Assembly (NCBI GenBank): GCA_035690945.1
Contig: DASSJY010000003.1
Span: 8,900 to 72,899 of the forward strand
Length of the DNA: 64,000 nt
Direction: 5' to 3'
DNA from: Gammaproteobacteria bacterium
GTDB taxonomy: Bacteria > Pseudomonadota > Gammaproteobacteria > Natronospirales > DASSBR01
Shown here in pieces: positions 1 to 64,000 of the stretch. The position numbers were made by a program, and so were the translations under genes. A model generated the notes under the pieces. The model was not told the origin of the DNA, ran no database searches, and saw nothing but the letters and a program-made list of their open reading frames with translations. How positions within the stretch are numbered: the first letter of the stretch is position 1; each line of letters opens with the position of its first letter.

Positions 1-799
1 GGATATCGGTGTCAATTGCGCCAAATCCGCCTGCCGACGGAACATCCACGGTAATTTCCGAACTGAGCGCGGCCGCTCTTGTGCCGTCGGTAACGTCGCT
101 GGCCGTAATCGTGAAGGGCCCGGGCGCCTGGTTGAACTCGATAATGAACGTCACCGTCCCATTAACCAGCGTCGCATCGGCCGGCAACGTAGCGGTGCTG
201 TCGCTTGAAGTCAGGTGAATCGTATCGGCGACACCGGTCTGGACATTCCAATTCTCGTCGACCGCGTTGACTGTAATTTGAAAAACCTGGCCCACGATCT
301 GGTTCGACGCCACGCCGGTCTTGCCGGGGGAAACGCCCGGCGTCGCCGTTTCGCCCGGCACGACGATCTGCAAGGCCGACGCCGGTTGATTGACCTGTAC
401 CTGTATGCTCCCGCTAAACGTCGTCCAGGCTTTACAGCTGTTGCCCCGGATGTCCGAGCAACTCTGGTAGGAATAAGTGACCGTATAAGTTCCGACCGTA
501 GCGAACGTATGGGTGGCTGTCAGTTCCGCCTGCGAAAGGCTACACGGAGACACGTTGCTCGCATCGCTTGGCTGCGTCTGGCTGTCGCCGAAATTCCACT
601 GCGCGCCCTGCCATTGTCCATTGGCCTGGCAGCCGGACACCGTCGCGACAAGCGCGACAGGTGAATTGACATAGACGATTGCCGGAGAGGCCTGACCATT
701 GGCGGTAATCGAGATTGTGTCTGCCGCTGCCGTTGTGCTCCACGCCAGCGCGAGCATCGCGGCCACCGCGAGAACGAATTTCAGGCGTTTAGCTCGCAT
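1..799 (-). CDS. Secreted PKD/Ig-like repeat protein in the MshQ position of the MSHA locus (3' end runs off the window)
   Basis: Absent from the supplied ORF track because it has no stop inside the window. My translation of the minus strand from the ATG at 799-797 gives MRAKRLKFVLAVAAMLALAWSTTAAADTISITANG..., a Sec signal peptide. A PKD-like segment follows (NFGDSQ...ATHTFATVGTYTVTYSY), then Ig-like repeats (ITVNAVDENWN, FTITASDVTDG). The frame stays open to nt 1. The start overlaps the stop of the upstream MshP-like gene by 11 nt. Confidence 0.55.
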   Translation of the reverse strand, partial: MRAKRLKFVLAVAAMLALAWSTTAAADTISITANGQASPAIVYVNSPVALVATVSGCQANGQWQGAQWNFGDSQTQPSDASNVSPCSLSQAELTATHTFATVGTYTVTYSYQSCSDIRGNSCKAWTTFSGSIQVQVNQPASALQIVVPGETATPGVSPGKTGVASNQIVGQVFQITVNAVDENWNVQTGVADTIHLTSSDSTATLPADATLVNGTVTFIIEFNQAPGPFTITASDVTDGTRAAALSSEITVDVPSAGGFGAIDTDI

Positions 800-1214
800 T
801 GCTAATGGTCGTCTCGACATGCCGCGACACGTAGTCTGCGCTGCCGTAAACGCCGGCTGTCGCTGTTGCGCTGATCACGTAAAATTCCACATTGTCGCCG
901 CTGATTTTGTGGCTGCTCTCGATACACGTCACGCTGATCGTAAAAGCCGACAAGGTCGGTGCGGCGGGTTTGAACGCGGCAATCGGCGCCGTCGGACAGG
1001 CCTGATCCTGCAACGCGCGATAGGTTGCCCACTCGACGCCGCTGCGTGCCGCATTCAGCGCACGCATCTGCTGCACCGTCAGTACCGTCGTCTGATGCTG
1101 CACACCTCCCACCGTCAGAATATAGGCTCCGAGCGCGGCCATGACGGTGATAATGAACACCGCGATGACCAGCGCGAAGCCTTCTTGTGTCGGCTTACGG
1201 CGCATTGATGACAT
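789..1214 (-). CDS. mshP: MSHA biogenesis protein MshP-like (PilX-like N-terminal hydrophobic helix)
   Basis: ORF 789..1244. The N-terminus RRKPTQEGFALVIAVFIITVMAALGAYIL is a pseudopilin/PilX-type membrane helix. It lies after the MshO-like gene. The start is ambiguous (1244, 1214 or 1204); 1214 and 1204 overlap the upstream stop at 1195. Confidence 0.55.
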   Translation of the reverse strand: MSSMRRKPTQEGFALVIAVFIITVMAALGAYILTVGGVQHQTTVLTVQQMRALNAARSGVEWATYRALQDQACPTAPIAAFKPAAPTLSAFTISVTCIESSHKISGDNVEFYVISATATAGVYGSADYVSRHVETTISNAS

Positions 1215-2064
1215 GTACCTGTTCGAGCAACTGGACCGACTCACCCTGTCGCGCCAGTGTCAGGCTCACGGTCGCGACGCCGGCGCGTTGTGCCGTGCCG
1301 GGGCTGTAGGCGAAATTGCAGCCGGACACATCTTCCGCGGCGAGTGCACCGGTTGTGCCGAAGTCGCTGTTGGCGATCGGCTGCGTTGCCATGAGCGTGT
1401 AGCCGCTGTATCGCGTCAGCGTGTGTTGCGCAGCGTCGCAAACGTACGAGATCGGCCCATCCACGAAGTAAACGCGCTGGTCCGGCGAACGGTACGTGAA
1501 CTGGAACGGCGCGCTCAGCGTGACCTGCGTCTCGTCGGTGTCGGCGGCAGTGGCAACGGTTGTGGATGCCGGCGTGATGACGTTCGTATTGTCATAGGCA
1601 TTCGCGCCGCTGATGCCGACGTTGTAAATCACCAGCCGCGTGTCGGCGGGCAGCGATTGCGTCATTCCCGGCAGGACGTTGAACTGATCGTCCGGCTTGT
1701 TGAACTTCAATATCGCGTTGTCGCCGTTGTGATTCGGGCCCGGCCCGTCGCGGTAGCGCTCGCCGGCGACGACGTTGATCATCTCGATCGCGATGCGGCT
1801 GCCGTTGCTGGCCACGCGCACGCTGTTCGGAAGCGCCGCGCGAATGTCGCGCGCCATGCGCGACAGCGCCAGTGTCGTGTCGTCGACAAGAGCCGCGCGG
1901 CGTGTCTGGGCGTCATAGCCTTCGACGGTGTAATTGACGAATGTCGCGCCAATCGCTCCGATGATGCCGAGCACGATGATCACGATGATGATTTCGATCA
2001 GCGTGAAGCCGGATTGGGCGATCGGCGTTCGGGAAGCCGAATTCCATAGTGCCCCGGCTTTCAT
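1195..2064 (-). CDS. mshO: Prepilin-type N-terminal cleavage/methylation protein, MshO-like minor pilin
   Basis: Within ORF 1195..2541 only the part from MKAGALWNSASRTPIAQSGFTLIEIIIVIIVLGIIGAIG looks real (the class III signal G|FTLIE). The ATG at 2064 forms an ATGA overlap with the stop of the upstream gene (2061). The Arg-rich upstream extension is implausible as protein. Confidence 0.7.
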   Translation of the reverse strand: MKAGALWNSASRTPIAQSGFTLIEIIIVIIVLGIIGAIGATFVNYTVEGYDAQTRRAALVDDTTLALSRMARDIRAALPNSVRVASNGSRIAIEMINVVAGERYRDGPGPNHNGDNAILKFNKPDDQFNVLPGMTQSLPADTRLVIYNVGISGANAYDNTNVITPASTTVATAADTDETQVTLSAPFQFTYRSPDQRVYFVDGPISYVCDAAQHTLTRYSGYTLMATQPIANSDFGTTGALAAEDVSGCNFAYSPGTAQRAGVATVSLTLARQGESVQLLEQVHVINAP

Positions 2065-2531
2065 GGTTGCAGGTCCAGCCGGTAATCCGCCAGTACGACA
2101 TTCGCCATATCGCCGTGCGACACGGTGACCGTAATCAGCTTGGCGGGCGCACCGTTGAGTGTCGAATCGGCGACCGACACCTTGACCGCATAGCTGCCGA
2201 GACCGGTCATCGCCGTGCCGGTCTGGTCGCGCACGACATTGTCCGGGAGGCGGTTGTAGTCGGCGACGTCGTCGAATGTCGCGCGCGTCTCGCCGGTGTC
2301 GGAGCCGTCGGGGTCGGCATACGGTTTGCCGCTGATTTCCTCGATGTAGGCTTCGCCGATGGCGATCGCCTGCTGCTGCACCATCGGATCGCCGCTTGCC
2401 GAGATGACGCGGTTCAGCACCAGCAGCACGCCGACCAAAGCGATGCCTATGATGACGATGGCGACGATCAGTTCGATCAGCGTGACGCCGGCCTCCCTGC
2501 CTGCGCCCATCCTGGTCATGGCCGGCTTCAT
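2061..2531 (-). CDS. mshD: Prepilin-type minor pilin, MshD-like
   Basis: The leader is followed by GVTLIELIVAIVIIGIALVG (prepilin cleavage/methylation motif). The start overlaps the MshC-like stop by 4 nt. Assigned by position in the MSHA gene order. Confidence 0.7.
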   Translation of the reverse strand: MKPAMTRMGAGREAGVTLIELIVAIVIIGIALVGVLLVLNRVISASGDPMVQQQAIAIGEAYIEEISGKPYADPDGSDTGETRATFDDVADYNRLPDNVVRDQTGTAMTGLGSYAVKVSVADSTLNGAPAKLITVTVSHGDMANVVLADYRLDLQP

Positions 2532-3031
2532 TGCGTTTCAACGTAGCCGGTAGTGCCGACGATCTGAACCGCGGGCGCGCCGGTTATCGCGATCGTTGCA
2601 TCGCCGTCGGCCGCCCCCGTCGGGCTGAACGTGATCGGGCTGCGGCTCGGCGACAATGTCACGCCGTGCAGATTGTTTGAAGCGAATGGAACGTCGCCCA
2701 CCGGGTCGATCACGGGATCGGTAAACGCGCCGCTGTCGCAGGGCTGCGGCCGCTGCATCAGGCTGTAGCCGCCGCTCTGGATCTGCACCTGCACGGGGCA
2801 ATTGCTTGCAATGGCTTTTTTCTGCGCATAGCGCAGCGCACTGACGAGGCTGTCGTGGACACCGCGGGCATCGAATGCGTCGCGGCCCAGAAAGTGCGGG
2901 AGCGTCAAGCCCGCGAGAATGCCGACAATGATAATGACGGCGATGAGTTCGATCGTCGTGAAGCCTGCTTCAAAAGCAACAAGGCGGCACGTGGCCGCCT
3001 TGTTGTTGCCTCGTCGACGGCGGACTGCCAT
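2528..3031 (-). CDS. mshC: GspH/FimT-family pseudopilin, MshC-like
   Basis: AGFTTIELIAVIIIVGILAGL prepilin motif followed by SLVSALRYAQKKAI, typical of GspH/FimT. It lies directly after the pilin genes. Confidence 0.7.
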   Translation of the reverse strand: MAVRRRRGNNKAATCRLVAFEAGFTTIELIAVIIIVGILAGLTLPHFLGRDAFDARGVHDSLVSALRYAQKKAIASNCPVQVQIQSGGYSLMQRPQPCDSGAFTDPVIDPVGDVPFASNNLHGVTLSPSRSPITFSPTGAADGDATIAITGAPAVQIVGTTGYVETQ

Positions 3032-3045
3032 CTCCTGCTACCGGT

Positions 3046-3498
3046 TTATGCGCCGCAGTTGTCTTTGACGGTGATGGTCGGCGGTTCGCCGGCCGTCGAC
3101 GGCGCCGCGTAAGTGACCTGGCAGTCGGCGGGAGCCGCCGCGCCGTCGCCTTTCAACCAGAATTTACCGCTGGCGTGCTGAAAACTGTCGACATCCTGTA
3201 GCGCCGCCGCAATGCCGGTGCTGGTGGCGGAAGGATACCCGAAGGTGAGGCTGACGGTCGCCCCATCCATGGTTATCGCCGTGGGGGCCGCCGCCGTGCC
3301 GCTGCCGTCTTTAACGATGTAGGCAGCATGCGCCAGAGCGGACGCCGCCTTGATGCTGCCGCTGAGGCCGTCGATGGTGGCTGCGCGTGCGCTGCTGGTC
3401 AGATTGATGAAACGCGGCACCGCGAATGCCGCCAGAATCCCGAGAATAATAATCACCGTGACCAGTTCGATCAGGGTAAAGCCTTGTTGCTTGCTCAT
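3046..3498 (-). CDS. mshA: MSHA-type pilin (second of two tandem paralogues)
   Basis: The ATG at 3498 gives MSKQQGFTLIELVTVIIILGILAAFAVPRF, a short leader plus G|FTLIE. A C-terminal Cys pair (ADCQ...DNCGA) could form the disulfide loop. The N-terminal 45 aa are nearly identical to the upstream pilin. Confidence 0.8.
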   Translation of the reverse strand: MSKQQGFTLIELVTVIIILGILAAFAVPRFINLTSSARAATIDGLSGSIKAASALAHAAYIVKDGSGTAAAPTAITMDGATVSLTFGYPSATSTGIAAALQDVDSFQHASGKFWLKGDGAAAPADCQVTYAAPSTAGEPPTITVKDNCGA

Positions 3499-3630
3499 TT
3501 CCGCACCCTTTGCGTGGAGCTGCGTCCGCTCCCCTCCGAGCCTATGAATATCGCCGCCGGAACTTGACTGCTCAAGACCGAGTCTGACAGGCGGCAAGCC
3601 GGGCGGGACAAGCGGTTTCGCCGGTGGCAA

Positions 3631-3665
3631 ACCAAAAGGCCGCTGGACAACGTTCAGCGGCCTTT
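3631..3665 (-). terminator. Rho-independent terminator/attenuator after the first pilin gene
   Basis: The minus strand reads GGCCGCTG-AACGTTGTC-CAGCGGCC followed by TTTTGGTTTG, starting 7 nt after the pilin stop codon (3672). Stem arms are at 3638-3645 and 3655-3662. Confidence 0.55.
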
Positions 3666-3671
3666 CCCGCC

Positions 3672-4121
3672 TTAACCGCAATCGCTCGTGTCAATTGCGA
3701 TTGCCGCCGTAGCGCTTGCCGTCGTCGGCTCCGTGTAGCTGACTTCGCAGTTGTCGTGACTGGTAAGAGTCTTCAGGAACAGCGTCGTCGTCGTGCCCGC
3801 GGTACTGCCGGCAAAACCTTGCGTACTTTGCAATGCGGCGACGATGCCGGTGCTGGACGCCGTTGGATATCCCCACTTCATGTCGATATTGACGCCGTCC
3901 ATTTTTACCGGCGAACTGGTGGTCGAAACGCCGTTTGCCACGGCTACCGAGTGTGCCAGCGCCGCCGCCGCCTGCACGCTGCCACCCAATCCTTGAGTCG
4001 CGGCCGCGCGCGCCTGCGTGGACAGATCAATAAACCGCGGCACCGCAAATGCCGCCAGGATCCCCAGGATAATAATTACCGTGACCAGTTCGATCAGGGT
4101 AAAACCCGCTTGTTTCTTCAT
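3672..4121 (-). CDS. mshB: MSHA-type pilin (first of two; probably the major, highly expressed subunit)
   Basis: The ATG at 4121 gives MKKQAGFTLIELVTVIIILGILAAFAVPRF with a C-terminal Cys pair (DNCE...SDCG). It has its own promoter-like element upstream and a terminator hairpin downstream. The mshB/mshA naming is by position only. Confidence 0.8.
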   Translation of the reverse strand: MKKQAGFTLIELVTVIIILGILAAFAVPRFIDLSTQARAAATQGLGGSVQAAAALAHSVAVANGVSTTSSPVKMDGVNIDMKWGYPTASSTGIVAALQSTQGFAGSTAGTTTTLFLKTLTSHDNCEVSYTEPTTASATAAIAIDTSDCG

Positions 4122-4242
4122 GATTAGCCCCTTGCTGGGAGCCGCAGCTCCCGAAATTTTTCCGGGTCGGCGCGCAGAACGGACCGCAGTCCGCCGTCGC
4201 GCTGCCTGGACCATCCGCCTCAAGTCATGAAACGGCATAGGG

Positions 4243-4271
4243 TAAATACTAGATTAGCCGCCATATGTCAA
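4243..4271 (-). promoter_or_regulatory. Sigma70-like promoter for the pilin genes
   Basis: The minus strand reads TTGACA-N17-TATTTA (-35 at 4271-4266, -10 at 4248-4243), about 120 nt upstream of the pilin ATG. Confidence 0.45.
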
Positions 4272-4320
4272 GCACTTTCCGTAGTTTGGTCGATAACAGC
4301 TTGTTTTTCCTGACAAATGG

Positions 4321-4929
4321 CTATCGCACCAGCAATGCCAGCGCGAGGCTGGCCAGCGTGTACACTCCGCCGACCGTCAGGAACAGCCCGATCCGGCGCG
4401 GATGCGCGACCGCCGGCCGGGGCCGTGGCGGCAACTTGCGTTTCGGTGGATTGACCCAGCGGTTCGCTTCCTGCTCCAGCGGTTTGAGCAAGCTCGGCCG
4501 GATCAGCACGATGCAGCCGAAGGCAAACGCAAACACGCTGCCGAACATCAGCATCGCGCGGCAGCTTTCGATCAGCACCAGGACGTACTCGTGCAGCGTG
4601 ACGCCCAGCGCCGCGGCGATGTGGCGGCTGTCGCCCAGCGTCATCAACACGACGATGATGTACAGCGAACCGACCAGCATCAGGCTGCCGAGCGCGCGGT
4701 GGTGCCGATAAAAAAAGCGTTCCCAGTACCACACCTTTTGCAGCGGTGCGAGCTTTTCGTCGATATCGTAGTAGCGGTCGAATCGTATTGTTATCGCGAC
4801 CGCCCGCGCCGGTGCCAGCAGCAGACCGAGGCCGACAACCAGCGCCGCCGCCGCGCCCAGCGTCAGCGATGCCAGGGCAGCTTGCGTCAGCGTGGCTTCA
4901 ACTGCCGAAGCCCAGGGCAGGGCCGTCAT
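4321..4929 (-). CDS. Polytopic inner-membrane protein of unknown function, inserted between mshF and the pilins
   Basis: 202 aa with 4-5 hydrophobic helices (LGAAAALVVGLGLLLAP, LMLVGSLYIIVVLM, MLMFGSVFAFAFGCIVLI, IGLFLTVGGVYTLASLALALLV). Its ATGA start/stop overlap with the MshF-like gene suggests translational coupling. I recognise no family motif. Confidence 0.5.
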   Translation of the reverse strand: MTALPWASAVEATLTQAALASLTLGAAAALVVGLGLLLAPARAVAITIRFDRYYDIDEKLAPLQKVWYWERFFYRHHRALGSLMLVGSLYIIVVLMTLGDSRHIAAALGVTLHEYVLVLIESCRAMLMFGSVFAFAFGCIVLIRPSLLKPLEQEANRWVNPPKRKLPPRPRPAVAHPRRIGLFLTVGGVYTLASLALALLVR

Positions 4930-5501
4930 CGGCCGCTCCCGTTGGTCGTCCAGCGAAACGGCGCGACCGGCACAAAGTCGACCCCGTACAGCGTGTCGCG
5001 GCCAGCGTCGTAGCGGCCGTCGCCATCGGCGTCGCGGTAACGCAGCCGGATGGTGAATTCCGCCCGCGGGGGTCCGCTGAGCGTGGTCTCGAACGCATCG
5101 GTATGTTTGACGCGATAAACGAGGAAGCCGGAGCGCATGTCGAAGTACCAGTGGCCGGGCGGGATTTGCGCGGGATCAGGGTCGTCGAGGGCGCCAAGGT
5201 AGTTCGGCGGGCGCGTCTGCAACAGATTCATCGGGTTGCTGGCGGCGAGGCCGGCCGCGGCGGCGAGCTGGCCCTTGACAACACGGCTGGCGACCGCGAG
5301 CCCGACCGCCGCGCGAATCTGCCCTTCGACCTGCTCGACGCCGGTCTGCTCCGCCTGCACCATCAGCGCGTCGGCGCGTTCGATCAACACGCCGATCAGT
5401 GCGCCGATAATGATGACGGCGATGGCAAGTTCGAGCCGCGACAGGTGACGCCGCCGGCGGCGAACAGCCAACGTCTGATCCAATTGCATGCCATTTTTCA
5501 T
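4926..5501 (-). CDS. mshF: MshF-like protein (pseudopilin-like N-terminal helix)
   Basis: The ATG at 5501 (MKNGMQLDQ...) is preceded by GGGGAGG. It carries the hydrophobic helix LSRLELAIAVIIIGALIGVLI and lies directly after mshG, as in the canonical MSHA order. Confidence 0.55.
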   Translation of the reverse strand: MKNGMQLDQTLAVRRRRRHLSRLELAIAVIIIGALIGVLIERADALMVQAEQTGVEQVEGQIRAAVGLAVASRVVKGQLAAAAGLAASNPMNLLQTRPPNYLGALDDPDPAQIPPGHWYFDMRSGFLVYRVKHTDAFETTLSGPPRAEFTIRLRYRDADGDGRYDAGRDTLYGVDFVPVAPFRWTTNGSGR

Positions 5502-5551
5502 TCGAATTTTTGCCTCCCCGATTGTTCTTGTTTCTTTTCGTCGCCCCCTCG

Positions 5552-6784
5552 CTAACGATGCGCCAGTCGGCTGATGTCCCACATCGGCAGGAAGACACCC
5601 AGTGCCAGGATCAGCACCATGCCGCCGAGCACCACGATCAGGACCGGCTCGATCGCCGCGCTCAAATTCTGCAGTTTGTATTCAACTTCACTTTCGTAGA
5701 AATCGCCGACTTCGTCGAGCATGTCGTCGATCGTGCCGGTTTCCTCGCCGACCATCAGCATTTGCAGCACCAGTGGCGGGAACAGGCCCGCGGCGGCGGC
5801 GGTGTGGCTGAGCGATTCGCCTCGCTCGACTCCGGTGCGCATGGCGAGCACGCGCTCGCACAGCCAGTGGTTGCCGAGCGCCTGACCGGTCAGCGTCAGC
5901 GTCGAAATCAGTGGCACGCCGGCACGGTAGGCCATCGCGAAGCCGCGCGCGAAACGTGCCAGCGCGGAGCGCAGTACGATGTCGCCGACAATCGGCATTT
6001 TCAGCATCCACTTGTCCCACCGGTAGCGACCGGGCTCGGTGTTGCGCCACAGCTTGAGTGCCGCAGCCGCGCCGATCAGCGCGGCGAGGACGATCGGCCA
6101 GTCGTGGCTCGCGAAGTTCGATACGGCGAGAATCACGCGTGTTGGCCACGGCAGCGCGATGTCGAAATGGCCAAACAGCGTGGCAAACTTCGGAATCACG
6201 AAGGTCGTCAGAACCGCGATCGCCACCGACACGAAACAGATCACGATGATCGGGTAACGAAACGCGGTGCGAATCCGCCGCCGGGTGTCCTTGTCGAAGC
6301 TCAGGTATTGCGCCAGGCGCTGAAACGCCTCCTGCAGATTGCCGGAGTTTTCGCCGACGCGAACGATGTTCACGTAGAGCTGCGAGAAGATCTTCGGATG
6401 CCGCGCCAGCGTACCCGCCAGATCGCGGCCCATCGCGAGCGACTCGACCACGGCGCGAATGGTGTCGCGCAACATCGGGCTGTGTGTCGACGCGGCGAGC
6501 CCCGACAGTGCGCGCACCAGTGGCACGCCGCCTTTCGTCAGGCTGTACATCTGGCGGCTGAACAGAATCAGGTCGTCGAGCGCCGGCCGGTCGCGCAACA
6601 GCAGTTTGCGGAAGCCGCCGAGATGGATGTCGCGGCTGGCGGCGCGCACGGCGGGATTGATGTCGATCGGCGTGACACCGATGTTGAACAACTGGTCGGC
6701 GACCGCCTCGGCGCTATCGGCTTCCAGCCGGCCGTTGATCAGTTCACCGCGCGCGGTACGCCCCTTGTAGTGAAAGACCCCCAT
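5552..6784 (-). CDS. mshG: Type IV pilus platform protein, GspF/PilC family (MshG)
   Basis: 410 aa with a duplicated T2SS-F domain, three TM segments, and the C-terminal LIVVLGGMVLILALGVFLPMWD typical of PilC/GspF. Its start overlaps the mshE stop at 6784. Confidence 0.9.
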   Translation of the reverse strand: MGVFHYKGRTARGELINGRLEADSAEAVADQLFNIGVTPIDINPAVRAASRDIHLGGFRKLLLRDRPALDDLILFSRQMYSLTKGGVPLVRALSGLAASTHSPMLRDTIRAVVESLAMGRDLAGTLARHPKIFSQLYVNIVRVGENSGNLQEAFQRLAQYLSFDKDTRRRIRTAFRYPIIVICFVSVAIAVLTTFVIPKFATLFGHFDIALPWPTRVILAVSNFASHDWPIVLAALIGAAAALKLWRNTEPGRYRWDKWMLKMPIVGDIVLRSALARFARGFAMAYRAGVPLISTLTLTGQALGNHWLCERVLAMRTGVERGESLSHTAAAAGLFPPLVLQMLMVGEETGTIDDMLDEVGDFYESEVEYKLQNLSAAIEPVLIVVLGGMVLILALGVFLPMWDISRLAHR

Positions 6785-8541
6785 CAGCCGGCTTCCGCTT
6801 CCTCCGCCGCAGGCACGTCGCGCAGTTCATCGAGACCACCGGCCAGCCGCAGCACCTCGTCGAGCGAGGTGATGCCGGCGATCGCGTAGTTGAGCGCGCA
6901 AGCCAGCAACGGCTTGAACGCGGGCCGGTTGCGTGCCGCGGCGGCGAAGCCGGCGGCATCGTCACGGCGCAGCGCATCGGCGAGCTCGGCGTCGATCTCC
7001 AGCAGTTCATACACGCCCACGCGTCCGCGGTAGCCGCTATTGCTGCAGTAGGCACAACCGCGGCCGCGCCGCAGCTTGAAGCTGCGCCCGCCGGCCAGCG
7101 CATGCAGCCACGCCAGTTCCTGACCGCTCGGCTGATGCGGCTCGGCGCAGGCATCGCAAACGCGGCGCACAAGCCGCTGCGCAATTACACCATTGAGCGC
7201 CGCGGCGATCAGGTAGCCGGGGGCACCCATGTCGCGCAGCCGGTTGACGGTCGAAATCGCGTCGTTCGTGTGCAGGGTGGACAGCACCAGATGGCCGGTC
7301 ATCGCCGCGCGCAGCCCGACTTCAACGGTTTCACCGTCACGCATTTCGCCGACCATGATCACGTCCGGATCCTGGCGCAGCGCGGTGCGCAGCACGCGCG
7401 CGAAATCGAGCCCAATGCGCGGCTGCACCTGCACCTGGTTGATGCGGGGCAACCGGTATTCGACCGGGTCCTCGACCGTGATGATCTTGCGCGCGGGCGT
7501 ATTGATCCGGTTGAGCGCCGCGTACAGCGTCGTCGTCTTGCCGCTACCGGTGGGGCCGGTAACCAGCAGCATGCCGGTCGGCCGGTTGATCAGCCGCCGG
7601 AACCCCGGCAGCATGTCCTGCGGCATGCCCAGCTCGTCGAGCGCGAGAACGCTCGCCGACTCGTCGAGCAATCGCATCACGACGGCTTCGCCATGCTGTA
7701 CCGGCATCGTCGCGACACGCACATCGAGATTGCGATTGTTGACCTTGATGTTAAAGCGCCCGTCCTGCGGCAGCCGCTTTTCCGAAATGTCGAGACCCGC
7801 CATCAGCTTGAGCCGCGTCACCAGCGCCTGCGTAACGCGTGCGCCTTCGATTACCTGCTCCTGCAATACGCCATCGACGCGCTGGCGCACGCGCAGCGCA
7901 CCCTCGTCGGGCTCGATGTGAATGTCGGAGGCGCGAATCTGCACCGCATCCTCGAACATCGACTGCAACAGCTTGATGACCGGCGCATCGACGATCTGAT
8001 GTTGCGCGACAAGCTGCTCGAGATCGTAATCGCTTGATGACAACTCCTCGCCCAGCGCTTCGGCCAGCGACGTGATCTCGGACGTACGCCGGTACACCAG
8101 GTCGATTGCTCGCAACAGATCCGATTCGCGCACCAGCGCCTGGTGAATCGGGGCTTTCAGAATGCGCGACAGCTCGTCGAATGCAAAAATATCGGTCGGA
8201 TCGGCCATGCCGATCAGTGCGTGGTCCGGCCTGAACTCCAGCACCATTGCCCGATAGCGGCGCGCATGCATCTCCGGCAGGCGTCGTACCGTGTCCGGGT
8301 TGAACTGATAATGCTTGAGATCGATAACCGGGATATCGAGCTGGCGCGAGAGCAGCTGCAGCAGGTTGTCTTCTTCGACGAAACCGAGGTCGATCAACAC
8401 CCGGCCGAGTTTGCGGCCGCTGCGCTTCTGTTCGGCGAGCGCCTGCTGCAGCTGATTTTCCGAAATCAGCCGATGGTTGACCAGCAAATCGCCGATACGC
8501 AGTTTGTGACGTTCACGTCTCACAGATTGAGACTCTCCCAT
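6784..8541 (-). CDS. mshE: MSHA pilus extension ATPase MshE (GspE family with N-terminal MshEN c-di-GMP-binding domain)
   Basis: Walker A is GPTGSGKTT. Tetracysteine motif CDACAE...CAYCSNSGYRGR. The N-terminus carries two tandem 24-aa MshEN-type motifs: RIGDLLVNHRLISENQLQQALAEQ and KLGRVLIDLGFVEEDNLLQLLSRQ. Confidence 0.9.
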   Translation of the reverse strand: MGESQSVRRERHKLRIGDLLVNHRLISENQLQQALAEQKRSGRKLGRVLIDLGFVEEDNLLQLLSRQLDIPVIDLKHYQFNPDTVRRLPEMHARRYRAMVLEFRPDHALIGMADPTDIFAFDELSRILKAPIHQALVRESDLLRAIDLVYRRTSEITSLAEALGEELSSSDYDLEQLVAQHQIVDAPVIKLLQSMFEDAVQIRASDIHIEPDEGALRVRQRVDGVLQEQVIEGARVTQALVTRLKLMAGLDISEKRLPQDGRFNIKVNNRNLDVRVATMPVQHGEAVVMRLLDESASVLALDELGMPQDMLPGFRRLINRPTGMLLVTGPTGSGKTTTLYAALNRINTPARKIITVEDPVEYRLPRINQVQVQPRIGLDFARVLRTALRQDPDVIMVGEMRDGETVEVGLRAAMTGHLVLSTLHTNDAISTVNRLRDMGAPGYLIAAALNGVIAQRLVRRVCDACAEPHQPSGQELAWLHALAGGRSFKLRRGRGCAYCSNSGYRGRVGVYELLEIDAELADALRRDDAAGFAAAARNRPAFKPLLACALNYAIAGITSLDEVLRLAGGLDELRDVPAAEEAEAG

Positions 8542-8544
8542 CGT

Positions 8545-9693
8545 TTAAGGTTGTAATGCGCTGATGCGCTGATTGACGTAAGTCGCCAGCGTCACGCCCA
8601 GTCCGCCGGCATCCCGCGCGCGTTGATAGGCCGCAAGCGCTTTGTCCGGCTCGCGGAGCTGGTCGTAAGCCACCGCCAAACCGGCCCACCAGCGACCTTG
8701 CGCCGGTTGGACCGCAAGCGCCTTCGCATAATTCGTCACAGCCGCCTGGTGCTGACCCTGCCGTTCCTGCAGCGCGGCGAGAAACGCATAATGCTCGGGC
8801 GCCTGCGTTGCCGGCGGCAACGTGTCCTTCAGTATCGTCACGGCCTGCGCGACCTGGTTGTGCGCGACCAGCAGGCGCGCGTAGGCGCGCGCGAACCGTT
8901 CGCGGTGCGCCGGGTCGACGCGCATGCCGGTGACGAACAATTGCATCGCCTGCTTCATTCGGCCCTGCTGATTGAGCAGCGCGGCGAGCGCCTCGCGTGC
9001 GCCATAGGCAGTCGGATCGGCGGCAAGCGCAGCATTGAATTCCCTTTCCGCTTGCGCGACATCGCCCGACTGCGCCGCAGAGACGCCGGCCGCATAGGCC
9101 GCCGCCGCGCGCTGCGCAGGCGTCACCGGGCGCGCCGTTTTGGTCATGGCCGGCGCGGTATGATGCGTCGTGTGGTGGGCGGTCGGTTTCGGCTTCTGTT
9201 TGGGTGTCGGTGCGACCGTGGCTCGTTGCGCCGGGGTTGCCGGGGTTCGGGCAAGAGTCGCCTGATCGGGTTCAGCCGCCTTCGCATTGGCTCCAACGCT
9301 ATTCGACGCACTCTTGGCCCCGCTCCCCTCGGCGGAGGGGTTGGCGTGAGGGTGCCCGGAGTCGTGAGCGATCGAAGTATGTGCAGGTATGTCGGACGAC
9401 TGCCGTGAAATGATTGTCGCGGCGGTTGCCGGCGCCTGGGTGCGCGCAATAGCGGTCGCCCGCGTCGTTTCATGATTGACGCGCGCGATTTCCCCGTGCC
9501 GGCCGCCGCCGATGACTACCGCCGCATAAACCGCGCCGGCCGCGACGATCGCCACGACGCCGACCAGCAACGGCCAGCGGCCACGACCGCTGACGATGCG
9601 CACCGCCCGCACTTCGGCGCGCGACGGCGGCGCCGTCTCTTCGCGCTCGCGGCGCATCTCAAGGTCGCGCAGCATCTGGTTGACCAGGCTCAT
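8545..9693 (-). CDS. mshN: TPR-repeat MSHA biogenesis protein MshN
   Basis: The start MSLVNQMLRDLE at 9693 forms an ATGA overlap with the mshM stop. One TM helix, an Ala/Thr/Pro-rich linker, then a C-terminal TPR region (AYARLLVAHNQVAQAV, NYAKALAVQP...). Confidence 0.75.
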   Translation of the reverse strand: MSLVNQMLRDLEMRREREETAPPSRAEVRAVRIVSGRGRWPLLVGVVAIVAAGAVYAAVVIGGGRHGEIARVNHETTRATAIARTQAPATAATIISRQSSDIPAHTSIAHDSGHPHANPSAEGSGAKSASNSVGANAKAAEPDQATLARTPATPAQRATVAPTPKQKPKPTAHHTTHHTAPAMTKTARPVTPAQRAAAAYAAGVSAAQSGDVAQAEREFNAALAADPTAYGAREALAALLNQQGRMKQAMQLFVTGMRVDPAHRERFARAYARLLVAHNQVAQAVTILKDTLPPATQAPEHYAFLAALQERQGQHQAAVTNYAKALAVQPAQGRWWAGLAVAYDQLREPDKALAAYQRARDAGGLGVTLATYVNQRISALQP

Positions 9694-10553
9694 GGGAGCA
9701 GGTCCGATGTGGAACGGTCGCTGCGCCAGCGCCAGCCTTTGGCGGCGCCCTCGGTATCGCCGATTGCGATCTGCATCGCCTTGCCGTCCACGCAATTGGC
9801 TCCCGGCCCGTACGCCGCCATCAATGCCTTGTGGCAGAGAATGTTGATCAGGCGCGGCGTGCCGCCGCTGGCGCGGAACATGCGCTTCAGTGCCGCAGCG
9901 GTGAACAGCGTCGGGCCGCGATAACCCGCCACCCGCAACCGGTGTGCGACATAGGCGCTGACGGTATCGCGGTCCAGCGGTGAAAGTTGGTAGGAAAACG
10001 TGATGCGTTGCTTCAACTGGCGCAGGTGCCGCTCGGCGAGACGCCGATCCAGTTCCGGCTGGCCGAACAGGACGACCTGCAACAGCTTGCGCTTTTCGGT
10101 TTCGAGATTGGTCAGCAGCCGAACCGCTTCGAGGGTGCCGTCCGGTAATTCCTGTGCTTCATCGAGGCACAGGACCACCTGCTTGCGGCTGGAGGCAAGA
10201 TGCAGTAGCGCCGCGTTCAACCACGTCAGCAAATCCTGCTGCGTGTAAGCATTGCGCGGCCGCTTCAGCCCCAGTTCGAGCGCCAGCGCGAGGCGCATCG
10301 ATGCCGCCGACAGATGCGGGTTCGGCACATAAGCGGTGACGAAACGGTCGCCGAGCGCATTTAAAAGCTGCCGGCACAGCAGCGTCTTGCCGAGGCCGAC
10401 TTCGCCGGTGACCTTGATGAAACCCTCGCCTTCCCGCAACGCCACCAGCAACACGTTGAGTGCTTCCTGGTGGCTGGGACTTGCGAAAAAAAACTCCGTA
10501 TCCGGCGTCAGCGAAAACGGGTAGGTCTTGAGGCCGAAGTGCTCGAGATACAT
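9690..10553 (-). CDS. mshM: ExeA-like AAA ATPase MshM
   Basis: Walker A GEVGLGKTLL, Walker B VVLCLDEAQ, and the N-terminal YLEHFGLKTYPF typical of the ExeA/MshM family. Confidence 0.85.
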   Translation of the reverse strand: MYLEHFGLKTYPFSLTPDTEFFFASPSHQEALNVLLVALREGEGFIKVTGEVGLGKTLLCRQLLNALGDRFVTAYVPNPHLSAASMRLALALELGLKRPRNAYTQQDLLTWLNAALLHLASSRKQVVLCLDEAQELPDGTLEAVRLLTNLETEKRKLLQVVLFGQPELDRRLAERHLRQLKQRITFSYQLSPLDRDTVSAYVAHRLRVAGYRGPTLFTAAALKRMFRASGGTPRLINILCHKALMAAYGPGANCVDGKAMQIAIGDTEGAAKGWRWRSDRSTSDLLP

Positions 10554-10563
10554 CGCCGGCGTC

Positions 10564-12276
10564 CTAGTGCTGGTTGCCGGGATCGATCGATTGCAGCCGG
10601 TCGAACGAACCGCGGCCGATCTTCGACCACTGGTCCGGGCTGTCGATCACCACCGGCTTCAGCAGAATCACCAGCTCGGTTTTCTGCGATACCGTCTTGG
10701 TCTGTTTGAACAGGTTGCCGACCAGCGGGATGTCGCCGAGCACCGGCGTCTTGTAGACCTGGTCATGGCTTTCGTTCTTCATCAGGCCGCCGATGACGAT
10801 GATCTGGCCGCTCTTGGCGCGCACCACGCTGTCCGACTCGCGCACCTGGCTCAGCGCCAGCGGCAGGCTGTTGGTCTGGCCGCTGACGGTGAACGTCTTT
10901 TGCTGATCCTGCACTTCGCTGACGACCGGGTGAATGTGCAGCGTCACTTCGCCGTTGCTGTCGATCTGCGGCGTCACGTCGAGCGCGATGCCGGAAAAGA
11001 ATGGCTGAATGATGACGTTGCTGGTGTTCGCCGTGGTCGTCGACACGAACGTGTTCTGATAAATGCCGGTGACGAAGAATTCATCCGACCCGACCTTGAT
11101 CACGGCCTGCTGATTGTTCAGCGTCGCGACGCGCGGACTCGACAGCACGTGGGTCTTGCCCTGCGTCTGCAGCAGCTCGATGAATGCGTTGAAGTCGCTC
11201 AGGTTGAGTGCGAGCGCGAAATTGCCGCCGAATGCCGACGTGGTGGCGCTGGTGAGCGCACTGCCGGGTGACAGCGACACCGACGACCCGCCCAGGTCCG
11301 AGCGGCCCGCGTCGAACAGCCCCTGGCCGCCGAGTTGCGTACCGAAAATACTCTCGCCGGCCGCCGGCCGGCCCAGCGCGCCCCAGTTGATGCCGGACTG
11401 GAAGCCATTGTTCAGCACCACCTCGATGATCTTGGCTTCCAGCACCACTTCGCGGCTGACGCTGCCCTGCACCTGCTGCAGGTACATCGCAACGTTGTGC
11501 AGTTCGGCCGGCAGCGCGCGCACCACGATCACGCCGGAATCGGCGTTCACTACGACCTGGCGCCCGTTGGCGGCACCGACGATGGCCGTCAGCGAGCTTT
11601 TCAGGTCGGTCCAGAAGTCGGACTCGGTCTGGGTATGAATATAGGTCGAGACGTCGGTGTGATTATTGTTGCCATTACCGTTGTTGGGCGCACCGCCGTT
11701 ACCGTACAGGCCGCTGCGACCGTAGGCGCCATACGCCTGATTGCCATACGGGCGTTCGGTGGTTTCGCCTGAAGTCACCCGCGTCTGCGAGGTACCCTTG
11801 CGGCTGATGTTGAGGTAATCCACCTGGAAGATGCGCGTCTTGAGCGTTTCCGGCAGCACGAGGAACGTGTTGCCGTGGCGCTGGAACTCATAGCCGTATT
11901 CGCTGCGCACGATGTCCATGACGCCGGGGACGGTCACGTTCTTGAGGCGCAGCGAAATCTTGCCCTTGAGGTCCGGCGGCACGACCATGTTGTAGTGCGT
12001 GCCCTTGACGAGCCCCATGAAAAACGTGCGCGCCGGCACCTTGTTGACCGCCACGTCGAAGTGCTCTTCGGTCGCCGCGGTCTCGGGCTGCGGCGCCGTC
12101 ACCGTCGGCAGTAGCGCCTCGCTGACCGCGGCGGGCGGTGGCGGCGGCTTGTATTGCTGCGTCGCGGCCTGCTGGAGCGCGTGATGCGCGCTGTCGCGGG
12201 CGCTGGGGCCGGGCAGCGTGGTGCAGGCGGCCAGGGCGCCGGCCAGAACGAGCAGAAGAGCGATGCGGCCGGTCAT
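10564..12276 (-). CDS. mshL: Secretin MshL (lipoprotein)
   Basis: Lipobox LAGALAAC|T. The C-terminal secretin domain includes VLSSPRVATLNNQQAVIKVG and TPVLGDIPLVGNLFK. Confidence 0.9.
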   Translation of the reverse strand: MTGRIALLLVLAGALAACTTLPGPSARDSAHHALQQAATQQYKPPPPPAAVSEALLPTVTAPQPETAATEEHFDVAVNKVPARTFFMGLVKGTHYNMVVPPDLKGKISLRLKNVTVPGVMDIVRSEYGYEFQRHGNTFLVLPETLKTRIFQVDYLNISRKGTSQTRVTSGETTERPYGNQAYGAYGRSGLYGNGGAPNNGNGNNNHTDVSTYIHTQTESDFWTDLKSSLTAIVGAANGRQVVVNADSGVIVVRALPAELHNVAMYLQQVQGSVSREVVLEAKIIEVVLNNGFQSGINWGALGRPAAGESIFGTQLGGQGLFDAGRSDLGGSSVSLSPGSALTSATTSAFGGNFALALNLSDFNAFIELLQTQGKTHVLSSPRVATLNNQQAVIKVGSDEFFVTGIYQNTFVSTTTANTSNVIIQPFFSGIALDVTPQIDSNGEVTLHIHPVVSEVQDQQKTFTVSGQTNSLPLALSQVRESDSVVRAKSGQIIVIGGLMKNESHDQVYKTPVLGDIPLVGNLFKQTKTVSQKTELVILLKPVVIDSPDQWSKIGRGSFDRLQSIDPGNQH

Positions 12277-12638
12277 GACGAACCTCTGTCCGCGGTTGCG
12301 GCCCGGTGAGTCTTGATGGTGTCGGCGATCAGGTGAATGGTGAACTGGTGGCCGCCGCGGCGCAGGCGCACCGCGCCGGGCTCGATCGAGACTACGGTCG
12401 CGCCGTCGACTCGCTCGCCGACGCCGACGGTCTTGCCGTTAATCATCGCCAGGCGCCGATGGGCGGAAATCAGCGTCGAGTTCAGCTGCCAGCGTGGTGC
12501 GGCGTGCACCGTCCTGGCGGTGGACGAATAATCCGGCCGCGTCGGATCGTGAAGTGTCCCGGCGCAGGCGCAGACCGACACGAAAGCAAGCGCAACAATA
12601 GCGGCTTCCCACCCGAACCCCGTCCCCCTAAACACCAA
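12273..12638 (-). CDS. mshK: MshK-like small periplasmic/lipoprotein component
   Basis: 121 aa with signal/lipobox-like FVSVCAC. It lies between the MshJ-like gene and the secretin, with 4-nt and 11-nt overlaps to its neighbours. Named by position. Confidence 0.55.
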   Translation of the reverse strand: MVFRGTGFGWEAAIVALAFVSVCACAGTLHDPTRPDYSSTARTVHAAPRWQLNSTLISAHRRLAMINGKTVGVGERVDGATVVSIEPGAVRLRRGGHQFTIHLIADTIKTHRAATADRGSS

Positions 12639-13278
12639 TCCACCCCTCTTTCAGATTCAGCGTATGCACCGTAAGCGTCACGCGACTGACAGGATACCGC
12701 TTCACGTGCAATTCGAGCTTGTCCCAGTAAAAATGCCACGGCAGGTTCGCGAGCTTTTCGAGATACGTGAGCGTATCGAGATAGCCGCCCTCGAACGTCA
12801 AGGTCAATCCGTGGCGGAATACCTTCGCCTTCGACGCCTTCCCGTCGCCGAGTGCCACCGGTGCGGCCGGCAGGTTGGTCATGCTGATCAGCTTGAGGCC
12901 GTGCTGCGCCTTCAGCACCTTTTCCAGCACCGCCGCCATTTCGCGTGGCGCGATCAGCCCGGCGGTGATCGCCTTGAGCCGCCGGTCTATTTGCGCGCTC
13001 GCTTTGCGGGCCGCGGCGAGTCGCGCGCGCAATGCCACGTTCGGATCGGTGGTGCTCTGTTCGGCTGCCTGGGTGATCGTCCGGTTGAGATCGGCAACCG
13101 AGCCGCGCAGCGTCGCGACCTGCTTTTGCAGTGCCGCCTGCTTGTGCTGCAACGGCGCGAAGAAAATGATTTCCCACAGTCCGATCAGCACCGCCAGCAC
13201 GGCGAGCATCAACAGGCCGCGTTCTCGCAGGCTGAGCGCGTTGGCCCGCGTCACCCACATTTCCAGGCGTGCGCGCAT
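12628..13278 (-). CDS. mshJ: PilO-like MshJ
   Basis: The start MRARLEMW at 13278 shares a nucleotide with the upstream stop (13278-13280). One TM helix (LLMLAVLAVLIGLWEIIFF), then a coiled coil and an alpha/beta domain. The upstream Arg-rich extension of ORF 12628..13503 is implausible as protein. Confidence 0.7.
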   Translation of the reverse strand: MRARLEMWVTRANALSLRERGLLMLAVLAVLIGLWEIIFFAPLQHKQAALQKQVATLRGSVADLNRTITQAAEQSTTDPNVALRARLAAARKASAQIDRRLKAITAGLIAPREMAAVLEKVLKAQHGLKLISMTNLPAAPVALGDGKASKAKVFRHGLTLTFEGGYLDTLTYLEKLANLPWHFYWDKLELHVKRYPVSRVTLTVHTLNLKEGWIGV

Positions 13279-13904
13279 CAGGGTTTTGCCTTTTCGGCGG
13301 TCGTGGACAATACGAAATCGAGTCGCCCCGGCCCTGATTTGCTTGTATCGCGCTCGATCTGCAGCCGCTTGAATTCGACCCCGGCGAAAGCCGGCGCATC
13401 GGCAAGGTCTCGCACCAGCTTCGGCACCTGCGTCGAGCGGGTCGTGGCGCCGGTCAACTGAATCTGGTCGCCGCCGTCGGCCAGCGTGATGCCCGTCAGC
13501 CACAGCCCGTCGACCGGCGTGCGTGCGAGTCCTTCGAGAGCCGGCGCGAAGCCGGTGGTGTTGGCCCGGTGCGGCGCCGTCAGCGCCTTGAGCAGTGCCT
13601 CGCGCGCATCGCGTTCGGATTCGGCCGCGGCCAGCGCCTGCGTCAGCGCCGCACTGGGGCGGCGCTTCGCCAGTGTCGCTTCGAGCCGACTGAGCACTTC
13701 GCTGTCGTGAGCCTGCTGGCCCTGCATCGCGACAAGCCGGTTATGCAGTTGGTGCGTCTGCCAGACCGCCCAGCCGTAGAGCAGGATCAGCGCGAGCAGC
13801 ACGATGCCGGCGGCCTGGACCATCGTCCGCACCGAAAAAACCTTGCGCGGCTTGCGAAAGATCGGCTGGTAGAGGTTGATCTGCTGGTTCAGGACCGCGC
13901 TCAC
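13278..13904 (-). CDS. PilN-like MshI2 (fimbrial assembly protein)
   Basis: A GTG at 13904 (VSAVLNQQINLYQP...) forms a GTGA overlap with the mshI stop. QINLYQP plus the TM helix AAGIVLLALILLYGWAV is the PilN-family signature. The 150-aa Arg/Pro-rich N-terminal extension in the track is not credible. Confidence 0.65.
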   Translation of the reverse strand: MSAVLNQQINLYQPIFRKPRKVFSVRTMVQAAGIVLLALILLYGWAVWQTHQLHNRLVAMQGQQAHDSEVLSRLEATLAKRRPSAALTQALAAAESERDAREALLKALTAPHRANTTGFAPALEGLARTPVDGLWLTGITLADGGDQIQLTGATTRSTQVPKLVRDLADAPAFAGVEFKRLQIERDTSKSGPGRLDFVLSTTAEKAKP

Positions 13905-14950
13905 AGAGTCGTCGCCTCCAGGCGCAGCGCAGCGCCCAGCGCCGGCAGGCAGCGGCCCTGCAGGCCGGCATCCCAGGGCTCGTCGACGTCCAGCAGCGCG
14001 TTCAGATCGCAGCCGATCACCTGCACGTTGAGGCTGCGGCTCAGGAACGCTTCGAGGCCGTGGAGCGGCACCGCGGCCGGCGCGATCGCGACGTGGCCCA
14101 CCGGCGGCTGCGTGAAATGGCTTTCGTAATAGTCGAGCGAACGCTGCAGTTCGAGTACGATGCCGCTGGCAAGCGCCTCGAAGCGGGCCGGATCGTCGAA
14201 CGCGGCGTCCAGTTCGGCGTAACCGGTTTCGATTCGGCGGGCGAGATACAGGGTGTGCTGGCGGGTGACCACGATCCAGCCGGCGTCGCGGGCGAGATAT
14301 AAAAGCGCCACACCCTCGACGTCCTCCGGCAGCAGCGCGGCAACGTTGCGCAAACACATTTCGGGGATGTCGATGCTGGCGAGATCGACGCCGGCGCCTT
14401 CGAGCCGGCGGATGCTTGTCTGTACCGCCTGGCTGCGCGCCGCGACGGCGTACATCAGATGACCACCTGCGGCGGTGCTGTGCTGGCCCGGCACTTCGAA
14501 CACGTCGATCGCCGCATCGTCGATGTGGAAATCGATCAGATCCTTGATGCGCCAGCGCACCGCGCCGCGCAGTTCGTCAGGCTGTACGTCCGGCGTTTCC
14601 ACGAGCAGAAGCTGGTAGGCCGCGGCGTCGATAACTGTCGTTGCCTTGAGATGCTGCAGGCCGAGCTGGTGGGTGGCGGCCTCTGCCGCGGCCGCACGGC
14701 CGGGTTCGTCATTACAGGGCAGGTAGCGGCAGCTCGTCAGGCGTGGCCGGCGTGCCTTGTCGCGCGCAACACGCGCTACGCCGAGACCGTCGGCGTCGTA
14801 GGCGAAGCCGGCCAGTCCCGTCGTCGGCCGCCGATTTTTTAGAATTGATAGCAATCCCCGCTCCCTGCCGGCCGCGGCCGGCGCACGACCGTCCCGCGGG
14901 AGGGCCGCAATATGGGGCTTACCCGTAGCTCGGGCGAGCCGCGACAGCAT
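13901..14950 (-). CDS. mshI: PilM-like MshI (actin-fold assembly protein)
   Basis: First gene of the locus. The PilM/MshI-like core includes LVETPDVQPDELRGAVRWRIKDLIDF and IDIPEMCLRNV. The true start may lie downstream of 14950. Confidence 0.7.
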   Translation of the reverse strand: MLSRLARATGKPHIAALPRDGRAPAAAGRERGLLSILKNRRPTTGLAGFAYDADGLGVARVARDKARRPRLTSCRYLPCNDEPGRAAAAEAATHQLGLQHLKATTVIDAAAYQLLLVETPDVQPDELRGAVRWRIKDLIDFHIDDAAIDVFEVPGQHSTAAGGHLMYAVAARSQAVQTSIRRLEGAGVDLASIDIPEMCLRNVAALLPEDVEGVALLYLARDAGWIVVTRQHTLYLARRIETGYAELDAAFDDPARFEALASGIVLELQRSLDYYESHFTQPPVGHVAIAPAAVPLHGLEAFLSRSLNVQVIGCDLNALLDVDEPWDAGLQGRCLPALGAALRLEATTL

Positions 14951-15033
14951 AAGTTACATCGGGAGCCTTGTAAAGAAAATCAGCGGATACAAGGGCTTAT
15001 TGGCAGGATATGCGGTAGTTTCGGAATACCCGG

Positions 15034-16011
15034 CTACGAGCAGGCGGTGGCGGAGTCCGGCTCTATCAGCGCCCCCGTCAGATCGCTGACCTTCGCGTAA
15101 CCCTGCCGATGCAGGTATTCGGCGATGCCGGCGTTGATCTTGGGGCAGATCAGCGGATCGTAAAACAGCGCGGTGCCGACGCCTACCGCGCTCGCGCCGG
15201 CGATCAGGAACTCGATCGCGTCGTGGGCGTTGGCGATGCCGCCCTGGCCGATGATCGGGATATTGTGGCGGCGGGCGACGGAGGCCACTTCGCGCACCTT
15301 CAACAGTGCGATCGGCTTGATCGCCGGACCCGACAGCCCGCCCTGAATGTTGCCGATTACCGGCCGGCGGGTATTGATGTCGATCGCCATGCCCATCACC
15401 GTGTTGATGACGGCAAACGCGTCGGTGCCCGCCTCGATGCAGCGCTTCGCGTTGTAGGCGATATCAGTCTGGTTGGGCGACAGCTTCGTGATCAGCGGCT
15501 TGTCGGTTACCCCGCGGCACGCTTCGACTACCCGCGCCGACATGTCCGGATCGTTGCCGAACGCGACGCCGCCTTCCTTGACGTTCGGGCAGGAGATGTT
15601 GATTTCGATCGCGTCGATCGGCGAATCGTCGAAGATGCGCGTGACTTCGATGTATTCCTCGACGGTCGAGCCGGAGACATTGGCGATGAAGCGCGTCTCG
15701 CTGAAATCGAGCGCCGGCAGGATGTCGTCAACCACCGCATGCGCGCCCGGATTCTGCAGGCCGATCGCGTTCAGCATGCCCATCGGCGTTTCCGCGATGC
15801 GGTGCGGCGGGTTACCGAGCCGGGGGTTCAGCGTCGTACCCTTGAGGCAGACCGCGCCGGCGTCGCGGTTGGAAAAACCGGCGACGCGCGTATATTCTTC
15901 GCCGAACCCGACGCAGCCCGACAACAGCACGATCGGGGTTGCGAGCTTCAGCCCGGCGAACTCCAGCGCGAGCGACGGGTCGAGCGAACTGTCCTGCATG
16001 TGATCACCCAA
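15034..16011 (-). CDS. pyrD: Dihydroorotate dehydrogenase, class 1 (Cys active-site type)
   Basis: The motifs [15 protein letters not shown] (catalytic Cys), [10 protein letters not shown] and IGQGGI match class 1A/1B PyrD. The start is at 16011 or at MQDSS (15999). Confidence 0.85.
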
Positions 16012-16015
16012 GCGA

Positions 16016-16483
16016 ATGTTTAACGTCGTATTGTATCAGACGGAAATTCCGCCCAATACCGGCAACATCATCCGCCTGTGCGCTAACAGCGGCGCGACGT
16101 TGCACCTGGTGCATCCGCTGGGATTTACGCTGGAGGAACGCCAGTTGCGCCGCGCGGGGCTGGATTATCACGAGTACGCGAGCGTCCTCGAGCACGAAGA
16201 TCTCGCCGCCTGCCGCGCGGCACTGCCGGATGCCCGCTTCTTTGCGCTTTCCACGCGCGGACGCCGGAGTTACGCCGAAGTCGACTTTCAGCCCGGCGAC
16301 GCGTTCCTGTTCGGCCCCGAAACGCGCGGCCTGCCGCAGGCGCTGCTGGACGAACTGGGGCCGGAGCGGGTGCTGCGCGTGCCGATGCGACCCAACAACC
16401 GCAGCCTGAATTTATCCAACTCGGTGGCGGTCGTGGTGTACGAGGCGTGGCGCCAGCAGGCCTTCAGCGGCGGTGCCGACTGA
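16016..16483 (+). CDS. trmL: tRNA (cytidine/uridine-2'-O)-methyltransferase TrmL (SpoU/TrmH, YibK type)
   Basis: 155 aa. The sequence shows [16 protein letters not shown] and the C-terminal knot motif [19 protein letters not shown]. Confidence 0.85.
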
Positions 16484-17803
16484 TTAAGCGGGCCTCTTAG
16501 CCGTAGCCATCGCCACGTCCGCGGCCGGATCAAACTGCGCTTCTTCCGTCGACCCGGCCAAGGCAGTCAACCCGGACGCGCCGCCATTGATCACCTGCGT
16601 CAACTGGTCGAAATAACCCGCGCCGACTTCGCGCTGGTGCTTGGTCGCCGTGTAGCCGCGTTTCTCGGCATCGAACTCTGCCTGCTGCAGTTGCACGTAC
16701 GCGGCCATCTGGTGATCGCGGTAGCGGTGCGCGAGGTCGAACATCGAGTAATTGAGCGCGTGGAAGCCCGCCAGCGTGACGAACTGGAACTTGTAGCCCA
16801 TCGCCGCGAGTTCCTTCTGGAAGCCGGCGATGGTGGTGTCGTCGAGGTGGCGCCGCCAGTTGAACGATGGCGAGCAGTTGTAGGCGAGCAGCTTGTCCGG
16901 ATGATCGCGGCGAATCGCCTCGGCGAACAGGCGCGCTTCGGTGAGGTCGGGATGCGCCGTTTCACACCAGACGAGATCGGCGTACGGCGCATAAGCCAGA
17001 CCGCGCGAGATCGCCTGGTCGATGCCGGCGTTGACGACATGAAAACCTTCCGGCGTGCGCTCGCCGGTGCGAAACGGCGCGTCACGTTCGTCGATGTCGG
17101 AGGTCAGCAGGCTGGCTGCGTTGGCGTCGGTGCGCGCGATCAGCACCGTCGGCACGCCCAGCACGTCTGCCGCCAGTCGCGCCGCGACCAGCTTCTGCAC
17201 CGCCTCGCTGGTCGGCACCAGTACCTTGCCTCCCATGTGGCCGCACTTCTTGTACGCCGACAACTGGTCCTCGAAGTGCACGCCCGCCGCGCCCGCGGCG
17301 ATCATGTTTTTCATCAGTTCGAACGCATTCAGTACGCCGCCGAATCCGGCCTCGGCGTCGGCGACGATCGGCGCGTACACATCCTCCATCGGCTGGCCTT
17401 CGGCACATTGAATCTGGTCGAGGCGCTGAAACGCATTGTTAATGCTGCGCACCACGTCCGGCACGCTGTCGGCCGGATACAGCGACTGGTCCGGATACAT
17501 CTGCCCGGCGGTATTGGCGTCGGCCGCAACCTGCCAGCCGGAGCAGTAGATCGCCTTGAGACCCGCCTTGACCTGCTGCATCGCCTGGTTGCCGGTCATC
17601 GCACCGAGTGCGTTGACGAACTTTTCGGTGCGTAGCAAATGCCAGAGTTTCTCGGCGCCGCGGCGCGCCAGCGTGTATTCGATCGGCACGCTGCCGCGCA
17701 GGCGCGCGACATCTTCCGCGTTGTAGTCGCGCCTTATTCCGCGCCAGCGGCGGTTGTTGGCCCAGTCCTCTTTGAGGGTTTCGATTGAAGCGAAGTCGTC
17801 CAT
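16484..17803 (-). CDS. aceA: Isocitrate lyase
   Basis: 439 aa. It carries the [13 protein letters not shown] catalytic signature and [10 protein letters not shown]. Confidence 0.95.
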
Positions 17804-17828
17804 GGCTATGGCTTCCTATGTGAGTGAA

Positions 17829-19421
<1,593 letters not shown>

Positions 19422-19499
19422 GATGCGAGTTCCTTGTGTGGGCGATGTTCAACCCGACCGTAGCCTAACTTTCCAGCCTGCGCAAGCTATGGCGTTCCA

Positions 19500-20522
19500 T
19501 TATTCGAATTCGCTTTTGGGCGCCCGGTTGAACAGGGTTTCCACTGCCTCGCGCGGGCCGAGCGCCTCATACAGCACGCGATAAACTTGCTCGGTGATCG
19601 GCATTTCGATCTCCTGTTCGGCGGCGAGTCGATGCACCACCTTGGCCGCACCGATGCCTTCGACGGCCTGACCGATCTCCGCGACGGCCGCCTCGCGGGA
19701 TTTTCCGGCGGCGAGCGCGAGCCCCAGCCGCCGATTGCGCGACAGGTCGCCGGTGCAGGTCAGCACGAGGTCGCCGAGGCCGGCGAGACCCATCAGCGTT
19801 TCCGGCCGCGCGCCGAGCGCCGCACCGAGGCGCATGATTTCGGCGAGGCCACGGGTAATCAGCCCGGCGCGGGCATTGGCGCCGAAGGCCAGGCCGTCGG
19901 CAATGCCGGCGGCTATCGCGATCACGTTCTTGACCGCCCCGCCGATTTCGACGCCGACCAGATCGGTCGCGGTATACACGCGGAAACGTTCGCCATGAAA
20001 AGCGTCGACCAGCGCGTCGGCGAAAGCCTCGTCCGTACTTGCGACAGTGACGGCGGTGGGCAGCCCGGCGCCGACTTCGCGCGCGAAGCTGGGGCCGGAT
20101 ATCACGGCCAGGATCGTCTCGTCGCCCAGCACTTCCGCCGCGACCTGGTGCAGCAGCTTGCCGCTGTCGAGCTCGAGACCCTTGGTGGCCCATGCCAGCC
20201 GAAAGGGCCGTTGCGCAGTATCGGCGAGTGCCGTCAGCGTTTCGCGAAAGGCGCCACTGGGGACGGCGACGAGAATGTCGCCGCTGCCCGCCACTGCGCC
20301 CTTGAGCGACGGCTGCGGGAATACGTTCGGCGGCAGTTCGATCTCGGGAAGATAGCGGGCGTTGCGGCCGGTGGCGCGCAGCTTTTCAATCTGCGCAGGA
20401 TCCCGCCCCCACAGCCGTACGTCGCGGCCGTTGCGGGCGAGCTGGCAGGCGAGTGCGGTGCCCCAGGCGCCGGCGCCGAGTACGGCGATCGGCCGGCGCT
20501 CGCCTGCCCCGGTGCCTTCCAT
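19500..20522 (-). CDS. gpsA: NAD(P)H-dependent glycerol-3-phosphate dehydrogenase
   Basis: Contains VLGAGAWGTALA (Rossmann fold), GAVKNVIAIAAGI and SRNRRLG. Confidence 0.95.
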   Translation of the reverse strand: MEGTGAGERRPIAVLGAGAWGTALACQLARNGRDVRLWGRDPAQIEKLRATGRNARYLPEIELPPNVFPQPSLKGAVAGSGDILVAVPSGAFRETLTALADTAQRPFRLAWATKGLELDSGKLLHQVAAEVLGDETILAVISGPSFAREVGAGLPTAVTVASTDEAFADALVDAFHGERFRVYTATDLVGVEIGGAVKNVIAIAAGIADGLAFGANARAGLITRGLAEIMRLGAALGARPETLMGLAGLGDLVLTCTGDLSRNRRLGLALAAGKSREAAVAEIGQAVEGIGAAKVVHRLAAEQEIEMPITEQVYRVLYEALGPREAVETLFNRAPKSEFE

Positions 20523-21023
20523 TTACGCGGTGCCGGCGGTGCCGCCCGCGGCCAGATCGGCCTGCTGGCGCTGCTGCTGGTAGAGTGCGTCGAAGTTGAC
20601 CGGCTGCAGCAGCAATTGCGGAAAGCCGCCCTTGGCGACCAGTTCGCCGATCGCCTCGCGCGCGTATGGAAACAGCACGCCGGGCGCGAAGCCGCCCAGC
20701 AACTGTCCGCGCTGGCCGTCGTCGAAGCCGGCGACCGTGAAAATGCCCGCCTGCTGCAGTTCGACCAGGAAAATCGGCCGGCTTTCGGCATTGGCCTCGA
20801 CGGTCACCGTCAACACGACTTCATAAGCCGTCTCGGCAATCTGCTCGACCTTCGTCTGCAGGTTGAGCGAGATTTCCGGCTGCCACTGCTGCGAAAACAC
20901 CGCCGGCGAGCGCGGCGACTCGAACGACGTGTCCTTCAGGTAAATCTTTTCGAGCTTGAAATTCTGTTCGGCCTGCTCGGCTTCGCCGGCGCCGTTGCCA
21001 TTGGGTCTGGATTCGTCGGTCAT
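20523..21023 (-). CDS. secB: Protein-export chaperone SecB
   Basis: Contains FKLEKIYLKDTSFESP and LFPYAREAIGELVAKGGFPQLLLQPVNFDALY. Confidence 0.9.
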   Translation of the reverse strand: MTDESRPNGNGAGEAEQAEQNFKLEKIYLKDTSFESPRSPAVFSQQWQPEISLNLQTKVEQIAETAYEVVLTVTVEANAESRPIFLVELQQAGIFTVAGFDDGQRGQLLGGFAPGVLFPYAREAIGELVAKGGFPQLLLQPVNFDALYQQQRQQADLAAGGTAGTA

Positions 21024-21035
21024 GGAAACATCCTG

Positions 21036-21308
21036 TCAATCGGGTTCGTGGTTCGAAGTGTTCAGCAGCTTGTCGAGCCGCCCGTTTGCATCGAGTGCGT
21101 ACAGCTCGTCGCAGCCGCCGATCGGCGCACCGTCGATAAAAATCTGCGGGACCGTGCGGCGACCGGAACGCTGCATCATCTCGGCGCGGCCGCCCGGTTC
21201 GGCCTCGACGTCAATCTCATGATACGCGACGCCCTTCTCATCGAGCAGCGCTTTGGCGCGTCGGCAGAAGCCGCACCACGAGGTCAGATAAATCGTAACG
21301 TCGGGCAT
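21036..21308 (-). CDS. grxC: Glutaredoxin 3
   Basis: The start MPDVTIYLTSWCGFCRRAK (CxxC) at 21308 lies 5 nt after the upstream stop. TVPQIFIDGAPIGGCDEL is also present. Confidence 0.85.
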   Translation of the reverse strand: MPDVTIYLTSWCGFCRRAKALLDEKGVAYHEIDVEAEPGGRAEMMQRSGRRTVPQIFIDGAPIGGCDELYALDANGRLDKLLNTSNHEPD

Positions 21309-21313
21309 CAGCC

Positions 21314-21736
21314 TCAGCCTTTCACGACCGGCAGGTTTTCGCGCCGCCACGCCGCAAAGCCACCTTTCAGGTTGAAGGCCGGCCCGACACCGCTCGCCGC
21401 CAGCCGTTTGATCGCCTGCGCGCCTTCCTTGCCGTCGGCACTGTAGGCGAGCACGCCCTGATCGCCCTTGCGGCCGAGCTTGTCGAGCTGCGTGTCGAGT
21501 TCTGCCATCGGCACGTTGCGCGCTTCGCCGATGTGGCCCTGCTTGTACTGGTCCGCGCCGCGCAGGTCGATGACAATCGCGCCCTGGTTGATCAGCCGGA
21601 TCGCATCGTTCGGGCCGATGTCGTTTTTGCCCTGCACGCGGCGCACCAGCTCGTCGACGATCAGCGCGACGATCAGCGCACCGGCAGCGAGAATCAGGTA
21701 GGGATGACGCTGGATGAACGGGGCAATCTGGTCCAT
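21314..21736 (-). CDS. YibN-like membrane-anchored rhodanese-domain protein
   Basis: Starts MDQIAPFIQRHPYLILAAGALIVALIV (TM anchor), followed by a rhodanese fold (VIDLRGADQYKQGHIGEARNVP). The usual active-site Cys position reads YSADGKEG, so it may be catalytically inactive. Synteny with grxC-secB-gpsA matches E. coli yibN. Confidence 0.7.
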   Translation of the reverse strand: MDQIAPFIQRHPYLILAAGALIVALIVDELVRRVQGKNDIGPNDAIRLINQGAIVIDLRGADQYKQGHIGEARNVPMAELDTQLDKLGRKGDQGVLAYSADGKEGAQAIKRLAASGVGPAFNLKGGFAAWRRENLPVVKG

Positions 21737-21860
21737 AAATTCCGGGAACGGCTGGCGGACAAGCGCGACATTATAACAGGCCGCTTCGCGCGCTTTGTGG
21801 CGGCCGGGCAAAGCCTCTAAACTACCTAACTCATCACTGACTTATTAAAAGAGACCTCCG

Positions 21861-23408
21861 ATGCCCGACCGGCCCCGCCCCGTCGTGCTCGCGATCCTCG
21901 ACGGCTGGGGCTATCGCGAAGACACCACCGACAACGCCATTGCTGTCGCCGACACTCCGAACTGGGACCGGCTGTGGCGCGACTGCCCGCATTCGCTGCT
22001 GCACACCTCCGGCAAGGCGGTCGGCTTGCCCGAGGGGCAGATGGGCAACTCCGAAGTCGGCCATCTGAACCTGGGCGCCGGGCGCGTGCTGTACCAGGAC
22101 TCGATGCGCATCAGCCGCGCGATCGAAGACGGCTCGTTCAACGACAACCCGGCGCTGACCGGCGCGGTCGATGCAGCGAAGGCCGCCGGCGGTGCGGTAC
22201 ACATCGTCGGCCTGCTGTCGCCCGGGGGCGTGCACAGTTACGAGTCGCACATTCACGCAATGGTGCGGCTTGCCGTCGCGCGCGGTGCGGAGCGGGTGTT
22301 CGTGCACGCGATCACCGATGGGCGCGATACGCCGCCGAAGAGCGCCGAAGCCTCGTTCCAGGCGCTCGACAAAGTGTTCGCCGACTGTGGCCGCGGGCGC
22401 CTCGCATCGTTGATCGGTCGCTACTACGCGATGGACCGCGACCAGCGCTGGGACCGGGTCGAAGCCGCCTACAACCTGATGACGCAGGCGAAAGCCGACT
22501 ATGAAGCGCCGGACGGTGTCAGCGGTTTGCACGCCGCCTACGACCGTGGCGAAACCGACGAATTCGTCAAAGCCACGCGCATCGCGCCGCCGGGCGGCGA
22601 GGCGGTCACCGTTGCCGATAATGACGCGATCGTCTTCATGAACTTCCGCGCCGACCGCGCGCGCCAGTTGACGCGCACGTTCATCGAAGACGACTTCGAT
22701 GGCTTCAAACGCGAAATCCGCCCCCGGCTCGCAGCATTCGTCAGCCTGACGCAATACCAGCGCGACTTCGACATCCCCGTCGCGTTTGAGCCCGAAACGC
22801 CCAAGCGCATCCTCGGCGAGATCGTCGCGCAAAGCGGCTTGAAGCAACTGCGCATCGCCGAAACCGAGAAGTATGCGCACGTTACGTTCTTCTTCAACGG
22901 CGGCGAGGAGCGCCCGTTCCCCGGCGAGGACCGCACGCTGATTCCGTCGCCGAAGGTCGCGACGTACGACCTGCAGCCGGAGATGAGTTCGGTCGAGTTG
23001 ACCGACCGCCTGGTCGATGCGATTGCCGGGGGCCACTACGACCTGATCATCTGCAACTACGCCAACGCCGACATGGTCGGCCACACCGGCGACGAAGGCG
23101 CCGCGGTCAAGGCCGTCGAGGCGGTCGACGCCGCGCTCGGCCGTATCACAGACGCGCTCGCCAAAGTGGGCGGCGAGCTGCTGGTCACCGCCGACCACGG
23201 CAATGTCGAAGTGATGCGCGATCCGGAAACGGGCCAGCCGCAGACCGCGCACACCACCGGCCCGGTACCGTTCGTCTACTTCGGCCGGAAAGCGGAGTTG
23301 AATGACGGTGTACTCGCCGACGTCGCACCGACGCTGCTCTCGCTCCTCGACCTCGATCAGCCGGCCGAGATGACAGGCCACTCGTTGATCCAGCTCGGAG
23401 TCGAATGA
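21861..23408 (+). CDS. gpmI: 2,3-bisphosphoglycerate-independent phosphoglycerate mutase
   Basis: 515 aa. Contains [30 protein letters not shown] and ADHGN. Confidence 0.95.
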
Positions 23409-24553
23409 GATTCGTCGCCTTGCTATTGGTGGCGGTGAGCCTCGCGTTCGCCGCAACGCCGAACGTTTATGCCAGGGATCAGGCCGCGGCCCAAAAGCAG
23501 CAACTCGCTGCCATCAAGGCGAAAATCGCCGCCGTCAAACAAGCGCTCGACCACGCCGTTGCGCGCCACGATCAGCTCGCCGCGCAATTGCGCGACAGCG
23601 AGCGCGCGCTCGGCCAGGCGAGCTCAGCGCTGCACGATGTCGAACAGCAGATTAATGCCGCCCAGGCGAAGCTCGCGAAGCTGAAGCAGGAACAGGCGAG
23701 CGAGCAGGACAAGCTGGATTCCGAAAAGCAGGTGCTCGGCGCGCAGATCCGGGCCGCCTACATCGCCGGCCGGCAGGACCGCTTGAAGCTGATGCTCAAC
23801 CAGCAGGACCCGGCGCGCGTCGAGCGCATGCTGACCTATTACGACTATTTCAACCAGGCGCGCACGGCGCGCATCGCCGATTTCAACGCGCGCCTCGAAC
23901 GCCTCGCGCAATTAAAACAGGCAATCGGCGATCAGCTCATCCATCTCGCCGATCTGCAGGGCCAACGCCACACGGCGCTAGCCGCCATCGAACAGCGCCG
24001 CGATGCGCGCAAAGCCGTGCTGGCGAAAGTCGACACGTCGATCGACCAGCATCACAGCGAACTGGCGAAGCTCAAGCGCAGCAAGCAACGTCTCGAACGC
24101 CTGATCGCCAGCCTGACCAATGCGCTCGCGGACATCCCCGACAACCTCGACAGTCGCTCGTTCGCCTCATTGCACGGCACACTCGCCTGGCCGGTAAGCG
24201 GCCCGCACCTCGCGACGTACGGGTCGCTACGCGCCGACGGCCATCTGCACTGGCAGGGCGTGTTGATCGGCGGCAAGGCGGGTGAGCCGGTGCATGCGAT
24301 CGCCCACGGCCGCGTCGTCTACGCCGGCTGGCTGCCACACTTCGGTCTGCTGCTGATCATCGACCACGGCGGCGGGTATCTGAGCCTGTACGCGCACAAC
24401 CAGAGTCTATATAAGGAGGTGGGCGACTGGGTCAACGCCGGTGACACGATCGCCGCGCTCGGCGACAGCGGCGGCCAGCACCAGCCGGCACTGTACTTCG
24501 AGATCCGCCACGACAAGCAGCCGGTGAACCCGGCGCGATGGTGCAAAAGGTAG
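23405..24553 (+). CDS. envC: Murein hydrolase activator EnvC (coiled coil + LytM/M23 domain)
   Basis: Signal peptide, a long Gln/Ala-rich coiled coil, and a C-terminal M23 fold ([15 protein letters not shown]...LYFEIRH). ATGA overlap with gpmI. Confidence 0.85.
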
Positions 24554-24600
24554 CCTCGCCGCATTCGCGCGTATCATGAGATGAAAAGCTGGAGGCTGAT

Positions 24601-25809
24601 ATGAAACGCGGACTGGCGGTTATCGTTATTATCGTGGTTGCGCTCGTCGCAGCGGGTGCGCTCGCCTACGCCACCATTCCCGTGGTGCGCTACTACCTGA
24701 TGCCGATCGCGGGCGCGACCCCGGCGCCGAAGAGCTTGCTCGGCAGCAGCAATAAAGAGAAAACCGCCGGACCGGCAGTGAATGCCGAAAAGCGTCTGTT
24801 CGCGAATCGCAAGCAACTCGTGCCGACAATTCAGCAGGTGCCCGCCGAGGGTGGCTGGATCAATTCCGGGCCGCTCAACCTGCAGCAGCTGGAGAAGCAA
24901 GGCAAGGTCATCCTGATCGACTTCTGGACCTACAGTTGCATCAATTGCATTCGCGCCAACCCGTTCGACGAGATCTACTGGCAGCGCTACAAGGACCACG
25001 GCCTGGTGATCATTGGCGTGGCGAGCCCCGAGTTTCAGTTTGAGGGCGTACCGGAAAATGTGCTGATCGGCGTGAAGCGCGAAGGCCTCAGCTACCCGAT
25101 CCTGATGGACGCGCACATGCAGGTGTGGCGCAACTTCGGCAATCACTTCTGGCCGGGCAAGTATCTGGTCAATCCGGCGGGCGAAATCGTCTATCACAAG
25201 TTCGGCGAGGGCGATTACGAGCACGAAGAGCAGGTCATCCGCCATCAGCTCGAACTGGCCGGTCACAAGGATCTGCCGCCGGATGAGCCGCTCGATCCGA
25301 AACTCGACCTGATTCCGTCCGGCCAGCCGCAGACCGGCGAGTTGTATGCCGGCCCCGGTTTCCTGCGCCAGTCGCTTGGCAACAGTACCCAGCCGGAAAC
25401 CGGCAAGACGCTTACTTTCCACATGCCGGCGCAACTCGGCGAAGACGAAATTTATCTCGATGGCCGCTGGAAGGGCACGCACGACTACGTCGAAAGCGTC
25501 GGCGCCGGCAAGATCGGCCTCAACTACCTTGCGCAGGCGCCTTACGTCGTGATGGACACCGGCGGCGGCGCAAAGCGCATCGAGGTGACGCTCGACGGCA
25601 AGCCGGTCCCGCCGCAGTTTCGCGGTACCGACATCGAATTCAAAAACGGCAAGACGTGGATGACGGTCAACGAGCCGCGGCTGTACTGGCCGATTGCCAA
25701 TCGTGCGCCGTACGGGCGCCACACGATTCGGTTCATCGTGCCGGACGGCGTGCGGCTGTATTCGTTTACGTTCGGGACGTATCAGCTACCGAACGCACCG
25801 ACTCACTAG
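24601..25809 (+). CDS. Membrane-anchored thioredoxin-fold protein with DipZ-C-terminal-like domain
   Basis: N-terminal TM helix and a redoxin motif, ILIDFWTYSCINCIR (CxxC), followed by a beta-rich C-terminal domain like that of DipZ-type proteins. Confidence 0.65.
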   Translation: MKRGLAVIVIIVVALVAAGALAYATIPVVRYYLMPIAGATPAPKSLLGSSNKEKTAGPAVNAEKRLFANRKQLVPTIQQVPAEGGWINSGPLNLQQLEKQGKVILIDFWTYSCINCIRANPFDEIYWQRYKDHGLVIIGVASPEFQFEGVPENVLIGVKREGLSYPILMDAHMQVWRNFGNHFWPGKYLVNPAGEIVYHKFGEGDYEHEEQVIRHQLELAGHKDLPPDEPLDPKLDLIPSGQPQTGELYAGPGFLRQSLGNSTQPETGKTLTFHMPAQLGEDEIYLDGRWKGTHDYVESVGAGKIGLNYLAQAPYVVMDTGGGAKRIEVTLDGKPVPPQFRGTDIEFKNGKTWMTVNEPRLYWPIANRAPYGRHTIRFIVPDGVRLYSFTFGTYQLPNAPTH

Positions 25810-25833
25810 ATTCAATCGCGGTTACAATGCCGC

Positions 25834-26634
25834 ATGCGCCTCCCAGTCGTTCTCTGCTTTACGTTCCTGTTTCTGCTGCCGATCCGACCTGCTCTCGCCA
25901 AAAGCGATCCCGTTATCGCAATCATCATTGACGACCTCGGTAACAGCCTCACGCTCGACAAGCAGGCGGTCGCGCTGCCCGGCCCGGTCGCCTGCGCTTT
26001 CCTGCCGGATACGCCGTATGCGGCGAGACTGGCGCGCGCCGCCCACGAAGCCGGCAAGGAAGTGCTGCTGCATCTGCCGCTTGAAGCGCTCGGTCACGAA
26101 AAGCTGGGGCCGGGCGGCCTGACGCTGCCGATGACGCGATACGAATTCGTCACCACCGTGCGCGCCGACCTGGCCGCGATCCCGGACGTCGACGGTGTCA
26201 ACAATCACATGGGGAGCCTCCTGACGCAGCACCCCGGCGACATGGCATGGCTGATGGAAACGCTGAAGCAATTCGCTACGCCGCTGTTTTTCGTCGACAG
26301 TCGGACAACGCCGCGCACCGTCGCCTATCGGATCGCGCGCGACTATGGCGTGCCGGCCACGTCGCGCGACGTGTTTCTCGACGACGTGCAGACCAAGGCG
26401 GCCATCAATCGGCAGCTCAAGGAACTGATCGCGATCGCCAAACGCCACGGAACGGCGGTCGCCATCGGCCATCCTTATCCCACCACGCTGCGGGTTTTGC
26501 AGCATCAGCTGCCGACGCTGTCGCGCGACGGCGTGCGACTCGTGCCGATCCGCACGGTGATCGCCCGCCAGAACAGCGCCACGAGCGCCAGCAGTATGAC
26601 CCAGAAGCCGATTGCGCCGCCGCCACCGCTGTAG
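25834..26634 (+). CDS. yibQ: Divergent polysaccharide deacetylase family protein YibQ
   Basis: Signal peptide, then IAIIIDDLG, NNHMGS and IGHPYPTT. Synteny gpmI-envC-(insert)-yibQ. The last ~22 aa look like non-conserved read-through into the convergent gene. Confidence 0.8.
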   Translation: MRLPVVLCFTFLFLLPIRPALAKSDPVIAIIIDDLGNSLTLDKQAVALPGPVACAFLPDTPYAARLARAAHEAGKEVLLHLPLEALGHEKLGPGGLTLPMTRYEFVTTVRADLAAIPDVDGVNNHMGSLLTQHPGDMAWLMETLKQFATPLFFVDSRTTPRTVAYRIARDYGVPATSRDVFLDDVQTKAAINRQLKELIAIAKRHGTAVAIGHPYPTTLRVLQHQLPTLSRDGVRLVPIRTVIARQNSATSASSMTQKPIAPPPPL

Positions 26635-27395
26635 CCCGGCGCGTAGGCGACCTTGTAGGTCTGCGGGTTGCTTTTGACCTTCTGCTTGAAAGTCGCGAGC
26701 GAGTTGTCGAGATTGCCGATCATTTGCCGGAACGCATCTTCAAAGCCGGCGCGCCGGCCGGCGCGCAACGCGTCGCCCTGGTTCACGATTGCGGCGCTGT
26801 CGTGAGTGCGGCCAATGCCGGGCGCGCGAAACAGCAGCTTGCGGCTGGCGACATCGAATACGGCGGTATCGACAAATGTTGTCGTCGTGTTTTTTTCTGC
26901 AGGAACGTAATAGGCGCCAATCACCGTCAGATAGAGCAGCGACCACGCATTTTCGCGGGCCGTTTGCACCTGGTCGTAAGACACCAGCGCGATGATATCG
27001 ACGCCGTACATCGAGGCGATCGCATCCAGATTGTTGAAACCGCCGCCCGGCATCAGGTAACTGTCGGGAATCACCTCGACCGACTTGACGAAGCGATAGC
27101 GGCTGAAGTGGCGCGCGACTTCGCTGAGCAATTGGTTCTGCTCCGCCATGTTCAGGACGGCCGCCTTTGAATAACCGTGCGTCTGGTCGGCGGTGGATGC
27201 GGGTACGAATGCGATCCCGACGCGCACCGGCAACTTGAGCGTCGCCGTTTGTGCGGCCATCGGTTTCGGTTGGCCCTTCGGGTAAAGAAAATCGACCAGA
27301 TTACTCGTGGTATGCGATACCGTCCCGAGCGTGGCGCAGCCCCCGAGCAGGCTCATGCACAAGATCAAGGCGGCGAACGGTAGTGTTTTCATCAT
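26505..27395 (-). CDS. Lipoprotein with GlyGly-CTERM-like tail (rhombosortase-target / rhombotail-lipoprotein-like)
   Basis: AGGAGG lies 3-6 nt before the ATGATG at 27395/27392. Lipobox LLGGC|A. C-terminal YSGGGGAIGFWVILLALVALFWR is a Gly-Gly plus TM helix plus basic residue, followed by an unusual 19-aa extension. Confidence 0.6.
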   Translation of the reverse strand: MMKTLPFAALILCMSLLGGCATLGTVSHTTSNLVDFLYPKGQPKPMAAQTATLKLPVRVGIAFVPASTADQTHGYSKAAVLNMAEQNQLLSEVARHFSRYRFVKSVEVIPDSYLMPGGGFNNLDAIASMYGVDIIALVSYDQVQTARENAWSLLYLTVIGAYYVPAEKNTTTTFVDTAVFDVASRKLLFRAPGIGRTHDSAAIVNQGDALRAGRRAGFEDAFRQMIGNLDNSLATFKQKVKSNPQTYKVAYAPGYSGGGGAIGFWVILLALVALFWRAITVRIGTSRTPSRDSVGS

Positions 27396-27499
27396 CGGCC
27401 TCCTGTGTGGGTACAGGGGAGGCAGATTGGCGGCGGGTATCGCCCGGTGCAACGGCTTTCGCACCCGGAGCGTGTTTTACCACCGAAAGTATTCTTAAA

Positions 27500-28261
27500 T
27501 TAGACTTTATCGGGTTCGGCCGGCGTCCCGCTGCGTTCGAGCCGCGCGAAATGCGAGAACACCCAAGGTCGAATCGCAAGCAGCGCGCCGCAACTGAAGC
27601 GCTCTTTAAGCGGCAGCGCAGCGTCGGCTTCGACCAGCTCGTTGAATTCGCGCGCCAACCGCTCAATTCCCTGCCGGAAGGCTTCAAGCGACCTGCGCGA
27701 CAGCAATCCGCCGGCGAACTTCAGGTCTTCGCGCGGTCCGGCGAACCGGGAGGCGAGAAAATCCGGCAGGACTTCCCGCTCGAAGAACCGTTGTACCGGC
27801 CCATCCTTGCGCCATGAGAAATTGTGCGCCGTCCGCAACCGGATGCGGTTGCCGGGCAGCAGGTCGATCATGCCGAGCCGGTCCAGTCGCGACAGCAGCC
27901 GAATAGCTTCGTGCTCGCTGATCCGGTGCGCCTTGACGATATCTTCGAAGCGCCAGCGGTTCAGCACCAGGAACGTGATCAGCAGCAGCTTGTCGTCCTG
28001 CAGCAGTGCCACTTCCTGTTCCGGCGTCAAGCTGGTGAAGGTGGGCTTCGCCTCGTTGTCGAGTTCAACGAGATCGGAAATCTGCAGATCGATCAGCGCG
28101 CAGATCCGCTCCAGCCGGTCCAGGGTAAAGGTGCCGCGTGCAAAGCATCGCTTGATGCTGGCTTCGCTGAGGTTGAGTGCGCGCGCCACGTCCGCGTAGG
28201 TCATTCCCCGCATTCGGAGCGCACTTTTGAGAGTCGCGATCAGTCGTGCCGCTTGCGCCAT
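27500..28261 (-). CDS. XRE-family HTH transcriptional regulator with C-terminal uncharacterised domain
   Basis: The N-terminal MTYADVARALNLSEASIKRCFARGTFTLDRLERICALI is a Cro/C1-type HTH. Confidence 0.7.
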   Translation of the reverse strand: MAQAARLIATLKSALRMRGMTYADVARALNLSEASIKRCFARGTFTLDRLERICALIDLQISDLVELDNEAKPTFTSLTPEQEVALLQDDKLLLITFLVLNRWRFEDIVKAHRISEHEAIRLLSRLDRLGMIDLLPGNRIRLRTAHNFSWRKDGPVQRFFEREVLPDFLASRFAGPREDLKFAGGLLSRRSLEAFRQGIERLAREFNELVEADAALPLKERFSCGALLAIRPWVFSHFARLERSGTPAEPDKV

Positions 28262-28280
28262 GCGCGCCTCCTCGATGGCC

Positions 28281-29924
28281 TCAGCCGTGCATCCAGTTCA
28301 GCACCAGGATCGCGGCGCCGATGCCGGCGGAGCCGGCGCCTACCCACAGCGGCTGGAAGTGGAGCGCGAGCAGCAGCGCGCCGGCTATCAGGAAGCCGGC
28401 AGAGGCGGCGGCGCCGAACAGGCGCCGTTGGATAAGGTCGATGCGCTGCTTCAACTCCGTCAATTCGGGGCTGTGGAACTGGATGTGCATTGTGCCGCTG
28501 CGCGCCTGGTCGAGCGCGTCGTGCAGCGTTTCCGGCAGGTCCTTGAGCATCTGCATCATCAGCGGCGCGTCGTTCTTGGCGTCGCGCAGTACCGACGCCG
28601 GCCCGAGCTGCTCGTGCATCCAGTCTTCGAAAAACGGCTTGGCGGTGCGCCACAAGTCGAGTTCCGGATACAGCTCGCGGCCGATGCCCTCGATGTTGAG
28701 CAGCGTCTTTTGCAGCAGCACGAGCTGCGGCTGCACTTCCATGTTGAAGCGGCGCGCGGTCTGGAACAACCGCACCAGCAACTGACCGAACGAAATTTCC
28801 TTGAGCGGCCGGTTGAAGATCGGTTCGCAGACCGTGCGGATCGCGGACTCGAATTCATCGACGCGCGTGCCTTGCGGCACCCAGCCGGACTCAACGTGCA
28901 GTTGGGCCACCTGGTGATAATCGCGGTTAAAGAACGCGAGGAAGTTCTTCGCGAGATAGGCCTGATCTCTGGGGCTCAGCGAGCCGACGATGCCGAAATC
29001 GACCGCGATGTAACGCGGCGTTTCCGGCTCGGCCAGGTCGATGAACAAGTTGCCCGGGTGCATGTCGGCGTGGAAGAAGTTGTGCTTGAACACCTGGGTG
29101 AAGAAAATTTCCACGCCGCGTTCGGCGAGTACCTGCATGTTCGCGCCGCGCGCGTGCAGCGTTTCGACCGCGCTGATCGGGATGCCGTCGATGCGCTCCA
29201 TCACCATCACGTTGCGGCGGATGAAATCCCAGTACACGTCGGGGATGTACAGCTCGTCGGAGCCGAGGAAGTTGCGCCGCAATTGCGAGGCGTTGGCTGC
29301 CTCGCGCATCAGGTCGAGTTCGTCGAGCAGCGTCTTTTCGTACTCGGCGACGATTTCGCGCGGCCGCAAGCGCCGGCTCTCGCGCCAGTAGCGCGCGGCG
29401 AGATCGGCAAGCAGGTAGAGCACGGCGATGTCGCTGCGAATCACCTTGCCGACATTCGGCCGCAGTACCTTCACGACGACCGCCGTGCCGTCGTGCAGCG
29501 TCGCCGCATGCACCTGCGCGACCGACGCCGACGCCAGCGGCGTTTCGTCGAATTCCCGAAAGACCGTCTCGACCGATTGGCCGAGCGCCTGTTCGATCAG
29601 CGCCCGTGCGTGCTTGCCGGGAAACGGCGGCACGTTATCCTGCAGCCGCGCCAGTTCCTCGGCGAAGTCCGGCGGCAACAGGTCGCGCCGCGTCGACAGC
29701 GCCTGGCCGAACTTGATGAACACCGGCCCGAGGTCTTCGAAGGCGAGGCGCAGCCGTACCGCCGGCGGATACTTGAAGGTCTTGAACCAGCGCCACGGCG
29801 ACAGGTACATCAGAAAGCGCACCGGCCGCAGAATGTGCAGCGCCAGGATCAGTTCGTCCAGCCCGTGACGGGCCAGCACGAGGTTGATTTGCAGCAGCCG
29901 CAGGGCTTGGCGGGGGGTGATCAC
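28281..29924 (-). CDS. ubiB: Ubiquinone biosynthesis regulatory kinase-like protein UbiB
   Basis: 547 aa. ABC1/ADCK kinase-like motifs (KFGQALSTRRDLLP, ASVAQVHAA, FHADMHPGNLF, DFGIVG) and two C-terminal TM helices. Confidence 0.95.
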   Translation of the reverse strand: MITPRQALRLLQINLVLARHGLDELILALHILRPVRFLMYLSPWRWFKTFKYPPAVRLRLAFEDLGPVFIKFGQALSTRRDLLPPDFAEELARLQDNVPPFPGKHARALIEQALGQSVETVFREFDETPLASASVAQVHAATLHDGTAVVVKVLRPNVGKVIRSDIAVLYLLADLAARYWRESRRLRPREIVAEYEKTLLDELDLMREAANASQLRRNFLGSDELYIPDVYWDFIRRNVMVMERIDGIPISAVETLHARGANMQVLAERGVEIFFTQVFKHNFFHADMHPGNLFIDLAEPETPRYIAVDFGIVGSLSPRDQAYLAKNFLAFFNRDYHQVAQLHVESGWVPQGTRVDEFESAIRTVCEPIFNRPLKEISFGQLLVRLFQTARRFNMEVQPQLVLLQKTLLNIEGIGRELYPELDLWRTAKPFFEDWMHEQLGPASVLRDAKNDAPLMMQMLKDLPETLHDALDQARSGTMHIQFHSPELTELKQRIDLIQRRLFGAAASAGFLIAGALLLALHFQPLWVGAGSAGIGAAILVLNWMHG

Positions 29925-29955
29925 GACAGGCGGTTATTCATGTTTGCTCGGCTTT

Positions 29956-30015
29956 CTGTAGGAGCGGCCTTTGGCCGCGATGATATTACCTCGCGACCGA
30001 AGATCGCTCCTACAG
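29956..30015. repeat. REP-like imperfect palindrome (inverted pair of ~24-nt units) between ubiJ and ubiB
   Basis: CTGTAGGAGCGGCCTTTGGCCGCGA ... TCGCGACCGAAGATCGCTCCTACAG. The arms TGTAGGAGCG/CGCTCCTACA are perfect inverted repeats. It resembles pseudomonad-type REP elements. I found only one copy in this window. Confidence 0.45.
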
Positions 30016-30021
30016 GGCTGG

Positions 30022-30666
30022 TTATTGTTTTAGACGCTGCAACCGCGCTTCGAGCCGATCGCAGTCGTTGCGCAGCGTGTCGACGTCGCTCAGAAACGCG
30101 TCGATCTCCACCCGGCTCGGCAGGTAGCGCGCCTCTTCCTGCAGGTATTCGCCGACGTCCGCGGTCAGCGCCTTGACGACGCGCCGGCTCCAGGCGGCGA
30201 CGCTGCGAGTCAGCCGGCCCATCTGGTGCGCCGGGAAGTCGCCGATGCGCCGTGCCAGCGCCTCTTCCCAGTCGATATCCGCCTCGGCCAGCAGGCGCGT
30301 AAAATGCTGCGCGACTTCGGCATCCCCCGTTACCTCAATGCCGCGCGGCAGTTCGCGGAACCGGTGCGCGGCAGCATCGCCGAACGCGATCACGCTGCCC
30401 GACAGGCGCGTGTCCGGCGGCAGCTCGCCGCGCCCGCGTACGTGAACGCGGTCGATCGAAAAGATGATCTGAAAGACCCAGCCGAGATCCGTCAGCTCGA
30501 CAATCAGCACCCTGCCGGCGAGGCCGTTTAGGCTGTGTTCAGGATCGTCGAGGCGGCGCAGGTACGCGTTGAGCGCCCGGTCGACGACGCCGGCGATCGG
30601 CGCCGGCGCGCGCTTTTCGCCCGTGTGCGTGCGGGTGGAGGTAGGCGTTTGTAGTTGTTCCTGCAT
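30022..30666 (-). CDS. ubiJ: Ubiquinone biosynthesis accessory factor UbiJ (SCP2 domain)
   Basis: Lies between ubiE and ubiB. Contains an SCP2-like core (RVLIVELTDLGWVFQIIF, GDAEVAQHFTRLL) and a C-terminal coiled coil. Confidence 0.75.
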   Translation of the reverse strand: MQEQLQTPTSTRTHTGEKRAPAPIAGVVDRALNAYLRRLDDPEHSLNGLAGRVLIVELTDLGWVFQIIFSIDRVHVRGRGELPPDTRLSGSVIAFGDAAAHRFRELPRGIEVTGDAEVAQHFTRLLAEADIDWEEALARRIGDFPAHQMGRLTRSVAAWSRRVVKALTADVGEYLQEEARYLPSRVEIDAFLSDVDTLRNDCDRLEARLQRLKQ

Positions 30667-30672
30667 AGGCTC

Positions 30673-31437
30673 CTAGAATTTATAGCCGATGTGCAGCGCC
30701 ACGATGCCGCCGCTCAGGTTGAAGTAGCGGCACTGCTCAAAGCCGGCCGTTTCCATCATCGCCTTCAGCGTGACCTGGTCCGGGTGCATGCGAATCGACT
30801 CCGCGAGGTACTGGTAACTGTGCGCGTCATGGGCAATTTTTTTGCCGAGCCACGGCAGCACCTTGAATGAATACAGATCGTAGAACGGTTCGACCGCGGC
30901 AAGCGTCGGCTGTGAGAATTCCAGCACCAGCAAGCGGCCGCCCGGCCGCAGCACGCGGTAAATGCTCGCCAGCGCGTTTTCCTTGCGCGTGACGTTGCGC
31001 AGGCCGAACGCGATCGTCGCGCAGTCGAACCAGTCGTCGCGGAACGGCAGCGCTTCGGCGTCGGCCTGGCACAGCGCGACACGTGCGCCGAAACCGGCAT
31101 CGACCAGGTGGCGGCGGCCTTCGTCGAGCATCGCACGATTGATATCGGCCATCATCACGCTGCCGGCATCGCCGACCTGGCGCGCGAGCCCGCGGGCGAT
31201 GTCGCCGGTGCCGCCGGCAATATCCAGCGCGCGACCGCCGGGCCGGAGGCCGGTCTGTGACAGTGCGAAGCGTTTCCAGAGGCGGTGCAGGCCGAACGAC
31301 ATCAGGTCGTTCATCAGGTCGTAACGTGTCGCGACCGAATCGAATACTGCGCCGACCCGGCGCGCCTTGTCGGCGGTCGGGACTTGCTGAAAGCCGAAAT
31401 GCGTCTGGTTCGGAGCGTCCTGATCCATACCGGGCAT
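30673..31437 (-). CDS. ubiE: Demethylmenaquinone / 2-methoxy-6-polyprenyl-1,4-benzoquinol methyltransferase UbiE
   Basis: Starts at [19 protein letters not shown] (31437; alternative 31428). SAM motif LDIAGGTGD, plus [13 protein letters not shown] and YQYLAESI. The longer ORF start at 31602 would overlap the kinase gene. Confidence 0.9.
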
Positions 31438-31511
31438 TGTAGCCGCCTGCGCGCTGCAACGCAGCTTTTGGTGGTTCCCCCTCTCCGGAAGGGAGAGGGG
31501 GTATGACCGGT

Positions 31512-37223
<5,712 letters not shown>

Positions 37224-37233
37224 ACCTCGCTCC

Positions 37234-38901
37234 TCAGTTATTGGCAACCAATGCCTGTTGTAATTCTTCCGGACGTGCCGGTTTGGTCAGATGCTGATCG
37301 AACCCTGCCTGCAATGCGCGGCGGCGGTCGTTGTCGCGGCCGAAGCCGGTCATCGCGATCAGCCGGATGCCCTCGCCGCCGGGATGACCGCGCACCTGGC
37401 GCGCCACCGCGTAGCCGTCCAGTCCAGGCATGGCGATGTCGACGATCGCCACGTCGGGCTTGCGCCGCGCGATCAGCATGGCGCCGTCGCTGCCATCGGC
37501 GGCGGTTTCGACGTGGTGTCCCCAATCTTCCAGCAGCGCCTGGATGCTGTCGCGGATGTCAGTCTCGTCCTCGACCAGCACGATGTTCAGCGGCGCGCAC
37601 GCCGCGGCGACCGTCGCCGCCGGCAACGGCACATCGTCTTCGGCCGGCTCCGCCAGCGGAATCCAGACGCTGAATTCGCTGCCGTGGCCGTGGCCGTCGC
37701 TGGCCGCCCGCACACGGCCGCCGTGCATCGCGACCAGCCGCTGCACCAGCGCGAGGCCGAGACCCAGTCCACGGCCACGGCTGTCTTCCTGCACGAACTG
37801 CTCGAAGATACGTTCCAGCATTGCGGGCGAAATCCCCTGGCCGTTGTCGCTGACGCGGATCAGCGCTTCGTCGCCGTCGCGCATCCAAGTCAATTGAACT
37901 TTACCGCCCTCGTCGGTGTAGCGCGCGGCATTGTTCAGCAGATTGGCGATAATTTGCGTCAGGCGCACCGGGTCGGCCGCGACCGTCAGCGCCTCGTCCG
38001 GCGGCGTCACGGTGAGCGTGTGGCGCTTCTCGGCGATCATGTCGGCGACGCTGTCGGCGGCCTGCCCGGCTGCCTCGGCCACCGCGACGCGGCCGATCTC
38101 GACGTTGATCTTGCCGCTGGAAATGCGCGCCACATCGAGCAGGTCGTCGATCAGCCGCATCAGGTGGCGCGCCTGGCGGTCCATCATGCCGCGTACGCGG
38201 CACACGCCGGCGTTGTCCTTGCCGTAGGTTTCGAGCAGTTGGATGCCGGTGACGATCGGCGACAGCGGATTGCGCAGCTCGTGCGCGAGCACGGCGAGAA
38301 ACTCGTCTTTCTGGCGGTTTTCGCGCCGCGCCGTGTCCGCCTTCCAGCGTTCGCGCTCGATCGCGATCTGGCGCAGGCTCTCGCGGCGTTCCAGCTCGCG
38401 CAGGCGCTGGGCCTGGTGCTGCACCTCGGCGGTGCGCTCCTGCAACTCGACAAATACCCGCGCCTTGGCGCGCAGCACCTCGGGGACGATCGGCTTGAAC
38501 ATGAAGTCGACCGCGCCGAGGCGGTAGCCCTTGAAGATTTCGGCGTCGTTGCGGGTGTAGGCAGTGACGAAGATGATCGGTACGTGGCGGGTGCGCTTGC
38601 GGTTGCGGATCAGCCGCGCGGTTTCAAAGCCGTCCATCCCCGGCATCTGCACGTCGAGGATGATCAGCGCGAAGTCGCGCGTCAGCAGCTCGCGCAGGGC
38701 GGCCTGTCCGGACTCGGCCTTGACCAGCCGCCGGCCCATATCGCCGAGCGCCACCTCGATGGCGGCGAGATTCGGCTTATTGTCGTCGACGACGAGGATG
38801 TCCGCGGACGGTGGAATTGCCGCGCGCTCCCGTTGCGGCGAGATCGCTGTTTCCGACTCCAATGGGCGCATACTCTGCAAAAATGGCTTCGATTGTAGCA
38901 A
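37234..38901 (-). CDS. REC - HisKA - HATPase - REC hybrid histidine kinase
   Basis: N-terminal receiver ([10 protein letters not shown]...[11 protein letters not shown]...FMFKP), coiled coil, H-box AHELRNPLS, HATPase ([25 protein letters not shown]) and a C-terminal receiver (IVLVEDE...DIAMPGLDG...HLTKP). Confidence 0.85.
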
Positions 38902-38954
38902 GGGTCAGGGGATAATGCGGTCTAGGGATGACCCTACAGCGCCGCGGAATCGCT

Positions 38955-39968
38955 CTAGTGGCGGCGGATCGCCCGGGCGAGTTCGTCCCTGGTCATCTTG
39001 CTGCGGCCGGGAATATCCATCTTTTGCGCCTGTTGATACAGTTCGTCGCGCGAACGGTCGGCTTTCCGGCTCCGGCCGCCGGGTCTGGGCCCGGCGGCCT
39101 TTCGCTTCGACGCGCGCGCCCCGTCGCCTCCCTGCTCCAGGCTAGCCTTGAGCACCGCCATCAGGTCCACCGGCTCGGTACCTTCCTGCGCCTCGTCGTC
39201 TTCGACCTCGGCATAGGCCGGCTCGTGGATCACGTCTTCGCCCGCCTTGAGCTTTTCGTCGACGCGCTTGAGCAGGCGCTGCGCGTGGGCGTCGGCCATT
39301 TTGTCGATGTCGAGCGTCTTGCGGCTGCCGGCCTTGATCGCCTTTTCGATTTTCTTGACGGCGGCCGCGTCGGGTTTGGCGAGTTCCGGCAGGCCGATAT
39401 CGTCCGGCGTGCGCAGCTCGTCGGCGAAGCGCAGGATCTCGGCGCGGAGGATGCCGTGGCTGGACAGGATCGCGATCAGGTACTCCTTGCCGCGAATCAC
39501 GCAGGTGGCGATGCCGGCGCGGCCGGTGTCCTCCATGCTTTTCGCCAGCAGGCGGTACGGCTTGGTCGCGCCCTTGTCCGGGGCGAGGAAGTAGGCGCGC
39601 TCGAAGTACATCGGGTCGATGTCGCCCGCCGGGACGAAGCGGCGCAGGTCGATTTCCTGCGACTTGGGCGGCGCGATCGCGTCCAGTTCGTCGTTGCCCA
39701 CCACCACGAACTGATCCTTTTCGACCTCGTAGCCGCGCACGATCTCGTCTGCTTCCAGCGGGCGCTCCTCGTTGGGGCAGAAGTAGCGCCGCGCGAGCGG
39801 CTCGCCGTCCGCGTCGACCATCCGCAGCGACACCTTATTGGAGCGTGTCGCCACGTACAGGCTGACCGGCAGGCTGACGAGGCCGAAGGCGATGATGCCC
39901 GACCAGAACGGCCGCAGCCCGGGGCGCCGGCTTTCGGCTGCTTCGCGATGATGGTGTTTCCTAGGCAC
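38955..39968 (-). CDS. ku: Ku protein (NHEJ), paralogue with long basic tail and HeH/Rho_N-like C-terminal motif
   Basis: Ku core: RPFWSGIIAFGLVSLPVSLY, YFERAYFLAPDKG, RGKEYLIAI. The C-terminus is ...KRKAAGPRPGGRSRKADRSRDELYQQAQKMDIPGRSKMTRDELARAIRRH. The start overlaps the upstream ku stop by 8 nt. Confidence 0.9.
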   Translation of the reverse strand: MPRKHHHREAAESRRPGLRPFWSGIIAFGLVSLPVSLYVATRSNKVSLRMVDADGEPLARRYFCPNEERPLEADEIVRGYEVEKDQFVVVGNDELDAIAPPKSQEIDLRRFVPAGDIDPMYFERAYFLAPDKGATKPYRLLAKSMEDTGRAGIATCVIRGKEYLIAILSSHGILRAEILRFADELRTPDDIGLPELAKPDAAAVKKIEKAIKAGSRKTLDIDKMADAHAQRLLKRVDEKLKAGEDVIHEPAYAEVEDDEAQEGTEPVDLMAVLKASLEQGGDGARASKRKAAGPRPGGRSRKADRSRDELYQQAQKMDIPGRSKMTRDELARAIRRH

Positions 39969-40776
39969 TCTTGCGCTCCTGCTTGAGGCTGGCTTCCAGT
40001 GCCTTCGACAGATCCTGGGTCGGCTTGGGGCGCTTGAACGGAATGATCTTCGCCTTGCCGCCGCGGCGCTTGGTTTCGATCAGATCGAGAATGCGCGCGC
40101 GGTGCTCGTTCCGGTAATCGGCCGGCTCGAACGGCGCCTCCAGCATGCCGATCAACTGCTTGGCCATGTCGATCTCGCGCTTGTCGAGTTCGCGCCCGCC
40201 CGGCGCCTCCAACTCCTCCACCGAGATTACTTCGCCCGCATGGCGCAGCGACACCAGCACCGGATAACCCCCGTGCAGCCGCAGTGCGCCGATGTACTCC
40301 TGCTTGCGCATTGTCCAGCGGGCGAGGCCTTCCTGGCCGGACTCGTCCAGCGCCGCGATCAGTGCCGCATAGGCTTTGTCGGCGCCATCCGGGCCGAGGT
40401 AATACGGGCGCAGGTACCAACGATGGTCGATCACGCGCGGCGGCAGGAATTCGAGGATTTCCACGTCGCGCGATTCCTCCGGCTCGACGGCTTGCAGGTC
40501 CGCGTCGTTCAGCACCACCCAGTCGCGCTCGTCGGTGACGAAGGCGCGGCGCGCCTCGGCGTAGGGCACAATGTCGCCGGAATCCGGCTTCACCATCGCC
40601 TGCTTCACCGGCACCCGGTCCTTCGCATGCAGCAGCCGGAAATGCACGTCCTGGCTGGCTACCGCCGCGAAAAACTTCACCGGCACCCGCACGTCCGCAA
40701 AGCAGATCGCGCCTTTCCACATCGCCCGGGCGGTCATGGTGCACCGCCCGGTTTTGTCGCGCATTCCATTGCTCAT
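39961..40776 (-). CDS. ku: Ku protein (NHEJ), second paralogue
   Basis: ARAMWKGAICFADVRVPVKFF, WYLRPYYLGPDG and RKQEYIGALR match the Ku core. The start is 40776 (MSNGM) or 40737 (MTARAMWKG). It lies 10 nt after the ligD stop. Confidence 0.85.
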   Translation of the reverse strand: MSNGMRDKTGRCTMTARAMWKGAICFADVRVPVKFFAAVASQDVHFRLLHAKDRVPVKQAMVKPDSGDIVPYAEARRAFVTDERDWVVLNDADLQAVEPEESRDVEILEFLPPRVIDHRWYLRPYYLGPDGADKAYAALIAALDESGQEGLARWTMRKQEYIGALRLHGGYPVLVSLRHAGEVISVEELEAPGGRELDKREIDMAKQLIGMLEAPFEPADYRNEHRARILDLIETKRRGGKAKIIPFKRPKPTQDLSKALEASLKQERKSA

Positions 40777-40785
40777 GGCTCGTTC

Positions 40786-43293
40786 CTACGTTTTCATCCC
40801 GACACTCTTCCGCATAGCCTTTGTAATCTGTCGCCGCGCGGCTTCAAACCCGTCCCACGGATCAGCCTTCAACGCCGCCATCCGCTGCGGCAGGTTATCC
40901 ACCCGATAATGATCCGATTTTATCGAATCACTGAGTTCATCCCAGCGAACGGGTACCGAAACCGGCGCATGCGGATGCGCTCGCGTCGAATAACTGGCGA
41001 TCGCCGTCGCGCCGCGCCCGTTGCGCAGGTAATCGAGGAAGATCCGCCCGCGCCGCCGCGCCTTGGACATATTCGCCGTCAGCTTCTTCGGCTCGTCATG
41101 TACATGCGCCTCGCACACCGCGCGCGCGAACGCCTTGATCTCGTCCCAGCCGTCGCGCCGCCGGAGCGGCACCACCAGGTGCAGCCCCTTGCCGCCGGTG
41201 AGGCGCACGAACGGCGTCAGACCCATCTGCTCCAGCCGCTCGCGCAACGTGCCGGCGACGCGCAATACCTCCGCCCACTTCACCTCGGGCGACGGGTCGA
41301 GATCGAACACGATCAGGTCGGGCTTGTCGACGTTGTCCACGCGGCTGCCCCAGGGGTGAATCTCCAGTACCCCCGCCTGCACCAGCGCGATCAGATCGGA
41401 CAGCGCGTGCACGTAAACGTAAGTTCGGAGATCGCCGTTGTTTTCGGTGATGTCGATACGCGGCATGCCCGGCACCAGCGCCTCGCCCGGATGCTTTTGA
41501 AAAAAACAGTTCCCCGCACCCGAAGGGCAGCGCAGCAGCGACAGCGGCCGGTCCATCAGTTGCGGCAGGATCCAGCCGCCGATCGCTTCGTAATAGTGCG
41601 CGAGATCAAGCTTGGTGATGCCCATCTCCTCGTACAGCACCCGGTCCGGGTTGCTCAGGCGCACGCCGGCGACCTGCTCGCCGCGGCCGCGGGCACGCAT
41701 TTTGGTCCGTTGTGGTGCCGGCTTCGCCGCAGACTTCGGATGCAGCCGAATCTCGTCCGCGTTGCGGTCCTCGCGCAGCCCGCGAAAACTCGGATGGCGC
41801 AGCCGCCCGTCGCGCGTCCGCTCGGTGAACGTCACGTCCACAACCAGATCCGGCCGCACCCAGTGCACGCCCGATGAATCCGGGACCGCCGCCTTGAACG
41901 GCCGCTTGGCGATCTCCAGTTTTTTGAGCGTCTTGTGCAGCGAGGTGAGCTGCCGATCCGAAAAGCCGGTCCCGACGCGTCCGGTGTAGGCGAGCTTGTT
42001 GTCGTCGTCCCAGACGCCCAGCAACAGCGCGCCGAAGCCGGTGCGCGAGCCGGCCGGATCGGTATAGCCGCCGACGATGAACTCCGCATCCTTGCTGCAC
42101 TTCGTTTTGCGCCACTGCTTGCTGCGCCCGCCGCTGTAGGGGCTGTCGGCGCGCTTGGAAATGATGCCTTCGAGGCCGGTCTCGCAGGCCTTGTCGAAGA
42201 AGGCCGGGCCGTTGCCGGCGACATGGTCGGTATAGCGAATCAGGCCGGGCGGATTGGCGCCGAGCAGCTCCGCGAGTACCCGCTTGCGATCAAGGAGTGC
42301 GACCTTTTTGAGATCGTAGCCGTCGAGATACAGCAGATCGAAGACGAAATAGACGAGGGCGTCGGTGCGCTGTTCGCTGAGCGCTTCCTGCAGCGCGCCG
42401 AAGCGGCTGACGCCGGCGGCATCGAGCGCCACCAGCTCGCCGTCGAGCAGCGCGCTGTCCACGTTCAGTTCGGCCAGCGTCTTGCGCAGCACCGGAAAGC
42501 GGTCACTCCAGTCCTTCGCGTTGCGCGTCAGCAGCCGCACCTTGCCGTGATCGAGCCGCGCCAGCAGCCGGTAGCCGTCAAACTTGATCTCATGCAGCCA
42601 GTCATCGCCGTCCGGAGCCTGCTTGCCCAGCGTCGCCAGCCGCAGCGACACCTCGCGCGGCAGCGCGGCCTTGCGCGCGCCTTTTAGTTTTGCCGCCTGC
42701 TCTGCCGCCACATCCTGCCGCGCCTTCGACTTCGCGCCGCGCGCAATCTCCTCCATCGTCCGCCCGCTCGCGACGCTCACATCGTCATCGCCGGGCGGCG
42801 CCGGCGTGCGTGTTTGCTTGCGGTCGTGGCGCTTGATCAGCAGCCAGTTCTTGCCGCCATCCGCCGCCTTGCCGCTCATCTGCACCAGCGTCCAGGTGCC
42901 GGCCAGCTTTTCGCCGTTCAACTCGAAATCGATATGGCCCTCCTTTTCCTTTTTCGCCCGCCAATGCCCCCGATCCCACAGCATCACCGTCCCGCCGCCA
43001 TATTCTTCTTCGGGAATCGTCCCCTCGAAATCCTTGTACTCGAACGGATGATCCTCAACGGCCACGGCCAGATGCTTCTCGCCGACCTTCAGACTTGGCC
43101 CTTTCGGCACCGCCCAGCTTCGCAGCACGCCATCCTGCTCCAGCCGCAGATCGAAATGCAGCCGGCTCGCGTCATGCTTGTGGATGACGTAGATAGGGTC
43201 ATCGGTGCCGGGGCGTGCGGTTTTACCGTCGCCGCCGGGCTCGGAGGTGCGCTGGAAATTGCGCTTCTGGCGGTATTTAGTGAGTCGTTCCAT
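40786..43293 (-). CDS. ligD: ATP-dependent DNA ligase D (phosphoesterase - ligase - polymerase/primase domains)
   Basis: PE domain: YVIHKHDASRLHFDLRLE, SWAVPKGPS. Ligase motif I: HEIKFDGYR. The C-terminal Pol domain (LSNPDRVLYEE...FFQKH...VFDLDP...GGKGLH) follows, giving the Pseudomonas-type domain order. Confidence 0.95.
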   Translation of the reverse strand: MERLTKYRQKRNFQRTSEPGGDGKTARPGTDDPIYVIHKHDASRLHFDLRLEQDGVLRSWAVPKGPSLKVGEKHLAVAVEDHPFEYKDFEGTIPEEEYGGGTVMLWDRGHWRAKKEKEGHIDFELNGEKLAGTWTLVQMSGKAADGGKNWLLIKRHDRKQTRTPAPPGDDDVSVASGRTMEEIARGAKSKARQDVAAEQAAKLKGARKAALPREVSLRLATLGKQAPDGDDWLHEIKFDGYRLLARLDHGKVRLLTRNAKDWSDRFPVLRKTLAELNVDSALLDGELVALDAAGVSRFGALQEALSEQRTDALVYFVFDLLYLDGYDLKKVALLDRKRVLAELLGANPPGLIRYTDHVAGNGPAFFDKACETGLEGIISKRADSPYSGGRSKQWRKTKCSKDAEFIVGGYTDPAGSRTGFGALLLGVWDDDNKLAYTGRVGTGFSDRQLTSLHKTLKKLEIAKRPFKAAVPDSSGVHWVRPDLVVDVTFTERTRDGRLRHPSFRGLREDRNADEIRLHPKSAAKPAPQRTKMRARGRGEQVAGVRLSNPDRVLYEEMGITKLDLAHYYEAIGGWILPQLMDRPLSLLRCPSGAGNCFFQKHPGEALVPGMPRIDITENNGDLRTYVYVHALSDLIALVQAGVLEIHPWGSRVDNVDKPDLIVFDLDPSPEVKWAEVLRVAGTLRERLEQMGLTPFVRLTGGKGLHLVVPLRRRDGWDEIKAFARAVCEAHVHDEPKKLTANMSKARRRGRIFLDYLRNGRGATAIASYSTRAHPHAPVSVPVRWDELSDSIKSDHYRVDNLPQRMAALKADPWDGFEAARRQITKAMRKSVGMKT

Positions 43294-43378
43294 CCTTGGA
43301 AGCCGATCGACCCGCCGGCATGAGCGGCAGGTCAGACGCAGGTTGTGCTAATGATCGTAGCAGGGAACGGCGTTAAGG

Positions 43379-45193
43379 TCAGCCGGCGACGTGCTCCACC
43401 GATCCGGCCGGCGTCGGCAGCCCGACCTTCTGACAGAACGCCGCGAAGCGAGGATCGCTCTTGTAGCGCAGGATGAACGGGTCGTGGAGCAGGTAGATGA
43501 TACCGGGGTCGCGATTGGTCCACGCGCGATCCAGCCATGCGAACATCCGGTCCGGGTCCCGGCGCAGCGCATAGACCTCGGCAATCTGGTACGCGGCAAC
43601 GTCGGCTTGTTCATTGATCAGCTTCTGCAAGGCCGCATCGGCGGCGACGCGGTCGTCGCCAACCTGGAGCGCCAACGCCAGTGCGACATCCCGCCATCCC
43701 GAGCCACCGCCGGGAATCTCCTGTCGCGCTGCCGTCAGGGCCGCGCGGGCGTCACCGCGCACGATCTCGACGATCGCCAGTTGCTCATGGTAGGACGCAG
43801 CAGTGGGCTGCAAGCCGATCGCTTTTTGTATCGCCTGCCTGGCTTCGTCGGGACGATGGAGCGCCAGCAGGTAATTGGAAAGCCAGCCATACCAGCGAGC
43901 GTTCAGCGGATCTGTCGCCAGCGCCTGGCGGGTCAACTGCACAGCCTGCTGCGTCCGCCCCAGCGCGGCCACCAGTTGCCCGAGAACGGCCTTGGTCTGG
44001 CCGTCGTTCGGCGCCAGTTGCAAGGCGCGCCGGTATTCGGCTTCCGCGCCCTTCCAGTCGAGGCCGGCCAGAATCATCAATTGACCGCGAGCACTGTAAG
44101 CCGCGGCCAATTCCGGGTCCAGCGCGACCGCCGTGGTCGCCGCCGCCGCCGCTTCCGCATAGGCGTGGCGCGCTTTTGCACCGCTAAACGAAGCGGCGGC
44201 CCAGGTGGACCACACGGCCGACAGTCCGGCATAGGCCGCCGCATAGCGCGGGTCGAGCCGGATGGCGGCATCGTAGACGTCGATCGCATTGCGAAAATCC
44301 GCATCGGCGTTGGTCAGGGCGTGCGATTTGGCGTGCAGGTAAGCCGCGTACGCGTCGAGATTACCGCTCGGCGGCCGATCGCTTTGCGCCACCGCACCGG
44401 CCGCGGGCAACAGCTTTGTCTTCAGCGCGGCGGCGACCGCATTCGTGATCTCATCCTGCAATGCAAACAAGTCCTTGTATGGCCGATCGTAGCGCTGCGA
44501 CCACAGCGCACTGCCGTCGGCGGCGTTCACGAGTTCGACACTCACGCGCACGGTGTTGCCGGCGCGGCGCACGCTGCCTTCCAGCAGATGCGCCACGCCG
44601 AGTTTCTCGCCGATGGTCTTGCTGTTGTCCTTGCTGTCGCGGAACTGGAACGAGGAGTTGCGGCCGATGACCTTCAATTCTCCGAACTGCGACAAGGCCG
44701 TGATCAAGTCTTCCGACAAACCGTCGGAGAAGTAGCGCTCGTCGGGATTGCCGCTCTCGTTTGCCAGCGGCAGCACGGCGATCGACTTTGCCGGAATCGG
44801 CGCCGCTGATCTGGTACCGGCGCCGGCCTTGGCCGTCGGGGCTATCGTCGCGGCAATATCCGCCGTCGGCGTGGCATGCTCGAGGCGCCACAGAAATGCG
44901 CCGCCGATCGCGAGCAGCAGCGCCAGGATCAGCAGTTCCGCGCCCGACAGGCGCTGCGCTCCGCGCTCGCCGTGATACCACGCCAGCACCAATACCACGA
45001 AGAAGCCGAGCACGAGCGCCAGCGTGACGCCGCGCAGCAAGGCGAGCGGCCAGTCGAACTGCTGGCCGATGAGATCAAATCCCTGAAGAACCACCCACGA
45101 CCCAGCCAGGTACGCCAGCGCCCACTGCACTAGCTTGCGCTGTTTGAGACGCGCGAAGAACGTGGTCATGATCGGCTCGGGCGCGGTACCCAT
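43379..45193 (-). CDS. Membrane-anchored TPR-repeat protein with TolB-N-like periplasmic module
   Basis: Three N-terminal TM helices, then SIAVLPLANESGNPDERYFSDGLSEDLITALS...LEGSVRR, then about 8 TPR-like repeats. The start is 45193 or MTTFF at 45169. Confidence 0.7.
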   Translation of the reverse strand: MGTAPEPIMTTFFARLKQRKLVQWALAYLAGSWVVLQGFDLIGQQFDWPLALLRGVTLALVLGFFVVLVLAWYHGERGAQRLSGAELLILALLLAIGGAFLWRLEHATPTADIAATIAPTAKAGAGTRSAAPIPAKSIAVLPLANESGNPDERYFSDGLSEDLITALSQFGELKVIGRNSSFQFRDSKDNSKTIGEKLGVAHLLEGSVRRAGNTVRVSVELVNAADGSALWSQRYDRPYKDLFALQDEITNAVAAALKTKLLPAAGAVAQSDRPPSGNLDAYAAYLHAKSHALTNADADFRNAIDVYDAAIRLDPRYAAAYAGLSAVWSTWAAASFSGAKARHAYAEAAAAATTAVALDPELAAAYSARGQLMILAGLDWKGAEAEYRRALQLAPNDGQTKAVLGQLVAALGRTQQAVQLTRQALATDPLNARWYGWLSNYLLALHRPDEARQAIQKAIGLQPTAASYHEQLAIVEIVRGDARAALTAARQEIPGGGSGWRDVALALALQVGDDRVAADAALQKLINEQADVAAYQIAEVYALRRDPDRMFAWLDRAWTNRDPGIIYLLHDPFILRYKSDPRFAAFCQKVGLPTPAGSVEHVAG

Positions 45194-45250
45194 CGGCGGA
45201 CCTCTCGCAAGGAGAGGGTAAGTATAGTCGCCTGTCGGGTCCTTGTACTC

Positions 45251-46162
45251 CTAGGCTCGAAACAACTCGTACCGGCGCTCAAGCGCCTGCCTCGCCGGCC
45301 GTTGCGCAGCCTTGGCGGGAAGTAAAAGCGACTCGTTGTGCAGCGCCTGCAAGCCGTACCTGAGCATCGGCCCGTCAACTTCATCCAGCACGTCGCGCCG
45401 AACCTCAATCACGTAATCCGGTCGCACGCCGATAATGCCGTGGTCGAACGCGGCATGATGAATCTTGCACAGAGACAGCCCATTGGAAACTTCCGGATGT
45501 CCTTCCGGATCGGTATCCGGAATGATGTGCGCTGCATCCAGCAATTCCCGATGCCGCAGATGACACATCGCGCAGTGCGTCCGGTAAGCGTCGAGAACGC
45601 GTTCGCGGAAAGACGCCTGATGCAGACGCCGCTGAACGGCCGCTGTCGCGTACTGCCGTCGGAATGTTGCGGACTCCGGTTCCTCTGCCCCGCCAGTCGC
45701 CGCTAAACGTTCCTCAAATGTGCCGGCTACGTCTGCCATAACGGTGAACTTCAAGGCCGCCCGATCGTCTCCCGTCACAAACACCGGCTTGATGACCGCG
45801 TAGCGACCAACGGTCACCGCGAATAAATAGATTAATGGGACGTTGTCGCGCATTGCATTGCGTAGCCCGACGTTGTCCCGGTGTTGCGGGTTCGTGCCGC
45901 GATAGCTGTAGGAAAGTCGATGCGCGTCTTCAAACCGGTCCGGGTATGGCCCGTTAAGGACGGTCGTGATCGTCAGCGGATAGTCGCAGCCGCGCGGGGT
46001 GAATATCCCTTGCGGCGAAACAAGCGGGATACGCCGGTCGTCCAATTCAAAGCCCGCGGAAAGAAGCGCCCGCGGCAGCACGTCCCCGTGCTGGACAAGT
46101 TGTCTGTTAACCCATTGGAAGGTGCGGGTTCGGACACGTATGTCCCACGATGCAGTGGACAT
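45251..46162 (-). CDS. HNH nuclease (HNH_2-type) with an uncharacterised ~190-aa N-terminal domain; possible modification-dependent restriction enzyme
   Basis: C-terminal CAMCHLRHRELLDAAHIIPD...VSNGLSLCKIHHAAFDHG is the HNH_2 pattern. The N-terminal domain contains YSYRGTNPQHRDNVGLRNAMRDNVPLIYLF. There is no obvious SD before the ATG at 46162. Confidence 0.65.
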   Translation of the reverse strand: MSTASWDIRVRTRTFQWVNRQLVQHGDVLPRALLSAGFELDDRRIPLVSPQGIFTPRGCDYPLTITTVLNGPYPDRFEDAHRLSYSYRGTNPQHRDNVGLRNAMRDNVPLIYLFAVTVGRYAVIKPVFVTGDDRAALKFTVMADVAGTFEERLAATGGAEEPESATFRRQYATAAVQRRLHQASFRERVLDAYRTHCAMCHLRHRELLDAAHIIPDTDPEGHPEVSNGLSLCKIHHAAFDHGIIGVRPDYVIEVRRDVLDEVDGPMLRYGLQALHNESLLLPAKAAQRPARQALERRYELFRA

Positions 46163-46223
46163 GGCGAACGGGGTGACCTACGCGAGCGGCGGACGAGGCG
46201 CGAGCGAAAACTTGCAATAACCC

Positions 46224-46508
46224 CTAAAGCAAGTCGTGGGCTTCCATCTCACCATGAATCTCTCGAATTTCGCGATTTAGTTGCGCAACGTATTCACCAG
46301 CGACTTGAGAAAATAGGTCTTCTCCTACTTCCTCCAGTTTGATCTCAAATACGCCGGCCTTGATTCGCGTTACGAGCTTATTGAACGCGCTTTTTACGGC
46401 ATTAGGCTTGTCGTCAGAGATCGGAATGCTGATCTGTTCAGTGCCAACTCCGATCCTGATGAAGCGGTTGCCGTCTTCGCTTACCACTGTCGCCTTAATT
46501 ATGTCCAT
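46224..46508 (-). CDS. 94-aa acidic protein of unknown function, translationally coupled to the PHP-ATPase gene
   Basis: The ATG at 46508 (MDIIKATVVSEDGN...) lies inside the last codons of the upstream gene (14-nt overlap). GAGG is 8 nt upstream. The composition matches the AT-rich island. I recognise no family. The longer start at 46541 is less likely. Confidence 0.5.
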   Translation of the reverse strand: MDIIKATVVSEDGNRFIRIGVGTEQISIPISDDKPNAVKSAFNKLVTRIKAGVFEIKLEEVGEDLFSQVAGEYVAQLNREIREIHGEMEAHDLL

Positions 46509-48639
46509 AGATCGTGCCTCGCTCTCCAAATGCCTCTTCACCGCCTTCGAGAGTGCTCATGCTGATTTGCTTCCAGTCAAGTTGGTCCGTCGCATCATCA
46601 GAATTTACCAAACTATTCATGAACGGATTGCCGGCGTAGGTGCTATATCCCTCTTTTCCGTGGTGCCGGTAAATGGAACTATAAGGAAGTGTCCGTACTG
46701 CGATATTTGCATCATGAGTCGAAATAAAGACCTTCTTGCCCGCCCGAGCACGCTCCTTAATCAGCGGCACAATGACGTCACTAATATATTCGTTACCCAA
46801 ACTTCGCTCCGGCTCATCAAGGATGTAGATTTCTTTATCTACTCCCAATTCCTTTTGCAACATCACCATGGATGACTCACCGCTCGAGGGCGAATAGGGA
46901 TTTCCGTCCAGTGCGAAGTACCGTTTGAAGAGAAGCAACTCATAAACTGTGTTGATGGTTTCTATATCCTCGATATCGTTGAGGTCCGAAACGTGCTGAA
47001 AGAGATCGTCCGCGTATGCACATTGAAGAATTTTTCGTACGGAATTGACAAACTTTTTCTGTGACCCCTTCTTTACTCCCGTCAGGCTCGAGAGAGCGCC
47101 ATCGGTAATGCTTCCCTTTTGGAAGCGGAACTCCGTCCTGAGTTGTAGTAGTCCTTTACTTGGGCCGAGACTTCCAATATGTTCAATTTGCGTAGGGAGT
47201 TCCGTGTCGACCCCTTTAATGATCTCCGCGGCGTTTAGTTCAACCTTAATTCGGTTCATGGCGTAGTCGCGGAAACCTGTAGTTGTCGGCTTGGCGGGCA
47301 TCCCCGTTTTTCGGGCAACTTCGCTGCGAAAAGTTTTAATCGCAGAATTGAGCAAGAAAATCTCTTTCCAACCTGTGAATGCCTGCCATTTGCCATCGCG
47401 CAGGCGCTGGAGTAATTTTGCTAAAATCCGCGTTACTTCCGTGAATTCATCTCCGCTTAGCATATTCAGCACAGCAGTAGACTTGGGTAGAAATTCGACA
47501 AACTCAGCGGTTCGTTTTACTGCCTCATTAAATTCGCCGAACTTGCGTTTGGCGCCGCCCTCTTCTTCTGGTTCGATATTCGTTAGCAGAATCTTCTTTG
47601 CGTTCTTGTTGGTGCTTTTCGCCGCGAAGTAAAGAACGTACTTGCTCAGGCTGGTAACTGCAACTTCATGCGCGTTCCGTAGGGCCTCGATTTCGTCGGA
47701 ACAATAGTTGATTTCGTGCGTATTGAGATTGATTGCCAAGTCCTTCCCTTTGGTATCAAAAATCTCATTGAGTCGGTCACTCGCGGATTCATAAACTCGC
47801 GCGTCGATTCCGTTCTCCGAGTAGTGTCTAGCAATGGCCTTGAGAATGCATGATTTGCCGGTTCCTTTAGCGCCGAAGATAACGTTGATGTCGTTATATA
47901 CCTTCATTTGCAGCGTCGAACCATCTTCAAATGGATGCAGAAGGAGGCTTTCGGACGTCTTTCGATCCATGGCCGTATTAATCGTCGTCGGATCTTTCTT
48001 CAATAACAGGCAAAAATGTTCGAAGCTGTCCACTGGCAGCCGAAGATCCGGAAGATCGCGAGATAGCTCTTCGTATTTTGCCCAATCTTGAAGGTCAGAC
48101 CCGTAGATAGAAGATCGCCCGTGGGATATATATATACCTGCCGAAATCGAATTGGTCACCTCTTTGATAACGCATTCGGGGTTACTTGTTTTGGTTTCCA
48201 GCGCCTCAATCGCGTCGTCCGGAAGGTTAGGTTTCTTTTGCTTGTAATGGGCGACATATAGCGGATGGAAGGCATCAAACGCCTCTACGACCTCGTCGAT
48301 CGTCGCTGTAAAGCTGTCTGGATTGGAGCCGCTAGTTAGTATTTCGACTGCCGCAGAAAGTTCCGTAGCTCGCGCGGGTGAAACGATTACCAACAAGTGG
48401 CCTCTCACGCCTCCTTCCAAGACATCGAGCTCAACCCCAGGCCAGACTTGCACCTCTCCATCTAAAAGGCTCGCCATCTGCTGATATTGAGCCAAGTCGA
48501 CAGCATTATGGTTAGTGATAGCGATGATCTTGACATCTGTGGAAAGAATCGCCCCGCAGAAATCGGATGGAGAAATCTCTCTCGTCGGCGCATCACCGGA
48601 CTTGCATTTCTTCGTGTGCGCGTGGATGTCGATCTTCAT
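46495..48639 (-). CDS. PHP-domain phosphoesterase fused to an ABC/SMC-type ATPase (Ppl-like candidate defence protein)
   Basis: PHP metal-ligand pattern: IDIHAHT, ITNHN, GVELD, GHLLVI. Walker A GAKGTGKS (res 256-263), signature-like SSGESSM, Walker B IYILDEPE and STHD near the C-terminus. AGGTGG lies 8 nt before the ATG. Confidence 0.85.
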   Translation of the reverse strand: MKIDIHAHTKKCKSGDAPTREISPSDFCGAILSTDVKIIAITNHNAVDLAQYQQMASLLDGEVQVWPGVELDVLEGGVRGHLLVIVSPARATELSAAVEILTSGSNPDSFTATIDEVVEAFDAFHPLYVAHYKQKKPNLPDDAIEALETKTSNPECVIKEVTNSISAGIYISHGRSSIYGSDLQDWAKYEELSRDLPDLRLPVDSFEHFCLLLKKDPTTINTAMDRKTSESLLLHPFEDGSTLQMKVYNDINVIFGAKGTGKSCILKAIARHYSENGIDARVYESASDRLNEIFDTKGKDLAINLNTHEINYCSDEIEALRNAHEVAVTSLSKYVLYFAAKSTNKNAKKILLTNIEPEEEGGAKRKFGEFNEAVKRTAEFVEFLPKSTAVLNMLSGDEFTEVTRILAKLLQRLRDGKWQAFTGWKEIFLLNSAIKTFRSEVARKTGMPAKPTTTGFRDYAMNRIKVELNAAEIIKGVDTELPTQIEHIGSLGPSKGLLQLRTEFRFQKGSITDGALSSLTGVKKGSQKKFVNSVRKILQCAYADDLFQHVSDLNDIEDIETINTVYELLLFKRYFALDGNPYSPSSGESSMVMLQKELGVDKEIYILDEPERSLGNEYISDVIVPLIKERARAGKKVFISTHDANIAVRTLPYSSIYRHHGKEGYSTYAGNPFMNSLVNSDDATDQLDWKQISMSTLEGGEEAFGERGTIYGHN

Positions 48640-48724
48640 GGCTACACCACCTGAAGCTGTTGGCTTCGGCTCCGTATGGAGCCCGCTTGGGGGGGGTCGC
48701 TAGGGATAACCCCTGTTCTTAGTT

Positions 48725-48753
48725 CTTATAGCCAACGACGTCGTGTAAATCAA
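48725..48753 (-). promoter_or_regulatory. Sigma70-like promoter for the PHP-ATPase gene
   Basis: The minus strand reads TTGATT-N17-TATAAG (-35 at 48753-48748, -10 at 48730-48725), about 85 nt upstream of the ATG at 48639. Confidence 0.4.
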
Positions 48754-48839
48754 CCCACAGTTGGGACGCAAGCTCGGAGGCTATAAGACGAGAACTGGAC
48801 TCCAATTGGTGGTTTTTGATCGGCCTAGGCCCTTCTGTG

Positions 48840-51800
48840 TTAGCGTCCAGTTGCGCTCGCGGACTCAGAGATGACGATCAGGCCATCGCCGTTGCGCTGG
48901 ATGCCGGGCTGAGCTGTCATATATTCGAGACCGTCGGCCATTCGCTCGCGGGTCTTCTGAGTCAGGCGCTGAAATCCCAATATTCGCATGGCCTCACGGA
49001 CTAGCGCATCTTCCGTCATGCTGACGTAGCTCTCCAGCACCTGCCTGAGCGCGTTCGCAATTTCCGGCAGCGGAATTTCGTCGGAAGAACGCTTGGCTTC
49101 CGGAACGCCGCCTGGCACACGCACCCGCCGATAGCTGATGGGATCTTGGTTGCGTCGCCATATGACTACATCGCCATCTTCGTCCGTCACAAACACGTCG
49201 GACCGGCGGAGCGCACCTTCTATACGATGGAGTAGTTTCTGGGTGACCTGCTGAAATCCCCACGCCTCGCCGACGCGACGGGCAAGAACCGGCAGCAGCA
49301 CCGGCCCTTCGACGTCTGCCACCTCGTGTATTTGCCGCACGAGCACAATATCCGAGGCGCCTTCATAGATCGCCGATTGTTCGCCGGGTACGAGGTCGAG
49401 TTGGCAGGGCTGGTATTTGGCGGTAGCCGCGGTGCGGCGCGTGGCTTGGTTGAAAACATCCCCGGCCGTTATGCGCAGTCCGTCGCTCTTAGTGGACCCA
49501 CGAGTGGCATTAGGCTCGTTCGAGAGAGCTGCAGCGGGTACTCTCGTTTCCGCCCTGGGAGGCTGTTCCAGTAGTTTGCCGAGAACCTTTTGAAGGCGGT
49601 CGATTTGCTGGGCCGGATCATGCCACCAGTCCGTGGACCAGACTCGGAGCACCGTCCAACCTAGATCCTCTAACACGGCCTGGCGAAGGCGATCACGATC
49701 GCGTGCCGTATGGGCACTGTGATAGGTAGCACCGTCGCATTCTACTGCCGCGAGATATTGCCCTGGCTTCCGAGGATCGAGGATGGCCAAGTCAATTCGG
49801 TAACCCGAGCAGCCGACTTGCGAATGGACTTGCCACCCCTTATCGAGAAGCGCCATTTTCACAGCATCTTCGAAGGGTGATTCGGTGTCGGCACCGGGGT
49901 CTACGGTGAGCTGCGAGTAGAGAGCCTGAGCGCCGCGTTCGGCGTATTCAAGAAAGCTCCGCAGGTCGGCAACTCCGCGTGAGTTGGTTCGGTTTAGATC
50001 GATGTCCGAATAACGGATACTTGAGTAGACGAGCAAAGCCTTACGCGCCCGCGTAATCGCTACGTTCAGTCGCCGCTGACCGCCCTCACGGTTGATCGCA
50101 CCAAAGCTGAGTGTGGAACGCCCGACTGCATCCTTTCCGAAGCAGATCGAAAACAAAATTACGTCCCGTTCATCACCCTGCACGTTCTCTAGATTCTTGA
50201 TAAATACCGGCTCTCGCGCGTCCTCGGCGAAATAACGGTCAAGCTCCGAGTCGCTGAGGCGCGCATTTTCCAGCAGATCCTCAATCAGTCGTTGCTGCTG
50301 AATATTGAAGGTTACGACGCCGATGGATTCGTGCTGGCGTGACGGATCGTGGAGTCGCTGAGCTATTTCGGCAACGATAGCTTCGGCTTCAGCTCGGTTG
50401 GTCCGCGACTTGCCCCGGTCATACACGGCGCCATCTACGTAACGGAACTCGACACCCATGCCTTCCAGGTATGGCGACGGAAAACTTAACAGACGGTTTT
50501 CGTAATACTCGTAATTGCTGAATGCGATCAGGCTTTCGTGGCGGCTCCGGTAATGCCATGTGAGCGGCAGAGACGGGATCCGAGCAGCCGTGCATTCTTC
50601 GAGTATGCTCTCCATGTCTGCGATTTCGTCTGGATCCGGTTCATCTCCAGCGTCGGCGGAGCGATTAAAGAAATTGGTTGGAGGCATCTGCTTGGAGTCA
50701 CCAGCGACGACCAAGCTCTTGCCGCGCGCGATGGCACCGAGTGCGTCCCATGGAGTGATCTGCGATGCTTCATCAAATACGACTACGTCAAACCAAGCGC
50801 GCCCCGCCGGCAGATACTGTGCGATCGACAAGGGGCTCATCAGGACGCACGGCGCGAGCCTGGGCAAAATGTTAGGGATGCTCTGGATAAGTTGGCGAAT
50901 CGGCATCAGGCCGCGCCGCCGCTTCGCTTGGCGCGCAAGGATTCCGATCTCTGAGTCGCCATGCGGTTCCCCGATTGGCCGGGGCACGCGCGCGGCCAAC
51001 GATGCTCGAACGTACTTGCGCGTAAGCTGGGTAAACTGGCTGTCCTGTTCGCGAAACCGTTCGAGTTTGCGCTCGTGCTCGGCGCTGAAAAAATCGCGAA
51101 CCGCGGGTTCAGTTGTCAGAGCGGTCTCAAACCACCATCGGTAAAGACTGCGTTCACAGGCCGCCGCCAGTTGGCCGCCCTCGAATGAACCGCTTTCATA
51201 GGCTGCAATCACGGGCCCGAATCCGCTTTGAATGGCACGATTTCGGGACCTGCGCCAATTGGTCCACTCACGGAGACGGCGCGCATTGGTGCTGAAGAGT
51301 CGGCAGGTGTCGATGAGGCCGCCCAAGTAATCTGCGCCGGCGCCTCCGAACCTGTCAAAATCCAGTTCCAGGGACTGCACCAGTTGATCACGTGCTTCCG
51401 TGAAAACCCGAAAGGCTTCGCGGTAAGCAATGAAGTCGCTTCCAATGGTGCCATCCGGCCGAAGAAGTTGCGGATCAGCGCATGCTATTACCGCCCAAGA
51501 ATCCCGTAGCGCGCGCGCACGCTCCGGGTCTGCATCGCTAAGGCTGAGCGCCGCGCTACGCAGACGGCCGCTCCAAATCTGTAGCCCGTGAATTTCGTCC
51601 CAGTTGCTTTCGCCGGGACGCCAGAAGCGGCCCAGCACGTGCCGCGCATCATCAGACTGCGACGAAAGCAGGTTTTCCTCCTGTTGAACTTGGACTCCCA
51701 GCGCGAGCAACGGGTCGATTGAATCGGGAGCAAGTTTTGCCTTTGTCCTTTGCGTCGCCCTAAGCGCCTTTGTGACGCGCCGCCGGAGAAGCCAAGCCTT

Positions 51801-54758
51801 CATGAACCAGCTTTGATCCGCGAGCTGCCACAGCTTGCGAAGCGCCGCCAGGTCGAGCTCAAGAATCTGCGGCTGATACTCTTGGAGGAGATCCTGCCTA
51901 AGGGCGTCGCGGCGCTTTCCATGCGCAATCCAGTCGTCAAGTTTGGCTTCGAGTTCTTTCCAGTCATCCTGCGCCAGCAGCGCGCGGGGCGGAGCGGGGC
52001 AGTCCAGAAACAGCTTTGTTAGTTCGTGCATCTGTTCGAGCTGGCGCAGCGACCAACCTTGATCCGCTAATTTGAGCCGTGTGGACACGGAGCGTGCGGC
52101 TTGCAGTAGCGCCACGATTGACTGGTGCAATTTTGCGGTGCCGTCGGCGGCATCACGGTCCAAAGCTGGCGTCCACTGCATAGCGCAGACAATGTCAAAG
52201 CGCGGGTTTCCGATTTCATCCCGGATCTTCGCGGCCGTGGCGGTTTCGTCGAGGAGTTCCAGCATGGACGATAGATTGTCGCCGTCAAGCACTTCCAGCG
52301 ATGGCCACGAAGCCGCGACAGCTGGCGCATCGTTCAGCGTCAGTAGATGGCCGATCGCGCGGTAGAGGCTGAGCCCATTGCTGCGCTGCCGATGGAGCCC
52401 TTCCACATAGTCGTTGAGAGCCGACCGCAAATCCGCGAGTTTGACCGCCTCTCGTTCCCAGTCGACTTGCGCCTGTTCCGCAGTGATTGCAAGTGGACGA
52501 GCCAGCTGCTCGACAACTTCGCGCTTCCGAGCTTTTTTGGAATGTAGTTCAAGACAGAAAGGCCCCAGTCCGACCTTATCAAGCCGATCGTAGACAACGT
52601 TCAGCGCCGCCGCTTTTTCTGATACGAATAAAACCGTTTTTCCGTTCATCAGGCACTGGGCAACAATATTTGCGATAGTCTGGGACTTGCCGGTACCTGG
52701 CGGCCCCTCCAATACGAATGTCCGACCTTCAGCAGCAGCGAAGATGGCAGCCAGTTGCGACGAGTCAGCGGGCAGAGGGCAGAACGTATCTTTTGGGTGA
52801 TACTCACGATCAAGCCGGTCCGGTTGAGGAAACTCGCCGTCGTCGCCGAAGGACTCGGTTGCGTGGTTGAGCAGATGGTCGACCACAGAGCTTTGCATGA
52901 TCAATTCCATGTGATCCTGCAGGTCCTTCCACATCAGGTATTTATTAAAGGAGAACAGCCCCAGCGCGACGCGCTCCTGAACCTCCCACCCCGGCAGGTC
53001 ACGCACTGCGTGGCGCACGATGTTGATTATTTGGGGGATGTCGACGCCTGCATCATCTGTCGGCAACGTCTCGAGTGCGCGCAGGTTGAGATCGAAGTCG
53101 CGCTCCAGTAACTGCAGTAGCGAAATATTGATGATCGTGTCGTCGTCATGGCTACACAGCGTAAAGCCGTGGTTGACGGAGCGACGGCTCAATTCAACCG
53201 GCACCAGCACCAGAGGCGCAAGACATGGCTCGCTGCGCTGCTGCGGTACCCACGACAGAAATCCAATGGCTAGATATAGCGTGTTAGCTCCGCCTTCGCT
53301 CTCCGCTTCCTTGGCGGCCCGATAGATCTCCAAAAGGTGGCGGTCCAGGCGTTCTGATCCGAGGACTGAATGCAGACGTCCGGCCTGCATTTCATCGCTG
53401 ATATATCCTTGAAGGGGGTTCTCCCCGGTGCGCGCGATGTAGACATCTGCCTGACGACCGTCGCCGCGCTCCATCAATCTCTCGTTCGGCAAGATCCGGA
53501 ACTGGCTCCCCTCCGCTAAATGATCTTCTAGGGCAGCGGGATCTGCTACCTGCAGTACGACCGTTTTCTTGCTTTCTTTGAAATTCAGCAGGCGGTTGTT
53601 TAGCGTGAGATCCAGCAACATGGCGCGCCAACGCTCGAGGCGGTTCTGCGGGGTTTCTTTTTCCGCCGCGCCCGACAGTCCATCATCCCAAGCCGGTAGG
53701 TCTGGAATGTCAAAGACCGCTTCGTTCTTGACCTTCTGGGCCGGTTCAGCAGGGGCTGTTGCGGCGTTTGCACCGCGAATCGGTAGTGGCTGGATCCGGT
53801 TATGACGTGCTCGCGCGACGTCGATGAACAGACGGAAATCCTCTTCCTCATTAAGCCGGCTACGCGCCTCAGCCACGGCGGTATTGAAGTCGACCGCACG
53901 AGTGGCGGCAGTCGATTCGAACGCGCAGATGTCGCGCATATCCACACGCTTGCGCAATGACAGGAGGTCATCACTGGCTGCAGTCTCAAATGACTCGTCG
54001 TGCAGCCAGACGCCCGGCAACGCGTGCCCGCTGAAGAAGACGATTACCGGATGAAGACCAGCTTGCTCAAGACAAGCCGAAAAAAGCAACGTGCTATCAA
54101 GGCACGTTGCAAGGCGCGTCGATTCAATCCGATCCGGCGTCCGAATCTTCTGGCCGCGCTCCTCGAAGCTGGCAGGTGGACTACAGTAAGCAATATTCGA
54201 TTGCATCACGGTGGCGTAAATCGAGGCCGCAATTGCCCAAACGCGTTTCCGATCTTGCTGCTGATAGCCGTCGAGGGCGCCGCTACCAGTGTGCTTTTCA
54301 AGAACGATCGAGGCGGCGCGAAGATACCGCTCGGTTGCTGGATGGTTCGGAAACGAAAAAGCAGCTATTAGCTCAGGGATGGATCCAATACCAGCCCATT
54401 CGTCATACGCAAGGATGTTGATGGGCAAACTCTGATGGGCTTCCGTTTGGTCGCCAGCCAAGACACTGACAGCGAGCTGACCCCGTAGTCTTTCCGCCAA
54501 GCCGCCAAGGTACCCCGGCGATAGCGTCAAGTCGACGGGTCGCAGTTCGTACGACTCGCCCGGGCTTATGCTGCTAATGCGTGTGCGATAAAGTTCCGCA
54601 AATCCCGGATCGCTCTGCACCTCGACGACGATGTTTTCGACAGTTGTTTCGCCTGTGTTTGCGAGGACGATCGAACGGATTACGGGGACCGCGTTTTGCT
54701 GTCGCGCAAAGTTTACGCGCTCATCGAATTCGACGAGTTTGATTTGAATTCGGGACAT
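48840..54758 (-). CDS. 1972-aa multidomain protein: beta-sandwich + transglutaminase-like Cys/His module, DUF4011, SF1 (Upf1/DNA2-like) helicase with large insertion, Vsr/DUF559-like endonuclease, DUF3320 (Hhe-like candidate defence protein)
   Basis: TCLDSTLLFSACLEQAGL...SGHALPGVWL (Cys219/His245). DUF4011-like LLDLTLNNRLLNFKESKKTV. Walker A LEGPPGTGKSQT (685-692), Walker B VVFDEASQ (~1327), VAGDSKQMPP, WHYRS, VQGDERDV, RRLNVAITRARK. GYRIDLAI...AVECDGATYH...GWTVLRVWSTDWW (about 1650-1712). The C-terminal segment VEGPVLLPVLARRVGEAWGF is DUF3320-like. Confidence 0.9.
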   Translation of the reverse strand: MSRIQIKLVEFDERVNFARQQNAVPVIRSIVLANTGETTVENIVVEVQSDPGFAELYRTRISSISPGESYELRPVDLTLSPGYLGGLAERLRGQLAVSVLAGDQTEAHQSLPINILAYDEWAGIGSIPELIAAFSFPNHPATERYLRAASIVLEKHTGSGALDGYQQQDRKRVWAIAASIYATVMQSNIAYCSPPASFEERGQKIRTPDRIESTRLATCLDSTLLFSACLEQAGLHPVIVFFSGHALPGVWLHDESFETAASDDLLSLRKRVDMRDICAFESTAATRAVDFNTAVAEARSRLNEEEDFRLFIDVARARHNRIQPLPIRGANAATAPAEPAQKVKNEAVFDIPDLPAWDDGLSGAAEKETPQNRLERWRAMLLDLTLNNRLLNFKESKKTVVLQVADPAALEDHLAEGSQFRILPNERLMERGDGRQADVYIARTGENPLQGYISDEMQAGRLHSVLGSERLDRHLLEIYRAAKEAESEGGANTLYLAIGFLSWVPQQRSEPCLAPLVLVPVELSRRSVNHGFTLCSHDDDTIINISLLQLLERDFDLNLRALETLPTDDAGVDIPQIINIVRHAVRDLPGWEVQERVALGLFSFNKYLMWKDLQDHMELIMQSSVVDHLLNHATESFGDDGEFPQPDRLDREYHPKDTFCPLPADSSQLAAIFAAAEGRTFVLEGPPGTGKSQTIANIVAQCLMNGKTVLFVSEKAAALNVVYDRLDKVGLGPFCLELHSKKARKREVVEQLARPLAITAEQAQVDWEREAVKLADLRSALNDYVEGLHRQRSNGLSLYRAIGHLLTLNDAPAVAASWPSLEVLDGDNLSSMLELLDETATAAKIRDEIGNPRFDIVCAMQWTPALDRDAADGTAKLHQSIVALLQAARSVSTRLKLADQGWSLRQLEQMHELTKLFLDCPAPPRALLAQDDWKELEAKLDDWIAHGKRRDALRQDLLQEYQPQILELDLAALRKLWQLADQSWFMKAWLLRRRVTKALRATQRTKAKLAPDSIDPLLALGVQVQQEENLLSSQSDDARHVLGRFWRPGESNWDEIHGLQIWSGRLRSAALSLSDADPERARALRDSWAVIACADPQLLRPDGTIGSDFIAYREAFRVFTEARDQLVQSLELDFDRFGGAGADYLGGLIDTCRLFSTNARRLREWTNWRRSRNRAIQSGFGPVIAAYESGSFEGGQLAAACERSLYRWWFETALTTEPAVRDFFSAEHERKLERFREQDSQFTQLTRKYVRASLAARVPRPIGEPHGDSEIGILARQAKRRRGLMPIRQLIQSIPNILPRLAPCVLMSPLSIAQYLPAGRAWFDVVVFDEASQITPWDALGAIARGKSLVVAGDSKQMPPTNFFNRSADAGDEPDPDEIADMESILEECTAARIPSLPLTWHYRSRHESLIAFSNYEYYENRLLSFPSPYLEGMGVEFRYVDGAVYDRGKSRTNRAEAEAIVAEIAQRLHDPSRQHESIGVVTFNIQQQRLIEDLLENARLSDSELDRYFAEDAREPVFIKNLENVQGDERDVILFSICFGKDAVGRSTLSFGAINREGGQRRLNVAITRARKALLVYSSIRYSDIDLNRTNSRGVADLRSFLEYAERGAQALYSQLTVDPGADTESPFEDAVKMALLDKGWQVHSQVGCSGYRIDLAILDPRKPGQYLAAVECDGATYHSAHTARDRDRLRQAVLEDLGWTVLRVWSTDWWHDPAQQIDRLQKVLGKLLEQPPRAETRVPAAALSNEPNATRGSTKSDGLRITAGDVFNQATRRTAATAKYQPCQLDLVPGEQSAIYEGASDIVLVRQIHEVADVEGPVLLPVLARRVGEAWGFQQVTQKLLHRIEGALRRSDVFVTDEDGDVVIWRRNQDPISYRRVRVPGGVPEAKRSSDEIPLPEIANALRQVLESYVSMTEDALVREAMRILGFQRLTQKTRERMADGLEYMTAQPGIQRNGDGLIVISESASATGR

Positions 54759-54863
54759 TGTTCCCCCCGCTTCCGACGCCGCGCGCCGCTAAAGAAATTC
54801 AGCAGCTATAGGGAAAACGCTACCACTAACGGGTGGCGCCGACAAGGAGAAGCGGGGGCTCGA

Positions 54864-54885
54864 GGCCAGTTCTCGCATTGTAGCA
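54864..54885. repeat. Direct repeat copy A (GGCCAGTTCTCGCATTGTAGCA)
   Basis: 21 of 22 nt are identical to 55852-55873 in the same orientation. It lies about 100 nt beyond the start of the giant helicase gene, at the AT-rich island edge. Confidence 0.7.
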
Positions 54886-55082
54886 GTCGGAAGCGGATTA
54901 CAGAGCCGTCGGACAGCACGAGGATGGTAGCGTAAGGTAGTACCACAGAATCGCACTTCACAACCCAGATGGGCAGTAGCGTGGCGGAGGGGTCGGAGCT
55001 TGACCTTGCACTTCCGACGCCTGTCGCGGCCGCTTGCATGGCAGGCGTTATATCCAGCCATCTCAGGCGACTCTGATGTGGC

Positions 55083-55997
55083 CTAATCGCCGGCAAGCAT
55101 GGAAGCCAGTTCGGGGATGCCGATGACGGCGACGCTTTCGGCTTTCTGGTAGCGCTCTTCGCCGGAATAAACGATGAAGCTGCAGTCCGGCTTCAAATCT
55201 GCGCGGGCGTGGTGGAATCCCTTGTCGAGCTTGGGAGCGAGGCTGCGCTTGATTTCCACGGCCCAGCGCTTGCCGCCGGGCAGATCCAGCACCAAGTCTA
55301 TTTCCGCGCCGGCCGAAGTCCGATAGAAGCAGGCTTGGGTTCTTTCCGGCGCGGCGCTCAGCAGATTTTCTATGACGAAGCCTTCCCAGCTTCCGCCGGC
55401 GACCGGATGGCCGAGCACTGCTTCCCGGTCGTCGAGACCCAGCAGCGCGTGAGCGATGCCGCTGTCGCGCACGTAAACCTTGGGCGATTTTACGAGTCGT
55501 TTGCCGACATTCGCGTGGAAGGGCTGCAAGCGCCGCACCAGCAACAGGTCGACCAGCAGGTCGAGATAGCGGGCGACGGTTTTGCCGTCGACGCCGAGGC
55601 CACGTGCGAGTTGAGCCGCATCAAGCGTTCCGCTGTGCATGTGCGCGAGCATCGTCCAGAAGCGGCGCAGCGTTTCGGCCGGCACTCGCGGCCCCAGTTG
55701 CGGAATATCCCGTTCCAGGTAGGTGCGAATAAAGTTTTCGCGCCAGACGGCGCTGGCCTCGTCAGATGTCGCCAGAAAGCTGTCGGGGAAGCCGCCCCTG
55801 ATCCAGAGCGTTTCTTGTTGGCCACCGTCGATTTCGAGTGCACCAGCCGGGGGCCAGTTCTCGCATTGTTGCATTTGAGCCAGTGGGGGATATCCTCTCG
55901 AGTTACCATCGCACAGGGCAACGTAGCTGCGCATCGCGAGACCCATAGTTCTTCGCGCAACAAGCTGACGCAGCCGTACGCTGCTGCAATTCCGCAA
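55083..55997 (-). pseudogene. 5'-truncated AAA_14/DUF4143-family ATPase gene (only the C-terminal two-thirds retained)
   Basis: From ...TLWIRGGFPDSFLA onward the ORF matches the post-Walker region and DUF4143 part of COG1373-type ATPases (HSGTLDAAQLARGLGVDGKTVARYLDLL, KSPKVYVRDSGI, EIDLVLD). No Walker A or AAA_14 N-domain is present, and the first ~45 aa look unrelated. Homology starts at about the position of repeat copy B. Confidence 0.6.
55852..55873. repeat. Direct repeat copy B (GGCCAGTTCTCGCATTGTTGCA)
   Basis: See copy A. It sits at the point where similarity of the DUF4143 ORF to its family begins. Confidence 0.7.
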
Positions 55998-56015
55998 AAA
56001 AAGGGGGAAAGCTGA

Positions 56016-56591
56016 CTACTGGAGTTCGTCGAGCGTCGAGGTCACGAGCACGCAGGTGCAGCCGGTTTCGCTGTAAACGCGTGTGTCGCCGGTGCCTCGT
56101 TCGCCGCGATTATAGTCGCCCGGATAGAGCTTCCGGTCTTCGATCCACAATTCGCCGTCGAGCAGATGCAATTCCTCGACGCCGGCGTGCTGATGCGGCG
56201 GATATACCCCGCCGGGCTCGAGGCGTACGAGCATGCTCACGCGGTGGCGCTCGGTGTCGTTGGCGAGCAACTGGCACCAGATGCCGGGCGCGACATTTTC
56301 CCATTCCGGCTCTTTCCAGCTTTGCGCCGGAGATGCCGGATCCCGCGCGGTCGCGTCGATGCCAATGCGCTCGGCGAGCCGGTTCCAAAGCGACGGCGAC
56401 GGCCGCAGCACGTCGGTCGGCCACGAGGAGAACGAATCCACCACGGGCGCGAGCGTCGCGAGCGTGCGTCGGCAGTCCTCGCAGGTCGCGAGGTGCGCCT
56501 CAACGCCGGCCTTCTCGCTCGGCGGCAACGCTCCCAGCGCGTAAGCGCAGACCTGGTCCGCAAACCCGCAGTTATTCGCCGGCGCGGTCAT
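56016..56591 (-). CDS. ChrR-type anti-sigma factor (zf-HC2 anti-sigma domain + cupin)
   Basis: The start MTAPANN at 56591 forms an ATGA overlap with the sigma gene stop. HLATCEDCRR is the zinc anti-sigma motif. The C-terminal cupin is PGGVYPPHQHAGVEELHLLDGEL. Confidence 0.8.
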   Translation of the reverse strand: MTAPANNCGFADQVCAYALGALPPSEKAGVEAHLATCEDCRRTLATLAPVVDSFSSWPTDVLRPSPSLWNRLAERIGIDATARDPASPAQSWKEPEWENVAPGIWCQLLANDTERHRVSMLVRLEPGGVYPPHQHAGVEELHLLDGELWIEDRKLYPGDYNRGERGTGDTRVYSETGCTCVLVTSTLDELQ

Positions 56592-57229
56592 AGATCGTTT
56601 CCTTCCGGCCCGAGAGTCCGACGAAGCTTGCCGAGCCCTGACCGGATCCGTGTCTTGATTGTTCCGAGCGGCTCGTTCAGCCGAACCGCCACTTCGGAGT
56701 AGGTCAGGCCGGAGAAATAGGCGGTTTCGATCGCGAGGCGCTCGTTGGCCGTCAAGGTCGCTAGTGCACAATGCAACGTGCCTGCTTGCTGCGCTCGCTC
56801 GACAGGCGCCTCGGACGGGTTGTTGGCCGCAATCGCGGCCTCGGCCTGTCCGGTGTGTGGATTGACGCGCTTCTTGCGTCCATCGTGGCGCACCCGGTCG
56901 ATCGCCCTCGACCGCGCCTGGTTCATGATCCAGCCGACGACCGTACCGGCATCCGGATCGTACGTCGGGGCGCGACGCCAGACGTCGTGAAAAACGTCCA
57001 GCGTCAACTCTTCCGCCGTTTGGCGGTCATTCGCAATTCTCATGGTGAGCGTAAACACGATTCGTTGAGCGCGGTTGTAAAGCGCCTCGAGCGCATACTC
57101 GTCACCGGTCGCGATCGACCTGACGAGCGCGACCCAGTCGCTCTCGTCAACCAGCTCCGCAGCGGGCTGTGCATAAAGCACGTCCCCGAGCGTAGCCGGT
57201 GCCGCCCCTGTTTCATCGTCCTCACGCAC
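56588..57229 (-). CDS. ECF (group 4) RNA polymerase sigma factor
   Basis: Region 2 (AEELTLDVFHDVWRR, GTVVGWIMNQARSRAIDRVR) and region 4 HTH (LTYSEVAVRLNEPLGTIKTRI). Confidence 0.85.
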   Translation of the reverse strand: MREDDETGAAPATLGDVLYAQPAAELVDESDWVALVRSIATGDEYALEALYNRAQRIVFTLTMRIANDRQTAEELTLDVFHDVWRRAPTYDPDAGTVVGWIMNQARSRAIDRVRHDGRKKRVNPHTGQAEAAIAANNPSEAPVERAQQAGTLHCALATLTANERLAIETAYFSGLTYSEVAVRLNEPLGTIKTRIRSGLGKLRRTLGPEGNDL

Positions 57230-57275
57230 GGCGCAATTATCGCCGCATAAGCGCTCGTTGTGAATACCTCGCGGG

Positions 57276-57638
57276 TCACGTTGATTTCGCGCTCGTTAAC
57301 GGGTCGCCAATGGCGGGTAACTCGCCGCCGGCCCTGTTGCGCGCCAGACGGCTCGGGGCCCTGAGCCGGTCGCGCTCGAATTCGAACTCCACGAAACAGT
57401 AGCCATGGAAGTGCAGCTTCTCGAGGCGTGAGGCGCCGTGCGCGCCAGCGAACTCCGCTTCGATCTCCGCCTCAGAGAAATCGATTTTCATCCCGCACAA
57501 CGCGCAGCGGGCGCCGGAGCCACGGCCGCCCCACGTGTCTTTCGGCCGGGTGATCGGCAATCGGCCGTGCGCGATCAGATCGCGTGCCTGCTTGCGCAGT
57601 TGAATTGTCCGCTGCTCAGTTCTCGTAATACTTGTCAT
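57276..57638 (-). CDS. Hypothetical 120-aa protein upstream of the ECF sigma gene
   Basis: The ORF has plausible coding composition and contains CALCG...HFHGYCF, a possible metal site. I recognise no family. Confidence 0.35.
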   Translation of the reverse strand: MTSITRTEQRTIQLRKQARDLIAHGRLPITRPKDTWGGRGSGARCALCGMKIDFSEAEIEAEFAGAHGASRLEKLHFHGYCFVEFEFERDRLRAPSRLARNRAGGELPAIGDPLTSAKST

Positions 57639-57825
57639 ATTCTAAATTTGCCTGTGTTACCGCACGACGTCCGCGGAGAGGGGCGATCAGACCGTCCAGC
57701 ACGGCACGCCCAAAACCTGTTTATAGACGCTGCTTCATACAGTAGAACGTCAAGCGCGGGCGATTGGATTGGTCCCGCCAAGCCGGCTTACTGGCAGGGT
57801 TAGCGGGAGGCTGTTCGGCCTAGGG

Positions 57826-57854
57826 TTTACCCAAGAACAATTTACCCGCATAAT
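57826..57854 (+). promoter_or_regulatory. Sigma70-like promoter feeding riboswitch 1
   Basis: TTTACC-N17-CATAAT. The predicted start site falls at about 57860, the 5' edge of the aptamer. Confidence 0.45.
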
Positions 57855-57962
57855 CGCCACCGCACGACAACGGCAAACCCGGCGAAAGCTGGGGACGCAA
57901 AGCTTCCGGCCTTCGGTATCGCTTAACGACGATGCCTGGTAGCGGGGTCACCGAATGCATGG
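57855..57962 (+). promoter_or_regulatory. c-di-GMP-I (GEMM-I) riboswitch aptamer
   Basis: CGCACGACAACGGCAAACCCGGCGAAAGCTGGGGACGCAAAGCTTCCGGCC...CCTGGTAGCGGGGTCACCGAATGC. This aligns almost position for position with the V. cholerae Vc2 aptamer as I remember it (CACGCACAGGGCAAACCAUUCGAAAGAGUGGGACGCAAAGCCUCCGGCC...GGUAGGUAGCGGGGUUACCGAUGG), including the GAAA tetraloop hairpin. Confidence 0.85.
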
Positions 57963-58097
57963 GTACATAGAAGGCCCGCCTCCACCATGCGCGTTCGCGC
58001 AGGTTTTCCTTGATCGTGTGTTCAATGCAGTTTCGCGGAGCTGTTGCGAGTTGCATCAGGCCTGTCTGAGTGGCCGGCAATGATCGAGGGTTCATCG

Positions 58098-60767
58098 ATG
58101 AACGATGACGAGCAGACGCCTCAAGGTGACCTGGAATTTCGTGCGACCCATTCCCGCGCGCTGTTTGATTACGGCATGGATGCAGTTTTCCTCGCTCGCC
58201 CGGATGGCAGCATTATTTCCGCCAATCCAGCGGCCTGCACCTTGTTTGGAATGTCGGAAGCGGCGCTTCAGGAAGCGGGCCGCGCCGCAATCCTCGACGA
58301 AAACGATCCGGCGCTGCTCGCGATGGTCGCGGAGCGCACGAAGAAGGGCTCGGCGCGCGGGGAGGTTAAGGCGCGCCGTGCAGACGGAACCGGCTTCATT
58401 GCCGAGATCAGCAGCGTCATTTTCCTCAACGGCAAGGGCGAATATCTCACCAGCGCGACGGTCCGGGATGTAACCGCGAGAAAACTGGCCGACGACAAAT
58501 TGCGCTGGCGCGACCGACTGCTAAGCATGACCTCCAGGATTGCTCGGGTCGGCGGCTGGGAAGCAGATATGCGGTCGTTACGGGTGGCGTGGTCGGACGA
58601 AGTCTGCCGTATCCACGGCGTCGAACCCGGGACGGTGATGCCGCTCGAGGACGCGTTCCAGTTCTATGTACCCGAGCACCGCGAGCGTATCCGTACGGCA
58701 TTCATGGCCTGCACGCGCGACGGGTTGGCTTACGATGAAGATTTCGTCATCGTGACGACGGCCGGGGAAAGACGGCACGTTCGATCTATCGGCGAAGCTG
58801 TTCGCGATGCGGCCGGCAACATTACCCGCATTCAGGGCGCACTTCAGGACATTACCGAACTCAAACGGGCGGAGACCAGGCTTGTCCGAGCGCGTGAGCG
58901 CTTTCAGCAGTTTGCCGACGCAATGCCACTAATCGTGTGGACAGCAAAAGCTGATGGCACTGTGGACTACGCCAATAACGCGTTCAGTCAATTTGGTTCT
59001 ACCGACAGAGATGAGCTGCTAGCTCGGCATTGGCAGGATGCCATACATCCTGACGATCGCGAACGCTGCAGGGCAGCCTGGCAAGAGGCGGTGGAAGCCG
59101 GCACGCGCTACGCAGTTGAAGTCCGCTGCCTCACACCCGGCAATACCGGCGGACGCTGGCACATCATCAGCGCCGAACCGATTCGCGACGAAGGGAGGAT
59201 CGTCAGATGGTACGGCACCGCCATCGACATTCACGAACGCAAGCTGTCGCAGAAAGCAGCCGCCGAGTCGGCAGAGCGGTTGCAAACCACGCTCGAGAAT
59301 ATTACCGACGGGTTCATGATGTTGGACCATGATTGGCGTTTCACCTATGTCAATGGCGAAGCGGAGCGGCTGTTACGAGGGAAGCGCGAAAGATTGCTCG
59401 GACGAAATGTCTGGACCGAGTACCCCGATGCTGTCGGCATGAGTTTCGAGAGGGGATATCGGCAGGCTGTGGAGACGCAACAGGCAGTGCATTTTGAGGC
59501 GCACTATCCGCCGCTGGGCATCTGGGTCGAGGCGCATGCTTACCCCACGAGCGACGGGGTCGCCGTCTATCTTCGCGATGTCACAGAGCGGCGCGCCCTG
59601 GAAGAACAACTCCGACAGTCGCAGCGGCTGGAGGCCGTCGGGCAGTTGACAGGCGGCGTTGCGCACGACTTCAACAACCTGCTCACGGTCATCCTGGGCG
59701 GCGCCGATGCGCTGTCGGAAAAGCTGACCCCAGACTCGCCACTACACGAGTTGGCGCTCGTTATCCGAACGGCGGCAGAACAAGGGAGCGCGCTCACCCG
59801 TCGATTGCTCGCCTTCGGGCGGCGCCAGCCGCTGTCACCACGAATCGTGAATATTAACCAACTCATCGCCGGAATGGACGATCTACTGCGACGTACGCTG
59901 AGCGAAACGATCGATATCGACATACAGACCATGCCCGAGTTATGGTCCGCCTTGATTGATGCCACCGAATTGCAAGCGGCCTTGCTGAACCTGTGCCTTA
60001 ATGCTTGCGATGCAATGGGTCAGGACGGCTGCCTGACGATTGAGACCGCCAATGCGCGTCTGGACGGGGCATACGCCGATCAGCACAAAGGAGTTACTCC
60101 GGGCGAGTATGTTTTATTGGCGGTTTCGGACACCGGTACTGGCATCGCTGCGAACCATCTGGAAAAGGTCTTTGATCCCTTTTTTACCACCAAGGAGAAA
60201 GGCAAAGGCACCGGCCTGGGTCTCAGCATGGTGTACGGGTTCGTGAAGCAGTCCCGAGGCCACATCAAGATTTATTCCGAGCCAGGCCAAGGGACCACCG
60301 TCAAGCTGTATCTACCGCGTGCCAATCATGCGGCGGACGCGTCACAGTCTGTGGCCGACGCTGCCATTGATACTCCATCCGAAGTCAGCGGTAGCGTGGT
60401 GCTTGTGGTTGAGGACGACGATCTGGTGCGGCGGCACGCGGAAACGCTGCTCATTGATCTGGGCTACGAAGTGGTGGCCGCGGGCGACGGCCCTGGTGCG
60501 TTGGAACTAATTCGTGCGCGGCCAGACATCGACTTGCTGTTCACAGACGTAATCATGCCCGGCATGAATGGGCGTGAATTAGCGGAGGCCGCGCGCAAGC
60601 TTCGGCCGGCCCTCGCGATCCTTTTTACCTCCGGCTACACGGAAAACGCGATTGTCCATCATGGCCGACTGGATAAAGGCGTGCATCTGCTGCAGAAACC
60701 TTATCGAAAGGCGGAACTTGACCGCAAGTTACGCGACATTTTGCCGCAGACAGCAGTATGCAATTGA
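58098..60767 (+). CDS. Multi-PAS hybrid sensor histidine kinase (PAS x3-4, HisKA, HATPase, REC)
   Basis: Several PAS/PAC modules ([72 protein letters not shown]). H-box [11 protein letters not shown], then [17 protein letters not shown] and receiver VLVVEDDD...[11 protein letters not shown]...LQKP. I prefer the ATG at 58098 (GAGGG 9 nt upstream); 58080 and 58044 are alternatives. Confidence 0.85.
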
Positions 60768-60782
60768 TTAGAGGAATTGGGA

Positions 60783-62015
60783 ATGACTGACGGGCGCCTG
60801 CTGATTCTGGACGACGATCCTGCTGTCGGCCGTATCATCCAGTACATGGCCGCCAACATCGGCTTGACGCATCGCGCGGTAACGGCACCAGATGCCTTCT
60901 TTGCCCATCTGGACGCTTGGGAGCCGGATTACATTCTGCTCGATTTGCTGATGCCCGAGATGGACGGCGTGCAAATCCTGCAATGCCTGGCGGAACGTGG
61001 CTGCAAGGCGGCCATCATTATCTCGACTGGAGCCGATGACAGGATTCGGGACGCGGCACGGCGGGCGGCGCAAGAAAACAAGCTGTTTGTCGCCGGATCC
61101 TTATCGAAGCCGTTCACTGTGGCGCAGCTGCGCGAAATCATCAATGGCATCGATGCCGCTCGCCCGGCACCGCAGCGGCAGCCTGTTCCACTCGGCAATC
61201 TGCCAATTACGGAAGCCGACCTGCAACGGGCGATCGAGGAACAGCAGATCGAACTCGCTTACCAGCCTAAAATCGCTTGCGCCAGCGGCAGGCTGCTCGG
61301 TTTCGAGGCGCTGGCGCGTTGGCGGCATCCAGATCGAGGCATCATCATGCCGGACGAGTTTATACCGCTGAGCGAGACGAGCGGGCTGATTGATCCGCTT
61401 ACGCGGCTGGTAGTGCGGCAAGGACTTGAATGGATCACCGGCGCCGCTCGTGAGGTGCATGCGGAAACGCTGTCGCTGGCCATTAACCTGTCAGCCAAAA
61501 GCCTCGCCGTTTCGAATCTGGCCGATCGTATTGCCGCCGTCTGCAAGGCATTTTCATTTCAGCCTGAACGCCTGACGCTTGAGCTGACCGAAACCGCAGC
61601 GATGGAGGATCCGGCGCTCGCGCTCAGCATGCTGACACGGTTGCGTATCAAAGGCTTTGACCTGTCGATCGACGACTTCGGTACCGGCTATTCGTCGATG
61701 ATGCAGTTGTCCCGATTGCCTTTTTCGGAGATCAAGGCCGACAAATCCTTTGTTATGTCGGCCTCGCGTTCCTCCGAATCGCGCGCGATCGTCAAGGCGA
61801 CGGTGGATCTCGGCCGCAGCCTCGGGCTGCGAACCGTTGCCGAAGGTGTTGAAGATATCGACACGCTGGACTATCTGAACGAGATCGGCTGCGACGTAGT
61901 CCAAGGCTACTATATCGCTCGTCCGATGCGTGCCGAAACAGCGGCACGATGGATGACAGGATGGGCCGGCTGGACGGAACCCGATTTGCGCGTTCGGCCG
62001 GCAATGTCATTGTGA
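60783..62015 (+). CDS. Response regulator with EAL c-di-GMP phosphodiesterase output (REC-EAL)
   Basis: GAGGAA lies 6 nt before the ATG at 60783. The receiver is LLILDDD...LLDLLMPEMDG...ISTG...SKPF. The EAL domain has its catalytic motifs intact (YQPKI, FEALARW, NLS, ELTE, DDFGTGYSS, KADKSF, EGVE, QGYY). Confidence 0.9.
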   Translation: MTDGRLLILDDDPAVGRIIQYMAANIGLTHRAVTAPDAFFAHLDAWEPDYILLDLLMPEMDGVQILQCLAERGCKAAIIISTGADDRIRDAARRAAQENKLFVAGSLSKPFTVAQLREIINGIDAARPAPQRQPVPLGNLPITEADLQRAIEEQQIELAYQPKIACASGRLLGFEALARWRHPDRGIIMPDEFIPLSETSGLIDPLTRLVVRQGLEWITGAAREVHAETLSLAINLSAKSLAVSNLADRIAAVCKAFSFQPERLTLELTETAAMEDPALALSMLTRLRIKGFDLSIDDFGTGYSSMMQLSRLPFSEIKADKSFVMSASRSSESRAIVKATVDLGRSLGLRTVAEGVEDIDTLDYLNEIGCDVVQGYYIARPMRAETAARWMTGWAGWTEPDLRVRPAMSL

Positions 62016-62072
62016 CGCAATCCGGTCCTGGATCGACCTTGTCTTAGATCGAGTCTAAATTGCTGTATTTTC

Positions 62073-62101
62073 TTGCCCTGCATGTGGATTCCCGCTAAAA
62101 T
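62073..62101 (+). promoter_or_regulatory. Sigma70-like promoter feeding riboswitch 2
   Basis: TTGCCC-N17-TAAAAT. The predicted start site falls at about 62107, the 5' edge of the second aptamer. Confidence 0.45.
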
Positions 62102-62102
62102 T

Positions 62103-62205
62103 GCGTCCGCACGAAAAGGCAAACCCGTCGAAAGGCGGGGACGCAAAATCACCGGCCTAAAGGATCTTTTACGGATCCCACGGTAGCGGGATCGTCGAAC
62201 GCGCA
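62103..62205 (+). promoter_or_regulatory. c-di-GMP-I (GEMM-I) riboswitch aptamer, second copy
   Basis: CGCACGAAAAGGCAAACCCGTCGAAAGGCGGGGACGCAAAATCACCGGCC...CCACGGTAGCGGGATCGTCGAACGC. The conserved blocks are the same as in copy 1 and Vc2 (GGCAAACC, GAAA tetraloop, GGACGCAAA, CCGGCC, GGTAGCGGG). Confidence 0.8.
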
Positions 62206-62335
62206 GGCGATGTTCTGTCCGCCTGTTCTGTGGCTCTCTATTGCAGAGTTTCGTGCCCGTGCGCTGGTGCAGGTCGGCTTATGCCGACGGTGCCGGCGTG
62301 TATTTTCGTACCCGAAATAGGGATGGAATGAAACG

Positions 62336-62836
62336 ATGAATAAGAGACTCTTGAAGCTTGTTATTGCGGGCGCTTTGATTGTGCCCACCGCATCTGCGTT
62401 TGCCGCCACCTCGGCGACGACCACGTTCACGACATCGGCCACTGTCGTCGCCTCCTGCCAGGTCGCGGCGGCCAATCTGTCGTTCGGGAATGTGGATCCG
62501 CTCTCGGCTACGGCGACCGACGCGACTTCGGACATCACCGTGACCTGCTCCAAAGGCACCGCGTACACAGTGGGTCTGAACGCAGGCGCGACGACGGGTG
62601 CCACCACGACTACGCGTCAGATGCTCGACAGTAACAGCGATGCGATGAACTACGGTCTCTACACCGATTCAGCGCACGCAACCAACTGGGATGACATTGG
62701 CGGCACCAAAACGCAGGCTGGGACCGGCACCGGATCGGCGCAGACGCTAACCGTCTACGGTGAGGTTCCTACCGGGCAGACGGCTTTGCCGCCCGGCGCT
62801 TACAGCGACACCGTCACCGTCACCGTCTCGTACTAA
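62336..62836 (+). CDS. Spore-coat-U (SCPU) domain fimbrial subunit, Csu-type pilin
   Basis: Signal peptide ...ASAFA|ATS. The Thr/Ala-rich beta protein has the SCPU hallmarks ASCQV...LSFGNVD, ITVTCSKGTAYTVGL, YGLYTD and a C-terminal YSDTVTVTVSY. Confidence 0.8.
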   Translation: MNKRLLKLVIAGALIVPTASAFAATSATTTFTTSATVVASCQVAAANLSFGNVDPLSATATDATSDITVTCSKGTAYTVGLNAGATTGATTTTRQMLDSNSDAMNYGLYTDSAHATNWDDIGGTKTQAGTGTGSAQTLTVYGEVPTGQTALPPGAYSDTVTVTVSY

Positions 62837-62847
62837 GGGGAACTAAA

Positions 62848-63588
62848 ATGGCGGCACGGTCCTTTAGCCGGCTGCGCGGCAAGGTCGTGCTGCCCGTTCT
62901 CTTGTGTCTTTTACTGGCCCCGCCGGTCTATGCCGGCGGGTTCCAGATCACGCCCATGCTGATCGAGGTGCCGACCGGCTCGTCGATTGCCACCTACACC
63001 GTGCGCAACACCGGGAATCAAGCGGTAAACATTCAGGTCAGCGCTTTTCGCTGGACGCAGTCTGGCAATCAAGATCATTATGCGTCGGCGTCCGACCTGA
63101 TGGTTATTCCACAGATATTGTCCGTCCCGCCGGGAGGTCAACAACTGGTGCGGGTGGCGCTGCGGAGCGCGCGACCGCCTGGTGAATTGGCTTACCGTGT
63201 GCATTTCGACCAAATTCCGCCCACGCCGAAGAAGGGCTTTATTGGCGTGCAAACCGTGATCGACATGGATCTGCCATTGTTCTTCCTGCCTCCGCACGTC
63301 AGCAACAGCTTCCGCATCCAGTTGACCCGCAAGGCGCGGGGGAAGGCTGCCATGGCGAATATCCACAATACCGGCACCCGGTTCCTGCGCATCTCCAATC
63401 TCGTCTTGCTAAACGCTGCCGGCGAGGAAGTCGGTAAGCTTCGCGGCCCTCTTTACGTTTTGCCTGGTATGAACCGTCATTGGACGATCAATATCGAGCC
63501 AGGTAAATCGCCGCTCGTGGCGGGAACGTATCGCCTGAAAATTGTGAGTGACGGGAAGCAGCAGATACGCCGGTTGTCCCTGCAGTAG
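62848..63588 (+). CDS. Periplasmic fimbrial chaperone (PapD/CsuC-like)
   Basis: Signal peptide, then FQITPMLIEV...YTVRNTGNQAVNIQV, VIPQILSVPPGGQQLVRV and a two-domain Ig-like layout. Confidence 0.8.
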   Translation: MAARSFSRLRGKVVLPVLLCLLLAPPVYAGGFQITPMLIEVPTGSSIATYTVRNTGNQAVNIQVSAFRWTQSGNQDHYASASDLMVIPQILSVPPGGQQLVRVALRSARPPGELAYRVHFDQIPPTPKKGFIGVQTVIDMDLPLFFLPPHVSNSFRIQLTRKARGKAAMANIHNTGTRFLRISNLVLLNAAGEEVGKLRGPLYVLPGMNRHWTINIEPGKSPLVAGTYRLKIVSDGKQQIRRLSLQ

Positions 63589-63600
63589 CCGGGTGGTGAG

Positions 63601-64000
63601 GTGCAGGTGGCCTACCGCTACCGGCTGCTGACGCTCCCGGTAATCGTGTTGATCATGGTGTCTTCGGCCTTTGCGAAAGATGGCTTTCAGGAGCATTGGT
63701 ACCGGGCGGCTGTAAATCACGTCGATTCACATTTGTGGGTGCTGCTGATTAGCCGGGATGGCCTGCGTTACGTGCGTCGACTCGATCTGCTGTCGTTAGG
63801 CCTTCCGGTGCCTGAGGCGACGCCGGTGCGGCACGCCAGCGAGATCTATTATCCGGCGTCGGCTTTGGACAATGTCGCTCTATATATCGACCAGCGGGAT
63901 CGGCGCATCTATTTTGTCGATGGAAACCGGCCTGAAATCGCCAAGCCGCCGTCAGCCGATTTGCTGCTTACGGTGACGATTGACGGGCGCCGCCTCAAGA
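63601..64000 (+). CDS. Fimbrial usher-like protein, N-terminal fragment (continues beyond the window)
   Basis: My translation from the GTG at 63601 is VQVAYRYRLLTLPVIVLIMVSSAFAKDGFQEHWY...DLLLTVTIDGRRLK. It has a signal-like N-terminus and an L-L-T-V-x-I-D/N-G segment typical of usher N-domains. The frame is open to the window end. The start codon is uncertain (GTG 63601/63607 or ATG ~63655). Confidence 0.5.
   Translation, partial: MQVAYRYRLLTLPVIVLIMVSSAFAKDGFQEHWYRAAVNHVDSHLWVLLISRDGLRYVRRLDLLSLGLPVPEATPVRHASEIYYPASALDNVALYIDQRDRRIYFVDGNRPEIAKPPSADLLLTVTIDGRRLK

Follow-up and report, generated by a model that had tools for sequence, protein, structure and literature searches.

In the PARIS, Septu, retron and Gabija defence systems an oligomeric ATPase (AriA in PARIS, PtuA in Septu and retrons, GajA in Gabija) controls a nuclease of the Toprim or HNH type, which is either a separate protein or a C-terminal fusion. 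Ppl, a single-protein anti-phage system of E. coli, joins an N-terminal PHP domain to a P-loop NTPase, and its PHP domain has been described as an NTP-inhibited 3′-5′ ssDNA exonuclease controlled by nucleotide binding and DNA 3′ ends (PMC12904381). Also relevant here are PDC-M49, a computational candidate whose family is associated with defence islands, and two families of anti-phage protein, ProA (NCBIfam NF058533) and Hhe (NF042953, 'DUF4011 domain-containing anti-phage protein Hhe'). At the level of genome organization, P. aeruginosa cDHS1 is a core defence hotspot with a large DUF4011 gene among its conserved flank genes (PMC10250203).

We describe here a group of genes at 43.4-55.0 kb of the window (the whole 64-kb stretch of DNA analysed) that is likely to be the cargo of such a hotspot, assembled by separate acquisitions and comprising three independent anti-phage modules on the same strand, next to a DUF4143 pseudogene. 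Every intact gene of the island matches a defence family or candidate, except for a 94-aa ORF. This ORF and the gene for a PHP phosphoesterase-ABC-type ATPase fusion (PHP-ATPase) form a pair that is widespread in bacteria and for which no experimental description was found, although the ATPase has already been catalogued as a candidate (PDC-M49A-like).

Composition and gene organization

Windowed G+C in the left flank (38-45 kb) is 0.61-0.69, mostly ∼0.65-0.67; it falls to a minimum of 0.466-0.484 (∼0.47-0.49) at 46.25-48.25 kb and is intermediate, 0.55-0.62, over 48.5-55 kb. The original prediction was of an AT-richer island between flanks of about two-thirds G+C, and the drop is evident in codon usage as well as in the windowed values. 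GC3, the G+C at third codon positions, is 0.79-0.88 in nine host genes but 0.54-0.68 in the island (HNH gene 0.68, 94-aa ORF and PHP-ATPase both 0.54, ProA 0.63), with 0.72 in the DUF4143 remnant, and codon usage shows a Kullback-Leibler (KL) divergence, relative to the host gene set, of 0.38-0.90 in island genes versus 0.06-0.17 in host genes. The figure of two-thirds describes the left flank, but on the right a G+C of 0.66 is reached only at 56.0-56.75 kb; from 57 to 64 kb, where there is no synteny with the closest available genome, G+C is 0.56-0.63 and GC3 0.67-0.75.

The HNH gene, the 94-aa ORF, PHP-ATPase and ProA all lie on the minus strand (4/4), and the coordinates first proposed for them, for the end of the TPR gene, for the 200-nt and 61-nt gaps, and for the anti-sigma/ECF pair that begins at 56016 prove to be exact (Table 1). 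A scan of the two spacers found no minus-strand terminator-like site, and read-through co-transcription of all four genes is possible; the 61-nt spacer marks a step in G+C, from 0.48 to 0.60. As had also been anticipated, domain searches reveal no integrase or transposase domains among the island ORFs, and the whole window is free of tRNA genes. Because two independent metagenome assemblies span positions 44961-58000, at a depth of 11-13x that equals that of the flanks, the island is not an assembly chimera.

Table 1. Coordinates of features at the variable site (window positions).
Feature	Coordinates	Strand	Basis or remark
Variable stretch, cargo of putative hotspot	43369..54982	.	blastn collinearity ends 43368, resumes 54983
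TPR protein, 604 aa	43379..45193	-	Pfam TPR hits
Solitary HNH_2 endonuclease, 303 aa	45251..46162	-	Pfam HNH_2
Spacer, 61 nt	46163..46223	-	between 94-aa ORF stop and HNH gene start
94-aa acidic partner protein	46224..46508	-	14-nt overlap with PHP-ATPase (ATGGACATAATTAA)
PHP phosphoesterase + ABC-type ATPase fusion, 714 aa	46495..48639	-	PADLOC PDC-M49A relative
Spacer, 200 nt	48640..48839	-	between ProA stop and PHP-ATPase start
ProA, 1972 aa	48840..54758	-	NCBIfam NF058533 equivalog match
Junction motif copy 1, GGCCAGTTCTCGCATTGTAGCA	54864..54885	+	pattern search
DUF4143/AAA_14 ATPase remnant, 5′-truncated, PADLOC PDC-S01-like	55083..55838	-	Pfam + PADLOC
Junction motif copy 2, GGCCAGTTCTCGCATTGTTGCA	55852..55873	+	pattern search

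A variable site between Ku-LigD and a DUF4143 ATPase gene

The closest available genome (DASSNE010000034.1, the sister genome) has ∼87-92% nucleotide identity and is collinear with the window over 31030-43368 and then again over 54983-55838 (blastn). The TPR gene, the HNH gene, the 94-aa ORF, PHP-ATPase and ProA, which make up the variable stretch, are all missing at the sister-genome site; a different 6.4-kb cargo of low G+C (0.49-0.58) occupies it and encodes Fic, an N6/N4 methyltransferase, a ResIII/PbeA-like helicase, a 258-aa protein with no family match, and HATPase_c_3 (a GHKL ATPase). Ku-LigD and the DUF4143 ATPase are both retained. Since the flanks are the same and the cargo is different, the site appears to be one of cargo swapping, specifically a defence hotspot between Ku-LigD (NHEJ) and the DUF4143 ATPase gene, with two alternative cargoes seen through the one close relative. 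Comparison with a related genome thus bears out the expectation that the region is variable but not its extent of 45.2-56.0 kb, as the variable stretch starts at 43369 and takes in the TPR gene. That gene has a host-like composition (GC3 0.80) despite its place within the variable stretch, and its product belongs to a multi-copy paralogue family of Lysobacterales-type genomes (41-61% identity), among which no paralogue adjoins LigD.

The atypical composition and the different low-G+C cargo in the sister genome both support horizontal acquisition, as was originally proposed. A low G+C due instead to local drift, or to the amino acids that ancestral core genes encode, would fit the lack of mobility genes, of a tRNA and of clear att repeats at the island borders; we attach almost no probability to this, however, as it is contradicted by GC3 and codon usage that are strongly unlike those of host genes, by the sister-genome site from which all of these genes are missing, and by an ATPase that is 70-77% identical to proteins of other phyla.

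A truncated neighbour and a repeated junction motif

The suspicion that the adjacent DUF4143 ATPase gene is decayed is substantiated by the sister genome, which has an intact 388-aa gene with AAA_14 and DUF4143; in the window the AAA_14 half is gone, the Pfam match is to DUF4143 only, and positions 170-417 of the 422 in the PADLOC PDC-S01 profile are covered. Homology to the intact sister gene breaks off at 55838, and the mechanical ORF extends to 55997 via unrelated sequence. This PDC-S01-like gene is a 5′-truncated pseudogene.

A 22-nt pattern, which permits A or T at one position, has two matching copies close to these junctions, with none expected by chance. The first is upstream of the start codon of ProA, at a distance of 106-127 nt, and its coding-strand reading includes TGCTACAAT, a sequence similar to an extended -10 promoter element; the second begins 14 nt past the DUF4143 homology break. 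An inverted copy is present at 48780-48802, inside the 200-nt spacer (inverted repeats I1 and I2), and the repeated motif flanks ProA on both sides as though the gene formed a unit of its own.

The giant protein is a member of the ProA family

The largest island gene product matches the NCBIfam equivalog 'anti-phage protein ProA' (NF058533) with 2203.8 bits (cut-off 1500), residues 16-1931 aligning with model positions 1-1903 of 1903, and PADLOC PDC-S37 with 1373 bits. The domain order is an N-terminal region, DUF4011, SF1 helicase, MTES_1575 nuclease and DUF3320 (Pfam matches DUF4011, AAA_11, AAA_12, MTES_1575 and DUF3320), and the helicase motifs are intact, with Walker A (GPPGTGKS) at residue 685 and Walker B (VVFDEAS) at about residue 1328. 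Assignment to Hhe was rejected, as coverage is partial and the 870.7 bits obtained fall short of the cut-off of 2000. The closest annotated plasmid homologues are 38-40% identical, and plasmid homologues stand alone amid unrelated genes. We infer from its domains that this copy acts as a single-protein anti-phage helicase-nuclease, in which the SF1 (Upf1-like) helicase motor would probably track along foreign nucleic acid and thereby deliver the C-terminal MTES_1575 (Vsr/PD-(D/E)xK-type) nuclease.

A PHP-ATPase and its obligate small partner

PADLOC PDC-M49A matches PHP-ATPase collinearly at residues 2-153 (7e-33) and 576-712 (7e-20), and the N-terminus also matches the NCBIfam models for TrlF and for CehA/McbA metallohydrolase; for PHP, Pfam gives a weak, sub-threshold match (E=0.033, 15 bits vs 26.4). 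The catalytic residues of PHP and ABC are invariant across the family, the invariant positions including D4, H6, H8, H44, E70, H81, H131 and D182, together with Walker A (G256-K262), the signature S585-G587-E588, Walker B (D608-E609) and H642. A helical insertion separates Walker A from the signature. The AlphaFold2 model is too poor (pLDDT 47) to confirm the fold, and the nearest solved structures are those of the defence ATPases AriA and PtuA. There are more than 1200 homologues, the best 120 of which come from several phyla, are 70-77% identical and are nearly all 713-715 aa long.

The ATG of the 94-aa ORF is at 46508, such that the ORF overlaps the PHP-ATPase stop by 14 nt and is, from this arrangement, translationally coupled to it. 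Its protein has 580 homologues, but no Pfam match, no match to a defence family and no PADLOC model, and there are no informative fusions in the 132 clusters (50% identity) of its family. Its AlphaFold2 model (mean pLDDT 84.7) has the element order beta3-alpha-beta-alpha and no significant match among PDB folds.

The pairing of ATPase and small protein is obligate: the ORF follows PHP-ATPase in every locus with downstream sequence, ∼85 loci from six or more phyla in metagenomes, genomes, viral contigs and plasmids. Overlaps elsewhere are 8-14 nt, the partner is 35-67% identical, and in Staphylococcus aureus plasmids the pairing persists with identity as low as 26%; Enterococcus and Photobacterium plasmids carry the pair as well. 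The genes around the pair show no conservation, 112 of 130 being singletons, and among them are integrases, Eco57I/PglX/type IIG restriction-modification genes, GmrSD and TIR, as well as retron RT-Toprim, mad2 and HEC-06. The two genes form a self-contained cassette, and the pair is a candidate immune module.

The pair could alternatively be a machine for DNA repair or mobile-element maintenance, analogous to SbcCD/Mre11-Rad50, rather than an immune one. A phosphoesterase joined to an ABC ATPase with a helical insertion does parallel Mre11-Rad50, carriage on plasmids of three genera fits maintenance, and the identity of the best 120 homologues is unusually high for a defence gene. We think this unlikely nonetheless, given the sporadic distribution in variable islands beside restriction-modification, BREX-type PglX, GmrSD, TIR, retron and integrase genes, the family's existing status as a PADLOC defence candidate because of such contexts, and the fact that the sequence-nearest solved ATPases are defence proteins.

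As an immune module, PHP-ATPase would consist of an N-terminal PHP metal-dependent phosphoesterase fused to an OLD/AriA/PtuA-type ABC ATPase. The ATPase may oligomerise through its nucleotide-binding heads and bind the 94-aa protein as a small subunit that serves as regulator or sensor, and by analogy with Ppl a phage cue would free the PHP domain for DNA degradation. Searches of the literature found no experimental study of the pair, and a full-text search on PDC-M49, PDC-S37 and PDC-S01 returned no paper on PDC-M49.

A solitary HNH_2 endonuclease

The 303-aa protein matches Pfam HNH_2 (4e-10) and the PADLOC 'HNH' model PDLC04132 (2e-22); NCBIfam PT-DNA_restrict (NF045808) matches its HNH half only, with 62.6 bits against a cut-off of 180. 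Its homologues, about 303 aa in length, number more than 7000, and several are named 'putative restriction endonuclease' by JGI. Their contexts vary, with SIR2_2, HsdM, AbiEi and NERD among the defence-type neighbours, and they also occur alone in unrelated contexts. The top PDB match for the family profile is TagI (E=0.21, not significant); the N-terminal domain (∼170 aa) has no significant match and, when compared alone with structures, no SRA or sulfur-binding match, and no experimental paper on the family was found. Because domain and family-model searches reveal no methyltransferase domain in the island, our guess is that the protein probably acts as a restriction enzyme of the modification-dependent (type IV-like) kind, and as such it would most likely defend by cutting modified (non-self) DNA.

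The position of this gene 61 nt downstream of the pair, and the weak matches of the ATPase to PtuA models and structures in the P-loop region, raise the question as to whether the three genes form a Septu-like (PtuA-PtuB) system in which the ATPase controls the HNH protein. This is highly improbable: the NCBIfam PtuA score is 19.5 bits against a cut-off of 500, the HNH gene adjoins the pair in this genome only (elsewhere the downstream gene is unrelated or absent), GC3 is 0.68 in the HNH gene versus 0.54 in the pair, and the ATPase has a predicted nuclease domain, PHP, of its own.

Three modules rather than one system

It had been suggested that the modules cooperate, and the common strand, the short gaps and the lack of a minus-strand terminator-like site in either gap would be consistent with all four genes constituting a single operon for one multi-gene defence system. 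No ProA or HNH homologue adjoins the pair in the ∼85 other loci, however, and no conserved co-occurrence is seen; ProA and HNH homologues are found solitary elsewhere, in unrelated contexts, and the junction motif sets ProA apart. The GC3 values of the HNH gene, the pair and ProA differ, implying that the modules are of separate origin. We therefore regard a single cooperative system as very unlikely, and favour three independently acquired modules. The further suggestion, that the island holds undescribed immunity functions, applies to the PHP-ATPase/94-aa pair, but not to ProA, which is already named (NCBIfam ProA, PDC-S37), or to the HNH protein, which belongs to a common predicted class of restriction endonucleases.

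Comparison with known systems

Core hotspots of the cDHS1 type likewise have conserved flanks around interchangeable defence cargo and no obvious mobile element. In the present case LigD and the DUF4143 ATPase gene are the flanks, whereas the DUF4011 protein (ProA) belongs to the cargo, and just two alternative cargoes are on record for this site.

ProA corresponds to its family (NF058533; PDC-S37) over the full length, above the cut-off and with the same domain order, and no family-level difference was detected; with Hhe it has the C-terminal helicase lobe and the nuclease in common (residues 1112-1736). The HNH protein is similar in size to TagI (303 aa vs 311 aa) and, like TagI-type SRA-HNH and other type IV (modification-dependent) HNH enzymes and phosphorothioate-dependent HNH enzymes, has a C-terminal HNH_2 domain with an N-terminal domain in the place of the DNA reader, but it is below the cut-off of the phosphorothioate-dependent model and its likeness to TagI is not significant.

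The nearest solved or modelled ATPase heads to that of PHP-ATPase are those of PARIS AriA, Septu/retron PtuA and Gabija GajA, which match in the P-loop and signature region, but their family models are far below thresholds, and the nuclease here is predicted to be PHP in an N-terminal fusion. Subunit A of PDC-M49 has the same architecture, and three PDC-M49A models (profile lengths 541-681) are collinear at both ends, although the matches are partial, covering the N-terminal 150 aa and the C-terminal 140 aa. Ppl shares the fusion of an N-terminal PHP domain to a P-loop NTPase, but its models cover only ∼65 residues around Walker B (20 bits vs a cut-off of 1000) and are longer (∼880-890 vs 714 aa). 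Descriptions of Ppl are of a single-gene system, whereas PHP-ATPase is always accompanied by its coupled 94-aa partner.

Composition and variability of the island

The drop in composition noted between the TPR gene and the sigma factor pair is borne out by sliding-window G+C, by GC3 (the G+C of third codon positions) and by codon-usage divergence. G+C is 0.61–0.69, and mostly ~0.65–0.67, in the left flank at 38–45 kb, 0.466–0.484 at 46.25–48.25 kb, and 0.55–0.62 at 48.5–55 kb. The contrast between island and host is stronger in the codon measures: GC3 is 0.79–0.88 in nine host genes vs 0.68 for the HNH gene, 0.54 for both the 94-aa ORF and the PHP-ATPase, 0.63 for ProA and 0.72 for the DUF4143 remnant, and codon usage diverges from that of the host set (Kullback-Leibler) by 0.38–0.90 in island genes and by 0.06–0.17 in host genes. 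The positions and strands of the ORFs, like the gaps of 200 nt and 61 nt, match exactly what had been read from the sequence. The flanks had been described as about two-thirds G+C, which holds on the left side but not on the right, where G+C beyond 56.75 kb is 0.56–0.63 and GC3 0.67–0.75. Two independent metagenome assemblies span 44961–58000 at the same depth as the flanks, and the junctions are therefore real; no convincing island-less joint that would represent a population variant was found among soil metagenome contigs.

Features of the island and its surroundings (window coordinates)
Feature	Position	Strand	Remarks
Repeat-rich ORF	31512–37247	−	1911 aa; many internal repeats
LigD, 5′ part	43104–43166		63-nt copy (87% identity) at 8329–8391 of sister-genome locus L087
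TPR gene	43379–45193	−	604 aa
HNH gene	45251–46162	−	
94-aa ORF	46224–46508	−	
PHP-ATPase gene	46495–48639	−	714 aa
Junction motif, diverged inverted copy	48780–48802		19/23 positions; ProA/ATPase spacer
ProA gene	48840–54758	−	1972 aa
ProA residues 1–380	53619–54758	−	ahead of DUF4011
Junction motif copy	54864–54885		106–127 nt upstream of ProA start codon
DUF4143 remnant	55083–55838	−	PDC-S01-like
Junction motif copy	55852–55873		starts 14 nt beyond DUF4143 gene breakpoint
c-di-GMP-I-GGC riboswitch (Rfam RF03167)	57863–57956	+	65.7 bits vs gathering score 59; E=6e-14
PAS/histidine-kinase/receiver hybrid gene	58044–60767		
EAL phosphodiesterase response regulator gene	60777–62015		

The closest genome contig found, DASSNE010000034.1, was reached with LigD as the query; the TPR gene was useless for this purpose, returning 78 loci that are all 41–61% paralogues without LigD nearby. 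This sister genome is collinear with window positions 31030–43368 at 87–92% identity (the giant repeat-rich ORF, a histidine kinase, Ku and LigD) and again with 54983–55838 at 91.6% (the DUF4143 ATPase). Its interval from LigD to the DUF4143 gene consists of 6.4 kb of unrelated DNA with a G+C of 0.49–0.58, encoding a Fic protein (SoFic/PDC-S04-like), an N6/N4 methyltransferase, a helicase (ResIII/PbeA-like), a 258-aa protein with no family match and an ATPase (HATPase_c_3). The two genomes have LigD and DUF4143 flanks in common and carry unrelated cargoes, the variable stretch in the window being 43369–54982; this includes the TPR gene, which is host-like in composition and one of a multi-copy family of paralogues. 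Since the cargo at this one chromosomal site is of a defence type in both close relatives yet differs between them, the site behaves as a defence hotspot, resembling cDHS1 of P. aeruginosa (PMC10250203).

Horizontal acquisition, as proposed originally, and variability are thus upheld by a sister genome with the same flanks and a different cargo, and by the atypical composition and codon usage; the defence island is real and occupies a hotspot, and most of what it contains belongs to known kinds. As a natural example of a chromosomal defence hotspot it is a clean one, from an uncultured gammaproteobacterium of soil; the site lies beside NHEJ genes, and its cargo is exchanged between close relatives without a visible mobility gene. 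ARAGORN detects no tRNA anywhere in the window and the island ORFs have no integrase or transposase domain, in agreement with what had been noted. An integrative mobile element is rejected on these grounds, with no tRNA, no recombinase domains in the island ORFs, and no att-type direct repeats found at the borders at 43369 and 54982. An Rfam scan of 43–58 kb revealed no retron or other defence RNA, its sole match being a riboswitch outside the island.

Several further features of the left side are noted here. TPR relatives at 50–60% identity (loci L008, L021, L027, L028 and L031–L033) are multi-copy within single genomes of Rhodanobacteraceae and Lysobacterales and are also present in metagenome-assembled genomes of Verrucomicrobiota (Chthoniobacterales); this could reflect either horizontal transfer or genome-bin contamination. 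The sister cargo contains a short copy of the 5′ part of LigD between its methyltransferase and Fic genes, so placed that the two copies, in direct orientation, enclose the Fic gene and the LigD start; this looks like a trace of site-specific insertion into the LigD 5′ end. The repeat-rich ORF probably encodes a large repeat-domain surface protein, and blastn of 34.2–36.8 kb against the sister genome yields offset matches at ~75% identity, arranged as a ladder.

The DUF4143 remnant and the right flank

The DUF4143 ATPase gene was correctly regarded as decayed, because its AAA_14 half is missing in comparison with the intact 388-aa gene of the sister genome; the window copy matches only positions 170–417 of the 422 in the PDC-S01 profile, a candidate defence family of PADLOC, and so falls short of full length. 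Homology to the sister genome ends inside the gene at 55838, and the next 8 kb are unrelated between the two genomes. The DUF4143/AAA_14 ATPase that flanks the hotspot is 75–86% identical to genes of Sphingomonadales, Rhodobiaceae, Arenicellales and other Alpha- and Gammaproteobacteria (loci L254–L332), and this identity across such lineages indicates that the conserved 'flank' (PADLOC PDC-S01 type) itself spreads horizontally.

The right flank (55838–64000) contains an anti-sigma/ECF sigma pair, a PAS kinase, an EAL regulator and a PapD chaperone, with a GC3 of 0.67–0.75 vs the 0.79–0.88 of host genes, and nothing corresponds to it in the 8 kb that follow the sister DUF4143 gene; the window may therefore end before the atypical or variable region does. 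The riboswitch lies directly upstream of the PAS hybrid gene, after which comes the EAL phosphodiesterase gene, and it looks like the c-di-GMP-sensing leader of a c-di-GMP-degrading operon.

ProA and the HNH protein

The largest island gene encodes a member of a named anti-phage family. Residues 16–1931 of its product align end-to-end with positions 1–1903 of 1903 in the NCBIfam equivalog model NF058533, 'anti-phage protein ProA' (2203.8 bits, cut-off 1500), and it also scores 1373 bits with PADLOC PDC-S37; the alternative assignment to Hhe (NCBIfam NF042953) was rejected at 870.7 bits vs a cut-off of 2000, with a match to residues 1112–1736 only. The Pfam domains occur in the order DUF4011, AAA_11/AAA_12 (an SF1, Upf1-like helicase), MTES_1575 nuclease and DUF3320, as belongs to the family, and both helicase motifs are intact (Walker A GPPGTGKS at residue 685, Walker B VVFDEAS at ~1328); the nearest solved helicases are IGHMBP2, Upf1 and Sen1. 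Full-length homologues with 38–40% identity are encoded on plasmids of Pseudomonas and Rhizobium, where they are solitary amid unrelated genes; this fits a single-protein system. The SF1 motor would bring a nuclease of the Vsr/PD-(D/E)xK type to foreign nucleic acid. A literature search found no relevant paper behind the names 'ProA' and 'TrlF'. The region ahead of DUF4011 contains a faint transglutaminase-like match (DUF553, E=0.022, residues 185–241) with a Cys and then a GH in the sequence, and is a possible extra catalytic or sensor domain.

The HNH protein matches HNH_2 at residues 197–246 (4e-10) and the PADLOC 'HNH' model at residues 161–294. A phosphorothioate-dependent nuclease (NF045808) was considered and rejected, with 62.6 bits vs a cut-off of 180 and a match confined to the HNH half (residues 177–295). 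The family has more than 7000 members of ~303 aa, several of which are named 'putative restriction endonuclease' by JGI; they occur in unrelated contexts, and some adjoin SIR2_2, HsdM, AbiEi, NERD or HigB genes. Residues 1–170 are well conserved within the family, and the N-terminal region (residues 1–179) has no Pfam or PADLOC match. The best PDB match of the full-length profile is to TagI, a restriction endonuclease of the SRA-HNH type dependent on modified cytosine; this match is non-significant (E=0.21) and includes a weak alignment at the TagI N-terminal domain. The SRA-like N-terminal domain suggested by this alignment was not confirmed by the N-terminal profile alone, which found nothing relevant. 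There is no methyltransferase domain between 43 and 57 kb, leaving an HNH domain without a cognate methyltransferase, which is the type IV arrangement. Given this lack of an island methyltransferase, the most economical reading is that the protein would be a modification-dependent, type IV-like enzyme that cuts modified DNA.

Junctions between the modules

The suggestion that the modules may cooperate is not supported. Their compositions differ, they do not co-occur elsewhere, and each turns up on its own in other genomes, all of which speaks against functional coupling. A scan for minus-strand terminator-like sites found none in either spacer, and read-through transcription may therefore occur; the sequencing runs that contain the window sequence are DNA metagenomes only.

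A 22-nt motif, GGCCAGTTCTCGCATTGT[A/T]GCA, is present in two direct-repeat copies where none is expected by chance, and these near-identical copies flank the DUF4143 remnant. With the diverged inverted copy the repeat, 22–40 nt in length, occurs at three module junctions; one copy lies upstream of ProA and the inverted copy in the ProA/ATPase spacer, which places ProA between copies in inverted orientation. On the coding strand the motif includes TGCTACAAT, a sequence similar to an extended -10 promoter element. It is absent from the other loci searched, with the exception of two contigs that are copies of the window. It could be either a duplicated promoter or promoter-like element, or a recombination scar.

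A conserved pair of a PHP-ABC ATPase and a small acidic protein

The original prediction that the island contains undescribed immunity functions stands for the PHP-ATPase and its 94-aa partner only, the ATPase being already catalogued as a candidate, and not for the rest of the island. In every locus with downstream sequence (~85, from metagenome, genome and viral contigs) a 94–100-aa ORF follows the ATPase gene and overlaps its stop by 8–14 nt, an obligate and translationally coupled pairing. A scan of genome contigs with the single ATPase protein gave only 4 loci, which made an alignment-based scan of metagenome contigs necessary. The same pairing is seen on a Photobacterium plasmid (ATPase 51% identity) and on S. 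aureus plasmids (705 aa plus 100 aa, ATPase 26% identity). The genes next downstream of the pair are mutually unrelated, duplicate contigs aside, 112 of its 130 immediate neighbours are singletons, and no homologue of ProA or the HNH protein lies beside it in any of the ~85 loci. Among the neighbours are five integrases, Eco57I/PglX/type IIG enzymes, N6 and C5 methyltransferases, GmrSD, TIR, a KAP NTPase, a retron RT-Toprim, mad2, HEC-06 and IS66; this is a defence-island and mobile-element setting.

Distant full-length relatives of the ATPase (23–26% identity) are encoded by the S. aureus plasmid pCOL52-A5 (locus L336) and by Enterococcus faecalis plasmids (matches H38–H45). These staphylococcal and enterococcal relatives sit by IS257 and Fst toxin genes and carry no annotation beyond hypothetical protein or histidinol phosphatase, and in each case a hypothetical protein also falls under the match; the overlapping small ORF is confirmed only in the S. 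aureus (and Photobacterium) plasmid record.

The ATPase family has more than 1200 members, ranging from Gammaproteobacteria to Bacteroidota and Staphylococcus plasmids. The 120 closest homologues are 70–77% identical and nearly all 713–715 aa in length; their sources are Nitrospirales, Sedimentisphaerales, Deltaproteobacteria and Gammaproteobacteria, and identity to a copy from Bacteroidetes is 46%. Family alignments show an invariant PHP-type metal-binding set (D4, H6, H8, H44, E70, H81, H131, D182) together with invariant ABC motifs (Walker A at 256–263, signature at 585–588, Walker B D608-E609, H-loop H642), so that conserved PHP metal residues and NTPase motifs are combined in one protein, as in Ppl. 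The Pfam PHP match is sub-threshold, and NCBIfam TrlF and CehA/McbA matches at the N-terminus support the fold. An insert of ~320 residues separates Walker A from the signature, its central part being predicted as helical in an AlphaFold2 model whose mean pLDDT of 47 led us to leave the ATPase out of the fold search.

Three PADLOC PDC-M49A models match the N- and C-terminal thirds of the ATPase only (7e-33, 7e-20 and 1e-10), the matches to its two ends (7e-33 and 7e-20) being collinear; a literature search found no relevant paper on PDC-M49. Weaker PADLOC matches are to HEC-02A, AriA, PtuA, GajA and Ppl, and the nearest solved sequences, AriA and PtuA, align in the P-loop region only. Assignment to Ppl itself (NCBIfam NF042955/PADLOC Ppl) was rejected at 20.2 bits vs a cut-off of 1000, the match covering residues 583–650 only. 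Septu, which requires PtuA and PtuB, was rejected with a PtuA score of 19.5 bits vs 500 and with an HNH gene adjoining the pair only in this genome, and PARIS, Gabija and OLD with weak P-loop matches and no Toprim domain in any island ORF.

The 94-aa protein is acidic, with ~17 acidic vs 11 basic residues counted in its sequence, and has 580 homologues of which none is annotated. Its AlphaFold2 model (pLDDT 84.7) predicts the element order beta3-alpha-beta-alpha, and a PDB fold search with this model gave no match at E ≤0.001; ribosomal proteins and an integrase core domain were discarded as fold relatives with TM-scores of only ~0.3–0.4. Similarity to LmuC is non-significant (E=0.042), an exhaustive profile search with the family returned small orphan proteins only and no informative fusions, and neither the 94-aa partner nor its plasmid counterparts match the PDC-M49 models even at E up to 5.

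Tentatively, and with somewhat less than an even chance of being right, we propose that the PHP-ABC ATPase and its partner constitute a new and very widespread two-component anti-phage system, with the small subunit acting as a sensor or as a brake on a PHP exonuclease. The ATPase would form nucleotide-dependent oligomers, like other ABC defence ATPases, the 94-aa subunit would restrain or inform it, and on infection the PHP domain would degrade DNA, by analogy with Ppl, a PHP 3′-5′ ssDNA exonuclease that is inhibited by bound NTPs and activated by 3′-OH ends (review PMC12904381). If this is so, the unusual conservation would point either to very recent inter-phylum spread or to a constraint atypical of immune genes. 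The practical value of the island lies in singling out this pair as a compact candidate, consisting of two genes in 2.4 kb, extremely conserved, found in several phyla, present also on plasmids of clinically relevant Gram-positive bacteria, and directly clonable. As an immune system it would join Ppl as a second mechanism built on a PHP nuclease, with a small subunit of a new kind for regulation, and would differ in mechanism both from Ppl, which is a single protein, and from OLD, PARIS and Septu, which are based on Toprim or HNH nucleases.

What the first reader, a model, noticed from the sequence alone, without database searches (positions are those of the whole stretch)
46224..48639. PHP phosphoesterase / ABC-ATPase fusion with a translationally coupled 94-aa partner: candidate two-gene defence module
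Seen: a 714-aa ORF whose first ~180 aa carry the PHP metal-ligand pattern (IDIHAHT, ITNHN, GVELD, GHLLVI). The rest is an ABC/SMC-type ATPase split by a ~330-aa insert (Walker A GAKGTGKS at 256-263, signature-like SSGESSM, Walker B IYILDEPE, STHD). Its TAA (46495-46497) lies inside the next ORF. An ATG at 46508 with GAGG 8 nt upstream opens a 94-aa acidic protein (MDIIKATVVSEDGN...EMEAHDLL) with no motif I recognise. The 14-nt overlap implies translational coupling. The pair occupies the AT-richest part of the window and has its own promoter-like element. Known: as I recall, a single-gene PHP+ATPase anti-phage system (ppl) was reported by Gao et al. 2020. ABC-ATPase plus nuclease fusions or pairs (OLD, Gabija, PARIS, Septu) are a recurrent defence design. 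Inference: the PHP domain is the effector, the ATPase is the sensor, and the coupled small protein is an unannotated third element (inhibitor, antitoxin-like or adaptor). That would make this a variant not covered by the single-gene description.
Basis: partly seen in the sequence, partly recalled or inferred. Interest (0 to 1): 0.8.

Follow-up and report, generated by a model that had tools for sequence, protein, structure and literature searches.

The report
PHP-nuclease/ABC-ATPase with coupled small partner
A real, widely conserved two-gene cassette (a PHP phosphoesterase fused to an ABC ATPase, plus an overlapping ~95-aa acidic partner) sits in a defence islet; it is a divergent branch of the untested PADLOC candidate system PDC-M49, not the single-gene Ppl system.

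Summary
A 714-aa ORF (46495-48639, minus strand) carries intact PHP metal ligands and all ABC-ATPase motifs. A 94-aa ORF (46224-46508) starts 14 nt before its stop.

The small ORF is a real gene:
- It lies immediately downstream in every locus fetched that includes the large gene's 3' end (81 by tblastn, plus divergent L081 checked by eye).
- The overlap is 14 nt in 67 of 82 loci.
- Median dN/dS is 0.29.
- The Tyr codon that forms its ATG is TAT in 77/77 loci, against 61% TAT elsewhere in the gene.
- No third gene is conserved.

The large protein is not Ppl (20 bits, cutoff 1000) and not TrlF (81 bits, cutoff 350). It is a distant, collinear relative of PADLOC PDC-M49A.

A 23%-identical pair on an E. 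faecalis plasmid is bona fide PDC-M49A plus PDC-M49B, with the same overlapping ~100-aa partner. Payne et al. 2024 list PDC-M49 among 145 untested candidates. The two-gene design was therefore already catalogued for a sister clade. The window's small protein matches none of the PDC-M49B models, and its predicted fold has no significant match.

The most likely function is an ATP-gated PHP nuclease defence module with an obligate small regulatory subunit. The mechanism is inferred, not shown.

The parts
46495..48639 (-). Gene A: 714-aa PHP phosphoesterase / ABC-ATPase fusion
   Evidence: ORF. Hits PADLOC PDC-M49A at 6.9e-33 and NCBIfam TrlF at 81 bits, below its cutoff. At least 1,249 homologue clusters.
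47965..48639 (-). PHP domain (about aa 1-225). Ligands H6, H8, D16, H44, E70, H81, H131, H173 and D182.
   Evidence: The ligands are invariant in 75 homologues. AF2 pLDDT is about 85-90 for residues 1-160. Foldseek hits RNase AM PHP 7ug9 at E=6.5e-6, plus 9etk, 2yb1 and the Pol III alpha PHP domain.
47851..47874 (-). Walker A GAKGTGKS (aa 256-263)
   Evidence: Sequence. K262 is invariant apart from one gapped sequence. Pfam ABC_tran 26.5 bits at 251-277. PDB AriA and PtuA heads.
46888..47850 (-). Insert of about 320 aa between Walker A and the ABC signature. Mostly helical and the most divergent part of A.
   Evidence: Secondary structure (low confidence). Mean pairwise distance 0.60, against 0.28-0.47 for the other domains.
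46870..46887 (-). ABC signature SSGESS (aa 585-590)
   Evidence: S585, G587 and E588 are invariant.
46807..46830 (-). Walker B IYILDEPE (aa 604-611)
   Evidence: D608, E609 and E611 are invariant.
46711..46722 (-). H-loop STHD (aa 640-643)
   Evidence: H642 and D643 are invariant.
46224..46508 (-). Gene B: 94-aa acidic partner with a predicted beta3-alpha-beta-alpha fold
   Evidence: Conserved downstream of A in every locus that includes A's 3' end. Median dN/dS 0.29 and median pI 4.6. 580 homologues, all hypothetical with no Pfam domain. AF2 pLDDT 85. No significant fold match.
46495..46520 (-). Coupling junction: SD-like GAGG (46520-46517), B's ATG (46508-46506) inside A codons Tyr711-Gly712, and A's TAA (46497-46495). 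The overlap is 14 nt.
   Evidence: The overlap is 14 nt in 67 of 82 loci, 11 nt in 12, 20 nt in 2 and a 2-nt gap in 1, and the start is always ATG. The junction Tyr codon is TAT in 77/77 loci, against 61% elsewhere in A and 34% in GC-rich copies. An SD-like tetramer is present in 75/78.
48640..48839 (-). Upstream intergenic region. It holds a weak promoter-like TTGATT-17-TATAAG (48753-48725) and a 10-bp perfect inverted repeat (48724-48738 / 48774-48788).
   Evidence: Read by eye. Not found by the consensus scan. Inverted repeat I3.

Best explanation
This is a self-contained, horizontally mobile two-gene cassette. It is most probably an anti-phage or anti-mobile-element defence module, and it belongs to a divergent clade of the PHP-ATPase + small-partner architecture that PADLOC lists as candidate PDC-M49.

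Gene A fuses a catalytically intact PHP phosphoesterase of the nuclease type (like RNase AM/YciV) to an ABC ATPase of the OLD/AriA/PtuA/HEC-02A kind, which carries a ~320-aa helical insert.

Gene B is an obligate ~95-aa acidic subunit. It is made by translational coupling: its SD and ATG are written inside A's conserved C-terminal ERGxIYG codons, so B is made wherever A is translated.

Inferred mechanism, by analogy with PARIS, Septu, Gabija and Lamassu. The ABC-ATPase part oligomerises and senses an infection cue, either a phage protein or an aberrant nucleic acid. ATP binding or hydrolysis then licenses the PHP nuclease to degrade nucleic acid. B binds A and gates it, most likely restraining the nuclease or mediating trigger recognition.

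Shown here: gene reality, pairing, coupling geometry, intact active sites, family relations and context. Inferred: the defence function, the substrate and B's role.
For: B is a real, selected partner:
- B lies downstream of A in 81/83 loci by tblastn, plus L081 by eye, and also on S. aureus, E. faecalis and P. damselae plasmids.
- The overlap is stereotyped and the start is always ATG.
- dN/dS is 0.29.
- The junction codon is TAT in 77/77 loci.
- The A and B distance matrices correlate at r=0.93.
- No third gene is conserved.

Both enzymes look active:
- PHP ligands and ABC motifs are invariant in 75 homologues.
- The PHP fold matches RNase AM, Cv1693 and the Pol III alpha PHP domain.
- The ATPase head is closest to HEC-02A, AriA, OLD-type ATPase-Toprim, PtuA and GajA.

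Defence context:
- A hits PDC-M49A, and the E. faecalis relative is bona fide PDC-M49A+B.
- PDC systems were derived from genes embedded in BREX, DISARM and Type I RM loci. L003 has the pair between hsdS and hsdM.
- The window islet holds HNH, B, A, ProA (2204 bits) and a PDC-S01 remnant.
- Neighbours elsewhere include integrases, RM genes, AbiEii, PbeA and PD-T7-3.
- The cassette has low GC and a patchy distribution across bacterial phyla and archaea.
Against: - No experimental evidence exists for this family or for PDC-M49. No paper names it, and its source paper calls it an untested candidate.
- Many neighbours are housekeeping genes, and I could not quantify defence-island enrichment.
- No homologue was found in the phage genome collection, and only 2 IMG/VR contigs carry it.
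- The ATPase part of the AF2 model is unreliable (pLDDT below 50), so the insert's architecture and any A-B interface are unknown.
- B has no informative homologue or fold match, so its role is a guess.
- B lies downstream of the putative toxic enzyme, the reverse of the common antitoxin-first order.
Confidence: 0.6

Rival explanations
1. Addiction or toxin-antitoxin-like stabilisation module of mobile elements. A is a toxic nuclease-ATPase and B is its labile protein antitoxin. The main role is maintenance of plasmids and islands, not phage defence.
For: Relatives sit on S. aureus, E. faecalis and P. damselae plasmids beside IS257, an Fst toxin, ParA and recombinases. B is small and acidic. 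The B fold gives faint hits to HicB-like antitoxins, which share its beta-beta-beta-alpha-beta topology (E 0.07-0.12). Integrases are the commonest neighbour.
Against: B has no DNA-binding domain and lies downstream of A. Coupling ties B's synthesis to A's, which does not give B the excess typical of antitoxins. Most copies are chromosomal and sit among defence genes. The HicB hits are not significant. This rival also overlaps mechanistically with abortive-infection defence.
Confidence: 0.15
2. Housekeeping nucleic-acid processing or repair complex. On this reading it would be an SbcCD/Rad50-Mre11-like or RNase AM-like ATP-dependent nuclease with a small accessory subunit, unrelated to conflict with phages.
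For: The PHP fold is closest to the RNA-processing exonuclease RNase AM and to polymerase proofreading PHP domains. ABC ATPases with inserts act in DNA repair. Some neighbours are housekeeping genes.
Against: The distribution is patchy and HGT-like across distant phyla and archaea, with variable neighbourhoods. The GC content is anomalous. The cassette is embedded in a Type I RM locus and adjacent to defence genes. About 6 of 83 copies are disrupted. The ATPase head is closest to defence ATPases.
Confidence: 0.07
3. A and B are made as one polypeptide by programmed +1 frameshifting near A's stop, so that B is really A's C-terminal domain.
For: B is in the +1 frame relative to A, and the overlap length is strongly conserved.
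Against: B always has its own ATG, preceded by an SD-like motif at canonical spacing (75/78 loci). Overlap lengths of 11, 14 and 20 nt and one 2-nt gap all occur. I saw no slippery motif in the junction sequences printed. In the 1.84-billion-protein search, no A-length (~700+ aa) protein carried a single B-like match. The two long hits (976 and 2862 aa) are multi-stretch repeat proteins.
Confidence: 0.03
4. The locus is simply an instance of the known single-gene Ppl system, and the small ORF is incidental.
For: It has the same domain vocabulary (PHP plus ATPase). There is a weak hit to the C-terminal part of the Ppl models.
Against: Ppl NCBIfam scores 20.2 bits against a cutoff of 1000, and PADLOC Ppl scores 19.7 bits over profile positions 776-887 only. 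A is 714 aa, against model lengths of 882 (NCBIfam) and 894 (PADLOC) positions. The small ORF is universally conserved and under selection.
Confidence: 0.02

Closest known systems
PADLOC phage defence candidate PDC-M49 (PDC-M49A + PDC-M49B; Payne et al. 2024, bioRxiv 10.1101/2024.01.29.577857, cassettes FAM_00021>>FAM_01695 and FAM_00021>>FAM_02682)
   Same: A ~680-714-aa protein with an N-terminal PHP domain and an ABC ATPase, collinear from first to last residue. An ~100-aa acidic protein is encoded immediately downstream on the same strand and overlaps A's stop by 11-20 nt, with the SD inside A's last codons. It is found on mobile elements and in or near RM systems.
   Different: Window A is only ~23% identical to a bona fide PDC-M49A and scores 112 bits where a true member scores 873. 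Window B matches none of the three PDC-M49B models, and hhalign finds no similarity to the E. faecalis B. PDC-M49 itself is untested.
Ppl (Gao et al. 2020; NCBIfam NF042955, PADLOC PDLC02208)
   Same: A PHP domain plus an ATPase in one polypeptide, with anti-phage activity. The mechanism was still described as uncharacterised in 2024 (PMC11482910).
   Different: Ppl is described as a single gene with model lengths of 882-894 positions. Here A is 714 aa and scores 20 bits against a cutoff of 1000. This family also has an obligate small partner.
TrlF of the Photorhabdus temperature-restriction locus (NCBIfam NF045780; bioRxiv 10.1101/2020.06.02.129163)
   Same: TrlF's NCBIfam model (TrlF family AAA-like ATPase, 944 positions) is the best NCBIfam hit to A at 81 bits, over 3 stretches. 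The best stretch covers A's PHP N-terminus. The source paper gives TrlF's annotation as a histidinol phosphatase.
   Different: The score is below the cutoff (81 against 350). The TrlF operon partners are TrlG (AlbA_2 + HATPase_c_4) and a 79-aa regulator TrlR, neither of which accompanies the window family.
ABC-ATPase + nuclease defence systems: PARIS (AriA/AriB), Septu and retron I-A (PtuA/PtuB), Gabija (GajA/GajB), OLD, HEC-01/02
   Same: The ATPase head is of the same kind: AriA 3e-7 and PtuA in PDB sequence searches, HEC-02A 6.7e-11, plus OLD-type ATPase-Toprim and GajA hits. The design logic of an ATPase coupled to a nuclease effector is also shared.
   Different: The effector here is a PHP phosphoesterase fused N-terminally, not a TOPRIM, HNH or NERD domain. 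The second gene is a ~95-aa orphan protein, not a nuclease or helicase.
Lamassu small subunit LmuC
   Same: A small protein encoded with an ABC/SMC-like ATPase. 35 of 45 and 20 of 82 members of the B family give weak hits to PADLOC LmuC model PDLC03874, with a best E-value of 1.8e-6.
   Different: In the one member whose alignment was reported, the similarity covers only B residues ~50-85. The window B itself scores E=0.042. No LmuB or LmuA equivalent is present. A profile search of PDB chain sequences at E<=10 returned no chain named as a Lamassu protein. I treat this as a lead only.

Membership tests
Ppl (NF042955 / PDLC02208) | End-to-end match above the curated cutoff (1000 bits) | tested here: not met
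   20.2 bits with no stretch passing. PADLOC Ppl gives 19.7 bits over profile positions 776-887 only.
Ppl (NF042955 / PDLC02208) | Single-gene system | tested here: not met
   An overlapping partner gene is conserved in every locus that includes A's 3' end.
TrlF family (NF045780) | Match above the curated cutoff (350 bits) | tested here: not met
   81.4 bits over 3 stretches, the best covering residues 2-97.
TrlF family (NF045780) | Operon with TrlG (AlbA_2 + HATPase_c_4) and TrlR | tested here: not met
   No third gene is conserved around 82 loci.
PADLOC PDC-M49 | Large protein matches the PDC-M49A models | tested here: inconclusive
   E=6.9e-33 (112 bits) on PDLC04680 and 6.6e-20 on PDLC04678, collinear at the N and C termini. 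The P. damselae homologue aligns 2-711 to 3-669. A bona fide member scores 873 bits. This shows homology but not clear membership.
PADLOC PDC-M49 | Small protein matches the PDC-M49B models | tested here: not met
   No PDC-M49B hit for 45 family members scanned at E<=10 or for 82 scanned at E<=0.01. The E. faecalis B scores 105 bits. hhalign between the window-clade B and the E. faecalis B gives a probability below 1%.
PADLOC PDC-M49 | Two-gene cassette A>>B on one strand, with a ~100-aa B directly downstream | tested here: met
PHP (polymerase and histidinol phosphatase) superfamily | Conserved His/Asp/Glu metal-ligand motifs and the PHP barrel fold | tested here: met
   H6, H8, H44, E70, H81, H131, H173 and D182 are invariant in 75 sequences, and D16 is Asp in 74 with one Glu. 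Foldseek gives 7ug9 at E=6.5e-6 and probability 1.0, plus 9etk, 3o0f, 2yb1 and 2hpi. Pfam PF02811 itself is not hit by the window protein but is recorded for homologue P0210.
ABC-type ATPase (OLD/AriA/PtuA-like) | Walker A, ABC signature, Walker B with a catalytic Glu, and an H-loop | tested here: met
   All are present and conserved: K262 in 74 of 75 with one gapped sequence, and S585/G587/E588, D608/E609 and H642 invariant. ABC_tran scores 26.5 bits against a cutoff of 25. AriA and PtuA are hit in the PDB.
Lamassu (LmuC as the small subunit) | Small protein homologous to LmuC, with LmuB SMC-like ATPase and LmuA effector genes present | tested here: not met
   LmuC hits are weak and partial. 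A does not rank LmuB among its top PADLOC hits. No LmuA is present. No chain named as a Lamassu protein appears in the PDB profile search.
Type II toxin-antitoxin pair | A labile antitoxin that neutralises the toxin by direct binding and autoregulates the operon | not testable with these tools
   This needs expression, toxicity and binding assays. B has no recognisable DNA-binding domain.

The most novel reading that the evidence does not exclude
B is a new class of small acidic gating subunit for nuclease-ABC-ATPase immunity proteins. It could be a protein mimic of nucleic acid, or a decoy that occupies the PHP/ATPase substrate site until a phage cue displaces it. On this reading the whole PHP-ATPase superfamily works with fast-evolving, mutually unrecognisable ~100-aa partners. 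That would include the Gram-positive plasmid clades, and perhaps Ppl loci where such an ORF has been overlooked.
Probability: 0.2. Interest if true: 0.7.

Novelty: new variant of a known kind. Interest (0 to 1): 0.45.

Why it matters
PHP-ATPase proteins are among the least understood defence effectors. As of 2024, Ppl was still described as uncharacterised.

This family is large: at least 1,249 clusters at 90% identity. It spans Proteobacteria, Bacteroidota, Planctomycetota, Verrucomicrobiota, Nitrospirota, Firmicutes and archaeal MAGs. Distant relatives sit on S. aureus and E. faecalis plasmids.

Showing that an obligate, translationally coupled ~95-aa subunit accompanies the enzyme across the clades examined gives a concrete handle for mechanism. 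A single silent change in A (TAT to TAC at Tyr711) removes B's start codon.

There is also an annotation gap. The PADLOC v2.0.0 PDC-M49B models miss this clade's B, so the system is probably under-called.

The pay-off is incremental rather than paradigm-shifting, because the architecture is already listed as a candidate.

Tried and rejected
- **Ppl and TrlF membership.** Both scored far below their cutoffs.
- **Third conserved component.** All-vs-all clustering of 703 neighbour ORFs found none.
- **Identity of B.** Pfam and NCBIfam gave nothing. PDB sequence profiles gave nothing significant. Foldseek against PDB and BFVD gave best E-values of 0.015 and 0.009 with TM<=0.43. The exhaustive profile search found 139 clusters, almost all stand-alone ~95-110-aa proteins, with no informative fusions. 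P0268, P0302 and P0305 look chimeric.
- **LmuC lead.** The hits are recurrent but weak and partial, so I did not accept them as homology.
- **Homology between window-clade B and PDC-M49B.** hhalign was negative. Only three near-identical PDC-M49B sequences were available, so the result is inconclusive rather than disproving.
- **Full-length structure of A.** The alignment was shallow (>=70% identity), giving pLDDT 51. Only the PHP domain is usable.
- **Promoter.** The consensus scan was negative.
- **Insertion scars.** No meaningful flanking direct repeats were found.
- **Phage genomes.** No homologue was found.
- **Database time-outs.** Three early homologous-protein runs timed out.
Full report
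**Observation**

- Gene A is 46495..48639 on the minus strand, 714 aa.
- Gene B starts at ATG 46508-46506 and ends at 46224, 94 aa.
- A's TAA at 46497-46495 lies inside B, so the two overlap by 14 nt.
- GAGG at 46520-46517 lies 8 nt upstream of B's ATG.

The pair occupies the AT-richest stretch of the window. GC is 0.46-0.53, against 0.57-0.70 elsewhere. The drop begins at B's stop codon.

Only the 'own promoter-like element' is not confirmed. The sigma-70 scan finds nothing upstream on the minus strand. By eye there is a weak TTGATT-17-TATAAG at 48753-48725.

**Is the small ORF a gene?**

Yes. I fetched 86 loci that encode homologues of A, from GTDB species genomes and IMG/VR. They span 34-76% identity and many phyla: Proteobacteria, Bacteroidota, Planctomycetota, Verrucomicrobiota, Nitrospirota, Firmicutes, and Nitrososphaeraceae and Methanosarcinales MAGs.

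Of the 83 loci that include A's 3' end, 81 have a tblastn-detectable homologue of B immediately downstream. The other two are L080 and L081, the 34%-identity Clostridia loci. I inspected L081 by eye and it also has B (MNQIILEVK...EYVIELQRELDSI), overlapping A by 20 nt.

The evidence for selection on B is as follows.
- The overlap is 14 nt in 67 of 82 loci, 11 nt in 12 and 20 nt in 2, with a 2-nt gap in one. The start codon is always ATG.
- Median pairwise dN/dS of B, excluding the overlap, is 0.29 over 120 pairs.
- B's ATG is built from A's Tyr711 (TAT) and Gly712 (GGN). That Tyr codon is TAT in 77/77 overlapping loci. Other Tyr codons in the same genes are TAT 61% of the time, and only 34% in the 11 GC-rich copies, where the junction is still TAT in 11/11.
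- An SD-like purine tetramer precedes the ATG in 75 of 78 loci. It is encoded by A's conserved C-terminal ERG residues.
- Independent gene calls on two Logan contigs carrying the identical locus, and RefSeq annotation of plasmid relatives, also call the small gene.
- The A and B pairwise-distance matrices correlate at r=0.93.
- No third gene is conserved. The commonest neighbour family, a tyrosine integrase, is in 7 of 82 loci.

**What is gene A?**

The N-terminal domain is a PHP phosphoesterase.
- The AF2 model is confident only for residues 1-160 (pLDDT about 85-90; 51 overall).
- That part matches the RNase AM/YciV PHP domain (7ug9, E=6.5e-6), V. cholerae RNase AM, BAD_1165, Cv1693 and the Pol III alpha PHP domain. 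This places it in the nuclease-type branch.
- The putative metal ligands H6, H8, H44, E70, H81, H131, H173 and D182 are invariant in 75 homologues, and D16 is Asp in 74 with one Glu.

The remainder is an ABC ATPase.
- Walker A K262, signature S585/G587/E588, Walker B D608/E609 and H-loop H642 are conserved in those 75 homologues. K262 is gapped in one sequence and the rest are invariant.
- Its head is most similar to defence ATPases: HEC-02A (6.7e-11), AriA, OLD-type ATPase-Toprim, AbiLi, PtuA and GajA. AriA and PtuA are also the best PDB sequence hits.
- The ~320-aa insert is predicted helical and is the most divergent region.

**What is gene B?**

B is an acidic protein (median pI 4.6). The AF2 model is confident (pLDDT 85) with topology beta-beta-beta-alpha-beta-alpha.

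- It has 580 relatives in the 5.8-billion-protein collection. Those listed have no Pfam domain and are called 'hypothetical protein' where named at all.
- It has 139 clusters at 50% identity among 1.84 billion representatives, almost all stand-alone proteins of about 95-110 aa.
- No significant fold or sequence match exists in the PDB or BFVD.

Two leads are weak. A minority of family members hit PADLOC's LmuC model, with a best E-value of 1.8e-6; in the window protein's own alignment the hit covers only the C-terminal strand and helix. There are also faint, non-significant hits to HicB-like antitoxins of similar topology. I accept neither as homology.

**Relation to known systems**

A is not Ppl. 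It scores 20.2 bits on NCBIfam against a cutoff of 1000, and the PADLOC Ppl hit covers only the profile's C-terminal ~110 positions.

A is not TrlF either (81 bits against a cutoff of 350). TrlF belongs to the Photorhabdus temperature-restriction operon, whose partners are different: TrlG (AlbA_2 + HATPase_c_4) and TrlR.

The best match is PADLOC candidate PDC-M49A (6.9e-33), collinear at both ends.

A protein search of plasmids then found full-length distant relatives.
- P. damselae, 51% identity.
- Clostridium, 34%.
- S. aureus, 26%.
- E. faecalis, 23%.

In the three I inspected (P. damselae, S. aureus, E. faecalis), RefSeq annotates an overlapping ~100-aa 'hypothetical protein' downstream.

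The E. faecalis pair is bona fide PDC-M49. Its A scores 873 bits end to end and its B scores 105 bits end to end on PDC-M49B.

Payne et al. 2024 (bioRxiv 10.1101/2024.01.29.577857) derived the PDC systems from genes embedded in BREX, DISARM and Type I RM loci and call them 145 untested candidates. Their supplement defines PDC-M49 as the cassettes FAM_00021>>FAM_01695 and FAM_00021>>FAM_02682. That is one large family with at least two small-partner families. No paper in the library names PDC-M49.

So the two-gene design was already catalogued computationally for a sister clade.

The window's clade differs in two ways. Its A is only a distant relative, and its B is not recognised by any PDC-M49B model. 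Its B also shows no detectable similarity to the E. faecalis B.

The S. aureus plasmid B is homologous to the window-clade B (hhalign probability 96%, E=1.4e-9), even though the S. aureus A misses the PDC-M49A models.

The picture is a PHP-ATPase superfamily whose members, apart from Ppl and TrlF as currently described, carry a fast-evolving, positionally fixed small partner.

**Context**

In the window the pair lies in an all-minus-strand islet.
- An HNH protein like a phosphorothioate-dependent restriction endonuclease (45251-46162).
- B, then A.
- A full-length ProA (48840-54758; 2204 bits against a cutoff of 1500).
- An N-terminally truncated DUF4143/PDC-S01-like ORF (55083-55997).

Elsewhere the pair sits between hsdS and hsdM (L003). 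It also sits beside an Eco57I-like methylase and a BsuBI/PstI endonuclease. Other neighbours are integrases, AbiEii, PbeA, mad2, PD-T7-3 and Type I/IIG RM genes, but also housekeeping genes.

I could not compute a formal enrichment statistic.

**Mechanism (inferred)**

This follows the logic established for PARIS, Septu/retron I-A, Gabija and Lamassu, from my own knowledge of those systems.

The ABC-ATPase module probably oligomerises and acts as the sensor or switch. The fused PHP domain is the nucleolytic effector. B is made in step with A by coupling and binds A as a gating subunit, whether inhibitor, adaptor or trigger receptor.

Both catalytic centres are intact and the pairing is obligate, which supports an active, regulated enzyme. 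Nothing here shows the substrate, the trigger or the sign of B's effect.

The rivals are an addiction or TA-like stabilisation role, a housekeeping repair or RNA-processing role, a frameshift fusion, and plain Ppl. I weigh each in the structured fields. The last two are essentially excluded.

**Verdict**

This is a new variant (a divergent clade with an unrecognised B family) of a known but untested candidate kind. Interest is moderate.

Noticed in passing
window 48840-54758 (-): A 1972-aa protein directly upstream is a full-length match to NCBIfam 'anti-phage protein ProA' (2204 bits, cutoff 1500). It also matches PADLOC PDC-S37 and is Hhe-like (DUF4011, SF1 helicase, MTES_1575 REase, DUF3320).
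   Followed up: partly
window 45251-46162 (-): A 303-aa HNH protein lies 61 nt downstream of gene B. It resembles phosphorothioate-DNA-dependent restriction endonucleases (62.6 bits, below the cutoff of 180) and hits PADLOC HNH PDLC04132 at 2e-22. It is not conserved next to the pair in other loci, and its GC (~0.61) differs from the cassette's.
   Followed up: partly
window 55083-55997 (-): A DUF4143 ORF matches only positions 170-417 of the 422-position PDC-S01 profile. It is probably an N-terminally truncated remnant of a defence ATPase.
   Followed up: partly
window 48724-48738 / 48774-48788: An inverted repeat with a perfect 10-bp core (TCTTATAGCC / GGCTATAAGA) lies in the intergenic region upstream of gene A. 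One arm overlaps the -10-like TATAAG. It could be an operator or an RNA hairpin.
   Followed up: no
L003 4683-10091: In a Bacteroidetes MAG the A+B pair is embedded between hsdS and hsdM of a Type I restriction-modification system. This is the 'guilt-by-embedding' situation used to define the PDC candidates.
   Followed up: partly
L075 6011-7358: Gene A is split after residue 338 by a ~1.35-kb insertion that carries a 388-aa ORF on the opposite strand, probably an IS element. B is still present downstream.
   Followed up: no
L021, L077, L022, L038, L069: Other copies of A look disrupted: frameshifts in L021 and L077, and in-frame stops at residues 358 (L022), 689 (L038) and 338 (L069). All are MAGs, so these may be pseudogenes or assembly errors.
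   Followed up: partly
L089 (S. aureus pCOL52-A5) and L090 (E. faecalis rep9a plasmid): Distant relatives of the cassette sit on mobilizable plasmids of clinical Gram-positive species. The S. aureus copy is beside IS257 and an Fst type I toxin. The E. faecalis copy lies between recombinase and Mu-transposase-like genes and a DUF4062 gene.
   Followed up: partly
P0305 (214 aa): In one protein cluster, an N-terminal ~140-aa region that looks by eye like an HsdR-N / PD-(D/E)xK nuclease domain is fused to residues 30-94 of the B family. It could be a real fusion or a chimeric gene call.
   Followed up: no
window 46506-46508 / Tyr711 of gene A: B's ATG is the TAT-G of A's Tyr711-Gly712. A single TAT to TAC change would therefore abolish B's start while staying silent in A, giving an unusually clean genetic separation of two overlapping genes.
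   Followed up: yes

Follow-up and report, generated by a model that had tools for sequence, protein, structure and literature searches.

By profile match, the 1972-aa gene at positions 48840..54758 of the minus strand in the 64,000-nucleotide stretch of DNA that we analysed (the window) is a member of the catalogued single-gene anti-phage family ProA and not a new architecture. Our preferred reading, to which we give a probability of about 70%, is that it encodes a stand-alone, single-polypeptide anti-phage helicase-nuclease of the ProA family, a sister of Hhe, and that its surroundings form a small, variable defence locus in a soil bacterium whose GC content is ~65%. The protein scored 2203.8 bits against the NCBIfam equivalog NF058533 'anti-phage protein ProA', for which the cut-off is 1500, and the match ran end to end (profile positions 1-1903 of 1903 against residues 16-1931). 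Because the 1903-position profile covers residues 16-1931, it includes the N-terminal module; ProA has all of the modules in the same order as here, the N-terminal one included. Most database members of ProA are only ~45% identical to the 1972-aa protein, and its nearest relatives, which are metagenomic, are 86% and 59% identical. The putative anti-phage phenotype comes solely from the curated NCBIfam name; a full-text literature search found no publication behind the name ProA and yielded nothing beyond PMC3710099, PMC10250203 and preprints related to Hhe. The best-scoring PADLOC model was PDC-S37 (1372.9 bits, model positions 7-1541 of 1550 against residues 371-1957), a model that spans DUF4011 to the tail without the β-sandwich and transglutaminase module and corresponds to natural short forms of the protein.

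An initial annotation of the window, made from the sequence, had described one giant ORF with a series of domains, and this map was essentially correct. From the N terminus the order is an Ig-like β-sandwich, a transglutaminase-fold core, DUF4011, an Upf1-like SF1 helicase, a Vsr/MTES_1575 endonuclease and a DUF3320 tail, all encoded on the minus strand by 1972 uninterrupted codons starting with ATG. A G-rich, Shine-Dalgarno-like stretch lies upstream of the ATG, and a scan for sigma-70 promoters detected no site. Neither of two ORFs that precede the start codon (90 and 96 codons) matches any family, and both look spurious as genes.

Residues 1-120 (54399..54758) were confirmed to be β-rich, with strands from residue 4 to 115 in an AF2 model with a pLDDT of 91.7 (94-98 for the sandwich). 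Foldseek matched this part to Ig-like sandwiches, including chains of transglutaminase 2, factor XIII and protein 4.2 (112-122 aligned columns). Because matches to the β-sandwich dominated the results for the two-domain model, we ran a separate model and search for the core. The core (residues ~125-320; 53799..54386) had been proposed to be transglutaminase- or papain-like on the strength of the sequence ATCLDS...GHALPGVWL, with Cys219 and His245, and we found the motif, its nucleotide positions and the fold. Nearly all of the top Foldseek PDB matches to a model of residues 122-335 (pLDDT 91.1) were transglutaminase-fold proteins, as was almost every match at a probability of at least 0.6, with weak statistics (best E=0.018, TM no higher than 0.41). 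The neighbours comprised PNGase, the putative cysteine proteases 3kd4 and 3isr, a TGase, TglA, PeiP, TgpA, Rad4/XPC and LapG. In Pfam searches, Transglut_core was found in 18 of 42 relatives (best E=8.4e-6) and DUF553 in 20 of 42, the 1972-aa protein itself falling below the Pfam threshold for DUF553 (14.9 bits vs 20.5), and a PDB sequence profile search with the N-terminal module gave only marginal matches at E ~0.2 (a transglutaminase-like protein and 3kd4). Together with the predicted structure, these results support placing the module in the transglutaminase-like superfamily.

The superfamily (PNGase, 3kd4/3isr, Rad4/XPC and the animal transglutaminases) shares with the module its fold and a Cys-His-acidic triad, and in the animal transglutaminases and 3kd4 a β-sandwich precedes the core, as it does here. 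The differences are a sequence identity of 9-18% and the usual presence of Glu in place of Asp in the ProA-family module. The triad positions are canonical, with C219 at the start of a helix, H245 on a strand and E281 in an (E/D)xT motif. The predicted nucleophile Cys219 (54102..54104) and the predicted general base His245 (54024..54026) were each present in 52 of 52 close homologues and in 37 of 42 diverse loci. The acidic third residue, Glu281 (53916..53918), was Glu in 40 of the 52 close homologues and Asp in the other 12, and one or the other was present in 41 of the 42 loci. Cys and His were lost together in five of the 42 relatives, and His was lost in no other loci; these five retained the fold residues corresponding to E231, W251 and D313. 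Since 5 of the 42 relatives are without both Cys and His, catalysis is not universally required. A low-confidence linker (residues 325-372; 53643..53786; pLDDT 45-65) joins the module to DUF4011, and it is here that the short forms begin and that one relative is split.

The remaining domains were found where the initial annotation had placed them. Pfam DUF4011 matched residues 381-551 (53106..53618; E=1.1e-42), a region that aligns with the N terminus of Hhe. The first part of the SF1 helicase (52575..52766; AAA_11, AAA_30, AAA_19) carries Walker A, GPPGTGKS, with invariant motif residues, at residues 685-692, and the remainder of its core (residues 1303-1578; 50025..50852; AAA_11, AAA_12) aligns with Upf1 and Sen1 and carries Walker B (FDEASQ, 1328-1333), GDxxQxPP, QGDERD and motif VI (NVAITRAR, 1565-1572), the DEAS of Walker B and the other three motifs being invariant in the family. 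Motifs I, II, III, V and VI were all present together with AAA_11 and AAA_12, as in Upf1-like SF1 helicases. The closest solved cores by sequence were those of IGHMBP2, Upf1 and Sen1 (E from 5e-13 to 1e-4), with IGHMBP2 the closest of all, although these eukaryotic RNA/DNA helicases are without a nuclease, a transglutaminase module or the insertion of ~555 residues that separates Walker A from Walker B here (residues 745-1300; 50859..52526). Putatively helical and with a composition rich in Leu, Ala and Arg, the insertion is conserved throughout the family; it matched no Pfam family, and profile self-comparison detected no internal repeat in it. In longer relatives its units are duplicated, and the extra ~270 residues of those proteins, which we considered as a possible HEPN domain, are instead these duplicated units.

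The claimed Vsr/DUF559-like endonuclease was recovered as MTES_1575/DUF559 at residues 1629-1725 (49584..49874; E=2.7e-36; 124 bits vs a threshold of 38.2), a stretch that includes GYRIDLAI, ECDG and RVWSTDWW. Its Asp1656 and Asp1675 are invariant, and Glu1673 and His1680 are at least 90% conserved. In the homologue alignment as a whole, Walker A, Walker B, motifs III, V and VI and the Vsr residues were invariant or at least 90% conserved, and at the sequence level the catalytic motifs were intact in all three predicted enzymatic modules. The C-terminal tail (residues 1740-1972; 48843..49541) contains Pfam DUF3320 at residues 1797-1841, as had been suggested. [quoted passage not shown]

The combination of a transglutaminase-like module with such a core had been put forward as undescribed. 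This claim fails, because giant proteins combining a transglutaminase-like peptidase, an SF-I helicase, a Vsr DNase and wHTH domains were already described by comparative genomics in 2013 (Anantharaman et al., PMC3710099); the curated ProA equivalog likewise includes the module. In that study, the transglutaminase domain was proposed to cleave proteins and the wHTH domains to recognize DNA. Its giants have two wHTH domains (DUF3320) in addition to the peptidase, the SF1 helicase and the Vsr-family REase, and they occur without modification genes. They differ from the 1972-aa protein at the N terminus, where they have a HEPN RNase and it has a β-sandwich: no HEPN family in Pfam matched it at E values up to 1, and residues 1-120 are all-β.

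The family is widespread and its end modules are not fixed. Relatives are encoded by at least 595 species genomes, and the N-terminal module was found in 3659 clusters at 50% identity, being N-terminal in all of the best 150. It was present in 68 of 80 loci, whereas at least nine true short forms start at DUF4011. The C-terminal tail is missing from ~10 relatives. Among relatives, then, either end module may be absent, a detail that we report here as new, along with the paired loss of Cys and His in five of 42 relatives and a single relative in which the module and the core are adjacent separate ORFs. The distribution of ProA across phyla is patchy and includes plasmids; near and distant DNA searches with a Klebsiella plasmid copy identified no orthologue in 5,426 complete E. 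coli genomes.

At the locus, the GC content is 56-59%, compared with ~65% in the flanks. An HNH endonuclease gene and a PHP-ABC ATPase gene resembling PDC-M49A lie next door to the ProA-family gene, which also adjoins a PDC-S01 remnant and a LigD gene. The block of HNH, PHP-ABC ATPase and PDC-S01 remnant is absent from the nearest relative. A relative with flanks 86-87% identical and a ProA gene 83% identical at the DNA level carries that gene at the matching chromosomal site, with an ECF sigma/anti-sigma pair on one side and ligD on the other. None of the nine neighbouring ORFs recurred as a conserved partner in 80 loci. Because no neighbouring gene of the window recurs in these loci, the gene appears to be a single-gene system.

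Several other explanations were weighed against this reading. An assembly or sequencing error that fused two or more genes into the giant ORF would fit the metagenomic relative in which the N module and the core are separate, but most of the 120 listed homologues (~1970 aa, from many phyla and independent assemblies) align collinearly with 98-100% of the query, and 99-100% of sampled words from positions 50000-54000 were present in two soil-metagenome runs, so that we regard such a fusion as vanishingly improbable. Another candidate is Hhe, reportedly the single-gene defence system of Gao et al. 2020; the initial annotation had assigned the protein an Hhe-type core. The DUF4011/SF1/Vsr-like core is indeed common to both: Hhe (NF042953; for example the Klebsiella plasmid protein WP_021314612.1) is likewise a single gene with DUF4011, an SF1 helicase with a large Walker A-Walker B insertion and an MTES_1575 nuclease, identity to it is 32-39% over residues 460-849 and 1160-1734, and the PADLOC Hhe model scored 610 bits. 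The protein might simply be Hhe with a lineage-specific N-terminal extension. We consider this very unlikely, as the protein reached only 870.7 bits with the NCBIfam Hhe model, under its cut-off of 2000, while passing the cut-off for ProA, and PDC-S37 outscored the PADLOC Hhe model by 1373 to 610 bits. The proteins also differ in layout. A RefSeq-annotated Hhe begins directly at DUF4011 (residue ~24), without the transglutaminase module and without DUF3320, and its Walker A-Walker B insertion is longer, whereas the 1972-aa protein has an extra N module of 370 residues and a DUF3320 tail. The shared core thus stood, while the identification as Hhe did not. None of the outcomes named beforehand as contradicting the initial annotation was observed.

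A role in genome maintenance or DNA repair rather than dedicated anti-phage defence is improbable, although somewhat less so. Upf1-like helicases and Vsr have roles in nucleic-acid quality control. LigD adjoins the gene, and the relative with the 83% identical ProA gene keeps it at the same place between the ECF sigma/anti-sigma pair and ligD. In P. aeruginosa, every isolate carries a large DUF4011 gene as part of the core genome (PMC10250203), which leaves room for a housekeeping role. Against this stand the matches in NCBIfam, to a curated anti-phage equivalog, and in PADLOC, to a candidate system, the patchy, partly plasmid-borne distribution, the lower GC content relative to the flanks and the variable, defence-type neighbours.

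Turning back to the preferred reading of a ProA-family defence protein, the family assignment, domain order and intact motifs were observed directly, and we infer the helicase polarity, the nuclease substrate and the trigger in the working model that follows. The C-terminal winged-helix tail and DUF4011 would engage DNA, the Upf1-like SF1 motor would translocate along nucleic acid at the expense of ATP, and the Vsr-fold nuclease would cut invading or replication-intermediate DNA with no modification enzyme involved. The β-sandwich and transglutaminase-fold unit would fold on its own, as an accessory module, and in most members it is probably a competent Cys-His-Glu/Asp hydrolase (peptidase or amidase). 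Its most likely task would be to regulate or trigger the core, for instance through the sensing or cleavage of a phage protein; alternatively, it may contribute a second, protein-directed activity. The idea of a protein sensor is weakened by work on Hhe, in which activation was attributed to consequences of phage DNA metabolism and not to a protein ligand (preprint 10.1101/2024.10.10.617714).

How far the unit acts as an enzyme is a matter on which we remain tentative. It is conceivable, if doubtful, that it is an active Cys-His-Glu hydrolase coupling a protein-directed event to the helicase-nuclease, and that it is detachable, occurring fused in most members, in trans in some and as a decayed pseudoenzyme in others. 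Such an event could be cleavage or deamidation of a phage protein, or removal of a protein adduct from DNA. A non-enzymatic module, binding DNA or a partner protein like the transglutaminase-homology domain of Rad4/XPC or autoinhibiting the helicase-nuclease, is an equally speculative proposition. Five relatives replaced Cys and His yet kept E231, W251 and D313, Rad4/XPC chains are among the structural neighbours, and natural short forms exist without the module, so on this argument the core would be self-sufficient. The invariance of Cys, His and an acidic residue in the 52 close homologues, and their retention in 37-41 of the 42 diverse ones, argue otherwise, and the loss of Cys and His only as a pair is the pattern expected of an active dyad decaying to a pseudoenzyme.

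As an annotation the 1972-aa gene is ordinary. It adds to the ProA family a divergent soil-metagenome member, in a family in which both end modules are optional. Handles on the role of a transglutaminase fold in an anti-phage helicase-nuclease are provided by the naturally split version, by the conserved Cys-His-Glu site and by the loss of its Cys and His as a pair in a minority of relatives. If the hydrolase proposal is true, a single ProA polypeptide would both read a protein signal and carry out the defence on DNA.

The gene at 48840-54758 (minus strand) is a single unbroken ORF of 1972 codons in the window, and a G-rich stretch resembling a ribosome-binding site precedes its ATG. The encoded protein contains DUF4011 at residues 381-551, the helicase motifs Walker A (GPPGTGKS, residues 685-692), Walker B (FDEASQ, residues 1328-1333) and VI (NVAITRAR, residues 1565-1572), an MTES_1575/DUF559 nuclease domain at residues 1629-1725 that includes GYRIDLAI, ECDG and RVWSTDWW, and DUF3320 at residues 1797-1841. 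Every landmark that the initial annotation had listed for this ORF was found at the residues and nucleotides claimed. It had also raised the possibility that two genes were joined by a sequencing error. Of the 120 listed homologues, which are ~1970 aa long, most aligned with 98-100% query coverage, and 99-100% of the words sampled from positions 50000-54000 were present in two soil-metagenome runs. The collinearity of these homologues and the metagenomic word matches argue against a joining error, and from these comparisons we conclude that the ORF is not chimeric.

The protein was originally described as an Hhe-type core carrying an extra N-terminal module, a combination not known to have been described. 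At the sequence level, the NCBIfam scan was decisive for family assignment. The equivalog NF058533 ('anti-phage protein ProA') matched with 2203.8 bits (cut-off 1500), profile positions 1-1903 being aligned over residues 16-1931, and the Hhe equivalog reached 870.7 bits, short of its cut-off of 2000. The top PADLOC model was the candidate PDC-S37 (1373 bits, residues 371-1957), with the Hhe model ranking second at 610 bits. WP_021314612.1, a RefSeq-annotated Hhe protein of 1911 aa from a Klebsiella plasmid, starts with DUF4011 (from residue ~24) and lacks both the N-terminal module and DUF3320, whereas the window protein has both; thus the module is not found in all Hhe proteins. This Hhe protein aligned only to window-protein residues 374-406, 460-849 and 1160-1734, with 32-39% identity across the two long segments (460-849 and 1160-1734). 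The anatomy originally proposed was therefore right but the family was not: as judged from its sequence, the window protein is a divergent further member of the already known ProA family, a distinct named sister of Hhe.

Because the NF058533 match takes in residues 16-1931, the curated ProA family already includes the N-terminal module. Together with the earlier account by Anantharaman et al. [quoted passage not shown] These authors proposed DNA recognition as the role of the wHTH domains, which overlap DUF3320, and protein cleavage as that of the transglutaminase domain, and found that modification genes do not accompany the giant proteins (PMC3710099). The Pfam nuclease family is named after the MTES_1575 protein, which is one that they cited (PMC3710099). 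Unlike the window protein, their examples contain an N-terminal HEPN domain (PMC3710099).

Residues 1-372, as modelled with AlphaFold2 (pLDDT 91.7, pTM 0.89), consisted of a beta-sandwich (residues 4-115), an alpha/beta domain (residues 125-320) and a low-confidence linker (~residues 325-370). In a Foldseek search, this two-domain model matched mainly Ig-like sandwiches, including chains of transglutaminase 2, factor XIII and protein 4.2, with 112-122 columns aligned; a few longer matches spanning both domains were to 3kd4, a putative protease, and to the open state of transglutaminase 2. Residues 122-335 were modelled separately (pLDDT 91.1) for their own Foldseek search, and nearly all neighbours were transglutaminase-fold proteins. 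Among them were yeast and mouse PNGase, the putative cysteine proteases 3kd4 and 3isr, a TGase, TglA, PeiP, TgpA, Rad4/XPC and LapG. Since the hits were statistically weak (best E=0.018, TM no higher than 0.41), the case for this fold rests on the consistency of the hits. Transglut_core matched 18 of 42 diverse relatives (best E=8.4e-6) and DUF553 matched 20 of the 42, the latter giving only 14.9 bits against the window protein itself. Taken with the neighbours of the model, these matches support a predicted transglutaminase fold for the Cys/His module, as the initial annotation had suggested when calling for such a structural search.

The predicted catalytic triad is conserved: Cys219 and His245 were invariant across 52 close homologues, and residue 281 was Glu in 40 of these and Asp in the other 12. 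The Cys and the His were each present in 37 of 42 diverse genome loci, and the same five loci (L022, L046, L048, L057 and L058) lacked both. Joint loss is the pattern expected of an active dyad decaying into a pseudoenzyme, and the N-terminal modules of these five loci are apparent pseudoenzyme versions. All five keep the fold-defining residues E231, W251 and D313 (window numbering).

With one genome scanned per species, at least 595 genomes encoded a relative, in Pseudomonadota, Planctomycetota, Verrucomicrobiota, Bacteroidota, Bacillota, Actinomycetota and other phyla. The N-terminal module was fused to the core in 68 of the best 80 loci; at least nine of the 80, with ample DNA upstream, were true short forms beginning at DUF4011, and ~10 had no recognisable DUF3320 tail. 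Searched alone, the module matched 3659 clusters at 50% identity, and in each of the best 150 it occupied the N-terminus. On one metagenomic contig (L086:219-1585) it formed its own 348-codon ORF, followed after 24 nt by a second ORF that opens with the DUF4011 motif; this single case may reflect either a naturally split form or an error in sequencing. In longer relatives (2120-2299 aa; P0007, P0013, P0026, P0038 and others), the extra length came from the Walker A-B insertion, whose units are duplicated, and not from a new domain. One or two extra copies of the unit W..HG..RD.LR...LDL..L...W were inserted after the equivalents of residues 938 and 1051, indicating that the insertion grows by duplicating its own units.

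None of the window's neighbour genes recurred beside relatives in the best 80 loci, which fits a single-gene system. GC content across 46-56 kb was 49-59%, down from ~65%, with 49% at 46-48 kb. Downstream of ProA, a ~5.5-kb block between its stop codon and ligD (43379-48639) encodes a 714-aa PHP plus ABC-type ATPase protein resembling PDC-M49A and TrlF, a 303-aa HNH_2 endonuclease and a TPR protein. In the nearest relative contig (L084), whose ProA gene has 83% DNA identity to that of the window, ligD directly follows the ProA stop and the block is absent, so that it was either inserted in the window or deleted in L084. The block resembles a candidate defence pair of its own that was acquired recently.

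ProA is flanked on one side by a full-length LigD with phosphoesterase, ligase and primase-polymerase domains (40786-43293, minus strand) and on the other by an ECF sigma/anti-sigma (ChrR-like) pair (56016-57229, minus strand), and both flanks are conserved in L084. The defence hotspot cDHS1 of P. aeruginosa likewise has a large core DUF4011 gene at its border (PMC10250203). A 22-nt direct repeat, GGCCAGTTCTCGCATTGT(A/T)GCA, at 54864-54885 and 55852-55873 brackets a DUF4143 gene remnant (55083-55997). As this remnant matched PDC-S01 only from profile position 170, its ATPase half is missing, and it probably represents a piece of a defence gene undergoing decay; L084 lacks ~650 nt of this segment. 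A second giant ORF (1911 aa, 31512-37247, minus strand) is a hybrid histidine kinase with ~10 HAMP repeats, a GAF domain, HisKA/HATPase and two receiver domains, and a further hybrid kinase lies next to it (37234-38901).

Catalytic residues are conserved in the helicase, nuclease and transglutaminase-fold domain of the window protein. The wHTH tail and DUF4011 would engage DNA, the Upf1-like motor, related most closely among solved structures to IGHMBP2, Upf1 and Sen1, would translocate using ATP, and the Vsr-fold nuclease would cut independently of any modification. The N-terminal module may be an accessory that acts as a hydrolase, a regulator or a sensor. According to a preprint, several phage DNA-metabolism genes trigger Hhe (10.1101/2024.10.10.617714), which suggests that the core common to Hhe and ProA detects the effects of phage replication. 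What remains of interest is the role of the predicted transglutaminase-fold module in ProA, on which the loci missing both Cys and His, the naturally short relatives and the split locus provide concrete handles.

Follow-up and report, generated by a model that had tools for sequence, protein, structure and literature searches.

The locus described here raises the question of whether an RNA that senses c-di-GMP controls the enzyme that degrades it, and in which direction such control would run. In the window, by which we mean the whole 64,000-nucleotide stretch of DNA that was analysed, a preliminary description had placed a promoter and a GEMM-I aptamer in front of a kinase and phosphodiesterase operon. 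The features of this leader, hereafter riboswitch 1, and of its operon are:

57826-57854, + strand: sigma-70-type promoter of riboswitch 1, TTTACC-N17-CATAAT (promoter scan, 9/12 matches)
57862-57958, + strand: riboswitch 1 aptamer, GEMM-I / c-di-GMP-I (Rfam, own covariance model and covariation)
57957-57962, + strand: proposed antiterminator 5' arm, GCAUGG (predicted helix with 57985-57990)
57985-58011, + strand: terminator-like hairpin CC-A-UGCGC / GCGCAGG (stem 57985-58003), then UUUUCCUU (terminator scan)
58008-58016, + strand: CCUUGAUCG, predicted partner of the Shine-Dalgarno (SD) region UGAUCGAGG at 58081-58089 (minimum-energy folds, pair probabilities)
58098-60767, + strand: hybrid sensor histidine kinase (Pfam, NCBIfam; orthologues 57-62% identical)
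60783-62015, + strand: predicted REC-EAL response-regulator phosphodiesterase, RocR/PvrR-like (Pfam; match to RocR 3SY8; NCBIfam PvrR)

Riboswitch 1 contains a genuine GEMM-I aptamer, and its c-di-GMP contacts are canonical. Rfam cmscan of the 64-kb window gave a match to the c-di-GMP-I clan CL00126 at 57863-57956 on the + strand (65.7 bits, above the gathering score of 59 bits for clan member RF03167; E = 2.7e-13, scaled to the 64-kb window), two further models of the clan also matched, and our own covariance model scored 92 bits at 57857-57962. The aptamer anticipated at 57855-57962 was recovered at 57862-57958, and all other elements described earlier likewise lay on the positions given or within a few bases of them. 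P1 pairs 57862-57866 with 57952-57958, P2 is capped by a GAAA loop (57884-57887), and P3 spans 57902-57950, with an internal loop (CCUUCGG/CCUGG) that differs from the CCUAAG/UAUGG-like tetraloop receptor of a second aptamer, riboswitch 2, described below. The bases that contact the ligand are canonical (G20 at 57872, A47 at 57899 and C92 at 57951 in Vc2 numbering, verified against the contact list of PMC7288161; roles of G20 and C92 per 10.1101/617340), so that riboswitch 1 should bind c-di-GMP. The three-helix P1/P2/P3 fold paired 92.3% of cells among 11 aptamers of this clade, compared with 27-46% when partners were slid, and six pairs, covering 20 cells, were altered on both sides. P3 of riboswitch 1 likewise stays paired in natural strains that differ at 57917 (U>C) and 57935 (C>U), and G20, A47 and C92 occur in 11 of 11 related aptamers, save for one base in riboswitch 2. 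A c-AMP-GMP (GEMM-Ib) identity was considered for riboswitch 1 and rejected, because position 20 (57872) is G and not A; A20 is reportedly the mark of c-AMP-GMP riboswitches (Kellenberger 2015 and Nelson 2015, cited in PMC7266159).

The promoter that had been proposed 5' of the aptamer was found again by the scan, and its −10 box is conserved: (G/C)ATAAT lies 7-9 nt 5' of P1 in the window and in loci L001, L003, L168 and L169, all of those retaining that stretch. The predicted transcription start (~57859-57862) falls on the P1 5' strand. From the aptamer match, 141 nt lead to the kinase ATG at 58098, with promoter, aptamer, hairpin and genes all on the same strand.

The gene content of the operon agreed with the preliminary description. 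In Pfam, the kinase has 3-4 PAS domains, HisKA (H523), HATPase_c and a C-terminal REC domain (D817), with no hit to an Hpt domain; it begins at ATG 58098, with an SD (GAGGG) 7 nt 5', and stops at 60767. The REC-EAL gene begins at ATG 60783, preceded by an AGAGGA SD, 15 nt past the kinase stop, a gap that is replaced by a 4-8 nt overlap in relatives. Its product has an EAL domain (Pfam, E = 1.7e-69) and a full-length match to RocR (3SY8, E = 1.5e-58; residues 2-385 against RocR 2-383), and the alignment confirmed that the catalytic motifs are intact, with EAL, N, ExxE, DDFGTGYSS, K, EGVE and QG all present together with the REC DLxMP aspartate. The best NCBIfam model is PvrR, at 271.6 bits and under the 580-bit equivalog cut-off, which by sequence makes the protein a relative of PvrR and no equivalog. 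An intact EAL phosphodiesterase is therefore predicted, and the proposition that the ligand of riboswitch 1 is the substrate of this enzyme is supported. Operon adjacency and translational coupling suggest that the kinase may phosphorylate REC-EAL, a phosphotransfer made less certain by the lack of an Hpt domain in the kinase.

The link between riboswitch 1 and the kinase is supported as conserved across the clade, since the aptamer lies 5' of the kinase in all six orthologous loci with upstream DNA (the window, L001/L002, L003, L168, L169 and L170). Elsewhere no aptamer was found, neither at 79 loci whose PAS kinases are more distant nor at two HK + REC-EAL loci that are further removed. The earlier idea that riboswitch ligand and enzyme substrate coincide thus held up on the canonical contacts, the position of the aptamer in the 5' leader of the EAL operon, and these six loci. 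The window sequence was present only in soil-metagenome DNA runs.

Between aptamer and kinase, the terminator scan identified the GC hairpin noted previously (TGCGCG-TT-CGCGCA at 57988-58001, then GGTTTTCC), whose full stem comprises 7 bp and runs from 57985 to 58003. This GC-rich hairpin and its U-run have the form of an intrinsic (Rho-independent) terminator and may act as one. The P1 3' strand ends with two bases that also belong to the antiterminator arm GCAUGG, and computed energies in the window were −1.0 kcal/mol for P1, −8.7 kcal/mol for the antiterminator and −9.3 kcal/mol for the terminator. When the aptamer core was retained and P1 left free, the lowest-energy structure to 58003 (−47.2) contained the antiterminator and no terminator, whereas the fold with P1 enforced (−45.8) contained the terminator; in the unconstrained window fold the terminator was present regardless. 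Folding also returned an alternative helix (GGCCUUC 57908-57914 with GAAGGCC 57970-57976) that competes with the aptamer. The SD bases had an unpaired probability of ≤0.01 under every folding condition, and conservation of 58004-58091, where the anti-SD and its partner on the SD side both lie, breaks down already in one close strain.

We propose that riboswitch 1, transcribed from its own promoter, is the 5' leader of the operon for the PAS hybrid histidine kinase and the RocR/PvrR-like REC-EAL phosphodiesterase, and that it would work as an OFF switch. When no ligand is present, P1 would be too weak to persist, GCAUGG (57957-57962) would pair with the terminator 5' arm CCAUGC (57985-57990), the freed P1 5' strand could also pair with the terminator 3' arm, and polymerase would read through, such that kinase and phosphodiesterase are made. 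Binding of c-di-GMP would lock P1, allowing the 57985-58003 hairpin with its U-run to form and transcription to stop. High c-di-GMP would in this way stop production of the enzyme that degrades it; such double-negative (positive) feedback could produce hysteresis or bistability, and the kinase would contribute a phosphorylation input via the REC domain of REC-EAL.

The preliminary description had left open whether c-di-GMP turns the operon on or off. For the window, the balanced antiterminator and terminator together with the weak lone P1 give a moderate lean towards termination by c-di-GMP. The whole explanation, a functional canonical c-di-GMP-I riboswitch acting as an OFF switch over a kinase/phosphodiesterase operon, is in our judgement a little more probable than not. 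The lean does not carry over to four orthologous leaders (L001, L003, L169 and L170). Each has an analogous hairpin with a U/C-rich tail, but in the models it forms in both bound and unbound states, and a conserved alternative to P1 (GAAUG:CAUUC plus hairpin H1) leaves it untouched, which means that the OFF logic is not seen across the clade. The OFF model also leaves SD sequestration in every predicted state without explanation. The antiterminator is only 6 bp long, and among the many pairings examined chance alone should yield some complementarity.

Where a riboswitch governs how its own ligand is degraded or exported, it is usually an ON switch. With the same riboswitch and operon, c-di-GMP could permit read-through or translation, the phosphodiesterase module being made only at high c-di-GMP in a homeostatic negative feedback. 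This possibility is doubtful but deserves serious consideration, as the most stable ligand-free fold of L001, L003 and L169 (anti-P1 GAAUG:CAUUC plus H1) coexists with the terminator, so that the unbound state looks terminated, and the unconstrained minimum-energy fold of the window contains the terminator too. It is opposed by the classical OFF geometry and balanced energies of the window, and by the folding of all five leaders, in none of which was a helix found that disrupts the terminator specifically in the bound state. L168 argues in the same direction: its SD (GAGGGGG) lies flush against the P1 3' strand and lengthens P1 by pairing to the 5' leader, with a mean unpaired probability of 0.22 with the aptamer enforced versus 0.55 with the P1 5' strand blocked.

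Gating that bypasses the 57985-58003 hairpin, with c-di-GMP binding acting through RNA stability, accessibility of the 5' end or a short leader RNA, as reported for Vc2, or else through long-range SD pairing that affects translation, appears unlikely. Vc2 has been reported to act via RNA stability and without termination in vitro (bioRxiv 10.1101/617340). Since the transcript is predicted to begin at the P1 5' strand, its 5' end would be buried once ligand is bound. Folding also predicts pairing of the SD with 58008-58016, and UCGUG, complementary to the P1 5' strand, lies 3' of the terminator in all riboswitch 1 leaders, with an 8-bp version (UUUCGUGC) in riboswitch 2. However, the hairpin with its U-run keeps its shape over five leaders despite sequence changes, and 58004-58091 is not kept in the close strain. 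More improbable still is that riboswitch 1 belongs to the c-di-GMP-I-GGC class and senses another ligand, with no c-di-GMP feedback. The Rfam class assigned earlier stood at the level of the clan, but the top-scoring model, both for riboswitch 1 and for four aptamers orthologous to it, is RF03167 (c-di-GMP-I-GGC) and not RF01051. We take 'GGC', from the variant name and consensus, to denote positions 20/47/92, with G47 as the middle letter. The RF03167 consensus has this conserved G in GACGCGAA, where all aptamers of this set carry A (GACGCAAA), which the cmscan alignments mark as a mismatch; position 47 is A in the window and in 10 related aptamers, and aligned column 43 is A in every row reaching it. 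Canonical G20 and C92, matches to two other clan models, and a genomic context of c-di-GMP turnover all point away from the variant class and towards c-di-GMP as the ligand of the proposed OFF switch.

The preliminary description missed riboswitch 2, the pilus operon that follows it, and the resemblance of the kinase/REC-EAL pair to the Roc and Pvr systems. Riboswitch 2 begins 92 nt past the EAL gene, outside the interval covered earlier, and scores above riboswitch 1. The features of this region are:

62073-62101, + strand: riboswitch 2 promoter, TTGCCC-N17-TAAAAT (promoter scan)
62108-62199, + strand: riboswitch 2 aptamer, c-di-GMP-I (Rfam RF01051, 75.5 bits, E = 5.1e-13)
62258-62307, + strand: long terminator hairpin (~16 bp) 3' of riboswitch 2, then GUAUUUUCG (terminator scan, folds)
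62336-64000, + strand: archaic (Csu-type) chaperone-usher pilus operon (Pfam)
62336-62836, + strand: SCPU subunit (Pfam)
62848-63588, + strand: PapD-like chaperone (Pfam)
from 63601, + strand: usher N-terminus, running off the window (40% identity with the PF00577 usher in L006)

Riboswitch 2 has the canonical G20 and A47; at position 92 (62195) this lineage carries U and close strains carry C. Its terminator hairpin stays paired through the strain changes at 62269 (G>A) and 62288 (C>U). In the window and in L001, L003 and L004 the EAL gene is followed by a second aptamer and a fimbrial-type operon, which are convergent in L006; a TTGGCA/TTGACA-N17-TAxxxT promoter occupies the position of the riboswitch 2 promoter in L001, L003 and L004, and an SCPU/PapD/usher or DUF4402-type cluster adjoins the orthologues in L001, L003, L004 and L006. 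Riboswitch 2, with its own promoter and terminator, would gate the chaperone-usher pilus operon. Together with the Roc/Pvr resemblance, this means that the locus is better seen as a conserved module with two riboswitches than as a simple feedback loop, the kinase/REC-EAL operon being one half of the module. In the source bacterium, from soil, nearly all the wiring of one small signalling module appears to consist of RNA.

Among characterised riboswitches, Vc2 (tfoY, Vibrio cholerae) and Cd1 (flgB, Clostridioides difficile) share the aptamer class of riboswitch 1, with three-helix GEMM-I folds, a GAAA loop on P2 and G20/A47/C92, and both are reported OFF switches, Cd1 via transcription termination (10.1101/617340; PMC6366702). 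They regulate motility and competence regulators rather than c-di-GMP turnover genes, whereas a phosphodiesterase and its kinase are the products of the riboswitch 1 operon, and P3 of riboswitch 1 appears to lack the canonical CCUAAG/UAUGG tetraloop receptor. The proposed platform resembles the terminator/antiterminator OFF switches of xpt guanine and SAM-I, in that a segment overlapping the 3' side of P1 complements the terminator 5' arm, with predicted alternatives nearly isoenergetic and P1 ligand-dependent. It differs in a short antiterminator (6 bp) spanning a 22-nt loop, in a second possible pairing, of the P1 5' strand with the terminator 3' arm, and in a design not found in all orthologues.

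The novelty of the arrangement had been rated too high. GEMM RNAs 5' of GGDEF/EAL (DGC/PDE) genes have been noted since the discovery of the class by Sudarsan et al. 2008, as that work is cited in PMC3971182 and PMC7266159, although riboswitches before such genes are called rare in reviews (PMC6366702), and no characterised example of a GEMM RNA before a DGC/PDE gene was found in the literature searched. Those cases, like riboswitch 1, place a c-di-GMP riboswitch before a gene for making or breaking c-di-GMP; as cited, they are listed associations, whereas here the association is conserved clade-wide and accompanied by a second riboswitch on an effector operon.

The closest protein-level parallels are Roc (RocS1/RocR/RocA1) and Pvr/Rcs (PvrS/PvrR/RcsB/RcsC) of Pseudomonas aeruginosa, which likewise combine a hybrid kinase with a REC-EAL protein and adjoin and control chaperone-usher (cup) genes (PMC2696094, PMC3083521, PMC12051241). 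RocR is the best solved-structure match to the window REC-EAL and PvrR its best NCBIfam model, sequence identity being modest. The Roc/Pvr-type systems use a cognate unorthodox kinase with an Hpt domain, which the window kinase lacks, and the pili of the window are SCPU/Csu-type, which also sets them apart. No DNA-binding response regulator of the RocA1/RcsB type was found among the genes at 55083-64000, and the fimbrial and regulator operons of the window each bear a c-di-GMP riboswitch, unlike those of the Pseudomonas systems. The locus would thus encode a phosphodiesterase side by side with an RNA reader of its substrate, in a Roc/Pvr-like setting without the DNA-binding regulator; its parts are all of known kinds, and the arrangement is uncommon.

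A search of the entire window with the Rfam covariance models (cmscan) returned two matches above the gathering score, each on the + strand and each in clan CL00126 (c-di-GMP-I). The first, here called riboswitch 1 (57863-57956 (+); best model RF03167, 65.7 bits against a gathering score of 59, E 2.7e-13), confirms the GEMM-I aptamer that the preliminary description had placed before the operon of a hybrid kinase and a REC-EAL phosphodiesterase. The sequence of 57826-58100 matches that description, and consensus scans recovered a promoter-like site, TTTACC-N17-CATAAT (57826-57854), as well as, at 57988-58001, the hairpin TGCGCGTTCGCGCA with GGTTTTCC behind it. The window and the four orthologues retaining that stretch share a (G/C)ATAAT box 7-9 nt 5' of the 5' strand of aptamer helix P1, which makes the aptamer the probable site of transcription initiation.

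We numbered the aptamer against Vc2 using the contact list for PDB 3IRW, which places contacts at G14-G21 and C46-G50 (PMC7288161). In Vc2, G20 and C92 touch the two guanines of the ligand directly and U at either position weakens binding (bioRxiv 10.1101/617340). Because riboswitch 1 has G20 at 57872, A47 at 57899 and C92 at 57951, its contact set is the canonical G/A/C and not G/G/C, and the ten related aptamers collected also carry G/A/C, with one exception, in riboswitch 2. The Rfam label 'GGC' of RF03167, taken from its name and consensus to denote the bases at positions 20, 47 and 92, is rejected as the identity of riboswitch 1 on account of A, not G, at position 47; the consensus is GACGCGAAgCc, the window has GACGCAAAGCU, and the cmscan alignment is mismatched at exactly that G. 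In our reading the label arose from competition between models; P3 in RNAs of the riboswitch 1 type is without the CCUAAG/UAUGG-type tetraloop receptor expected by RF01051. By sequence, riboswitch 1 falls among the ordinary c-di-GMP-I riboswitches.

The closest relatives of the REC-EAL protein and the kinase are found in metagenome-assembled genomes of uncultured soil Gammaproteobacteria (57-71% identity), the closest REC-EAL protein, P0002 (71%), being without a recorded contig. Kinase searches of genome and metagenome contigs returned almost only paralogous PAS kinases and added one true orthologue, L008; further orthologues were obtained through protein searches and contig look-ups, and those with upstream DNA are the loci L001/L002, L003 (same contig as L008), L168, L169 and L170. 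In six of six loci, window included, the aptamer directly precedes the kinase gene and shares its strand (Rfam; 83-109 bits with our own covariance model, R1). R1 found no aptamer in 79 loci with more distant PAS hybrid kinases or, with filters off, in two more distant kinase and REC-EAL loci, L171 and L172. In an alignment of 11 aptamers, the canonical P1, P2 and P3 helices were 92.3% paired, compared with 27-46% for slid partners, and six pairs had changed on both sides. The window sequence is present only in DNA runs, from soil and other metagenomes, and contigs of close strains from soil metagenomes carry two changes in the distal P3 hairpin (57917, U.G to C-G; 57935, G-C to G.U) that both keep pairing. 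Our confidence is high that riboswitch 1 responds to c-di-GMP and controls the kinase-phosphodiesterase operon.

Both proteins proved to be as first described. The multi-PAS hybrid kinase starts at ATG 58098, 7 nt after GAGGG, and matches PAS_9, PAS_3, PAS_4, HisKA, HATPase_c and Response_reg, while the REC-EAL protein starts at ATG 60783 after AGAGGA, 15 nt past the kinase stop, and matches Response_reg and EAL (E 1.7e-69 for EAL); in further support of an operon, the two genes overlap by 4-8 nt in relatives. A full-length alignment pairs the REC-EAL protein with RocR of Pseudomonas aeruginosa (PDB 3SY8, E 1.5e-58); it takes in the receiver aspartate (LLDLLMPEMDG), and the catalytic motifs (EAL, N, ExxE, DDFGTGYSS, K, EGVE and QG) are intact in that alignment. 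PvrR is the best NCBIfam model, yet it scores 271.6 bits against a cut-off of 580. The kinase has its HisKA histidine in AHDFNN and a C-terminal receiver, and no Hpt domain was found in it; given the operon structure, phosphotransfer from the kinase to the REC-EAL protein is plausible. Inside the kinase gene, a promoter-like TCGACA-N18-TATGGT (59917-59946 (+)) matches the consensus only; were it active, the REC-EAL gene could be transcribed outside the control of riboswitch 1. The kinases of L001, L003, L169 and L170 carry a hydrophobic N-terminal extension of ~100 residues (MQD/MQH...FAK) that is absent in the window and in L168. A 14-codon upstream ORF (ATGCAGTTTCGCGGAGC...) at 58024-58068 resembles the start of this extension and is possibly the remnant of a deletion that took out a membrane anchor.

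We then modelled the sign of riboswitch 1. Nearest-neighbour energies, computed on the window with a fixed aptamer core, were -1.0 kcal/mol for P1, -8.7 kcal/mol for an antiterminator pairing GCAUGG (57957-57962) with CCAUGC (57985-57990), and -9.3 kcal/mol for the hairpin 57985-58003. The antiterminator is mutually exclusive with P1 and the terminator because two bases of GCAUGG belong to the P1 3' strand and the 5' arm of the hairpin consists of CCAUGC. Folding to 58003 with the core kept and P1 free gave -47.2, with the antiterminator present, the P1 5' strand paired to the 3' arm of the hairpin and the terminator absent; enforcing P1 gave -45.8, and the terminator forms. On these models the window leader would follow a classical OFF design, in which c-di-GMP lowers operon expression, its near-equal energies to be tipped by ligand binding. 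The leader of L168 is without a terminator and has its Shine-Dalgarno sequence (SD, GAGGGGG) directly 3' of the P1 3' strand, with TTG 653 as sole in-frame start. Its 5' leader CCC pairs with the SD, extending P1, and predicted SD accessibility of 0.22 with the aptamer enforced vs. 0.55 with the P1 5' strand blocked suggests that this leader is OFF as well.

The OFF reading is weakened by the fully unconstrained fold of the window, in which the terminator still forms and a helix between 57908-57914 and 57970-57976 breaks P3, and by the leaders of L001, L003, L169 and L170, in which a terminator-like hairpin forms in both modelled states. It is further weakened because the predicted partner of the window SD is 58008-58016 in every modelled state, and because a ~97%-identical strain (metagenome runs X10 and X4) has 58004-58091 (88 nt, from the hairpin to the start codon) swapped for 86 unalignable nt, with the flanking aptamer, hairpin and kinase gene conserved. 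Folding of the L001, L003, L169 and L170 leaders yielded no convincing antiterminator; a conserved P1 alternative, GAAUG/CAUUC, brackets a covarying hairpin (H1) in all of them, and CCGCGG/CUGCGG pairings considered as an antiterminator in L169 and L170 were rejected, being outcompeted by H1. SD accessibility across bound, unbound and free states of five leaders was set aside for calling the sign, as nearly all states bury the SD and a difference appears in L168 alone. Just 3' of the terminator U-run, CCUUGAUCG (58008-58016) is a perfect 9-bp partner, G.U included, of the SD region 58081-58089. Taken together, the models tilt modestly towards riboswitch 1 being an OFF switch. The preliminary interpretation is partly supported: it stands for a c-di-GMP riboswitch on the operon, with canonical contacts and presence at all six orthologous loci; for the sign, which it had left between ON and OFF, only this moderate lean was obtained.

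The second Rfam match, riboswitch 2, begins 92 nt past the EAL stop (62108-62199 (+); RF01051, 75.5 bits against a gathering score of 35, E 5.1e-13) and precedes a pilus operon:

62073-62101, + strand, promoter-like site of riboswitch 2, TTGCCC-N17-TAAAAT (consensus scan)
62258-62307, + strand, long hairpin of riboswitch 2, then GUAUUUUCG (scan and folds)
62336-62836, + strand, SCPU pilin gene (Pfam)
62848-63588, + strand, PapD-like chaperone gene (Pfam)
from 63601, + strand, usher N-terminus, 40% identical to the PF00577 usher of locus L006

Alignment to Vc2 and the RF01051 consensus (cU-gC-Cgaa vs. AUC-GU-CGAA) puts U at position 92 of riboswitch 2 (62195). This nucleotide is T in the run matching the window exactly and C in close-strain contigs of two other metagenome runs, which rules out a new specificity class and identifies C92U as a recent, lineage-specific change; by analogy with Vc2 mutant data, it is expected to lower c-di-GMP affinity (10.1101/617340). 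The 16-bp terminator of riboswitch 2 forms in all models, and these gave no lean to ON or OFF. The expression platforms of the two riboswitches did not align in an alignment testing shared ancestry; the strings CUCAUU and CUCUCC-GCGG-UUUCC, common to both, were spotted by eye only. A short complement of the P1 5' strand recurs beside the terminators, in the window at 58014-58019 (UCGUG for CACGA) and 62249-62256 (8 bp in riboswitch 2, UUUCGUGC for GCACGAAA), after the terminator tail in L001, L003, L169 and L170, and in riboswitch 2 of L001 and L004 (GACGAC for GUCGUC). This may be an anti-P1 element that works on full-length transcripts.

The order kinase, REC-EAL, aptamer and surface-structure operon recurs in L001, L003 and L004, where a four-gene cluster follows the riboswitch downstream of REC-EAL (L001 9609-15017, L003 9717-15147, L004 2800-8294). 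The cluster encodes a DUF4402 protein, a protein of 282-294 aa with only a faint PapD_N match (E 0.023), a ~1090-aa protein with a C-terminal SPOR domain and a second DUF4402 protein; its layout resembles a chaperone-usher system, and the families are uncharacterised. L006 has an SCPU-chaperone-usher operon that runs convergently with the REC-EAL gene and bears a GEMM-I aptamer of its own at the operon 5' end.

Directly upstream of the riboswitch 1 promoter, on the opposite strand and pointing away, lie genes for an ECF sigma factor and a ChrR-type (zf-HC2 + cupin) anti-sigma factor with a 120-aa ORF (56016-57229 (-) and 57276-57638 (-)); the ORF had no family match. Other large genes of the window are:

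31512-37247, - strand, 1911-aa poly-HAMP/GAF hybrid kinase with two receivers
37234-38901, - strand, second hybrid kinase, adjoining the poly-HAMP kinase
40786-43293, - strand, LigD ligase/primase-polymerase
48840-54758, - strand, 1972-aa DUF4011/AAA_11/AAA_12/MTES_1575 helicase-nuclease

As a rule, c-di-GMP riboswitches sense the messenger and act on output genes, for instance those of motility and adhesion. GEMM RNAs before diguanylate cyclase and phosphodiesterase genes had been recorded as early as the identification of the ligand (summarised in PMC3971182 and PMC7266159). The literature searched yielded no characterised case of a GEMM RNA before c-di-GMP turnover genes, nor any account of SCPU pili or RocR-like systems under riboswitch control. 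Every part of the locus comes from a known family, and the added value is a conserved two-riboswitch, Roc/Pvr-like module with a testable prediction of bistability. In a fuller reading, which we consider tentative and rather unlikely as a whole, the locus would be a self-contained, RNA-read c-di-GMP module without a DNA-binding regulator, in which the kinase-phosphodiesterase system sets the pool, its own synthesis and its fimbrial target are riboswitch-gated, riboswitch 1 is OFF and adhesion is bistable. If true, this would be the first described case of a messenger-degrading two-component system and an effector operon both wired through riboswitches for that messenger, and OFF logic would predict hysteresis between adhesive and non-adhesive states. 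Practical value is modest, the host being an uncultured gammaproteobacterium from soil and the parts familiar ones. With one promoter, aptamer, terminator and phosphodiesterase operon, the locus is a compact, conserved setting in which to test whether second-messenger turnover is autoregulated at the RNA level, and riboswitch 2 on the adjoining pilus operon might double as a built-in reporter of that c-di-GMP pool. The module illustrates how a Roc/Pvr-like fimbrial regulator could do without a transcription factor. In P. aeruginosa, the Roc and Pvr/Rcs systems likewise place a hybrid kinase and a REC-EAL protein beside chaperone-usher fimbrial genes (PMC2696094, PMC3083521, PMC12051241), whereas here no DNA-binding regulator lies nearby and riboswitches hold the regulatory positions.
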